A stretch of 32,000 nt of DNA from Candidatus Kuenenia stuttgartensis (GCF_900232105.1 NZ_LT934425.1:4374154-4406153); one strand, 5' to 3'; shown: positions 1 to 32,000, numbered from the stretch's first letter. Numbers and translations: made by a program. The notes: a model not told the origin generated them from the letters alone.

Positions 1-1
1 C

Positions 2-493
2 CATATTAACCCTGCAGTAACAATATCTTTTTGGATCACGAAAAGAATGGAGCCTAACACTGCAATTATGTACATAATTTCTCAGATCGGCGGAGCTATT
101 TTAGGCGGGTTTGCATTGCGAACTATTTTTCCTGACGCATTAAGTAGTATTCATCTAGGGACGAGCACACTAGCCGCAGGCGTCTCCATTGAAAGAGGCA
201 TACTGATGGAATTTATTATATCGTTCCTCCTGATCTTTACCATCTATGGGACACTCGTAGATAAAAGGGCTTCTGGGGGTTTTGCCGGACTAGCGGTTGG
301 GTTGGTAGTATTGTTTGGCTCGCTGGTTGGCGGGACAATTAGTGGCGGGGCAATGAATCCTGTACGCGTTTTTGGCCCTGCGATTGCTTCTGGCCAATTT
401 ACTAATCATTACGTTTGGTGGATAGGCCCAATACTTGGCGGTATTGCGGCAGGCATTGTTTATGACAAGCTTTTCGCCGAACGTAAAAAATAA
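2..493 (+). CDS. MIP/aquaporin-family channel, 5' end cut by the window edge
   Basis: The frame stays open upstream of the ATG at 47, back to position 2 (HINPAVTISFWITKR, the first NPA box). The second box is GGAMNPVRVFGP. The protein has glycine-rich TM segments. Stop codon at 491-493. Confidence 0.85.
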   Translation, partial: HINPAVTISFWITKRMEPNTAIMYIISQIGGAILGGFALRTIFPDALSSIHLGTSTLAAGVSIERGILMEFIISFLLIFTIYGTLVDKRASGGFAGLAVGLVVLFGSLVGGTISGGAMNPVRVFGPAIASGQFTNHYVWWIGPILGGIAAGIVYDKLFAERKK

Positions 494-541
494 CGTGCAG
501 TTGACGAAAGAGGTTTAAATAAGAAATATATAAATAGGAAG

Positions 542-580
542 ACGGCAATAGGTAGCGCATTTACCTATTGCCGTTTTTTC
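542..580 (+). terminator. Rho-independent terminator after the aquaporin gene
   Basis: Perfect 13-bp stem (acggcaataggta / tacctattgccgt), 7-nt loop, then a T6 tract. Confidence 0.8.
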
Positions 581-596
581 ATTGAATTGAAGGGTT

Positions 597-1250
597 GTGC
601 ATTTGTTTGATATCGACATAGTTCTCTCCAAAATAAAGCATAAAAACAAAGAGTTTGCCGAGCCTGCCGTTACAACTATTTCCAGGAAACGAACTCCTTT
701 TCACGTATTGATATCCTGCCTTTTAAGTTTGCGGACAAAAGATCAAACCACCAGAGCAGCCTCAGAACGGCTCTTTGCGATTGCGGATAATCCCGAAGAT
801 ATGAAAAAGATCCCTTCGCAAAAACTGGAAAAACTAATCTATCCGGTAGGTTTCTACCGGAGAAAAGCGGTCACTATTCAGGAAATTTGTGAAACACTTA
901 CAAAAGATTACGAAGGTAAAGTCCCCGATGAAATAGATGAGCTGTTGAAACTAAACGGCGTTGGACGAAAAACAGCAAATTTGGTAGTTTCCCTGGGATA
1001 CAAAAAACCGGGGATTTGCGTTGACGTCCATGTGCATAGGATTACTAATCGTTGGGGCTACATAAAGACAAAAACTCCGGCAGAAACTGAATGTGCCCTC
1101 CGCAAAAAACTCCCCGCAAAATATTGGTTGTGTATCAATGATCTTCTCGTTACTTACGGTCAGAATATTTGTGTCCCAATTTCACCGAAATGCAGTCTTT
1201 GCCCGGTAAATAGTTATTGTAAAAAAGCAGGGGTAACACGGCACAGATGA
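597..1250 (+). CDS. nth: Endonuclease III (HhH-GPD DNA glycosylase with Fe-S cluster loop)
   Basis: GTG start. HhH motif LNGVGRKTANLV. C-terminal Cys cluster CVPISPKCSLCPVNSYC. Confidence 0.85.
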   Translation: MHLFDIDIVLSKIKHKNKEFAEPAVTTISRKRTPFHVLISCLLSLRTKDQTTRAASERLFAIADNPEDMKKIPSQKLEKLIYPVGFYRRKAVTIQEICETLTKDYEGKVPDEIDELLKLNGVGRKTANLVVSLGYKKPGICVDVHVHRITNRWGYIKTKTPAETECALRKKLPAKYWLCINDLLVTYGQNICVPISPKCSLCPVNSYCKKAGVTRHR

Positions 1251-1333
1251 ATGCGATTTCATAAATAATGCGAAAAAAGGCGATATACATAAATAAGCAT
1301 CTGCAATGACATTTTGATAGATTGGGAAACAAT

Positions 1334-2218
1334 ATGAGACCTCCTTGGATAAGGGCAAAATTCCCGTCAGGTAAAGGTTTCACGGAAATAAGGGAGATAC
1401 TGCAGGAATATCGGTTGCAGACCGTGTGCGATGCGGCTTTGTGCCCCAATATCGGCGAATGCTACAATCAAAAAACGGCAACGTTTCTAATACTGGGCGG
1501 TGTATGTACCAGAAAATGCGGGTATTGTGCCGTTACAAAAGGAACCGCTGCGACACTGGATGAAGAAGAACCATATCGGGTCGCTACGGCTGTCAGGAAA
1601 ATGGGATTAAAATATGTCGTTATCACATCAGTAACCAGGGATGATATCACAGACGGCGGTGCGGGCATCTTTGCACAAACGATTCAATGTGTTCGTGATT
1701 TTGTTAATGATTGCAAGGTGGAAGTATTGATTCCTGATTTTGGGGGTTCCGTTGATGCGTTATGGACGGTATTGGATGCAAGGCCTGATGTTTTAAATCA
1801 TAATATAGAAACTGTTCGCCGTTTGTATCCAATAGTAAGACCTGGGGCTGATTATGAAAGATCACTGCAATTATTGCGTATTGCAAGTGAAGAGAGGCTG
1901 CTTATGCCAACAAAATCAGGGATCATGCTGGGATTGGGAGAACAATGGGATGAGATAACAGAGGTTCTACACGATATTAAAAATACCGGTTGTGAAATAA
2001 TAACGTTGGGACAGTATCTTCGTCCAAATAAAAACGCCTTACCTGCTAAACGGTATTATACACCTATGGAGTTTGAAAGATTACAACGGGAAGGAGAAAA
2101 AATGGGTTTCCGTTGTGTTGAGTCCGGCCCCCTGGTAAGAAGCTCTTACCATGCAAAGGCACAATCAGAGAGTATTTTAGAAAAAAAACCAGAAATTATA
2201 CAAAAAACCCATAATTAA
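1334..2218 (+). CDS. lipA: Lipoyl synthase (radical SAM)
   Basis: RPPWIRAK N-terminus, CPNIGEC auxiliary cluster motif and CTRKCGYC radical-SAM CxxxCxxC motif. I prefer the ATG at 1334 over the TTG at 1322 used by the ORF track. Confidence 0.9.
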   Translation: MRPPWIRAKFPSGKGFTEIREILQEYRLQTVCDAALCPNIGECYNQKTATFLILGGVCTRKCGYCAVTKGTAATLDEEEPYRVATAVRKMGLKYVVITSVTRDDITDGGAGIFAQTIQCVRDFVNDCKVEVLIPDFGGSVDALWTVLDARPDVLNHNIETVRRLYPIVRPGADYERSLQLLRIASEERLLMPTKSGIMLGLGEQWDEITEVLHDIKNTGCEIITLGQYLRPNKNALPAKRYYTPMEFERLQREGEKMGFRCVESGPLVRSSYHAKAQSESILEKKPEIIQKTHN

Positions 2219-2327
2219 CTCCGAAGGGGTGATATAATTTTATCTTTCATGAAACACCGGACAGTGGCGATTATGTCATCCCTTCGGGATTAGGCGTGGT
2301 TTTACCGTGTTTTTCTATAATCATATT

Positions 2328-2351
2328 ACCCCTTCGGGGTTCTCCTTTTTT
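2328..2351 (+). terminator. Rho-independent terminator downstream of lipA
   Basis: Hairpin acccc-ttcg-ggggt followed by tctcctttttt. It forms the right end of the inverted-repeat structure at 2217..2341. Confidence 0.55.
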
Positions 2352-2426
2352 CCCGGAATTTTTCAAAAAGCTAAAGTGTTACCTTTTTTTGTAACCGTTT
2401 AGCTTTTTGAAAAAACACCATGAAAA

Positions 2427-3263
2427 ATGAATAAACAAGCAATTCCTTTATTTAAAGCGCTTACGATAGCCGGCTCCGATAGTATTGGCGGAGCGGGTAT
2501 ACAGGCGGACATGAAAACCATCGCGGCATTGGGAGGATATGCGGCCACTGCAATCACCGCGTTAACGGCACAAAACACGCTGGGAGTACATGCCGTCTAT
2601 GAAATTCCTGCTTCCTTTGTTGCGCGGCAAATTGACGCAGTAGTATCCGATACTGGCGCCGACATCGTCAAAACAGGAATGTTGTACAGCAAGGATATCA
2701 TTGAAACGGTTGCCTCCAGGCTCAAACATTATGCGCTTTCACCTGTTGTCGTCGATCCCGTCATGCTGTCAAAAAATGGAGCGGCACTATTGGCCGAAGA
2801 TGCCATTCCGGCCTTGATCTCTCAATTGTTTCCCTTGGCTTTCATCGTTACGCCAAATATTCCGGAAGCCGCACATATTTCGGGCATAAAAATTCAAAAT
2901 ATCACAGATGCAGAAAAGGCTGCAAAATACATACACAAACTCGGCCCCGCAAACGTACTAATAAAAGGCGGCCATGCTCTGCATTCAAGTGATATAAAGA
3001 GCAGCAATACGGTAATTGATATTTTGTACACTGGAAAATCCTTTGCATATATTGAAGGCGAGTATCTCCCCGCAAAACATGTCCATGGTACCGGATGCGT
3101 CTATGCCTCCGCAATCGCAGCGTATCTTGCGAAAGGATGCGGCATCGCGGAAGCTGTTCGGCAGGCAAAAAAATTTGTCGTTCTGTGTATTAAAAAATCA
3201 TTCTCTCCGGGCAGGGGATATGATGTTATGGAGCCGTTTAGTACCTTAGCGCCTTATCAGTAA
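2427..3263 (+). CDS. thiD: Hydroxymethylpyrimidine/phosphomethylpyrimidine kinase
   Basis: N-terminus LTIAGSDSIGGAGIQADMKT. GTGC motif near the C-terminus (HVHGTGCVYASAIAA). Confidence 0.9.
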   Translation: MNKQAIPLFKALTIAGSDSIGGAGIQADMKTIAALGGYAATAITALTAQNTLGVHAVYEIPASFVARQIDAVVSDTGADIVKTGMLYSKDIIETVASRLKHYALSPVVVDPVMLSKNGAALLAEDAIPALISQLFPLAFIVTPNIPEAAHISGIKIQNITDAEKAAKYIHKLGPANVLIKGGHALHSSDIKSSNTVIDILYTGKSFAYIEGEYLPAKHVHGTGCVYASAIAAYLAKGCGIAEAVRQAKKFVVLCIKKSFSPGRGYDVMEPFSTLAPYQ

Positions 3264-3324
3264 CTTCTTTGCACACTTCCATTCGTCAGTGCGTGTTTTT
3301 TGGCAAAATATTTAATGGTGAAAT
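3237..3324. repeat. Dispersed repeat, copy 1 (pairs with 27263..27342)
   Basis: Near-identical to 27263..27342 apart from an 8-bp insertion (gcgcctta). Contains the hairpin gcacact...agtgcgtg followed by a T-run. Overlaps the last codons and the stop of thiD. Confidence 0.8.
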
Positions 3325-3711
3325 CCGGAATGCTAAATACTAAATCCGAAACAAATTCTAATGACAAAATAATTTGAACTTCTGAACAAATGCATCTTTC
3401 ATATCTCGCATTTCATGCTTAATATTGTTGCCTGCCTCTGCGTTGTCGCATGCAGACAGGTATGTTTTGGATTTGTTTCGAATTTTATGTTTTGTCATTA
3501 CAATTTGTTTCATATTTTGTACTTCGAGTTTAGTATTTTTTATACCTTACTTGTTTGGTTCTGGCTATGCCAGTTTAGGGCATTACAATTCCCTTGAATT
3601 AGCTTGTTTAGGCTGTTATACTTTTTAAAAGTGGCAAGCCTCTCCTGATTTACATCGCGATAAATATCTCTTTTAAATTCGTTGTTTGTAGGTAATTGAG
3701 GAAGCGATAGT

Positions 3712-4347
3712 ATGCAACAAGCCGTTAGCCTGGAATCAAGCGTGCTCGTATTAAACAAGTTTTTCATGGCGCTCCATGTAATCTCTGCGAAACGGGCATT
3801 CACATTGCTATGTAAGCACATTGCTGAGGTTGTTTCCGTGGATGAGGGAAAATATAATTCCTATAATTTTGAAAGCTGGAGGGATGTTTCTTCGTACAAG
3901 GTCTCGCTCGGTTTAACAGACGACGACACTACGAGTTGGGTAAAAACTGTTTCCTTTTCCATTGAGGTGCCAAAGATTATCCGGCTCTTAACATACGACA
4001 AATTTCCTCAATCTTCTTTGAAATTTAACAGAAGGAATATTTTTGCCAGAGATGAAAATAAATGTCAATACTGCAGCAAACGTTTTCCGGTTTCAGAATT
4101 AAGTTTTGATCATGTTATACCAAGGGCGCATGACGGAAAAACCACGTGGGAAAACGTGGTATGTGCATGTACTGAATGCAACAAAAGAAAAGGCGGCAGG
4201 ACTCCTGAACAGGCGGGAATGAAGTTGACCAGAATACCCGTAAAACCAAAACACAGCCCTGTATTGAGATTGAAACTCCGGTTTGAAAAATATGAATCGT
4301 GGAAACAATTTTTGGACGAAGCGTATTGGTCGGTTCCATTAAAATAG
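3712..4347 (+). CDS. HNH endonuclease (McrA-like, about 210-aa family)
   Basis: CQYCSKRF...DHVIPRAHDGKTTWENVVCACTECNKRKG is an HNH/zinc-finger core. Confidence 0.85.
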   Translation: MQQAVSLESSVLVLNKFFMALHVISAKRAFTLLCKHIAEVVSVDEGKYNSYNFESWRDVSSYKVSLGLTDDDTTSWVKTVSFSIEVPKIIRLLTYDKFPQSSLKFNRRNIFARDENKCQYCSKRFPVSELSFDHVIPRAHDGKTTWENVVCACTECNKRKGGRTPEQAGMKLTRIPVKPKHSPVLRLKLRFEKYESWKQFLDEAYWSVPLK

Positions 4348-4410
4348 TCCCCCCCCTACCAAAGCCTTCATACAATAAACTATCGACACAGTAATTAATC
4401 CAGCTTTGCC

Positions 4411-5502
4411 TTGTCCACATCTTCAATAAAAAAATATTATTTGTGTTTGATAAGGAAAGAGCTTTCCGGCATACTGCCTGAGATTCTCCGGCAAATGCTC
4501 TATCTGTTATCGAAAATATACGGGTTTTCCATAAAAACTCGTATTTTTTTTTACAGAAAAGGCATTTTGAAAACATACCGGCTGCCCGTGCCAGTAATCA
4601 GCGTCGGAAATATTACTACAGGCGGAACGGGGAAAACCCCTGTTGTTGAATACCTGGCAAAATATGCTGGGAAAAAAGGCAAAAGGGTTATTATCATAAG
4701 CCGCGGATACGCGCCAATGATGCAACAGGGAAAAGATGCTGCAAGCAATGAAATGTGCAATGATGAACACCTCTTATTTAAAGAGAATATCCCCGGCATA
4801 ATGAATATATTGGGAAAAGACCGGGTAAAAAGCGGCTGGGAAGCCATAAATCGCCGTCAGGCAGAGTGCTTGTTGCTGGATGATGGTTTTCAGCACCTAC
4901 GGCTTTTACGGGATATGGACATTGTTCTTATTGATACACTGGAGCCTTTTGGATACGAATACACTTTGCCCCGTGGATTATTAAGAGAACCATTGGAAGG
5001 ATTAAGAAGGTCAGATCTGTTTCTATTGACTCATACAGACCAAATTAGCCCTGAAAAAAAACAGACGGTAATCAACCGGCTCCGTGAAATTGCAAGAGAT
5101 GTTCCCGTAATAGAATCAATCCACAAACCAGTGCGTCTGGTTTTAGCAGCCGATGAAAAATCGTTTGGTACTGAATGGTTGGCCGGAAAGAAGGTTTTTG
5201 CTTTCTGCGCAATCGGAAATCCGTTATCGTTCAGGAAAAGCCTTGAGAGTTTAGGAGCGATACTGGTTGGTTTCCATGAATTTCCAGACCATCACGCATA
5301 TACTCCTTCGGATCTGCATATTTTAAACGGCGAAGCCAGATGCGCCTCTCCCGATGCAGTCGTCATTACGCAAAAAGACCGTGTAAAACTAGGAAAAGAC
5401 CTTGCCCGCTGGACGTTACCGGTATTAACGCTGAAGATGGAGATTTGTATTACAAAAGGAAGTGAAATTTTGCATAAAAAGTTAGATGAGAAATTAAATT
5501 GA
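4411..5502 (+). CDS. lpxK: Tetraacyldisaccharide 4'-kinase (lipid A biosynthesis)
   Basis: P-loop VISVGNITTGGTGKTP. The start is uncertain: TTG at 4411 or TTG at 4441. Confidence 0.85.
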   Translation: MSTSSIKKYYLCLIRKELSGILPEILRQMLYLLSKIYGFSIKTRIFFYRKGILKTYRLPVPVISVGNITTGGTGKTPVVEYLAKYAGKKGKRVIIISRGYAPMMQQGKDAASNEMCNDEHLLFKENIPGIMNILGKDRVKSGWEAINRRQAECLLLDDGFQHLRLLRDMDIVLIDTLEPFGYEYTLPRGLLREPLEGLRRSDLFLLTHTDQISPEKKQTVINRLREIARDVPVIESIHKPVRLVLAADEKSFGTEWLAGKKVFAFCAIGNPLSFRKSLESLGAILVGFHEFPDHHAYTPSDLHILNGEARCASPDAVVITQKDRVKLGKDLARWTLPVLTLKMEICITKGSEILHKKLDEKLN

Positions 5503-5516
5503 AAGGAAAAGAATAA

Positions 5517-5687
<171 letters not shown>

Positions 5688-5858
5688 TCCAGGGGAACTT
5701 AAGGGAACCACAGATTTCACAGACTTCGTCGTGATCTCAGTCGAACGATTGCACAGATTAAAAACAGGGTGGCACGGACAAACAAGTTTGTCCGTACCAC
5801 CCTGTACCTAAGTGTTACAATATTTCTTGTTTTGTCTCATTAATGCCAGGAACAATAG

Positions 5859-6830
5859 ATGGAAAATCAGCATCATTGCGAAATCAGGAAATATACTCCT
5901 TTAGATCTTGGAAAGATTAGTACCTATTCAATAACAGAACGACAGAATCTTTCCAATATTCATCTTTTTGCCAAACCAACAGAACCCACTGACGGAATAA
6001 AGGCCTTTTTCGAATCTTTGCCAGAAATACTGGCTTCGGCAAATCTGCGCAAGGTTATTGATGCAATAGTCCTGGCGCGACAGAATAAGCGTCCGGTGGT
6101 AATGTCATTTGGGGCGCACGTAATCAAATGCGGTTTGTCACCGCTCATTATTGATTTGATGAAACGGAATATTATAACCGCCCTTGCAATGAATGGGGCT
6201 GCCGCTATTCACGATTACGAAATATCACTGATCGGCGCAACCTCGGAAGATGTGGCAGAAAGTCTGAGGGATGGAAGCTTTGGAATGACAAAAGAAACTC
6301 CTGAAGCATTTCAAATAGCCTCTTCAAGGGGAGCAACTGAGGGCATCGGATTGGGAAGGGCAATGGGAGAAAAGATTATTGCGGATAACAAAGCCTATAC
6401 CGATCTGAGTTTATTGGCCTGGAGTGCGAAACTGGATATCCCGTCCACCGTACATGTTGCGTTCGGCACAGACACTATTTACATGCATCCTAACATTTCA
6501 GGCAAAGACATGGGCGAATCCAGTCATATTGATTTCAGGATACTTGCTTCAATAGTATCCGATTTGGAGGGTGGCGTCTGGCTCAACGTTGGGTCTGCTG
6601 TCATCATGCCGGAGGTGTTTCTTAAAGCGCTTACCATAGCAAGAAACGTGGGGAACAAAGTGGAAAATTTTGTAACGGTAAACATGGACATGATCCAGCA
6701 CTACCGGCCGCAAACCAATGTATTAAAAAGGCCTACCCGTACCGGATACGCACTCACCGGACACCACGAAATCATGTTCCCCCTGCTCAGAATGGGCATT
6801 CTTTCAAGACTTGGCTCTGAAAATGAGTAA
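5859..6830 (+). CDS. Conserved protein, deoxyhypusine-synthase-like fold (function uncertain)
   Basis: Long clean ORF. The segment GAHVIKCGLSPLIIDLMKRNIITALAMNGAAAIHDYEISLIGATSEDV resembles DHS-like family proteins as I recall them. The family assignment is not verified. Confidence 0.6.
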   Translation: MENQHHCEIRKYTPLDLGKISTYSITERQNLSNIHLFAKPTEPTDGIKAFFESLPEILASANLRKVIDAIVLARQNKRPVVMSFGAHVIKCGLSPLIIDLMKRNIITALAMNGAAAIHDYEISLIGATSEDVAESLRDGSFGMTKETPEAFQIASSRGATEGIGLGRAMGEKIIADNKAYTDLSLLAWSAKLDIPSTVHVAFGTDTIYMHPNISGKDMGESSHIDFRILASIVSDLEGGVWLNVGSAVIMPEVFLKALTIARNVGNKVENFVTVNMDMIQHYRPQTNVLKRPTRTGYALTGHHEIMFPLLRMGILSRLGSENE

Positions 6831-7467
6831 AAAAAATACCCTATTGAAAATATACCGCAAAATGTACGATTCTCTGGGACCTCAACAATGGTGGCCTGGA
6901 GAAACACCGTTTGAAATTATCATTGGCGCTATATTGACCCAGAATACCAATTGGTCAAATGTTGAAAAGGCTATCAATAATATAAAAAAAGTAAACAAAC
7001 TTACCCCAAAGGGAATACATTCGCTAAGTTTGCCGGAACTGGCGGAACTGGTCAGGCCTTCAGGGTTTTTTAATGTCAAGGCAAAGCGTGTTAAAACATT
7101 TGTCAACTGGCTGTTTTCAAAATATGAGGGCAATCTCACCGCCATGTTTCATCAGGACTGCCGGACGCTTCGTGAAGAATTGCTTAGCATAAACGGCATT
7201 GGACCGGAAACGGCGGATTCGATTCTGCTTTACGCAGGCAATATGCCTACTTTTGTCATAGACGCCTATACGCACAGGATATTTTCGCGGCACGGCCTTG
7301 TTCCTGAAGAAAGCGCTTACGATGAAATGAAATCTTTTTTTGAAGACAACCTCCCCGAAGACACTAAATTATTCAATGAATACCATGCCCTGATCGTGAA
7401 CATCGGAAAGTTGTTTTGCAAACCCAAAAGGGTGTGTGAACAGTGCCCTCTGCTTGAGTTTTTGTAA
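6823..7467 (+). CDS. Endonuclease III-related HhH-GPD protein (second paralogue in the window)
   Basis: HhH motif INGIGPETADSILLYA. C-terminal CKPKRVCEQCPL. The ATG at 6823 overlaps the upstream stop (atgagtaa). Confidence 0.8.
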   Translation: MSKKNTLLKIYRKMYDSLGPQQWWPGETPFEIIIGAILTQNTNWSNVEKAINNIKKVNKLTPKGIHSLSLPELAELVRPSGFFNVKAKRVKTFVNWLFSKYEGNLTAMFHQDCRTLREELLSINGIGPETADSILLYAGNMPTFVIDAYTHRIFSRHGLVPEESAYDEMKSFFEDNLPEDTKLFNEYHALIVNIGKLFCKPKRVCEQCPLLEFL

Positions 7468-7533
7468 CTATTCGGAGTAAACACTACGGTCTAACATGAT
7501 AGCATCAGGCGCTTATCACATCACATCCTTTGT

Positions 7534-7593
7534 TGCCCAATGGCGCCCATCAGCCGCAACGCTTTTTGGCGTCGGCTGGATGGGATTGTTAGT
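7534..7593 (-). other. attC-like recombination site A (60 bp)
   Basis: On the minus strand: GACTAAC, a bulged stem (cccatccagccgacgc / gcgttgcggctgatggg), then ATTGGGC. It begins 10 nt after the stop of the DUF2283 gene. Confidence 0.55.
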
Positions 7594-7603
7594 CAATAAT
7601 TCC

Positions 7604-7873
7604 TCACGCCGCGTGTAGCGGCGCCAACTCTTTATTGCTGATTCTCGACAACCCAAGCTTTACCAATACACAGTTAATATCATCAGCAGTTACATTGGAT
7701 GGCGCCGTGATCTCAATACCTATAGGATTACCGCTTTCACCAAAATCAATAATTAGTCCCTGACCCGCCTTAGCAGTTTTACGGCTTTTCTCCCCTTGCT
7801 GACGTGGTAAATACAGATATGCAGCAAGTGGCTGACCGTGACGAAATGTTACTTCAAGATATGGCTCTTTCAT
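7604..7873 (-). CDS. DUF2283-family protein (putative antitoxin)
   Basis: 89 aa. The segment GLIIDFGESGNPIGIEI is typical of DUF2283. Separated by 1 nt from the upstream DUF4258 gene. Confidence 0.7.
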   Translation of the reverse strand: MKEPYLEVTFRHGQPLAAYLYLPRQQGEKSRKTAKAGQGLIIDFGESGNPIGIEITAPSNVTADDINCVLVKLGLSRISNKELAPLHAA

Positions 7874-7874
7874 T

Positions 7875-8147
7875 TCATTCCTCCCAAACTGGATATGCAG
7901 TAATGACTACGAGTAAATTCGAAGTACTATCTGGTTCAACAATAACTTCCCAGGGATGTTGCAAGTGATGTGTCGTAATAATCCAACGTCCTTCTATTAT
8001 GTCCTGGTGATACGATTTCGCATGATGTAACATCTTTCTCAGATCAATCTCATTAAATTGACGATCAATCATACGTTTTAGCACATGTGGGCATAGCTCC
8101 AATTCCCAATCCCACCAATTTGGCCATTGATTTTTCTTCAAATTCAA
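7875..8147 (-). CDS. DUF4258-family protein (putative toxin)
   Basis: 90 aa with a TTG start. HVLKRMIDRQFNEIDL is a DUF4258-like motif. The two genes form an operon. Confidence 0.65.
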   Translation of the reverse strand: MNLKKNQWPNWWDWELELCPHVLKRMIDRQFNEIDLRKMLHHAKSYHQDIIEGRWIITTHHLQHPWEVIVEPDSTSNLLVVITAYPVWEE

Positions 8148-8190
8148 TCGTTCTTTAAAAATTTTGCAATTCTTTGAGTTTTCTCTCTTA

Positions 8191-8311
8191 GGCTAACGAC
8201 CCAGCTCACTTGCCCGCCGGTCACGACCGATAACATGGCCGAAGTTAATAAAGGTGACTTTGTTCAGAGACCCGCCGATGTTCGCGGGTCAAGTGCAGCC
8301 GCTGGTTAGCG
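8191..8311 (-). other. attC-like recombination site B (121 bp)
   Basis: On the minus strand: CGCTAAC, cagcggctgcacttgacccgc ... gcgggcaagtgagctgggtc, then GTTAGCC. The arms pair imperfectly and have extra bases. Confidence 0.6.
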
Positions 8312-8329
8312 ATTTTTATATGATTCTGT

Positions 8330-9019
8330 TCAGTCGTTTCCCATTTGCTTTTCTATGGAAGATAATGTTTTTTTGCTCTCTTCCATATCCGGATTGATTT
8401 CAATAGCTTTTTTCAGGTAATCAATTGCTTTACCTATATTTTGTTGGCGTAAAGCTGCAATACCTAAATTATGGAAGGCCCAAGCCTTATCTCTATTTGT
8501 CAGTTCAAGTTGAATAGATTTTAAAAGAAAACTTTCCCCTTCGGGCATATTCCCACGTTGAATATCAATTGTTCCCATTAGGAAATATGCCAAGCCGAAG
8601 TCAGGGATTTTTTTCATGAGACCCTCTGCTATTGCATAAGCTTCATCATATTTACCATCGTTAAAAAGGTTTCTCACGTTGCCAGCCGCCTCACTATATT
8701 CTGATAAATAAGAAACACCTTTACTTGCCGCAATCCTACCATCCGGAAGCAGTTTCGGTGAAGTAAGGCTAAGTTTGCCGACCTCAGCCTTTAACTCTTC
8801 AATTTTTTGATCTTTTTCTGTTACAGTCTTTTGATATTGATCAATTTTAACAAGAAGATCGTCATTGCTTTTAACAAGACCGTCGATCCTGGCATTCTTT
8901 TTCCCAATACTTTCCTGCAGTTGGGCCACATCAGCCTTAATACTAATATTTTGACCGACATAAGTAAGGATCGTGCCAACAGCTATAAATATGATCCCTA
9001 TTATTGTTATCAAATGCAT
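8330..9019 (-). CDS. Membrane-anchored coiled-coil/TPR protein (cassette cargo)
   Basis: N-terminal TM helix MHLITIIGIIFIAVGTILTYVG. Heptad-like stretch (DQYQKTVTEKDQKIEELKAEVGKL). TPR-like C-terminus (AWAFHNLGIAALRQQNIGKAIDYLKKAIEINP). Confidence 0.7.
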   Translation of the reverse strand: MHLITIIGIIFIAVGTILTYVGQNISIKADVAQLQESIGKKNARIDGLVKSNDDLLVKIDQYQKTVTEKDQKIEELKAEVGKLSLTSPKLLPDGRIAASKGVSYLSEYSEAAGNVRNLFNDGKYDEAYAIAEGLMKKIPDFGLAYFLMGTIDIQRGNMPEGESFLLKSIQLELTNRDKAWAFHNLGIAALRQQNIGKAIDYLKKAIEINPDMEESKKTLSSIEKQMGND

Positions 9020-9029
9020 GGATTTACCT

Positions 9030-9087
9030 CGCTAGCGTTTAAATCAGAGGCGCGGCTTTTTGCGTCCCCTGCATTTTTTTGTTGGGC
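9030..9087 (-). other. attC-like recombination site C (58 bp)
   Basis: On the minus strand: GCCCAAC (a perfect RYYYAAC), bulged stem atgcaggggacgc / gccgcgcctctgat, then TTTAAAC-GCTAGCG. It shares the core GACGC-AAAAA-GC...CTGAT with site A. Confidence 0.55.
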
Positions 9088-9088
9088 G

Positions 9089-10057
9089 CTAACTCCACCA
9101 AATCAAATCAGATGTTGAGTATTCTGCCCCCATTTCTTTACTTGGTGTATATGCCTGTAGGCACTCAAGTAGAGACTTTGAAACACCATTGCCATATGGG
9201 TTTGATATAAAAACTTTGGGAGGATATTCACCGTCCCGTCCATAATCTAAAGGTCTGTCACCTGCAGCCCTCATTAATTGGTGCAAATGTCTAATTAACA
9301 CAACCCCATCTACATTTGGAAATGTATTTTTATCTGGGTCAAAGGAGTTTGGAGTAAAAAGACCACTCTTCTCGTGGAGTAAAGCAGAAATGGGTTCGTA
9401 AATAAAATCATCCCAGACAACGACAAGGACTCCACTGAACTCAGGATTTTCTTCTTTGAAAGGCCTAAACTTACTCTCTGCACTTATAAGAAAATCCTTC
9501 AAAGGATTATCGCGAGGGTAAGTAATTCCTTTTTCGGCATCTGGTAACTGCTCAATTTCATCATTTGTGAAATTTCGAGCAGAGAGCTGGGTCGGGTTGC
9601 TTTGTAGAATTTTGATATGCGAAAGCAAGGACGGTGCTTTAACTTCAATACCAAATGTTTTGCTTCCTCCTTCAATGTTCAACTCTGGTTTTTTTTTACT
9701 TGTTTGGGTTGTTGGTTCCCACTGAAAAATTGCTTCAAACGGCCACTCGTATGTTAATAATTTATGGATAACATGAAGTTCTGAAATTCTTTGTAATAAC
9801 TGTTCGTAGTGTGACTCATATTTTTCTCGCCCAGAAATGGATGCTATTGCATCAATAAATCCCTTAGCAAAACCGGGTAGTTTTTTATTACAGTCTATAC
9901 ATGCATTGACAATTGATTGTGCAAATGGATGATCAGAACCCCTACGGCGATAATCAAAATGATATGCGTAGTAGTGCCAATTCGAAAAAATTTTTGATTC
10001 GAATATGTGTTGATACAAATCATCTTCGGTAAGGGTGTCTTTCATTGTTTGGTCCAT
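9089..10057 (-). CDS. Hypothetical protein, 322 aa (cassette cargo); possible PD-(D/E)xK-like motif
   Basis: Clean ORF. KPELNIEGGSKTFGIEVKAP has the spacing of a PE...ExK nuclease core. This is inference only. Confidence 0.6.
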   Translation of the reverse strand: MDQTMKDTLTEDDLYQHIFESKIFSNWHYYAYHFDYRRRGSDHPFAQSIVNACIDCNKKLPGFAKGFIDAIASISGREKYESHYEQLLQRISELHVIHKLLTYEWPFEAIFQWEPTTQTSKKKPELNIEGGSKTFGIEVKAPSLLSHIKILQSNPTQLSARNFTNDEIEQLPDAEKGITYPRDNPLKDFLISAESKFRPFKEENPEFSGVLVVVWDDFIYEPISALLHEKSGLFTPNSFDPDKNTFPNVDGVVLIRHLHQLMRAAGDRPLDYGRDGEYPPKVFISNPYGNGVSKSLLECLQAYTPSKEMGAEYSTSDLIWWS

Positions 10058-10203
10058 TTATTTGTATTTAAAACGCCCAACCATTGATTATCACAATCAA
10101 TTGCCCTGATAACTTGATAAAAGTACTATTATCAGGTAAAATTATTATGTAAAAAATTACCTTATAATTTTACTTCATAGACAATATAGCTTAGGAGAAA
10201 AAG

Positions 10204-10566
10204 ATGTCAATCAAAAAAGAGAAAAGGTTGCTCGATGAAGTGAAAGATATAATGAGGCTTAAGCATTATTCCATCCATACAGAACGATCATACTGTGATT
10301 GGATTAAACGATATATTCAAAATACCACCGAATGACCAGTAGAGAGGATTTAAAGGACAGTGAAGAAAAAATAGAGCAATTTTTGATCCACCTTGCCGTG
10401 AAATCTGGCGTTGCCCCTTCTACCCAGAACCAGGCTATGAACGCACTTGTATTTTTGTACAAGAAAGTTTTAAAAGTATCATTAAAAGAAGAGATTAATG
10501 CTATACGTGCACAGAAGAAGATGAATATTCCAGTAGTCAAACCGATGGAGTCAAACCTTATCTATT
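10204..10566 (+). pseudogene. IntI-type (integron integrase-like) tyrosine recombinase, N-terminal fragment #1
   Basis: MSIKKEKRLLDEVKDIMRLKHYSIHTERSYCDWIKRYI, then a frameshift near 10315, then EKIEQFLIHLAVKSGVAPSTQNQAMNALVFLYKKVL...IPVV. The catalytic domain is absent. It is cut at the left inverted repeat of the 10547..10809 element. Confidence 0.75.
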
Positions 10567-10809
10567 GACAAAAGAGTCGATAGCATAATCGCTCCGGATA
10601 GCTCTGTGAGGGACGATAGAAGGCAATTCTTGTTGAAAAGGATTCCTGTCTTTTAGGGCTTTCGCGTTATATCCACTTAAACCCTGTTAAGATTACTATG
10701 AAAAAGTGTTAAGGAATGTCAAGCCTGACAAAACAGAGCCATCAAAATCTTAAATGTATGATCGTTTTGGTGGAAAACACTTTATTGTCAATAGGTTAGG
10801 TTTGACCCC
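10547..10809. mobile_element. 263-bp element bounded by 25-bp inverted repeats (MITE-like, or an oversized attC)
   Basis: ggagtcaaaccttatctattgacaa (10547..10571) matches the reverse complement of 10785..10809 in 22/25 positions. No coding capacity. I did not recognise a target duplication. Confidence 0.5.
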
Positions 10810-10835
10810 GCGAATTCCTCAGACCACCGCAATGT

Positions 10836-11141
10836 TCACATTGCAGAAGTGTAAACATGCACCTCTTCATCAAGGCGATTCTTTAATCTATCTTTTTCTA
10901 TTTCAAGATCATATCTTGCTTGAAGATTTATCCAAAACCTTTCTGAAAGACCAAAAAACCTTGATAGTCTTAAAGCTGTATCTGGAGTTACAGAACGTTT
11001 GCCCTGAACAATCTCATTTATTCTGCGTGCAGGTACATTAATATCTTTAGCCAGCCGGTACTGACTAATACCCATGGGTTTGAGAAATTCTTCCATCAGA
11101 ATTTCACCTGGATGAATTGGATCTAATATCTTTTTTGCCAT
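10836..11141 (-). CDS. higA: HigA-family antitoxin (XRE HTH)
   Basis: IHPGEILMEEFLKPMGISQYRLAKDINVPARRINEIVQGKRSVTPDTALRLSRFFG is a typical HigA/VapI HTH. Confidence 0.9.
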   Translation of the reverse strand: MAKKILDPIHPGEILMEEFLKPMGISQYRLAKDINVPARRINEIVQGKRSVTPDTALRLSRFFGLSERFWINLQARYDLEIEKDRLKNRLDEEVHVYTSAM

Positions 11142-11150
11142 CGTTACCTC

Positions 11151-11432
11151 CTAATGATAATCTACTATTTCAACGTTGTAAGCATCTCCTCCACGCCATT
11201 CAAAACATATACGCCATTGATCATTAATACGGATACTATATTGCCCATTCCTATCTTTCGATAGTTTTTCAAGATGATTATTCGGTGGTATACGTAAATC
11301 CATCAGGATTTCAGCACCTTCAAGTATTTCAAGTTTTCTTCGGGCAGTTTTTTGTATATCCCGTGGAAGTTTGAGTGATATTCGACGATTGAATATTTTC
11401 TCTGTTTCTTTGCAAGCAAAGTTTTTTATCAT
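11151..11432 (-). CDS. higB: HigB-family toxin (RelE/ParE superfamily, plasmid-maintenance killer)
   Basis: 93 aa. [26 protein letters not shown] is typical of HigB. Lies upstream of higA. Confidence 0.9.
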
Positions 11433-11439
11433 TTATAAG

Positions 11440-11468
11440 ATAGTATTGCATCTCGTTAATAATGTCAA
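11440..11468 (-). promoter_or_regulatory. Sigma-70-type promoter internal to the higBA cassette
   Basis: On the minus strand: TTGACA, 17 nt, TACTAT. The -10 box ends 7 nt before the higB ATG, which implies a leaderless or near-leaderless mRNA. Confidence 0.5.
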
Positions 11469-11488
11469 ACGTTATTATCACTTCTTTA

Positions 11489-11547
11489 ACATAACGGGAA
11501 GTTCGGCGGCGCGGGTCAACGCGTCCGCGGTAACGCTTGGTTATAAC
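11489..11547 (-). other. attC-like recombination site D (59 bp)
   Basis: On the minus strand: GTTATAAC, bulged GC-rich stem caagcgttaccgcggacgcg / cgcgccgccgaacttccc, then GTTATGT. It starts directly after the stop of 11549..12370. Confidence 0.6.
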
Positions 11548-11548
11548 T

Positions 11549-12370
11549 TTAATATCTCATTTTTAAATATTCAGTTACTTGAAATTTCTTCATATATGGT
11601 TTTGACCTTATGTCATTCATTAATTCCCAATAACAATGTTTAGCAAAATCACCCTTTATTTCGTCTGGATATGTGTAGTGATACCTTTTAATATCTTTGC
11701 TTGGTTCATAAACTATGGGGCGGTGGAATTCTGGTTGAAGATACTCATAGATACCCCACCTTATATTATTGAGAAACTCAGCTATCGCACTGCTATGATA
11801 AGAAAAGATATCATCATGAAACCATTGATAAAATTCTTCAATAATAACCAGCGCGTTATCATCGCTTAAAGTAATTCCGTTTCTATTGAATATTGTTTGT
11901 AACTCTTTTACTACCCCCGAAAGGCGGCTGAAATTATGTTTTGAGATATTTCCACAAATTTTAATAAACTCGACTCTTTTTATAGATAAATTGGTTTCTA
12001 ATTCTATTGAAGGGAGCCATATTTTTTCCACAACAACTTCTATTGAAAGCCATTGCCTAAAATCGCTGACACAATTTTTAAGGTTTTCGATTGAGTTGTT
12101 TTGTTCAAATTTGGGTGAATCACAAACTGATTGGAGAGCACTAAGATAAGTTGATTGTTCACCTAATACCTTTTTATCAGAACACGAGAGGAAATCGACA
12201 AGAATGATATTGAAAAATTTTTTATGGGTCCTTGACGAAAATTGAAATTGAGAATAAGGATCATTTCCTATCACGTTCCCTATTTCAAAATTAACCATTT
12301 CATCAATAAGCTCTTTGACAGCCTTAATAATAATCACTTCGCGTTCAGTATCGGTAAATTTCATTTCCAT
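11549..12370 (-). CDS. Hypothetical protein, 273 aa (first cassette of the right-hand sub-array)
   Basis: Clean ORF flanked on both sides by GTTATAAC. I recognised no family. Confidence 0.65.
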   Translation of the reverse strand: MEMKFTDTEREVIIIKAVKELIDEMVNFEIGNVIGNDPYSQFQFSSRTHKKFFNIILVDFLSCSDKKVLGEQSTYLSALQSVCDSPKFEQNNSIENLKNCVSDFRQWLSIEVVVEKIWLPSIELETNLSIKRVEFIKICGNISKHNFSRLSGVVKELQTIFNRNGITLSDDNALVIIEEFYQWFHDDIFSYHSSAIAEFLNNIRWGIYEYLQPEFHRPIVYEPSKDIKRYHYTYPDEIKGDFAKHCYWELMNDIRSKPYMKKFQVTEYLKMRY

Positions 12371-12384
12371 ATGTTATAACATGA

Positions 12385-12434
12385 ATTAGCCGTACTAATA
12401 GCCGTCTTATAAGACGGCTATTAGTACGGCTAAT
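12385..12434. repeat. Perfect 50-bp palindrome built from ACGGCTAWT 9-mers (attI-like region)
   Basis: attagccgtactaatagccgtctta|taagacggctattagtacggctaat. A further direct copy of acggctatt lies at 12457..12465. The palindrome starts 4 nt after the GTTATAAC box at 12373..12380. Confidence 0.8.
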
Positions 12435-12575
12435 ATTTTCACCGGTGACTTATTATACGGCTATTCGGGCATATAATAACGTTCACGAATATTTTGCCGG
12501 TAATATATCTTAAATTATCTAAATACTGCAATATTTTTTTTCAAAGTAAAAATTACCTCTAAGTCTAAACCTACA

Positions 12576-12830
12576 TTACTTGATGAGGTGCATGATGCAA
12601 ACCGGGTAAAGCGCTATAGCATGGGAACAGAAAAGAGGTGTGTTAACGGGATTAAACGCTTTATCATTTTTCATGGAAAGCGGCATCCGTTACACATAGG
12701 AGAACATGGAGTCAGTAGATTTCTTTCTCGTCTTGCAATTAAGAAACAAGTGTCTGCTTTCACACAGAATCAGGCATGAAGCGTCATTGTATTTCTTTAT
12801 CAGGAAGCGCTTAAACAAGAACGCGGATAA
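12576..12830 (+). pseudogene. IntI-type tyrosine recombinase, N-terminal fragment #2
   Basis: LLDEVHDANRVKRYSMGTEKRCVNGIKRFIIFHGKRHPLHIGEHGVSRFLSRLAIKKQVSAFTQNQA, then an in-frame TGA, then SVIVFLYQEALKQE. It has no recognisable start codon and no catalytic domain. Confidence 0.75.
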
Positions 12831-13051
12831 GCTCTATTGTCTTGATACCGCTTCTGCAACATAGAGTTTTCTTGATATGATAACCTAAAAATAAGTCTCT
12901 TTTGTAGTACGAGTCAGGGAGAATGACTCCTTTGAGATAATCAAAAGAACATACACTAAGGATCTAAAACATCAACAGTGGTTTATGGAATTATATAACC
13001 ATTACCCTCTCGGGGGAGAGATACGTTTTCATTTTTCAACACAACTTCACA

Positions 13052-13219
13052 CTATTTATCCCTCCCACTTTTTTCTGATACCACAAAAGGAGGCATTGGA
13101 ATGTTTTTGATAACATCCGGCGATTCCCAATCATGTAACAAACTATCAAACATACACCTATTCTCGCCTCGAACATAATAAACACCTGGCGGCAAATAGC
13201 ACCCTTTATCCATACACAT
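13052..13219 (-). CDS. Small hypothetical protein, 55 aa
   Basis: GGAGG sits 6 nt upstream of the ATG at 13219. Translation: MCMDKGCYLPPGVYYVRGENRCMFDSLLHDWESPDVIKNIPMPPFVVSEKSGRDK. The longer ORF-track version has no RBS. Confidence 0.4.
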   Translation of the reverse strand: MCMDKGCYLPPGVYYVRGENRCMFDSLLHDWESPDVIKNIPMPPFVVSEKSGRDK

Positions 13220-13596
13220 CAGGTGCCTCCTTTCCGGAAAAAAGTGGTAAAAAGTAATGTGTTTCAATACCGGGCAAAAAACGCGCAGACGCGGGTACAC
13301 TGGTACAGAACAAGAAATGTTACGCTGTCTGCGCAAAAAAAGTCGGTAAAAGTTTGCCAGTGTACCTGGGTATCTTCTCTAAGAAACAATTCGATAAAGT
13401 AATTTGTTCTAATTCATAAAATTTTTTTAGAATTAACGAAAGCTAAATTTCCATCGCCATTCATTGTGAACAATTATAAGAATTCTCACGCCACCTTCTG
13501 TTATCCTATTTTTCTTTTTCTGACAATACTAATTCAAAAACAATGTAATGCAAGATGAATAGTTGTCAAAATTCAAGTTTTTTTAACACGATACCT

Positions 13597-14178
13597 TTAG
13601 AAATTTATTTTGGTTTTGGAAACCAGAATTAAAATGGACATGCCATAAGCGCACAAATTAATGGCCAAGACCAAGGCCATGTAAAGCATTCCTGCCAGCG
13701 GGAAAAAAACAAAAACTAAAACACCCATGATCAGAGTAACAATCCCGGCGATCAGCATCCAACCCCAGCGTGGAGAAGGGCGGAATGCAAAGGCCATAAC
13801 GATTTCAAGCGAACCTTCCAAAAGGAGAAATACACCGATCAGGATACTGAGTCCCATAAGCCCTGCGGCAGGAAAAAGCAGCATTATTCCTCCCGCGATG
13901 ACAGAGAGGATACCGGATAACAGCAATAGCCAACGCTCACGCCGTTTAAAAAACGCAAAGACCTGAAAACCACCGCTCAACACCAACAAAATACCGACCA
14001 GAATATTGATGCCAAGCGCTGTCGCAAAAGGCAAAAACGCCGCTAATAATCCGGAGAGTAAAAAAACAATGCCTTCAAAGATATACCAACCCCGCTGTTT
14101 TGAGATTTCTTCCTTACGCCTTTGTTTCAAGGCTCCAAGGTCAATTTCTTCTTGTTTAAATTCGTAGAATACAAACAT
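13597..14178 (-). CDS. hdeD: HdeD/DUF308-family membrane protein
   Basis: Six glycine-rich TM helices (GILLVLSGGFQVFAFF, LLLEGSLEIVMAFAF). ATG at 14178 preceded by AAGGAG. The ORF-track extension to 14328 overlaps the end of the clp gene. Confidence 0.75.
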   Translation of the reverse strand: MFVFYEFKQEEIDLGALKQRRKEEISKQRGWYIFEGIVFLLSGLLAAFLPFATALGINILVGILLVLSGGFQVFAFFKRRERWLLLLSGILSVIAGGIMLLFPAAGLMGLSILIGVFLLLEGSLEIVMAFAFRPSPRWGWMLIAGIVTLIMGVLVFVFFPLAGMLYMALVLAINLCAYGMSILILVSKTKINF

Positions 14179-14206
14179 GTTTATCTCCTTTCTGTATTGA
14201 TAGAGG

Positions 14207-15961
14207 TTATCTCCTGAAACGGATTTCTTTTTCCCCTTGGATTTCTTCGCTGTTTTCTTGCCGGGTTTGCTTTTTTTCCATGACAACCTCTTTCTTTTTC
14301 TTGTCATAGGAGATAACAACGAAATCACCGGGCTTAAAACTTTGCCCCAGCATCTTTTCCGCCAGACCTGCTTCGACTTCTGAGCAAATGTAGCGCTTCA
14401 GCTCACGCGCACCAAATTCAGGTTTAAATCCGATATCAGACAGATAATCGATCAGGCTATCATTAAAGTCCAGCGTGATCTCCTGAGCATGGGCAAGGCG
14501 TTTAACCCGTTCCATCTGCAGGGCTATAATATCTCGAATCTGCTCTTTGCAGAGAGAGTGGAAGACAATGATCTCATCAATCCGGTTGAGAAATTCCGGA
14601 CGGAACCGATGTAGCAGCTCATCCATCAATCTTGATTTCAGATCATCATAGGAAAGCTGCTCCTTTTCTTCTTTTCGGGAATTTTCCTGAATGAGATGAG
14701 AACCGATATTACTTGTGGCGATAATAATCGTATTGGAAAAATCAACCATGCGTCCTTTTCCATCCGTTAAACGTCCGTCATCAAAGACCTGCAACAGGAT
14801 GTTGCAAACATCAGGGTGCGCTTTTTCAATCTCATCCAATAGCACTACAAAATAAGGGCGTCTGCGCACACGCTCGGTGAGTTGTCCCCCCTTCTTCATA
14901 ACCAACATAGCCTGGAGGGGAACCTATCATACGCGCCACGGCATGTTTTTCCATGTATTCAGACATATCAATACGCACCATGGCATCTTCATCGCCGAAT
15001 ACCATTTCAGCCAATGCCTTGGCAAGCTCAGTCTTACCGACACCCGTCGGACCCAAAAACAAGAAGCTGGCAATTGGTTTACTGACTTCACATAAATCGG
15101 CGCGAGACAGGCGCACGGCAAGGCTCACAGCTTTGACAGCCTCTTCCTGGCCGATGACACGCTCATGGAGTTTTTCTTCCATTCTCAGGAGTTTTTCCCG
15201 TTCTTCTGCCGTGAGATCACTGACCGGGATACCGGTCAAAGAGGATACGATTTCAGCAATATTCTGCATTGTAACAACCGGCGTTTCGCTGCTGCGGTTT
15301 GCTTGACATTCCTTATCCTGTTCATCGACATGCTTTTTTTTGACTTCAATATTGGCATGTATTCTTTGGCCTTCTCATAATCCTTTCGTGTATTTGCGGA
15401 CTTTTCCTCTCGTTCCAGGGCCTTGACTTCATTTTGCATCTTCAGAATTTCTGATGGGCGAGAAGTTGCGCGAATACGCACACAGGAAGCGGCCTGATCA
15501 AAAGGTCTATCGCCTTATCCGGCAGATAGCGATTTGTCACGTAACAATCGGACAATTCAGCCGCCGCTGCAATCGCCTCATCTGAAAGACTGACCTTCTC
15601 ATGCGCTTTTTCGCGCAGCTTTTTGCAAAATATCCTTGGCATCGTCACTCAGGTAATTGTCCAGGTCTACAGACTCGCGGTCACCAAGATTTTGGTGTGC
15701 ACGGTGGGAGATATCCGATGGCTCATGACCAATAACACTGTCGAAAGGATCTCGGCCACCAAAAAAAGTATCAAAAAGTGAACCGCCAAACATGGATTCA
15801 AGTGGTGAACGGAAACCACAGCCGCTGCGGCCACCCGCTCGATGCAGCAATTTCTGATAATGGTCATCGCAGAGCTCTCTGGTTTTACGAAGGCCGTTTT
15901 CAATAACTTTTGCACGATAGGCGGCTGGTGCACTGCAAACATCAAATCTTCCGTTGCCCAT
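14207..15961 (-). pseudogene. ClpK/ClpG-like AAA+ disaggregase remnant (internal deletion of N2/NBD1, at least 4 frameshifts)
   Basis: Five ORF pieces in different frames. They cover the N-terminal part (CSAPAAYRAKV...LCDDHY...SPLESMFGG), the D1-small domain ([36 protein letters not shown]), a linker, and NBD2 ([33 protein letters not shown]). Frame changes fall at 14886-14891 (C6), 15334-15341 (T8), about 15500 (A4) and 15607-15611 (T5). Confidence 0.7.
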
Positions 15962-16155
15962 AATATTAATCCTTTCTTTGTGTAGTATTAGAATTATCGG
16001 TCGAGTAGACGGCTTGAGTACGCCAGCCGTCTACTCGATCGAATTATCACATGTGCCGTTTACTCTTCTAACATATGTGGAATAATTTATTTGTCTTTTT
16101 GCCTTCTTTTGAAATATAAATATTTAACAAGCGATCATGTTTTTCAACCTTTATC

Positions 16156-16286
16156 TTAATCGGGATCGACATGTTCAGGTAATCTCATTGTACTTGTAAA
16201 AAACTGTGTAGCATCTTTAAACATACTATCAAGCGAACGCCGGTGCAAGTAAGGCATGTGCCCACCATGATATACTTTGAATTATA
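16156..16286 (-). pseudogene. 3' remnant of the S10 serine carboxypeptidase gene, separated by the IS
   Basis: The minus strand reads FKVYHGGHMPYLHRRSLDSMFKDATQFFTSTMRLPEHVDPD*. This supplies the catalytic-His motif (GGHM) missing from 17856..19388. Confidence 0.7.
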
Positions 16287-17855
16287 CCTAAATCCTGCAA
16301 ACGATTTTCGCAATGCGAAAAAGGGATGTACTGTCTCCATCTGCGGTATACTTACCACTCTCAAAAGACTAAAAAAACGAAATACAACGTCGGTTTTCTA
16401 CTGAAAAACTACATCCAGTGACATGCGTTCCCACTTTTCCCATTCCTCCTGATGGAGAAATTTCTCCGGCAATTTTAATGTCATCTGCCGGCTTCTCTCC
16501 ACCAGTTTCCCTGCCACACGGATTAACCACAGTCTCATCGTCTTTACTTCCCACTGTTGTATCACTCCACCACTGAGCAATCCCATCCACTTCAAAAGAT
16601 TATACGCTAACACCGCACACTGAAATAGCGCAGCATTGGCCAAAAATTCACCCGTACGTATGTGCCCCGCATTCATCTGTCCTTTACTCTCTTCTATCAA
16701 AGTCTCGCAGGTAGCCCTCTTTCCATAACAACGATGCGCTTCCATCGGACTTAACCGCTCCGTTGTAACGTAACAAAAATACTCATACACGGACACTTCT
16801 ACTAATTTCTTTTCTCTTTTGACCAATTGCCGCACTGCCACAAAACGTCTCGCACGATCCCACCCTGCACATCGATACCAAAATTCAGCCTGTTCCCATC
16901 CTGGCTCCCCTTTCACCTCATTCCATTTCTGCCCTTCAAGCAATCCTTCCAGATTCTTCAGCTTTACCTTAATCAGATATCCCGCCAATATTGACTCAAG
17001 GTATTCAAGTAATTCTCCGGTAAAAAAACCGCTGTCTCCCCGAAATACCACCCTTACCCCCTTATTCATGTACGCCATACATTCCTTCATGAACTCTACT
17101 ACTCCGTTACTCGTGTAGGCGCTTCCACAGCGGAACCAACTATGTAATACCTCCTTTGTTTCTGCAATAAATGCCATTAAGGGATGATACGCCTTCTGCC
17201 CCTTCTTGTGCGGATTATATCCTACCTCTGCACCCTCCTGTTTCCCATATACACCATCTACGGTAGAATCAACATCTATCCATACTTCGCAAAGAGCACT
17301 CCTGAGTTTATGGCCTGATCTCACCGCACGCTTCCATATCTTTCCCCTAAACCGGTGGATCACCCCCGTCAGTTCCACTATATCTCCCTGACTCGCCAGC
17401 TTCATAATACGTCCTATCGTAGTATCTACAGGTACCTCTTTCCAACCGGACATCTTCTTCAATACCTCATCTGTACACACCTTCATCACCTCTACCATCG
17501 ATGTCGCCCCTGCTATCAACCCTATCACTACCATTTGTACCGCATCGACAAACTGATACCGGGCATTTGCTCCACGATCCTTATGGACCGCTTCATGGAC
17601 TCTCTCCCGGAACATCAGCTTACCCATAAATTCAATACCGGTAAAAGCCCTGCATGTACCGTTAAGCCTTTCCCGCTCATCTCTGCCTTGATTTTCGGTT
17701 GTCTTTTGCTGTATTTTTTTGCTATATTCTTCATCGAAATGGTGAATCTCCTTTCAGGTGTTTTTTGTTATCAATATACCGCCGAATACCTTGGAAATCC
17801 TACCATTTCAATCCTATTCCTGCAACAAGGCTTTGCCTTGTTTGCAGGATTTAGG
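16287..17855 (-). mobile_element. IS1380-family-like insertion sequence (1569 bp)
   Basis: 16-bp terminal inverted repeats CCTAAATCCTGCAAAC (16287..16302 and the reverse complement of 17840..17855). 5-bp direct target repeats TTATA at 16282..16286 and 17856..17860. One transposase ORF. Confidence 0.85.
16398..17627 (-). CDS. DDE transposase (IS1380/IS4-superfamily type)
   Basis: 409 aa. WIDVDSTVDGVYGKQEGAEVGYNPHKKGQKAYHPLMAF is a typical DDE N-terminal catalytic segment. A later segment reads FRGDSGF. Confidence 0.85.
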   Translation of the reverse strand: MGKLMFRERVHEAVHKDRGANARYQFVDAVQMVVIGLIAGATSMVEVMKVCTDEVLKKMSGWKEVPVDTTIGRIMKLASQGDIVELTGVIHRFRGKIWKRAVRSGHKLRSALCEVWIDVDSTVDGVYGKQEGAEVGYNPHKKGQKAYHPLMAFIAETKEVLHSWFRCGSAYTSNGVVEFMKECMAYMNKGVRVVFRGDSGFFTGELLEYLESILAGYLIKVKLKNLEGLLEGQKWNEVKGEPGWEQAEFWYRCAGWDRARRFVAVRQLVKREKKLVEVSVYEYFCYVTTERLSPMEAHRCYGKRATCETLIEESKGQMNAGHIRTGEFLANAALFQCAVLAYNLLKWMGLLSGGVIQQWEVKTMRLWLIRVAGKLVERSRQMTLKLPEKFLHQEEWEKWERMSLDVVFQ

Positions 17856-19388
17856 TTATATATTATCGCTAATCTCAGGATCCAGATCCATTTGCTTAAT
17901 CGTAATCCAGGTAGCATAATATGGAGTTACCAGATCAAATACACCATGAATGATTAATACCTGCATATGGGGATTTATGCACATTGCCTGCTTTAAGTCC
18001 GCTACAGCTTCGGCAAACCCTTGTTGCCCCTGAATACCCGACCACCAGTTCCACGATTTGAACACCTCCTCATTTAAGAGGAGATAGGGTAACTCAGTCT
18101 TAAAATCCAAATGGTCACGCACATAGGTATTGAAGGCTGCTGTTACTGGTGCATTGAGCCGGTCGAGATACGGATCGCCACCAGCAAGCATCTGTCTTGC
18201 AGGATCAGAATCGACAAGTTTAATCGACCCATCGTATAAACTCACCAAACGTCTCTGGTCTGACAATAAGGCTTTAGCGAAGCGAGCCGGTGGGACGCGT
18301 CCTGCCCAACGATGCAGGATGTCCGCATGTAATCCCATCATGTTGCTCGATTGCTCAATCCAATCCGGCAGCAAGTCACCACCGGCTAATCCGGTTAAAT
18401 ATTCTGATAAGGCGAAACGCTCCACTTCACCAAGCGAAACACGGGGGTTATCAGCTTTATACGTTATCATGTCACTGCGTTCATGGAATGCCGCCACTGC
18501 AGTGTAGCTCGGCAGCAAGGCCACCCAAGGCCACAGGCTTCGTTCGCTGCCCCAAAGCAACCCAAAATCAATCGCCGGAGAGATGAGTACCAACCCACTT
18601 GGCACAATGCCAAAATCTGACTGAAGCAGTTTTGATAAACGTGCGACCCTAAAACCGCCATAGCTTTCTCCGGCAAGAAAAATTGGCGAAAGCCAACGTT
18701 CCTCCTTGGTCAGATAAGTGCGAATAAAGCGGGCCAGAGAGTCGGTATCTTCCACCACGCCCCAGGCGTATTTACCTATCGATTTTTCCTTCGAAGGTCT
18801 CAACTTCCGCCCTTTATTGTTTTCGGTGTCATCCTTAATCTCACGACTGTAACCCGTTCCAACAGGATCTACAAAGACCAGATCCGTAAACGATAGCCAA
18901 CTCTTTGAATTATCGAGTAATCGGGCTGGCATATGGAGTACCTTTCCATCGTCACTGAACTCGACGCGTTTTGGACCTAAAGCTCCCATGTGCAGATATG
19001 CCGAGGCAGCACCTGGACCACCGTTGAAAACAAAGGTCACCGGCCGTGGGTAATCATGTTGTTCGTCAGCGGTATAACTGATATAAAAAATCCTGCTGAC
19101 TGGCTTTGCCTCCTTATCCGTTATGGTCAGCGATGCTGCGGTGGCAAAATACTCCAGTGTTTTATCCGCTGTCGTCAGAGTATGTTGGGTAACGGCCCTG
19201 TTCGATGCGTCAAGAACACGCTCTTCGGCCTGCTGTTTTTCCACCTCAACCTTCTTGTTGTCTGGCACACCCAATACAATAGACGTATACATAAAGCAAA
19301 CACAAATCAGCGTAAAGGCTGATATTGTGAATCGATTAGTGCTTCCTAATGTGTTAAACATTTTTAACCTTGTTCTAATGTAATCCAT
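17856..19388 (-). pseudogene. Peptidase S10 (serine carboxypeptidase), 5' part truncated by the IS insertion
   Basis: Signal/TM N-terminus, RPVTFVFNGGPGAASAYLHMGALGP, active-site LAGESYGG, and GVFDLVTP (Asp). The ORF ends inside the IS target duplication, before the catalytic His. Confidence 0.8.
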
Positions 19389-19442
19389 GGAAAAAGGCAG
19401 TCAAATCGACCGATCTTTTGAAATGGCATGATTCGGTAAAAC

Positions 19443-21111
19443 TTACCAACTTAACACCACATACTGCTGCGCATTGCCTCTCCGAAGGAGCAGCAGTATA
19501 CTTTTATCATCGCTGCTCTTCTCGACCGCACGCTTGAACTCGGCAGCATTTTTCACGGGTTCGCGATCCACCTGCATAATCACAGTGCCAGGCTCAATGC
19601 CTGCCATTGCAGCAATAGATCCTGGTCTGACTTCCGTGACCACAACACCTTCCCCCATTTTGACTCCAAATTGTTCAGCCAACTGCGGGGTTAGCGTTTG
19701 TACCGTCAGACCAAGTTTCTCGGCGCTTTGCGACGAAGTCTGTGCAGCCAGTTTTTCTCTGGTGAGCTTGCCGATTGTCACAGTAAGCGTCATTTGTTTT
19801 CCTTCCCTCAGGATAGTCAACTCTTCCGTGCTGCCCGGCTGAGTGAGTGACACTCTGTTACGGAAACTGCCGACATTTGTTACCGGTTCCCCGCGATATG
19901 CAATGATTATATCCCCTTGACGCAACCCTGCCATATCAGCCGGTGAATCGTCTGAAACCTGAGAGACAAGTATACCCTTGACCTGTTCAACACCGAACGA
20001 CTTTGCAAGATCAGCGGTAAGCGGTTGAATCACAATACCAAGGTAACCACGCGTTACTTCTCCTTTATCGATCAACTGATCGGCGATCTCCCTGGCAAGA
20101 TTGATAGGAATCGCAAATCCCACACCCATATATCCGCCACTGCGGCTGAAGATGGCGGTATTGATGCCTACCACCTCAGCATCCAGATTGACCAGTGGAC
20201 CACCAGAGTTACCGGGATTAATCGCTGCATCTGTCTGGATGAAATCTTCATAATCGTTAATACCAATACTCGTACGCCCCTTGGCGCTCACCACACCTAC
20301 GGTGAGGGTATGACTCAGTCCAAATGGGTTGCCAATGGCAACAACCCACTCCCCAACCTCCAGCTTGGAGGAATCACCCAGTTTTGCCGCCGGCATACTG
20401 CTAGCCTTGATTTCTATAACCGCCACGTCTGACTGGGGGGTCCCGACCTGTAATTTTAGCGTTATATTCAGAACCATTCTGGAATTGCACCCGGATAGTA
20501 TCAGCATTTTCCACAACGTGATTATTAGTAAGGATGTATGTTTTGTCAGACAGCAATCCGTCCTTTACCTCGAACACAAATCCGGAACCCTGTCCAATAA
20601 TACGGTGTTCACTTTGAGGTTTATCAGAAGGCGGTGTCCGAGGAATACCGGGGAATGGTTCACCAAAGAAACGTTTGAAAAACTCATCCCCAAAGGGCCA
20701 TGAATCGCCAAAGGGTAACCGAAACCGTGTTCTCGCCGAATCAGATACTTTCGATTCAACCTGTATCATTACTTTGTTAAAATAATATGCAAAACAACCT
20801 TAATTCCCTCTATTTAAAAGGATTTATGCTTTGAAAAATCCTTGATTAATACCATACAATAAGTAGGATGCCGAACGCAAAGGCATACAAAATATATCAC
20901 TTTATGAACGGTTTCAGTGGTTTTTAACAAAGTAATGCTGTATGAAAACCACAGATGGCGATACTTCCCGTGCCACAGATGCAAAGGCCTTACCGGTCTG
21001 GCGCAGGTCTTTAATACCGTTGTCTTCTAATGCATAGGCTGGCATTACACTAAAACAGAAAAGCGTTACGTGCAGCATCATTAATTTTATCTTCCTCGTA
21101 TTCTCCTGCAT
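19443..21111 (-). pseudogene. htrA: HtrA/DegP serine protease with two PDZ domains, disrupted
   Basis: Three pieces: signal peptide plus SPSVVFIQ (20914..21111); GSGFVF...ILTNNHVV (20401..20769); GNSGGPL plus 2 PDZ domains (19443..20516). They are interrupted by the 171-bp MITE and by a +1 frameshift in the G6 run at 20435..20440. Confidence 0.85.
20767..20937. mobile_element. 171-bp MITE inserted in htrA
   Basis: Perfect 16-bp terminal inverted repeats: cattactttgttaaaa (20767..20782) and ttttaacaaagtaatg (20922..20937). 6-bp direct repeats ctgtat at 20761..20766 and 20938..20943. Removing the element restores ...SPSVVFIQVESKVSD... in frame. Confidence 0.85.
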
Positions 21112-21218
21112 CCTTAATTTCTATTGCTACCGTTGCCGATCTTAATCAGTTTAAAAACTAATCTTGCAAACCTCTCTTTACATAAATTGTCTCCTCTTGC
21201 CCATAAATTTCGCCTATC

Positions 21219-21265
21219 ATGGAGGCGCTGTCATTACATAAAAATGCTCCAATAAGCGCCTCCAT
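21219..21265 (-). terminator. Hairpin downstream of the hsp20 gene at 21283..21789
   Basis: Perfect 11-bp stem atggaggcgct / agcgcctccat with a 25-nt loop. No clear U-tract. Confidence 0.4.
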
Positions 21266-21282
21266 AATAACCAACAACAACA

Positions 21283-21789
21283 TCATTCTCCCTTTATTTC
21301 AATCTTACGCACATTTTCCTGCGCTTTTCCACTCTTAGGCAGATTGATTTTCAACACCCCTTTTTTGAACGAAGCCTTCACTTTTTCCTGGTCAACTTCA
21401 CAGGGAAGTTGCAGAGAACGGTAAAAGGATCCGTAACTTCGCTCTACATGATAGTACTCTTTGTCCTTTTCTTCCTTTTCCTGTTTCTTCTCCCCTTTAA
21501 TAGTGAGCACATCGTCTCTTAAAGTAATTTCAACATCATTTTGATCCATTCCCGGCACTTCTGCGATAATCTCAATTTCTTTGTCATTTTCACTTACATC
21601 TATCTTCGGTGAAAACTCGGCGAATCGCTCTTCCTTTAATGGGAGGGACGGGAATCTGTCAAACCCTCTGAAGAAATCGTCAAATAATCGGTCCACTTCT
21701 CTCTGAAGGGTCGCTACAGGGTGTTGCAGTCCTGATAGTGCAGGCTGCTGTTTTCTTCTATTCCAGGTTATTAAATCTTTCAAGGCCAT
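21283..21789 (-). CDS. Hsp20/alpha-crystallin small heat-shock protein
   Basis: The alpha-crystallin domain reads IDVSENDKEIEIIAEVPGMDQNDVEITLRDDVLTIKGEK...SFKKGVLKINLPK. Confidence 0.9.
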   Translation of the reverse strand: MALKDLITWNRRKQQPALSGLQHPVATLQREVDRLFDDFFRGFDRFPSLPLKEERFAEFSPKIDVSENDKEIEIIAEVPGMDQNDVEITLRDDVLTIKGEKKQEKEEKDKEYYHVERSYGSFYRSLQLPCEVDQEKVKASFKKGVLKINLPKSGKAQENVRKIEIKGE

Positions 21790-21913
21790 GGTCGACCTCC
21801 TTTCTTATCAATTAAATGTTACATGAATGTACAAAACTTTTTTCTGCATGGTACAATAAAAATCTGAAACAGTCGGGGGAAACAGGACCTTGCAGTTCCT
21901 CACATATCAACCA

Positions 21914-22951
21914 TTATTTCTTTCTCTCCTGAGTTTGCTCAGTCTTCTCTTCAGTGTGAGCTTGACCGGTTTCTTTGCTAAACAAATTGACTGCCCGCTC
22001 CCAGAACTTGCGAATCTTAGATGCCGCTCCTTTTTCTTCAATCTTTGTCGTCAGCTTGGTGATATCATCCTCAAGCTGTTTCACAATTTTCTTAGCCTCC
22101 TCGTCTTCCAGCAGTGCTCGGTATGTTCCCAACTGGATTTGAGCCAGTCTCAAGTTGTCCTGTGCAGCTTCGTGCTTACCCTCTTCAACCATGCGCTCAG
22201 CCAGCCTTAACGCATGCTGTACTTCTACAAGCGGATTGTCTACCTCATGGAAAACGAGCTTTACACCTTTCGTCTGCGCAAGGGCCAACTGGACCAGTGC
22301 TTCGTCCGGCTTTCCCTTGTCCAATAAAGACTCTGTATGGTTCAATTTTCGCTCAATATAGCTGAGGTCTACAAGCACAGATGTATAAATGACATCAACA
22401 TCTGCAAGTCGCAGTCCTTTAAGTGCCGCCTCCTTCTCCTTGGCGTCAATGATCGGTTCTACAATTTCCATAGCGATAGTGCCCTCATATAAGGCAATCT
22501 TGTCGTCCTGGACCTTGTCAACCTCCCGATAAACCACTTTACCGCTGACATCTTTCACCGATGTCGTCACCGTAGTAACGGGGAGTAATTCCCTCACAAC
22601 CTGCGTCAGCCTCTGAGCATTCTTGATCTCCGGTTTTGCAGCTTCGGGGTTCTGATCGATGAGACTTTTTGCTGCATTGTTCAGATGATTGACGATACGC
22701 GAAGTCAAGAGAGATGCTTGGTGCTTATCCTGCGCAGACAAAGCGCCTTCAGTGTACCGTTCTACGGTTGTCTGATAGCGTTTACCACTGCCAAACGTGA
22801 TGTATGATTGATCCCGCTGCTCTCCGCCACCCAATGCCTTTTCTGAGGCGATGACAGTCGCGCACATAAACAGAGAGAGAGCAATTAATGCAACCACACC
22901 AGAAATTACTGTACCTTTTCGATCATGAAAAAACTTACGAATTACGTTCAT
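21914..22951 (-). CDS. yfdX: YfdX-family periplasmic protein
   Basis: Signal anchor. LKGLRLADVDVIYTSVLVDLSYIERKLNHTESLLDKGKPDEALVQLALA aligns with E. coli YfdX ([44 protein letters not shown]) as I recall it. I prefer the ATG at 22951 because it has an AGGAGA RBS. Confidence 0.7.
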   Translation of the reverse strand: MNVIRKFFHDRKGTVISGVVALIALSLFMCATVIASEKALGGGEQRDQSYITFGSGKRYQTTVERYTEGALSAQDKHQASLLTSRIVNHLNNAAKSLIDQNPEAAKPEIKNAQRLTQVVRELLPVTTVTTSVKDVSGKVVYREVDKVQDDKIALYEGTIAMEIVEPIIDAKEKEAALKGLRLADVDVIYTSVLVDLSYIERKLNHTESLLDKGKPDEALVQLALAQTKGVKLVFHEVDNPLVEVQHALRLAERMVEEGKHEAAQDNLRLAQIQLGTYRALLEDEEAKKIVKQLEDDITKLTTKIEEKGAASKIRKFWERAVNLFSKETGQAHTEEKTEQTQERKK

Positions 22952-23119
22952 TTCTTTCCGTTTCTCCTTTCTCATACTAAAAAGTAATATATTATATTAC
23001 GACATTACGACATAATATTACGACAAAAAATCCTTCCGTATTCGTTAATACTCACAGGCTGTTTCTCATCTCACCTGGCGTTAACCGCTTCAATCAACCG
23101 TACGTCACGCCACTCTCTG

Positions 23120-23530
23120 TTATCCTATCTGAATCTTCTTTGGTTGTGCTTCCGGCGCCTTTGGCAGTGTCAGGGTCAATACACCGTCTGCCAGTTTTGC
23201 ATCAATTTTTCCCGTATCAATGATATTTGATACGGTAAATTTCCTGGTATAATGACCTACATTGTACTCGGTATACACCGGATTAAGATGTTCATACGGC
23301 GTAAAGTCTATTTTTGCATCAACCTCCAGGACATTATTTTCCAGCACGACATTTACATTTTCCTTTTTCACACCCGGGACATCCATGGTGACGACCAGAC
23401 TTTTATCGGTTTCAACGATATCCGTCATGGGAATATAATATTTGCCTTGCACCGTTTTCTCTCCCTTATATTCTGTTTTTTCCGGTTTCTGACTTTCAAC
23501 CGTTGCTACTTCCTTTGTTTCATTACTCAT
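23120..23530 (-). CDS. Hsp20/alpha-crystallin small heat-shock protein
   Basis: PMTDIVETDKSLVVTMDVPGVKKENVNVVLENNVLEVDA...KLADGVLTLTLPKA. Confidence 0.9.
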   Translation of the reverse strand: MSNETKEVATVESQKPEKTEYKGEKTVQGKYYIPMTDIVETDKSLVVTMDVPGVKKENVNVVLENNVLEVDAKIDFTPYEHLNPVYTEYNVGHYTRKFTVSNIIDTGKIDAKLADGVLTLTLPKAPEAQPKKIQIG

Positions 23531-23551
23531 ACCATCCTCCTTTCAGGGTTA

Positions 23552-23974
23552 TTATTGAATTGCAATACGTTTTGGTTTCTCTGACTCCGCACGGGGCAGA
23601 GAGATTACCAGAAGGCCATCTATATACTCTGCTCTGACCTGATCAGATTCTACGTTAACCGGTAGTCTCAATGTCCTGTCAAATTTGGATGCAGTACGCT
23701 CAATACGGTGGTAACTGACATTTTCGCCGTAGTCGATCCTGCGTTCTCCGGATAGCCGTAATATGTTGTTTTTTACCTCTATGTTCAGATCCTCCTTCTT
23801 TACCCCTGCTAATTCTGAAACGAGCACCAAATCGCCATCTTTTTCAAAAATATTCATCGGCGGATACACCCCTCTACTGGTCGTAGTATTCTCAAAAAAA
23901 CCCGTGTCGCGCGCCAGGTCCATTGCCTCCTGAAGCCCTAATAATGTTTCCAATGTCCTTGATAATGGTAACAT
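23552..23974 (-). CDS. Hsp20/alpha-crystallin small heat-shock protein
   Basis: PPMNIFEKDGDLVLVSELAGVKKEDLNIEVKNNILRLSGER...EYIDGLLVISLPRA. AAAGGAGGA RBS. Confidence 0.9.
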   Translation of the reverse strand: MLPLSRTLETLLGLQEAMDLARDTGFFENTTTSRGVYPPMNIFEKDGDLVLVSELAGVKKEDLNIEVKNNILRLSGERRIDYGENVSYHRIERTASKFDRTLRLPVNVESDQVRAEYIDGLLVISLPRAESEKPKRIAIQ

Positions 23975-24084
23975 GACAAATCCTCCTTTCAGTTTCAGAA
24001 AAAATCAAATTACTTGACACATCAAAAATAACTCAATACATTTATACAAGAAAACCGGTTTTTCCCTTTCTGACAATGCTTATC

Positions 24085-24099
24085 GCAACAAATGTGCCA
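24085..24099 (-). promoter_or_regulatory. Sigma-54 (-24/-12) promoter upstream of the tandem hsp20 genes
   Basis: The minus strand reads TGGCAC-ATTTG-TTGC, an exact match to the TGGCAC-N5-TTGC consensus. It lies about 110 nt upstream of the ATG at 23974. Confidence 0.65.
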
Positions 24100-24398
24100 A
24101 ATTATATAAGTTATTGCTATTTCTAATGTTAGTATATTCTGTCTGTAGAAAAAACATAATATTCCGGGAAAATGGGAACGGTTATTCCCTTTTGTGTGGA
24201 TTTATATTCCCAAATCAGTTATCATTGTGCGTAAAGACGATGTACTCTTGTGTCAAATGATGGGTAATATCAAAATTATGTGTTCTGTGCTAATGCAGGA
24301 TGCATTTAAATCGATATACAAGAAACAACACACAATATTATGTTATGACTGTTTGGGAAATACTTGTCTCACTCACCTAAAATCTCATCAATGCAGGT

Positions 24399-24794
24399 AT
24401 GAATAAAAAAAAGAATTCTGTTCAAAAATGGCTCGTTCCGTATAACGGCGATAAGACCGATGTTCCGCCTTATTTCTTTACCGATGATGGAAGCATTGAC
24501 AAATCTATAATAGATAACCTTGATTCAGATGTTATTCTTTTGGACAGAGATCTCAACATTGTACTGATGAATAAGGCAGCGGAAAAGACATGTGGTGTGA
24601 GTTTTCACGAAGTAAAAGGTACCAACTATATGGCGTTACGACTGAAATCCTTAGAACAAGAGCTGTCAAAGAACTTGAATAATGTCCTTCAAACGAAGAA
24701 AACCTTTAATATTGATGTAAGGACGACCATGATATACACCCATACGATCAAAATCCAGACCATCAAAGAGGTAAAAAGTCCGCTCGATTTCTGA
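24399..24794 (+). pseudogene. Chimeric ORF: PAS-domain fragment fused to the C-terminal tail of an IntI-type recombinase
   Basis: The PAS-like part is IIDNLDSDVILLDRDLNIVLMNKAAEKTCGVSFHEVKG. The last ~25 aa, DVRTTMIYTHTIKIQTIKEVKSPLDF, match the integrase tail (catalytic-Tyr box TTMIYTH...SPLD). Confidence 0.6.
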
Positions 24795-24914
24795 GGAATT
24801 CTATGTAGACCAATTAAGGTGCATATCAACCGTTTCAGAACCTACTCTGATAGAAAGGGTATGATCACTGGATGGATAGAAAATAAGAACCTTTACTATT
24901 TCAGATTACACAAA

Positions 24915-26195
24915 ATGAATGCATTATTAATAAAAGGCGGTTATGTAGTAGACCCTGCTTCCGACTTTGAAGGATACGCTGACGTTCTTGTAAAAAATGG
25001 GAAAATAGAGGCGGTGTCACCCAATATTACCACCAACCCCTCTGTCAGGATTATTGATGCAACGAATAAACACGTCATCCCAGGTCTGATAGAGTGCCAT
25101 GTTCATTTTCGTGAACCAGGGCTTGAATACAAAGAAGATATCAGAACAGGCTCACGCGCCGCTGCAAAGGGCGGATATACGACAGTGATTTGCGAGCCCA
25201 ATACAAACCCGCCTATCGATTCCCCCGCCATAGTGGATTTACTCACGGAAAGAATTTTAGAAAAGAGCATAATAAAAGTGTTTGCCAAGGCATGCATTAC
25301 AAAAGGTTCATTAAGTGAAGAGTTGACGGACATTGCCGCCCTTGCTAAGAATACCCGTATAAAAGCATTATCGGACGACGGCAATCCGGTATTCAACGAT
25401 GCTTTAATGTGCAAGGCTTGCGAGCTTTCAGTACAACATGCTATTATTATTAGCCCACATTGCGAAGACTCTCCATTTTATTTGAATAAGATAAAAGACA
25501 TTCCCGGCGCAACCCGTTTCCCAGGCGAACCTTATTCACACGAAACCGATTTTGCCAGGCGTGACATCCGCTTTACGGAACAAGCAAAAGGCCGTCTGCA
25601 TATTTCCCACATAAGCCTGAAGGATACCTTGGCAGCGATACAACAAGCCAAAGAAAGAGGCATAGGAAAATTCACTTGTGAAGTGACCCCCCATCACTTA
25701 TTATTGGACAACAGCTTCCGGGATAAAGACGGAAATATGCCCAGGACAAATCCTCCCTTACGGTCCCGTATGGACGTGGAAGCCATGCAAAACGGCTTGG
25801 CAAGCGGTATTATTGACGTCATCGCAACAGACCATGCCCCGCACACCGACGATGATTTAAAAAAAGGCGCTACGGGCTTTGTGGGACTCGAAACCGCCCT
25901 TGGCGTATTGCTTACTAAACTGGTACATACCGGTATCATTACTTTTAAGGAACTTATCATAAAAATGTCCGTCAATCCTGCACGCATCTTTCAAATAAAC
26001 GGCGGCAGTCTTGCTGCCGGCATGCCGGCAGATATTACCATAATAGATAAAAACAAGGAATGGACGGTGGACGTTAACGTTTTTGAATCAAAGGGCAGAA
26101 ACTGCCCCTTTCACGGATGGAAACTAAAAGGACAGGTTTTGACTACTATTGTTAATGGAAAGGTCGTTGTTGATAACTACAAAATAGAATGCTAA
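24915..26195 (+). CDS. pyrC: Dihydroorotase
   Basis: IECHVHFREPG, DDGNP and ATDHAPH metal-binding motifs. I prefer the ATG at 24915 (MNALLIKGGYVVDP) over the upstream GTG at 24819. Confidence 0.9.
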   Translation: MNALLIKGGYVVDPASDFEGYADVLVKNGKIEAVSPNITTNPSVRIIDATNKHVIPGLIECHVHFREPGLEYKEDIRTGSRAAAKGGYTTVICEPNTNPPIDSPAIVDLLTERILEKSIIKVFAKACITKGSLSEELTDIAALAKNTRIKALSDDGNPVFNDALMCKACELSVQHAIIISPHCEDSPFYLNKIKDIPGATRFPGEPYSHETDFARRDIRFTEQAKGRLHISHISLKDTLAAIQQAKERGIGKFTCEVTPHHLLLDNSFRDKDGNMPRTNPPLRSRMDVEAMQNGLASGIIDVIATDHAPHTDDDLKKGATGFVGLETALGVLLTKLVHTGIITFKELIIKMSVNPARIFQINGGSLAAGMPADITIIDKNKEWTVDVNVFESKGRNCPFHGWKLKGQVLTTIVNGKVVVDNYKIEC

Positions 26196-26869
26196 TCATT
26201 ATTGACGGCTATAATCTTATCTTTTCCGTGCCGGAATTGGAAAAACATGTGGAAAGGAATTTTATTGAAGCGGTGCGCGATTATGTAATATCCTTCCTCT
26301 CACAATACCGGCAGGAAAAGCACTACGATATAATCGTTGTATTTGATGGCACCTATTCAGAAACAAGCTTACCGAGAAGACTGGTTTCCGGGGGGATAAA
26401 AATAATTTATTCCAAAACGGGCGTCAAAGCGGACACCGAAATCATGAACATTGCCAGCCATGTGAAAAATCCGAAAGACGTATGTATTGTAACCTACGAT
26501 AATGAAATAAAAAGACATGTTAAAAAATGCGGCTGCCGGATTTTGGACCCAAAATCACTGTACAGAGAAATCTACGATGTACTCTTTAAAGAGAATAACC
26601 AAAAACCCTCAGAACCTGAAAGTAAATGGAAAGGACCTACAGAAGGTGACGCTAAATCGTGGGAAGGCGTTTTTAAGGAAGTCACCCGTGAAGAGGTCGA
26701 TTTCCACATAAAAAAAACCGGTTTGGCAAACATAAAGAAAAAACAGGTGCAAGTAACATTTGAAAACACCTGTAAAAATGAACATCAGGAAGACTCTCTC
26801 CCTGACAATAATACACAATACTGGATTCGCCTCTTTGAAGGATTAGAAAACAATGACCAAAAAAATTAA
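26189..26869 (+). CDS. NYN-domain protein (YacP/Rae1-like predicted RNase)
   Basis: MLIIIDGYNLIF...IIVVFDG...ADTEI is a YacP-type NYN core. The start overlaps the pyrC stop. Confidence 0.7.
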   Translation: MLIIIDGYNLIFSVPELEKHVERNFIEAVRDYVISFLSQYRQEKHYDIIVVFDGTYSETSLPRRLVSGGIKIIYSKTGVKADTEIMNIASHVKNPKDVCIVTYDNEIKRHVKKCGCRILDPKSLYREIYDVLFKENNQKPSEPESKWKGPTEGDAKSWEGVFKEVTREEVDFHIKKTGLANIKKKQVQVTFENTCKNEHQEDSLPDNNTQYWIRLFEGLENNDQKN

Positions 26870-27257
26870 GATTCACTGGGGTATAAAATGTGCACTGGCA
26901 TTTGGGTATGCATACGGCATTTATGTAGCATCATCCACAGATACCTCTTCAGTCTCCTTGCCAAACCATATCGACAAACTTATCCATTTTGTTGAATATG
27001 GGATATTATGTTTGTTCGTCTGCTGGGTTGTTTCTTCCTTTCAAATCAAATCCGCGAAGATGTTTTATCTGTTAGCCTTCGGTATAACCTCATTGTATGG
27101 TATGTTCGATGAATTCCACCAGTCATTCATCCCCCATCGTTCCGCGGATGTACTCGACTGGCTGGCGGACACTGCCGGTGCGGCTACGGCATGTTTTCTA
27201 TGGCATGTTTTTATCCGTAAAAATAAGGCCAGCAACCGCTTATTGACAGACAGATAA
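26853..27257 (+). CDS. VanZ-family membrane protein
   Basis: HFVEYGIL...FDEFHQSFIPHRSADVLDWLADTAGA is a VanZ signature. Confidence 0.75.
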   Translation: MTKKIKIHWGIKCALAFGYAYGIYVASSTDTSSVSLPNHIDKLIHFVEYGILCLFVCWVVSSFQIKSAKMFYLLAFGITSLYGMFDEFHQSFIPHRSADVLDWLADTAGAATACFLWHVFIRKNKASNRLLTDR

Positions 27258-27262
27258 TAGCC

Positions 27263-27342
27263 TTTAGTACCTTATCAGTAATTTCTTTGCACACTTCCAT
27301 TCGTCAGTGCGTGCTTTTTGGCAAAATATTTAATGGTGAAAT
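27263..27342. repeat. Dispersed repeat, copy 2 (pairs with 3237..3324)
   Basis: tttagtaccttatcagtaatttctttgcacacttccattcgtcagtgcgtgctttttggcaaaatatttaatggtgaaat. Has the same hairpin plus T-run downstream of a plus-strand gene. Confidence 0.8.
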
Positions 27343-27431
27343 ACGAATATTTAATTTTTTTATCTGTGCAATTTATGTAATCTGTTGTTCCGCCTTTCGT
27401 AATTTTTTCCAGGATTTCGCGAGTTTTTTCA

Positions 27432-29462
27432 ATGAACGCCAGGTATTTAAAGTTTGTTTCTCCTGCCATCCTCATTTTTCTATCGGGATTTTTGTATCTC
27501 AACTCATTGCATAACGATTTTGTTTATGACGACGCATACATCATCAAGGAAAACCACTTCATTACCTCACTAAAAAATTTCCCTAAATTATTCCATAAAG
27601 ATTATTTTTATGTTTCCGGAGAACTCAGTTACCGCCCTATCGTCACCATAACTTATTTTATTGACCATGCATTGTGGAATCTTAAACCCTTTGGCTATCA
27701 TTTAACCAATACGGTACTCCACACCATCAACGTATTCCTATTTTTCCTCTTTACTAAATGTATTTTCAAGAACCTTCGGCAGGCTTTCATCGCTACGCTG
27801 TTCTATCTATCGCATCCTCTGTTAACGGAGACGGTTAATGCAATTTGTTACCGGGAAGATATACTTGTTTCAATTTTTTTCCTTTTAGCGTTTATTTTAT
27901 TCCTGAAAACAAAAAACCACAGGCAAAGCCACACAAATAGCCACTTTACCCTTTGTTATTTTCTCTCTTGTCTCGCATACCTCATCGCCCTTTTTTCAAA
28001 AGAAATGGCGATTACATTCCCAATCCTTATTGTAATCTTCGATCTTTTGTTTTTATCTCAAAACGAAAAAAAATCTGATTCCTTAGCCCCTCTTGCAAAA
28101 AAAGTTGCTCGTTTCATGCTCTTTTACAGCGGATATATTTTTGTTACAGGTGTCTATATCTTTCTGAGATTTTTTGCCCTCAGTAATAACTTAAAAACGA
28201 TAGAAATCTATCCAACAAATATTGCCACCATGACAAAGGTAGTGGCATATTATCTAAAACTTATTTTTTTACCTGTCCCCCTTAACGCGGATTATTACGT
28301 ACCAGGGCATTTATCTTTTACGTTATCGTTATTTGTGGCTGCCTTGCTGATTACGTGTTTCGTTGTTATTTTTGTACGTTTCTTACGAAGGAATAGATAT
28401 GTCATTTTTTTTATTTTATGGTTCTTTATCACACTTTTGCCGGTGCTTGGCATTATCCCCATCGGCAACATTATGGCGGAAAGGTATTTGTATGTGCCGA
28501 TAATCGGCCTTTGTTGCACAATAAGCTATTCCTTTTTGAATAGAAAATTGTCTTATCCTATTGTTGTTGTTTTTGGCGTTATTCTGCTCTGTTTTCAAAT
28601 TGGAGTGATACACAGAAACCGTATCTGGCGTAACGACGCTACACTATGGTTTAACACATTTCAAAGAGAACCGAAAAGCGCCAGGGCATGCGGCAACCTG
28701 GGCAATGCATACTTTAATAACCTGCGGTATGAGGAAGCAATCAAAATGTACCGGCAGGCGCTTGCCCTGGAACACAGCTATCCATTTATCCATTTTAATC
28801 TGGGGGCGGCTTATGAGAAAATTAGCCTTGTTGACAAGGCAATAGAAGAATATAAAGCGTCCATCTCAAATCTTAACGATAATACGCTTGCATACAACAA
28901 TATTGCTATGATCTATGATAAACGAGGACGCCATGATTTGGCTGTCGAAACCTATCTCCTTGCATTAAAAGATAATCCCTATGTACCTTTCGTACACAAC
29001 AATCTTGGGAATACCTATGAATACACCGGCAACAAGGAAAAGGCACTCGCTGAATACAGGGAAGCGGTAAAACTCGATAACAATTATGCGGACGCCCATA
29101 ATAATATGGGCGCTGTTTATCTGAAAAGCGGAAACGTTGATATGGCCATTCGTGAATTTGAAAAAGCCATTTATTCAAAACAAGGGCATGTTGATGCGCA
29201 TTACAATCTGGGAATTGCGTATGCGTCAAAAGGCCTTTTTAAAGAGGCGTCGGAAGAACTAAAACTTTCCCTTCAATATAATCCAAACGACTATTCCGTA
29301 TACAGGGACCTGGGCGTATTATATTATCAGCACTTTAAAGATATCGATACGTCCCTTTATTATTTAAATGAATCAATCCGCCTGGCGCCGAATCTCGCAG
29401 AAAAAGAAAAGGTCGGCAATATAATAAAATCAATTATGACAGCAACTATTGACGCCCCTTAA
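27432..29462 (+). CDS. Multi-pass membrane protein with C-terminal TPR array (TMTC/DUF1736-like putative glycosyltransferase)
   Basis: About 400 aa of TM helices (YRPIVTITYFIDHALW, HPLLTETVN) followed by at least 7 TPR repeats. Confidence 0.8.
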   Translation: MNARYLKFVSPAILIFLSGFLYLNSLHNDFVYDDAYIIKENHFITSLKNFPKLFHKDYFYVSGELSYRPIVTITYFIDHALWNLKPFGYHLTNTVLHTINVFLFFLFTKCIFKNLRQAFIATLFYLSHPLLTETVNAICYREDILVSIFFLLAFILFLKTKNHRQSHTNSHFTLCYFLSCLAYLIALFSKEMAITFPILIVIFDLLFLSQNEKKSDSLAPLAKKVARFMLFYSGYIFVTGVYIFLRFFALSNNLKTIEIYPTNIATMTKVVAYYLKLIFLPVPLNADYYVPGHLSFTLSLFVAALLITCFVVIFVRFLRRNRYVIFFILWFFITLLPVLGIIPIGNIMAERYLYVPIIGLCCTISYSFLNRKLSYPIVVVFGVILLCFQIGVIHRNRIWRNDATLWFNTFQREPKSARACGNLGNAYFNNLRYEEAIKMYRQALALEHSYPFIHFNLGAAYEKISLVDKAIEEYKASISNLNDNTLAYNNIAMIYDKRGRHDLAVETYLLALKDNPYVPFVHNNLGNTYEYTGNKEKALAEYREAVKLDNNYADAHNNMGAVYLKSGNVDMAIREFEKAIYSKQGHVDAHYNLGIAYASKGLFKEASEELKLSLQYNPNDYSVYRDLGVLYYQHFKDIDTSLYYLNESIRLAPNLAEKEKVGNIIKSIMTATIDAP

Positions 29463-30601
29463 ATCAAAACCAGGTTGTCCCGATGAATAACCTCATCATA
29501 GGATTTATAGCCCAGAATCTTGTGAATCGAAGAGGCGCGGCATCCCTTGATTTTTTCTATCTCCTCAGAAGAATAATTGGTTAATCCTCTCGCAAAAACG
29601 CCATCATTTTCACCTTTACAAATCGAAACAATATCTCCTTTCTCAAAACCGCCTTCAATCGAAACAATGCCGGATGCAAGAAGGCTCTTCCCCTTCTTCG
29701 ACAGGGCAGAACAGGCGCCTTCATCAACGAATACAACGCCTTTCGATTTCTTTGAATACCCTATCCATCGCTTTCGGCTTGTCAGTTTTTCATTTTTTGG
29801 AAGAAACAACGTCCCGATATCCTCATACTGAAAAATCTTTAGCAACACATTTTCATGTCGCCCGTTGGCAATAATCACTTTTTCACCGGCATTCGTCACA
29901 ATTGATGCAGCTTCCAACTTGGTACGCATCCCCCCCACCCCTCTCAACGTCTTGGAATTGTAAGCCATTTGTTTGGTTTTATGAGTAATGTGTTCCACTA
30001 CAGGGATAACATGCGCCCGGCTTTCTCCTTCGGGTTGTTTGTCATACAACCCATCAACTGAAGAGAGAATAACCAGCAGGTCTGCGTCAATAAGATTAGT
30101 TACTAATGCGGACAATTCGTCATTATCGCCAAAGGCAATTTCATCGGTCGAAATAGTATCATTCTCGTTTACTACAGGAATCGCATTCATTCGGAATAAT
30201 GTATGGATGGTATTGCATGTATTTAAATATCTTTTCCTGTTTTCAAAATCTTCCCGTGTAAATAAGATTTGTGCCGCATGATATCCATGCGATTTAAAAA
30301 AACTATCATACGTGCTTATTAATTTGCTTTGGCCAATGGACGCAACCGCCTGCAGCTCAGGAAGCGTACCGGGTCTCTTTTGCAACCCCAACTCGCCCAT
30401 ACCGCATCCGATTGCGCCGGAACTTACCACCGTTACATTAAAATTTCTTCTTTTTAACTCTATGACCTGTTCGGCTAACCCTTTTATCTGTTTATTGTCC
30501 AAATATCCCGCATTGTCAGTTATCACGCCGGTGCCTATTTTAATAACAATCTTTTTTGTGTCTTTTATGTATTCGTACCGTATGTCTGATATTTCTTTCA
30601 C
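29459..30601 (-). CDS. proB: Glutamate 5-kinase with PUA domain
   Basis: IVIKIGTGVITD, VVSSGAIGCG, NENDTISTDEIAFGDND, and a C-terminal PUA domain (VFVDEGACSALSKKGKSLLASGI). Confidence 0.9.
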   Translation of the reverse strand: MKEISDIRYEYIKDTKKIVIKIGTGVITDNAGYLDNKQIKGLAEQVIELKRRNFNVTVVSSGAIGCGMGELGLQKRPGTLPELQAVASIGQSKLISTYDSFFKSHGYHAAQILFTREDFENRKRYLNTCNTIHTLFRMNAIPVVNENDTISTDEIAFGDNDELSALVTNLIDADLLVILSSVDGLYDKQPEGESRAHVIPVVEHITHKTKQMAYNSKTLRGVGGMRTKLEAASIVTNAGEKVIIANGRHENVLLKIFQYEDIGTLFLPKNEKLTSRKRWIGYSKKSKGVVFVDEGACSALSKKGKSLLASGIVSIEGGFEKGDIVSICKGENDGVFARGLTNYSSEEIEKIKGCRASSIHKILGYKSYDEVIHRDNLVLI

Positions 30602-30650
30602 AATATTTCCCGTGACGATTTAGATTTTTCGAAAGTTTTTCACCGGATCT

Positions 30651-32000
30651 TCACTTTTTTGCCTTTTTAATTTTTTCCATAAGTATATCGAGGAACGATT
30701 TAAACTGGTCATCTTTTTTCAATTCTTCGTTTATTTTTTTTATCGCAAATATCACTGTCGTATGTTTCTTGTTGCCAAAATAATTCCCTATTTGCTGATA
30801 CGACCAATCCAACTGATTTTTTATTAAATACATGCATATCTGACGCGGAAACGATACCGTCTTCGCCTTCCGGCTCGAATGAAGGTCACTGCGGCTTATG
30901 TTAAAATGCCGCAACACCGCACCCTCTATCTCCTCCACCTTCACTACCTTGTCGTCGCCGTAAAAGAACTCCTTCAACACATCTTTGACAAACGCAATGT
31001 CTATCTTCCTGTCATTAAACCTGGCATGTGCCGTCAACGTCACCAAGGCGCTCTCCACCTCTCTTACACTATCATCAAACTTCTCCGCAATATACTCCAG
31101 CGCCTCCTCCGGAAAATACACATCGTACTTCGACGCCTTCGTCCTTAATATCAACAACCTCGTCGCATACTCCGGCCTCTCTATACGCGCCACCATCCCT
31201 GACATAAACCGGCTCGCCAAATTCTCCTTCAACTGGCTTATCTGCTTCGGATGGGCATCGCTCGCAAATATTATCCGCTTTGACGAATCATACAACGCAT
31301 TAAACGTATGCAAAAACTCCTCCTGCACTCCCTGCTTGTTGGATAAAAAATGAACGTCATCTATCAGAAATACGTCCACATTCCTGTATCTCTGCCTAAA
31401 TGACTCCATCTTCCCTTTCTGCAATGCATAGATAAACTCATTCGTCCACTTCTCCGCAGACATATACACCGCATTCACCGTCTGCTCTTTCCTGACCCGA
31501 TTCCATATCCCCACAAGCAGATGTGTCTTCCCCACCCCTACATTCCCATGAATAAAAAGGGGATTAAAGGGCGGATACTCCTCCTTTATCATTTCAAGGG
31601 CCGCCGTATATGCAAGCCGGTTATTGGGGCCTATCACAAAATCCTCCAGCAACAAACCCTTGTTTAACCCCAGTGCTTTCCTCCCCGTATACGCACCCTT
31701 CTCATCAACAACATCAGGCTTTTCCGGCAATACGATCTCTTTCTCCTGCTTGTTGTCCAGTATAAACCGTACATCAAGGTCGCTCCTCTTCAGAAACCGC
31801 CCTATGTCCTCTTTCAACAAACCGGAAAAATTCTCCTGCAGCCACATCTGGGTAAATACGTTAGGAACGGCAATGCTTGCGTAAGCATCACCTATTGACT
31901 CAAGACGGGTATTTTTGAACCACAGATTGAATCGTAATGGGCCTAATTTCTCTCTGACATTCTCAAGAATATCATCCCATATTTTTGAACAAGGTTCCAT
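30651..32000 (-). CDS. dnaA: Chromosomal replication initiator protein DnaA
   Basis: Walker A IHGNVGVGKTHLL, Walker B FLIDDVHFL, and C-terminal domain IV (RQICMYLIK...IGNYFGNKKHTTVIFAIKKI). The ATG sits exactly at the window edge. Confidence 0.95.
   Translation of the reverse strand: MEPCSKIWDDILENVREKLGPLRFNLWFKNTRLESIGDAYASIAVPNVFTQMWLQENFSGLLKEDIGRFLKRSDLDVRFILDNKQEKEIVLPEKPDVVDEKGAYTGRKALGLNKGLLLEDFVIGPNNRLAYTAALEMIKEEYPPFNPLFIHGNVGVGKTHLLVGIWNRVRKEQTVNAVYMSAEKWTNEFIYALQKGKMESFRQRYRNVDVFLIDDVHFLSNKQGVQEEFLHTFNALYDSSKRIIFASDAHPKQISQLKENLASRFMSGMVARIERPEYATRLLILRTKASKYDVYFPEEALEYIAEKFDDSVREVESALVTLTAHARFNDRKIDIAFVKDVLKEFFYGDDKVVKVEEIEGAVLRHFNISRSDLHSSRKAKTVSFPRQICMYLIKNQLDWSYQQIGNYFGNKKHTTVIFAIKKINEELKKDDQFKSFLDILMEKIKKAKK

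Follow-up and report, generated by a model that had tools for sequence, protein, structure and literature searches.

A probable decayed sedentary chromosomal integron with four attC sites and two dead integrase genes in Candidatus Kuenenia stuttgartiensis

We find that Candidatus Kuenenia stuttgartiensis very probably carries a decayed sedentary chromosomal integron, flanked by an nth-like gene on one side and a pyrC-like gene on the other, within the 32,000-nucleotide stretch of DNA analyzed here (the window). Its inventory is four attC sites, five cassettes, and two dead intI genes, all on the chromosome (Table 1), and the structure reaches past the 7534 to 12830 interval of a first-pass annotation, down to 7489 and up to 24794. 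As that annotation had it, every substantial ORF at 7.6–12.4 kb is on the minus strand. Three checks bearing on the integron reading (an attC model, the comparison of IntI with Xer, and boundary-defined cassette differences between relatives) all came out in its favor. Because intI fragment 1 is frameshifted and truncated and fragment 2 is stopped and truncated, the element is a degenerate rather than a complete integron, a complete one having an integrase able to move cassettes. Under the IntegronFinder definition it is a CALIN with intI pseudogenes, having four attC sites within 4 kb, as matched by our own model, and zero ORFs with a catalytic domain. The decayed integron belongs to a well-known kind of element: CALIN are clusters of attC sites without an integron-integrase, some of them beside intI pseudogenes (Cury et al., 2016; PMC4889954).

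Table 1. Features of the decayed integron, in window coordinates
Feature	Position	Strand	Description
Vestigial sixth cassette (putative)	7489..7540	-	Starts TTGGGCAAC; ends in apparent attC 3' half GCGCCTGATG-CTATCAT-GTTAGAC
attC_E	7535..7594	-	60 nt; R'' GACTAAC, R' ATTGGGC; R1 27.0 bits, E=6e-5; R2 40.5 bits
Cassette E	7604..8147	-	DUF4258 gene 7875-8147 (PF14076) and DUF2283 gene 7604-7873 (PF10049)
attC_D	8191..8311	-	121 nt; R'' CGCTAAC, R' GTTAGCC; R1 34.6 bits, E=4.6e-7; R2 52.2 bits
Cassette D	8330..9019	-	TPR-repeat protein (Pfam TPR families), N-terminal hydrophobic segment, coiled coil
attC_C	9030..9087	-	58 nt; R'' GCCCAAC, R' GCTAGCG (GTT to GCT); R1 21.7 bits, E=1.8e-3; R2 37.1 bits
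Cassette C	9089..10057	-	322-aa protein, uncharacterized family, patchy taxonomic distribution
attI1 region	10058..10203	-	Crossover G|TTGGGC at 10081-10075
Pc-like promoter (predicted)	10183..10210	-	TTGACA-16-TATATT; overlaps intI1 start codon, directed into cassettes
intI fragment 1	10204..10539	+	Codons 1 to ~112; TIGR02249 positions 1-102 of 315
MITE-like element	10547..10809		263 bp, non-coding, 31-nt imperfect terminal inverted repeats
Cassette B	10836..11488	-	higB 11151-11432 and higA 10836-11141; starts G|TTATGT
attC_A	11489..11546	-	58 nt; R'' TTATAAC, R' GTTATGT; R1 23.6 bits, E=5e-4
Cassette A	11549..12370	-	273-aa protein, uncharacterized family
Putative attI2 crossover G|TTATAA	12374..12380	-	7/7 to reverse complement of attC_A R''
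Palindrome inside attI2	12385..12465		Perfect 50 bp (12385-12434) and third partial arm (12449-12465)
intI fragment 2	~12561..12830	+	~90 N-terminal codons; TIGR02249 positions 9-67 of 315 up to stop
intI C-terminal remnant	24711..24794	+	RTTMIYTHTIKIQTIKEVKSPLDF; 26 residues; TIGR02249 positions 289-313 of 315, E=0.003

The attC sites were detected with a covariance model, R1, that is our own and distinct from that of IntegronFinder; it was built from seven plasmid-checked class 1 attC sites (aadA1, aadA2, cmlA1, dfrA1, qacL, estX, and psp) and four sites from the related loci L001 and L004, with zero window sequences. It picked out precisely the four sites proposed, every one on the minus strand, at 34.6, 27.0, 23.6, and 21.7 bits (E 5e-7 to 2e-3), and the next-best match in the window, over 64 kb of searched strand, had E>4. 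A second covariance model (R2) recovered the same four sites, nothing further in the window, and 1 match in 687 kb of control loci; attC_A, which has no orthologue among the training sites, reached 31.7 bits on it (E=1.6e-6). The window-independent model, a check proposed along with the palindromes, was thus significant at all four and nowhere else. Their positions had been given correctly to within 1 nt, and two further details held in part. Each palindrome had been said to begin with an AAC box and end with a GTT box, and GTT is present in only two of the four R' boxes, the other two being mutated at the crossover triplet (GCT in attC_C, ATT in attC_E). Each had also been placed within about 10 nt of a stop codon; the gaps are 9, 18, 1, and 2 nt, so one site breaks the claim and three agree with it.

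In anatomy the sites follow the aadA1 attC: a 7-nt R'' box, a 5-nt spacer, 3 bp, one bulged base, 6 bp, a bulged A, and the stem, and in the distal half a 5–6-nt spacer followed by the 7-nt R' box, with the bulged columns coinciding with those of aadA1. In attC_E, C7579 and A7572 bulge out (as G and T when read on the bottom strand), the fold z-score is -3.9 to -4.3 against shuffles, and the R' box carries a G to A change where the K. hertensis counterpart reads GTTGGGC. The stems of 53 related sites covary, with 87.7% of cells paired compared to 65.5% in shuffles. Two of the four window sites folded no better than shuffled sequence, and an Rfam search gave zero matches. Box layout and bulge positions are exactly those of class 1 integron sites: attC_E (…CAT C CAG CCG A CGC…GCGGCTGATG…) is close in sequence to the sites of cmlA1 and aadA1, and the R'' box of attC_C is that of cmlA1 (GCCCAAC). 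Unlike class 1 integrons, the Kuenenia element is without resistance genes, has intI of another clade, and is not on a transposon or plasmid.

Central to the first-pass annotation was the cassette rule, by which a cassette begins with the reverse complement of its own R'' box. We scored the four variable R'' bases against the start of each cassette and found agreement at 4/4 positions in cassettes A, C, and D and 3/4 in E, for a total of 15/16, compared to 8/16 (2, 1, 3, and 2 of 4) for the in-array R' box of the same site; the rule held likewise in related integrons (65/76 versus 36/76). The chance probability of the fixed-position matches of D and E is ~4e-4 to 4e-3. All cassettes share one orientation and have their own attC, except cassette B, which has none.

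Next to intI fragment 1, GTTGGGC in the attI1 zone has a shuffle p of ~0.001, and 93% identity to L001 starts exactly at GTT (window GTTGGGC, L001 GTTAGAC) and continues to inside intI, with different first cassettes on the other side; by this comparison the attI1 crossover is G|TT. The putative attI2 crossover is a 7-mer match without comparative support (chance p ~0.06 for GTTATAA in this zone). The attI2 palindrome is built on the repeated motif TAGCCGT and looks like a terminator, predicted on both strands, and no similarity between attI1 and attI2 was seen by eye. The Pc-like promoter agrees with the consensus at 11/12 positions, more than any other site in a region whose frequency of such matches does not exceed chance; the L001 counterpart of this promoter, at the same place, reads TTGACA-16-TATAAT.

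Both N-terminal IntI fragments are real as judged by their TIGR02249 matches, and the view that both integrases are dead was confirmed: in fragment 1, a 2-bp insertion (AA) near 10320 shifts the frame and alignment with L001 shows the gene cut off at 10539, and fragment 2 meets an in-frame stop at 12777-12779 and breaks off near 12830. Among integrase families, the fragments matched the integron-integrase profiles TIGR02249 and NF011946 alone; at E<=0.01 neither fragment matched an Xer or phage-integrase profile. Pfam gave only a general SAM-like N-terminal domain. The intI pseudogene of L001 is full-length; after repair of its frameshifts it reaches 358.9 bits on TIGR02249 (cut-off 265) versus 126 for XerD and 122 for XerC, and identity as XerC/XerD or a phage integrase was rejected. 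The repaired gene contains the ALERKY...W.W region, and L146, a relative of fragment 2, also has the IntI additional-domain region; the pieces in the window cover profile positions 1-102, 9-67, and 289-313 only, so the additional domain is missing there. Fragments 1 and 2 share ~45% amino-acid identity and, judged from sequence, derive from different intI lineages. L146 and L147, relatives of fragment 2 at 57% identity, are intI genes that have three attC sites on their upstream side. Among related intI genes, 40 of 50 are open over at least 290 codons, and across 84 related loci 52 of 53 attC matches are on the strand opposite intI. The C-terminal remnant shares its reading frame with a PAS-domain fragment to which it is fused, the two forming ORF 24399-24794, and ends 25 nt before the pyrC-like gene; it has no blastn match to the 3' end of L001 intI and is not orthologous to it.

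Cassette content differs between relatives at defined boundaries, as the integron reading predicted. In addition to the L001 break at G|TT, the corresponding chromosomal site of K. hertensis holds a single cassette, a different one, with the same terminal box and a 7/7 fit to the rule, and a third genome (MAG L003) has yet another; the last cassette of the latter carries a divergent DUF2283 gene and a candidate DUF4258 partner. In Brocadia, nth and pyrC are adjacent, 90–480 bp apart, with no attC and no cassettes. Array order and content are identical in three K. stuttgartiensis assemblies (99–100% identity across the array), and a relative at 97% identity carries the same C-D-E units. The idea of a frozen array has support within K. 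stuttgartiensis and this one relative only.

The assignments of higBA (PF05015 and TIGR02607) and of the DUF4258/DUF2283 pair, which is toxin-antitoxin-like, were upheld by Pfam/TIGR profiles. The attC model detected no attC after higBA, so cassette B is defined by its start only; a promoter-like site lies within it at 11468-11440. The cassette A protein had no Pfam match and belongs to a family with 489 cluster representatives at E<=0.001. The cassette C protein gave zero matches in Pfam, NCBIfam, and PADLOC; its homologues occur in cyanobacteria, Desulfobulbaceae, Methanococcoides, and others, and the gene of the nearest begins 34 nt past an attC. Its AF2 model (pLDDT 90.5) gave weak nuclease-fold matches, and the protein may contain a PD-(D/E)xK nuclease core. 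Beyond cassette E, 7489..7540 reads as a probable cassette remnant. Its opening TTGGGCAAC is the final six bases of the attC_E R' box; GTTAGAC at 7495-7489, ~20 nt from the nth-like stop codon, is likely the original end of the array. This vestigial cassette is kept in K. hertensis (L004) and absent from L003, where the last attC directly abuts a GTAGAC box.

In the arrangement we propose, two platforms remain, head to tail: Unit 1 comprises intI fragment 1, attI1, cassettes C, D, and E, and the vestigial sixth cassette, and Unit 2 intI fragment 2, attI2, and cassettes A and B (higBA). The first-pass annotation had described an intI/attI/cassette layout present twice in tandem; the two platforms stand, and any sense of duplicate units does not, given ~45% amino-acid identity between the fragments. 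The MITE-like element separates truncated intI1 from the higBA cassette, at the place expected for attC_B, and an identical MITE-like end adjoins intI1 codon 5 in Kuenenia sp. Bin_40. Fragment 2 and the C-terminal remnant are separated by a block of stress genes, ~12 kb long, that includes an IS transposase gene. Because the MITE-like element sits at the unit junction, from which the attC of higBA is absent, the tandem layout most likely arose through rearrangement by mobile elements.

A specific version of this history, to which we give some credence while doubting it, is that Unit 2 and the 12-kb stress block came as one foreign segment inserted in the resident intI1, the alternative being that two resident integrons were fused by rearrangement. 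An insertion would explain why C-D-E run unbroken from the ancestral array end, common to K. hertensis, to attI1 and fragment 1, why everything from 10540 to ~24710 is absent in K. hertensis and Brocadia, and why the MITE-like end lies exactly at the intI1 truncation, in two genomes at two different positions; the IS transposase gene inside the block also fits. Against it, the remnant beside pyrC is unlike the 3' end of intI in L001, the closest relative of fragment 1, K. hertensis has another recombinase N-terminal scrap on the pyrC side, and neither a target-site duplication nor a second end of the element was found.

That the array is instead a working reservoir, its cassettes excised and reinserted in trans by an intact IntI from another part of the K. 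stuttgartiensis genome, we consider unlikely. The four attC sites do keep full canonical anatomy and strong scores, a K. stuttgartiensis intI used in a published intI phylogeny suggests a longer copy elsewhere (PMC3607928), and trans-mobilization of CALIN cassettes is accepted as possible (PMC4889954); however, the three assemblies carry an identical array, C-D-E is the same even in the 97% relative, and two R' crossover triplets are mutated. A recent tandem duplication of one platform would account for the like layout and orientation of the units and for both intI pieces being N-terminal, but it is highly improbable and fails on the sequence divergence of the units, whose fragments each have their own set of relatives and whose attI regions look unrelated by eye (only attI2 has the 50-bp palindrome), with no repeat joining them. 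We give equally little weight to a non-integron reading, in which convergent small genes are followed by terminators or REP-like repeats, seen as the palindromes, and the recombinase pieces are left over from Xer or phage integrases: the shuffle-like folding of two sites, the empty Rfam search, and the general Pfam domain agree with it, but it is contradicted by the independent attC model, the cassette rule, the IntI-only matches, the L001 junction at G|TT, and the related intI loci that bear arrays of the same sites.

The Vibrio cholerae superintegron is an example of a sedentary chromosomal integron. Like it, the decayed Kuenenia integron has a fixed chromosomal locus and a divergent intI/attI/cassette layout, cassettes mostly of unknown function or toxin-antitoxin type, R''/L''/L'/R' boxes with bulged bases, and content that varies between related species. 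Unlike it, the array has four attC sites, five to six cassettes, no working integrase, and two different intI remnants in tandem, and in contrast to the homogeneous VCRs its attC sites are heterogeneous (58–121 nt). Some mobile elements, among them IS1111-attC elements and group IIC-attC introns, use attC sites as insertion targets; the MITE-like element resembles them as a small mobile element at the expected place of an attC and differs in being a 263-bp non-coding sequence with terminal inverted repeats whose other side abuts the intI1 interior and not a second attC half. In the survey of Cury et al. (PMC4889954), IS elements were present in a quarter of complete integrons and intI pseudogenes were near 15 of 279 CALIN. 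The pseudogene screen used a C-terminal IntI profile plus PF00589 at >50% coverage and would therefore miss N-terminal scraps like these; unlike the CALIN of that survey, the Kuenenia locus has N-terminal pseudogene scraps and two, or three, separate remnants.

Recombination of attC with attI at G|TT, on a folded bottom strand, with cassettes driven from Pc, is established integron biology. In the decayed integron described here, IntI would have recombined the folded bottom-strand attC of circular cassettes with attI at G|TT, and the promoterless cassettes would have stacked beside attI and been read from Pc at the intI/attI end. Without an integrase in cis, the array would be unable to shuffle by itself. 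The four intact attC sites could still serve an IntI supplied in trans, the predicted Pc-like promoter, which is conserved, may still drive transcription of cassettes C to E, and the two toxin-antitoxin-type cassettes may help retain the array.

The locus comprises two units: intI fragment 1, attI1 and cassettes C, D and E (unit 1), and intI fragment 2, attI2 and cassettes A and B (unit 2). As the first-pass annotation had stated, every substantial ORF between 7.6 and 12.4 kb is carried on the minus strand. The cargo it had described, higBA, a DUF4258/DUF2283 pair and orphan proteins (two in number), was also found, with a TPR protein besides. The vestige beyond attC_E resembles a cassette start joined to an attC 3' half and is kept in K. 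hertensis.

Features of the integron locus, from intI fragment 2 to the nth-like gene
Feature	Position	Strand	Remark
intI fragment 2	about 12561-12830	+	unit 2
Perfect palindrome, 50 bp	12385-12434		inside attI2 region
Putative attI2 crossover, G/TTATAA	12380-12374	-	
Cassette A ORF	11549-12370	-	orphan protein, 273 aa
attC_A	11546-11489	-	
Cassette B	11432-10836	-	higB + higA
MITE-like element, 263 bp	10809-10547		inverted ends
intI fragment 1	10204-10539	+	
attI1 crossover, G/TTGGGC	10081-10075	-	
Cassette C ORF	9089-10057	-	orphan protein
attC_C	9087-9030	-	
Cassette D	8330-9019	-	TPR protein
attC_D	8311-8191	-	121 nt
Cassette E	8147-7604	-	DUF4258 + DUF2283
attC_E	7594-7535	-	
Vestige, 46 nt	between attC_E and GTTAGAC (7495-7489)		followed by nth-like gene

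Rfam at gathering thresholds gave no match in the window, a result that says little about attC, and we therefore built a covariance model (R1) without any window sequence. The training set consisted of seven real attC sites from two class 1 arrays (dfrA1, estX, psp, aadA2, cmlA1, aadA1 and qacL) and four sites from two related contigs, put into register. The aadA1 site was confirmed in close to 2,000 plasmids, where it is present with 100% identity immediately 3' of aadA1 in class 1 integrons. Because full-length attC sequences fell out of register in MAFFT, the seed model was made from length-normalised cores and then rebuilt from real matches. Two runs were needed, as R1 misses the 121-nt attC_D with filters off and attC_A with default filters. 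All four sites proposed from the raw sequence were matched by this independent model, each on the minus strand: attC_D (34.6 bits, E=4.6e-7), attC_E (27.0 bits, E=6e-5), attC_A (23.6 bits, E=5e-4) and attC_C (21.7 bits, E=1.8e-3). No further match in the window was better than E=4.

Across 84 loci encoding relatives of fragment 1, R1 identified 53 sites, and in 52 cases the site and intI are on opposite strands. A second model (R2) was trained on these sites, three of which, from Kuenenia sp. Bin_40, are orthologous to window sites; attC_A has no orthologue among the training sites. R2 gave the four window sites scores of 52, 40, 37 and 32 bits and found no fifth site in the window. R2 gave one match in 687 kb of control loci; this match (L059 19403-19459), which scores 28.4 bits and comes from a Nitrospiraceae MAG, is perhaps a genuine isolated attC. 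The alignments revealed a shared, canonical anatomy: R''(7) is followed by a spacer of 5 nt, 3 bp with one bulged base behind them, 6 bp and a bulged A; past the stem come a spacer of 5-6 nt and R'(7). This anatomy is identical to that of the aadA1 attC. The bulged bases of attC_E, C7579 and A7572, read G and T on the bottom strand, the one that recombines. Pairing in the L stems of the 53 related sites is 96-97%, and compensatory changes are numerous; the outer four R''/R' positions rarely pair, as they should if the final six R' bases form part of the next cassette. As a candidate 5' half of an attC_B, 26 nt located 3' of the higA stop fit at the first four bases (ACAT); the conserved columns misfit and the model gave no match, and we regard this candidate as speculation only.

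The first-pass annotation rested largely on the rule that R'' complements the start of its own cassette, and this rule was borne out. In the window, the four variable R'' bases agreed with the own cassette start at 4/4, 4/4, 4/4 and 3/4 positions, whereas agreement with the R' box of the same site was only 2, 1, 3 and 2 of 4. The same pattern held for 19 consecutive pairs in related arrays (65/76 for the cassette start versus 36/76 for the R' box). Chance probabilities were estimated at about 0.001 for attI1 and 0.06 for attI2, and at 4e-4 to 4e-3 where D and E match at fixed positions. A direct comparison came from L001, a contig on which identity to the window starts exactly at the attI GTT (GTTGGGC in the window, GTTAGAC in L001); past this point L001 carries four other cassettes, which obey the rule at 7/7, 6/7, 7/7 and 7/7 positions. 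This comparison defines attI1, and the cassette boundaries lie at G/TT. Another locus (L062) was considered for a third attI junction; its divergence sets in about 45 bp short of the GTT, and hence it offers no clean test.

Both integrase fragments matched solely TIGR02249 and NF011946 (integron integrase), with no match to Xer families, in agreement with their earlier assignment to IntI. The L001 gene, 93% identical in DNA to window 10079-10539, scored 358.9 bits on TIGR02249 (cut-off 265) versus 126 for XerD once its frameshifts were repaired, and carries ALERKY...W.W. At 57% identity, the relatives of fragment 2 are intI genes, and three attC sites lie upstream of them on the other strand. 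Identity between the two fragments themselves is about 45%, indicating that they are not duplicates. Both had been called dead, and indeed are: fragment 1 has a 2-bp insertion and loses similarity to L001 after 10539, and fragment 2 is interrupted by an in-frame stop and breaks off near 12830. Of 50 relatives of fragment 1, 40 have an open frame of 290 codons or more, so most are intact. The other 10 of these 50 metagenomic genes are interrupted. The L001 intI (10001-11100) is a pseudogene with several frameshifts and stops, and that of L146 (2219-3174), a contig with a fragment 2 relative, has one in-frame stop; part of the interruptions in related intI genes may be assembly errors.

A further remnant lies directly upstream of the pyrC-like gene. 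ORF 24399-24794 is chimeric, with a PAS domain (residues 36-109) in frame with the last 26 integron-integrase residues; it ends RTTMIYTHTIKIQTIKEVKSPLDF and aligns to the final 25 positions of the IntI model (E=0.003), so that an intI 3' end still adjoins pyrC. Attempts to assign this C-terminal remnant to fragment 1 or 2 gave no DNA match to L001, and a short tblastn search returned nothing.

Relatives differ in cassette content at G/TT boundaries, as the integron reading had implied, with L001 switching at the attI GTT and K. hertensis carrying one different cassette. Fragment 2 matches a K. stuttgartiensis protein at 100% identity. Two other K. stuttgartiensis assemblies are 99-100% identical over the whole region, and the array is identical within the species. 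From the flank across cassettes E, D and C as far as intI1 codon 5, Kuenenia sp. Bin_40 shows 97% identity; its contig ends shortly after this codon. In K. hertensis the nth flank is common up to window 7560 and similarity resumes at 24884; in between is a single cassette that starts G/TTAGAT, has R'' ATCTAAC and ends GTTGGGC-AAC, the window equivalent being ATTGGGC-AAC. A MAG (L003) holds a third array variant at the locus. In some 20 genomes of Brocadia and related organisms, 90-480 bp separate nth from pyrC, and no attC was found. Together, these sequence comparisons indicate that the Kuenenia integron occupies a fixed locus, its cassettes differing between species and fixed within K. stuttgartiensis. 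One K. stuttgartiensis MAG (L145, 7481 and 8036) lacks two stretches, one of 42 bp (window 10793-10834) that comprises the right inverted repeat of the MITE and the spacer preceding higA, the other of 38 bp within higB (window 11391-11428); these gaps are either real microdeletions or assembly artefacts.

The MITE-like element lies at the junction of the two units, has 31-nt imperfect terminal inverted repeats and is single-copy in the window. A short internal stretch translates to SRYIHLNPV, which we take to be a motif of Y1 (IS200/RayT-like) transposases. The same end sequence (GGGGTCAAA(A)CC, repeated) occurs in Kuenenia sp. Bin_40 (L002 13433-13591), where it is joined to intI1 codon 5, versus codon 112 or so in the window; these two joining points suggest element-associated deletions or independent insertions. 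At attI2, the perfect palindrome is part of a repeat region (12385-12465) that also includes a third, partial arm and has TAGCCGT as its underlying motif. The region is 4 nt away from the putative crossover, occurs only once in the window and is kept in two other strains. It could represent a terminator acting in both directions, a foldback insertion or a set of repeats to which the integrase binds.

About 12 kb (12831-24710) separate fragment 2 from the C-terminal remnant; K. hertensis and Brocadia lack this stretch at the locus. This block holds three Hsp20 genes, YfdX, a broken DegP/HtrA, an S10 peptidase gene, an IS (DDE_Tnp_1_4) transposase gene, a DUF308/HdeD-like gene and frameshifted ClpB/ClpK-like pieces with 60-65% amino-acid identity to plasmid Clp ATPases. 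The gene set resembles a decayed form of the proteobacterial transmissible heat-resistance locus (tLST/LHR).

PADLOC returned no match for the cassette cargo. The cassette A protein also had no Pfam or NCBIfam match; its family has 489 cluster representatives at E<=0.001 in a 1.8-billion-protein library. The cassette C family (about 325 aa) is uncharacterised and patchily distributed in cyanobacteria, Desulfobulbaceae, Elusimicrobia, Bacteroidota and the archaeon Methanococcoides, and the closest homologue of the cassette C protein, from another metagenome, has its gene start 34 nt after an attC. The AF2 model of the cassette C protein is confident (pLDDT 90.5) but only weakly resembles PD-(D/E)xK nucleases, consistent with the invariant residues E124 and E137-x-K139 in the family.

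We infer that cassettes were captured in the past by IntI at two attI sites, and that mobile-element activity would have fused the two units and removed attC_B. Cassettes C to E may be transcribed from a putative promoter, TTGACA-16-TATATT (10210-10183), which is kept in L001, and the attC sites might be usable by an IntI supplied in trans. A K. stuttgartiensis intI was included in a published phylogeny (PMC3607928), so another copy may exist. A more elaborate history strikes us as improbable: serial platform replacement at one site, in which three intI lineages left remnants between nth and pyrC across Kuenenia, a MITE-like element targeting attC or intI fused two platforms, and the attC sites are still served in trans by a distant IntI elsewhere in the genome.

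In the terms of the IntegronFinder authors, the locus that we read as two fused units is a CALIN, a cluster of attC sites without an integron-integrase, adjoining intI pseudogenes; in their survey 15 of 279 CALIN were near intI pseudogenes, and IS elements occurred in a quarter of complete integrons (PMC4889954). Its distinguishing details are that a single locus has remnants of intI of two or three different kinds and that a MITE-like element lies at the junction. N-terminal pseudogene scraps of this sort can escape CALIN screens that rely on a C-terminal IntI profile. The degenerate integron was correctly recognised from raw sequence alone. The kind of element is already known, and the finding changes no concept. 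It does give a fuller account of an anammox planctomycete's integron remnant than the literature we found, which mentioned solely the intI in a phylogeny (PMC3607928), and it adds one more example of sedentary integron decay, in which the integrase is lost first, mobile elements follow, and toxin-antitoxin cassettes and intact attC sites stay.

Follow-up and report, generated by a model that had tools for sequence, protein, structure and literature searches.

The chromosome of Candidatus Kuenenia stuttgartiensis, an anammox bacterium of the Planctomycetota, carries a block of minus-strand genes for small heat-shock proteins, proteases and a disaggregase. The question raised by this locus is whether it is the enterobacterial heat-resistance island (tLST/LHR), as a preliminary description suggested, or an assembly of other origin. 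The window analysed, meaning the whole stretch of DNA, is 32,000 nucleotides long. Pfam and NCBIfam profile matches show the named genes essentially where they had first been placed, in the minus-strand order hsp20A, hsp20B, yfdX, hsp20C, degP, S10 peptidase, clpG/K and DUF308 (hdeD-like); with a Planctomycete as host, the set does lie outside the Proteobacteria. The island consists of two modules, A (hsp20A to the S10 gene) and B (clpG plus DUF308), and is a distant, rearranged relative of the enterobacterial island. Most probably it is a two-module protein-quality-control island that was acquired horizontally by Kuenenia and is at present eroding.

Three small heat-shock genes of module A are intact. 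These are hsp20A (positions 23552–23974, minus strand; 140 aa), which matches NCBIfam Hsp14/Hsp20 models and displays 72% identity to its Scalindua orthologue, hsp20B (23120–23530, minus; 136 aa), with a Pfam HSP20 E-value = 3e-20 and 76% identity to Scalindua, and hsp20C (21283–21789, minus; 168 aa), with 84% identity to Scalindua. Among these, hsp20C comes nearest to the tLST sHSP20 (orf2), with 45% identity and an E-value = 1e-34. The yfdX gene (21914–22951, minus; 345 aa) is also intact and gives 50 bits with Pfam YfdX (gathering score 26.6). Its product, a protein recorded as YfdX in K. stuttgartiensis, has a hydrophobic segment at the N-terminus that is predicted to serve as signal or anchor, and the best nine PDB matches to its predicted fold are all YfdX crystal structures, including 3dza, 6uxt and 6a09.

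The remainder of module A is damaged in this strain. The degP/htrA gene (19443–21111, minus) is a pseudogene, recognised by 403 bits to TIGR02037 on a 357 aa fragment; in strains L004, L006, L008 and L009 it is intact, with 486–491 aa. It is interrupted by a 171 bp MITE (20767–20937), which carries perfect 16 bp terminal inverted repeats (CATTACTTTGTTAAAA) and a target-site duplication CTGTAT and is not present in four other strains. There is in addition an extra G (+1) at position 20435, but it sits in a homopolymer run and thus this frameshift could be an artefact. The S10 serine carboxypeptidase-like gene (17856–19388, minus; Pfam Peptidase_S10 62 bits, gathering score 21.9) has its 3′ end, including the catalytic-His motif GGHMPY, cut off by an IS1380-family element situated between the S10 gene and clp (~16284–17855, minus; NCBIfam IS1380 325 bits; transposase 16398–17627; terminal repeats CCTAAATCCTGCAAAC). 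The element is missing from strain L009, where the S10 form is 543 aa long with the sequence YHGGHMPY, and where the S10 stop and the clpG start are only ~195 bp apart on one strand.

Upstream of hsp20A by ~110 bp lies a predicted sigma-54 −24/−12 promoter, TGGCACATTTGTTGC (24085–24099, minus), the sole exact promoter match in the window. The palindrome GGGAACGGTTATTCCC (GGGAA-N6-TTCCC; 24174–24189) is a candidate activator-binding site (UAS) with no second exact match in the 32-kb window. Scalindua displays an exact −24/−12 promoter, TGGCACACTCGTTGC, at the position equivalent to that of Kuenenia, and the single exact match to the GGGAA-N6-TTCCC palindrome in its 21-kb locus is in the corresponding intergenic region, together with a one-mismatch second copy. 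A truncated regulator is found at 24399–24794 (plus strand). Its residues 1–105 correspond to the N-terminal part of a PAS/sigma-54 enhancer-binding protein, including a portion of the PAS domain, and share 58% identity with a 513 aa Scalindua activator that carries PAS, Sigma54_activat and HTH_8 domains. The Kuenenia regulator has neither AAA+ nor HTH domain; the 105 residues are joined in frame to a 26 aa integron-integrase-type C-terminal tail (24717–24794, plus), which matches the C-termini of tyrosine recombinases and IntI1, and the fusion open reading frame measures 131 aa in every Kuenenia strain. Module A, hsp20A through the S10 gene, is predicted to be an operon read from a sigma-54 promoter, with the PAS activator divergent to it. 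Published RNA-seq shows continued expression of module A genes: KSMBR1_4080 (htrA), KSMBR1_4084 (YfdX) and KSMBR1_4085 are up by log2 1.5–2.0 under ammonium limitation, and yfdX, degP and kuste3992 transcripts increase when ammonium is limiting (PMC7438415).

Module B starts with a clpG/clpK-type disaggregase pseudogene (14207–15961, minus), found in an equal state in all strains examined. The N1 domain is retained, N2 and AAA1 are removed by a deletion spanning reference residues ~129–453, and the M-domain and AAA2 are broken by in-frame stops and by three or more frameshifts. The N1 zinc ligands are C6/C9/C31/H34 (PMC10641755), of which Cys6 is changed to Phe in Kuenenia. The N-terminus had been thought to resemble the ClpG/ClpK-specific N1 extension, and the N-terminal fragment indeed matches ClpG/ClpK models only and aligns with 8p66, the solved structure of the ClpK N1 domain. 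The C-terminal fragment gives 289 bits with ClpK, 264 with ClpG and 256 with ClpB. The M-domain is short; the spacing from LPDKAID to Walker A2 is 161 in Kuenenia and 158 in every ClpG/K examined, vs. 219 in E. coli ClpB. A neighbour-joining tree places the Kuenenia Clp with intact ClpG-like proteins, which themselves yield 1245–1266 bits with ClpG vs. 986–994 with ClpB. The N1 match, the spacing and the tree grouping identify the gene as ClpG/ClpK type, not ClpB or ClpC.

The nearest intact clpG relatives, with 80–82% identity, are P0121, P0122 and the gene of L044; a DUF308 gene follows each of them. In Kuenenia this DUF308/HdeD-like membrane protein (13597–14178, minus; 193 aa; Pfam DUF308 E-value = 1e-22) is intact; its NCBIfam HdeD score, 51 bits, is under the cutoff of 189. 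It has 76–79% identity to the post-ClpG DUF308 proteins in L040 and L044, 50% to that in L041 and 33% to HdeD-GI. L041 and L044 are tLST-like clusters consisting of sHSP, YfdX, sHSP20, M48 peptidase or DnaJ and MerR, then ClpG and DUF308, with identities of 46–47% to YfdX1/2 and 47–55% for sHSP20. By sequence similarity, then, the nearest intact relatives of module B sit in tLST-like clusters. A 46 bp near-perfect palindrome (15997–16042) precedes the clpG start codon by 36 bp; no equivalent was found upstream of the intact clpG relative in L040. The segment 13486–13575 (minus) carries repeats D3 and D4 (blastn E-values of 1e-4 and 0.015, colinear) and is weakly suggestive of the ghost of a second module A start, possibly a degenerate copy of the region 3′ of the sigma-54 promoter with a copied hsp20B 3′ end.

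Integron-type (IntI-type) integrase relics are found on either side of the block, in agreement with the integrase fragments first described there. Opposite the C-terminal tail fused to the regulator is an N-terminal relic of ~90 aa with in-frame stops (12530–12830, plus; Phage_int_SAM_4 68 bits), and an additional N-terminal relic of ~115 aa with one frameshift is at 10204–10568 (plus; Phage_int_SAM_4 84 bits). A low-GC toxin-antitoxin block adjoins the island. The island occupies one common site, with 99.5–100% identity, in every K. stuttgartiensis strain recovered (7 contigs from 6 sources, namely four NCBI assemblies, one ENA assembly and one JGI metagenome); the available strains are mutually ~99.9% identical. 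In the comparison with the flanks, which had been proposed as a check on acquisition, the composition is only weakly atypical (GC3 of 0.40–0.51 in island genes vs. 0.36–0.56 in the flanks), so any transfer was not recent or the donor had a similar GC content.

Module A proteins display 66–84% identity between Kuenenia and one Scalindua MAG contig, putatively assigned by binning, whereas DnaA, the single protein used as baseline, shows 49–51% between Kuenenia and named Scalindua genomes other than the MAG (and 64–68% to Brocadia and Loosdrechtia). The gap between these identities indicates probable horizontal acquisition of module A. A scan of 185,579 species genomes with three peptide patterns, which divergent homologues may escape, detected the YfdX subfamily in 26, mostly Verrucomicrobiota; Brocadia and Jettenia gave no match, and Kuenenia itself was also missed. 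The Kuenenia YfdX has 71% identity to a Sedimentisphaerales protein and 66% to the Scalindua one. The claim of an acquired island is supported by the integrase relics, by the identity gap and, within that scan, by the distribution among sister genomes.

Several other origins can be considered. Vertical inheritance of an ancestral anammox stress locus would fit the single site in all K. stuttgartiensis strains, the presence in the Scalindua MAG and a composition near the genome average. It is nevertheless very unlikely, given the excess of module A identity over DnaA between genera, the lack of detection in Brocadia, Jettenia and other Scalindua species genomes by the peptide patterns, a YfdX as near to Sedimentisphaerales as to Scalindua, the unlike flanking genes in the two genera, and the integrase relics and toxin-antitoxin block that adjoin the locus. 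A bona fide tLST/LHR, received straight from Proteobacteria and later degraded by deletions, is hardly credible. The families do overlap (sHSP, ClpG/K, YfdX, HdeD-like, DegP), hsp20C resembles the LHR sHSP20, ClpK is the top-scoring model for the Clp C-terminal fragment and mobile-element relics border the block, and to this extent the proposed LHR/tLST-type set stands. However, the dna-hsp20-clpG core is missing, and dna/HTH, Trx, KefB, PsiE, orf11 and M48 leave no trace in the locus by tblastn to E 0.01. Identities to the LHR reference proteins are 30–62%, while the closest relatives (66–84%) are non-LHR, from Scalindua and from contigs of GC 47–51%; the YfdX is not an orthologue of YfdX1/2, and sigma-54 regulation is predicted. 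The LHR synteny did not hold either: the order differs, and the island is a mosaic in which the predicted sigma-54 operon and the clpG-DUF308 pair have separate relatives elsewhere. Direct transfer is thus largely refuted by the sequence evidence.

It is also unlikely, though less so, that the sigma-54 envelope-stress operon and the dead clpG-DUF308 remnant are unrelated neighbours that IS or integrase activity placed side by side and that at no time formed a functional unit. In Scalindua, module A (with an S10 remnant) occurs without module B; the closest module B relatives (L040, L041, L044) are without degP-S10; and an IS is at the module junction today. Against this, the IS-free strain has only the short same-strand interval from S10 to clpG, sHSP and YfdX genes lie beside ClpG-DUF308 in L041 and L044, and in L047 and L049 an hsp20A/B/C-like trio goes with an island of ClpK type; thus these families co-occur repeatedly.

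In the acquired two-module island, the intact ancestor may have worked as follows. With its PAS domain the activator would have detected a signal, upon which it opened the sigma-54 promoter. Unfolding cytoplasmic proteins would be held by the trio of small heat-shock proteins, ClpG would bind aggregates through its zinc-containing N1 domain and thread them without DnaK, and exported YfdX, DegP and S10 carboxypeptidase would chaperone or degrade damaged envelope proteins. Today another sigma-54 activator, possibly NtrC-like, may drive the promoter in Kuenenia. The decay noted earlier is confirmed: clpG and the island's own regulator are dead in Kuenenia, while the hsp20 genes, yfdX and DUF308 have stayed intact. 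The erosion is common to all strains for the activator, cut to 105 residues plus the integrase tail, and for clpG; in this strain the MITE and 1 bp indel also break degP, and IS1380 takes the S10 catalytic His.

Compared with the tLST/LHR of K. pneumoniae plasmid pKP121-2 (L002), the Kuenenia island likewise groups on one strand sHSPs, a ClpG/ClpK-type disaggregase, YfdX, an HdeD-like membrane protein and a protease of DegP type; it is bordered by mobile-element relics, and its clpG-DUF308 pair has its closest intact relatives in tLST-like clusters. In contrast, it lacks the dna(HTH)-sHSP20-clpG core, carries a single YfdX of another subfamily in place of YfdX1 and YfdX2 (no BLAST similarity; hhalign probability 5%), has an additional S10 peptidase and a predicted sigma-54 promoter with PAS activator, differs in gene order and identity, and resides in a Planctomycete with its disaggregase a pseudogene. 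Against the stand-alone disaggregases P. aeruginosa ClpG_GI and K. pneumoniae ClpK (PMC10641755, PMC8024975), the Kuenenia N1 aligns residue for residue with C9, C31 and H34 retained, conservation extends to the SPLESxFG and LFDxFFG segments, the M-domain is similarly short, AAA2 has 62–65% identity, and the intact relatives match the ClpG profile over its full length. The Kuenenia copy differs in the loss of N2 and AAA1, the frameshifts and the C6 to Phe change, and its clade (P0121–P0123) is ~60% identical to ClpK overall, with Ala and Glu at substrate-contact positions V17 and L21.

Deinococcus is already known as a tLST carrier (PMC8290217). In Deinococcus wulumuqiensis pDrdB (L003) the gene for a ClpG/K-type ATPase (951 aa) has a DUF308 gene right after it, with an sHSP remnant upstream, DegP nearby and integrase and transposases around, but YfdX and the sigma-54 operon are absent and identity to the Kuenenia clp is ~59% over the retained post-deletion region. 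The Candidatus Scalindua sp. OFTM180 locus (L012/L014) differs in its intact regulator (513 aa) and degP, a 60 aa S10 remnant, the lack of clpG-DUF308 and unrelated flanking genes. Its hsp20-hsp20-yfdX-hsp20-degP operon, however, has the same order, promoter, candidate UAS and divergent regulator as that of Kuenenia, with an S10 gene or remnant downstream in both.

The proteostasis genes in the window are a mosaic, non-proteobacterial relative of the tLST (LHR) heat-resistance island, with their own sigma-54 regulatory logic and in progressive decay. All of the genes listed in the preliminary description are found on the minus strand: three HSP20 genes, yfdX, pieces of DegP/HtrA, an S10 peptidase, Clp fragments and a DUF308/HdeD-like gene. 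They are treated here as module A (hsp20A, hsp20B, yfdX, hsp20C, degP and the S10 peptidase gene) and module B (clpG and the DUF308 gene). By exact-protein look-ups the window is 99.99% identical over 17 kb to GCA_027493735.1 and 100% identical to GCA_900232175.1, and the same locus is recovered also from two more NCBI assemblies, one ENA assembly and one JGI metagenome. The L004 copy of the locus (GCA_015075145.1) shows 19 gap openings relative to the window across the island, as well as a split dnaA; the assembly seems to be of lower quality, thus its indels are not to be taken as biology.

The clp gene (positions 14207–15961) was mapped by tblastn with K. pneumoniae ClpK and a Deinococcus ClpK-like protein. 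The N1 domain (reference residues 1–128) is followed directly by the AAA1 small subdomain (~454), with a deletion of ~325 codons that removes N2 and most of AAA1 (reference residues ~129–453). The M-domain and AAA2 are spread over three reading frames with internal stops and at least three frameshifts, and no single frame holds a complete N2-AAA1-M-AAA2 architecture. The pseudogene is identical in all available strains.

Five lines of sequence evidence assign this gene to the ClpG/ClpK type and not to ClpB or ClpC. Of the NCBIfam models, the first 120 residues match ClpG and ClpK only, and residues 5–41 align with residues 5–41 of the solved ClpK N1 structure (PDB 8p66, E-value = 2e-4); the resemblance to the ClpG/ClpK N1 extension, proposed previously, is right. 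The distance from LPDKAID to the second Walker A is 161 residues, compared with 158 in 15/15 ClpG/K-type proteins, 219 in E. coli ClpB and 101 in ClpA. In a neighbour-joining tree built on the AAA2 region, the Kuenenia sequence joins three intact metagenomic ClpG-like proteins (P0121–P0123, 77–83% identity) inside the ClpG/K clade, away from ClpB. These three proteins match the ClpG profile end to end with 1203–1266 bits, versus 980–994 bits in two pieces for ClpB; for the relatives at 80–82% identity the figures are 1245–1266 bits with ClpG and 986–994 bits with ClpB. The strict 'exception' cutoffs are 1900 bits and all relatives fall short of them, thus they are neither ClpK nor ClpG_GI themselves. 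The N1 zinc site of ClpG/ClpK consists of C6/C9/C31/H34 (Katikaridis et al., PMC10641755); the Kuenenia N1 retains C9, C31 and H34 and has Phe at position 6, which is Cys in 13/13 aligned relatives. A tLST confers extreme resistance to heat, pressure or chlorine; because clpG is dead, a tLST-like heat phenotype would be unlikely here.

A 46-bp near-perfect palindrome (15997–16042) precedes the clpG start codon by 36 bp. It holds an ACTCAAG half-site but the spacing is non-canonical, and a HAIR/CIRCE assignment was rejected. No equivalent is present upstream of the intact clpG relative in the metagenomic locus L040.

The closest intact clpG relatives, found in metagenomic loci, are each directly followed by a DUF308 gene, which is 76–79% identical to that of Kuenenia in L040 and L044 and 50% in L041. 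L041 (GC 47%) reads hsp20, YfdX (46–47% to LHR YfdX1/2), sHSP20 (55% to LHR sHSP20), MarC, DnaJ, MerR, ClpG, DUF308, and L044 (GC 50%) reads HSP20, YfdX (46%), sHSP20 (47%), M48 peptidase, ClpG, DUF308. L040 (GC 51%) carries an sHSP 3′ remnant upstream of clpG and, further upstream, a sigma-70-family open reading frame containing region 2. Two other loci, L047 and L049 (GC 64%), display an hsp20A/B/C-like trio (36–47%) next to HtpX, ClpK-like (71%), orf11, HdeD-GI (63%), Trx and KefB, and link the sHSP trio to classical tLST content. Likewise, on the Deinococcus plasmid pDrdB a ClpK-like gene is followed by DUF308. Going by these gene orders, the Kuenenia clpG-DUF308 pair stems from a tLST-like cluster lineage, and the gene families of modules A and B travel together repeatedly. 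An S10-based metagenome scan yielded no contigs linking the two modules; its patterns were too specific.

The tLST-like island spans 188–14905 in L047 and 5027–10071 in L049, with Trx at 59% identity. In L040, the open reading frame upstream of the closest intact ClpG relative (10–573) gives a weak Sigma70_r2 match and is followed by a small signal-peptide open reading frame and then the sHSP remnant (740–810), which ends ...AHYKDGILTVSVPKK. According to a review of tLST, some composite islands include a sigma-24-like factor. Among the Verrucomicrobiota loci L020–L036, the YfdX subfamily is, in many genomes of Chthoniobacter and others, directly preceded by an sHSP with 46–53% identity to the tLST sHSP20-GI, and a second sHSP often comes after YfdX. 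Thus the tLST adjacency of sHSP-GI and YfdX extends across phyla.

In module A, the lesions differ among strains. An IS1380-family element (~16284–17855; transposase 325 bits) cuts the S10 open reading frame of the window (17856–19388) just short of the catalytic-His motif YHGGHMPY, and the Ser-Asp-His triad is incomplete though the Peptidase S10 domain is recognised. The element is missing in the JGI strain L009, where the peptidase has 543 aa and its end reads ...QFKVYHGGHMPYL... The degP gene (19443–21111) is split by a 171-bp MITE (20767–20937), whose 16-bp terminal inverted repeats are perfect and whose target-site duplication is CTGTAT. The window degP also shows an extra G within a G-run at 20435, which could in principle be a homopolymer error. 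As a result of the MITE and the +1 G, the trypsin-like protease domain and two PDZ domains of HtrA/DegP (TIGR02037) do not share one open reading frame in the window; they do in the MITE-free strains L004, L006, L008 and L009, where DegP has 486–491 aa. The MITE is polymorphic among Kuenenia strains: it is also present in L005, L007 and L010, and L001 carries a variant without 41 bp and one terminal repeat.

The Kuenenia YfdX (345 aa, 21914–22951) is identical to the NCBI/UniRef entry 'YfdX protein [Candidatus Kuenenia stuttgartiensis]' and is present on 257 contigs. It scores 50.2 bits against Pfam PF10938 (gathering score 26.6). The nine best PDB fold matches of its predicted model (pLDDT 72) are YfdX structures, with probability 0.99–1.00 and a TM-score on target of ~0.5; a sequence-profile search against the PDB gave no YfdX match. 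By Pfam and predicted fold it is a genuine YfdX-family member.

The open reading frame at 24399–24794 was previously noted for its integrase-like end. That end holds, as the 26-aa tail matches tyrosine recombinase and IntI1 C-termini; the rest is a truncated activator not noted before. Here a PAS/sigma-54 enhancer-binding protein breaks off after residue 105 and is fused in frame to the tail; its 105 residues are 58% identical to residues 1–105 of a 513-aa PAS/Sigma54_activat/HTH_8 protein. The truncation is common to all strains. A cognate activator with the Sigma54_activat AAA+ and HTH domains is intact in Scalindua and is not found in Kuenenia, where residues 1–105 are what is left; the cognate activator of module A is dead in Kuenenia.

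The window contains a single exact match to the −24/−12 sigma-54 promoter motif TGGCAC-N5-TTGC, at 24085–24099 on the coding strand, ~110 bp upstream of hsp20A (23552–23974). Further upstream, at 24174–24189, the palindrome GGGAA-N6-TTCCC has its single exact occurrence in the window. A Scalindua MAG (L012/L014) shows the same layout with a divergent, intact activator. There the −24 GG/−12 GC promoter is conserved, TGGCACACTCGTTGC is found ~60 bp upstream of the first hsp20, and one exact and one near GGGAA-N6-TTCCC site are confined to that intergenic region; the gene order is hsp20, hsp20, yfdX, hsp20, degP and then a 60-aa S10 peptidase remnant. On the strength of the promoter and palindrome in the window and the matching arrangement in Scalindua, the segment from hsp20A through the S10 gene is read as a putative sigma-54-dependent operon. 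An Rfam search of the window gave no match, and thus no known RNA thermometer was found. A generic promoter and terminator scan performed no better than on shuffled sequence.

In strain MBR1, KSMBR1_4080 (htrA, kuste3995), KSMBR1_4084 (YfdX, kuste3993) and KSMBR1_4085 (kuste3992) are up by log2 1.5–2.0 under ammonium versus nitrite limitation, and a putative Hsp20-YfdX-DegQ operon was noted by the authors (PMC7438415). Another sigma-54 activator, e.g. of the NtrC type, may now fire the module A promoter. Such rewiring would act through the surviving sigma-54 promoter after loss of the module's own activator and of the ClpG disaggregase, and would offer a possible explanation for the rise of module A under ammonium limitation. 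The description of the locus as decaying is borne out: the regulator and disaggregase are gone throughout the species, and some strains have also lost the protease and peptidase. Kuenenia keeps the holdases, YfdX and the DUF308 protein, and transcripts are still made from at least yfdX, degP and kuste3992.

Whether the locus was acquired or inherited was considered from several sides. A GC comparison with the flanks, proposed earlier as a check, gave little signal: the GC and GC3 of island genes are barely different (GC3 0.40–0.51, compared with 0.36–0.56 in flanking housekeeping genes), thus composition is not relied on for horizontal transfer. Neither tRNA genes nor long direct repeats bracketing the island, sought as att sites, were found in the window. 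The module A proteins of Kuenenia and the Scalindua MAG are 72, 76, 66, 84 and 80% identical. The DnaA encoded in the same window is 49–51% identical to that of named Scalindua and 64–68% to those of Brocadia, Loosdrechtia and other Brocadiaceae, a baseline consisting of one protein taken from other Scalindua genomes; the MAG is an unconfirmed bin. A YfdX-subfamily profile scan of 185,579 species genomes gave 26 loci, most in Verrucomicrobiota, with single cases in Scalindua, Phycisphaerae, Kiritimatiellia, Victivallales, Desulfobacterota, Gemmatimonadota, Thiohalocapsa and others; none of the 26 loci from this pattern-based scan is from Brocadia or Jettenia. The best non-Kuenenia YfdX match is a Sedimentisphaerales MAG (71%), followed by Scalindua (66%). 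Integrase fragments had been described at both sides of the block, and IntI-type relics are indeed found there, three in all around the block; the IS1380 element and the MITE lie inside it. Taken together, the Scalindua identities relative to DnaA, the YfdX distribution, the Sedimentisphaerales match and the integrase relics favour horizontal acquisition.

The two flanking integrase relics share both type and orientation. A single integrase gene split by the island was considered and set aside, since the middle ~200 residues are missing, a third relic exists, and successive deletions fit equally. Only ~6 kb separate the dnaA gene (30651–32000, minus strand) from the island's right edge, which places the island near the presumed replication origin region.

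Beside the island, only the block at 8.3–12.4 kb is clearly low in GC. This block (8330–12370, GC3 0.22–0.31) lies between integrase relics and contains a HigB-like toxin (93 aa) and HTH_3 antitoxin (101 aa) pair on the minus strand (10836–11432) together with two open reading frames of 322 and 273 aa. It is probably a separate acquired segment adjoining the proteostasis block. A PADLOC scan of the low-GC neighbours gave nothing convincing. A perfect 50-bp palindrome with 25-nt arms and no loop (12385–12434; ATTAGCCGTACTAATAGCCGTCTTA / TAAGACGGCTATTAGTACGGCTAAT) is found just past the start codon of the 273-aa open reading frame, and an integrase relic follows ~100 bp further on. Positions 13486–13575, downstream of the DUF308 gene, resemble the sequence just after the sigma-54 promoter (24059–24083) abutting a copy of the final codons of hsp20B and downstream bases (23105–23128). 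This may, on weak statistical support, be the scar of a second hsp20A-hsp20B unit, later deleted. A second module copy left of hdeD was rejected, as tblastn showed no protein remnants and the likeness consists of two short colinear DNA repeats only. Elsewhere in the window, an HNH endonuclease gene (211 aa, 3712–4347) lies between thiD and lpxK, with two HhH-GPD glycosylase genes (597–1250 and 6811–7467) within the same 7 kb.

The locus was compared with the reference LHR of K. pneumoniae pKP121-2 by tblastn against the window at an E-value of 0.01. Homologues of sHSP20, HdeD-GI, DegP-GI and ClpK are found: hsp20C shows 45% identity to sHSP20, the three hsp20 genes 30–35% to sHSP20-GI, the DUF308 gene 33% to HdeD-GI, degP 40% to DegP-GI and the AAA2 region of clp 57–62% to ClpK. 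At this threshold HTH/dna, orf11, Trx-GI, KefB-GI, PsiE-GI and the M48 peptidase (orf15) have no match, so that of the oxidative-stress module (orf11, Trx-GI, KefB-GI, PsiE-GI, orf15, DegP-GI) only the DegP homologue is represented. LHR YfdX1 and YfdX2 give no BLAST match to the Kuenenia YfdX, and a profile-profile (hhalign) probability of 5%. The tLST core is a contiguous dna(HTH regulator)-sHSP20-clpG/K (PMC8290217). This core is absent from the window, where degP, the S10 gene and the IS lie between the sHSP20-like hsp20C and clpG. Compared with the envelope module (sHSP-GI, YfdX1, YfdX2, HdeD-GI), an sHSP-YfdX-sHSP order is present with a single YfdX, and DUF308 is placed after clpG. The mobile-element flanking and horizontal transmission of tLST are shared. 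The earlier label 'LHR/tLST-type' therefore overstates the case: the Kuenenia locus has its functional theme and some of its ancestry in common with tLST, and the core architecture and apparently two of the three modules place it outside tLST proper.

Carriers of tLST reported in the tLST papers considered here are Proteobacteria and Deinococcus only. No Planctomycete host is mentioned in the available portion of a 2025 survey covering 48,183 complete genomes (PMC12603250), and a literature search found no paper tying Kuenenia to ClpK or tLST. The present locus adds anammox Planctomycetes to the hosts of tLST-like proteostasis gene sets and is relevant to both tLST evolution and anammox stress physiology. 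It provides a regulatory hypothesis for the sHSP/YfdX/DegP operon (a sigma-54 promoter, a candidate GGGAA-N6-TTCCC site and a PAS activator) and a natural decay series of regulator, disaggregase, protease and peptidase, polymorphic among bioreactor strains of a wastewater organism. A wider reading, which we consider doubtful, is that module A represents an undescribed sigma-54/PAS operon family, moving horizontally between anammox and other PVC-group bacteria, a non-proteobacterial sister lineage of the tLST modules, and that it was rewired in Kuenenia to ammonium limitation. Current understanding is not overturned by the Kuenenia locus; the known island is a single arrangement among modules recombining between phyla, i.e. 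sHSP-YfdX, ClpG-DUF308, and DegP or M48 peptidases.
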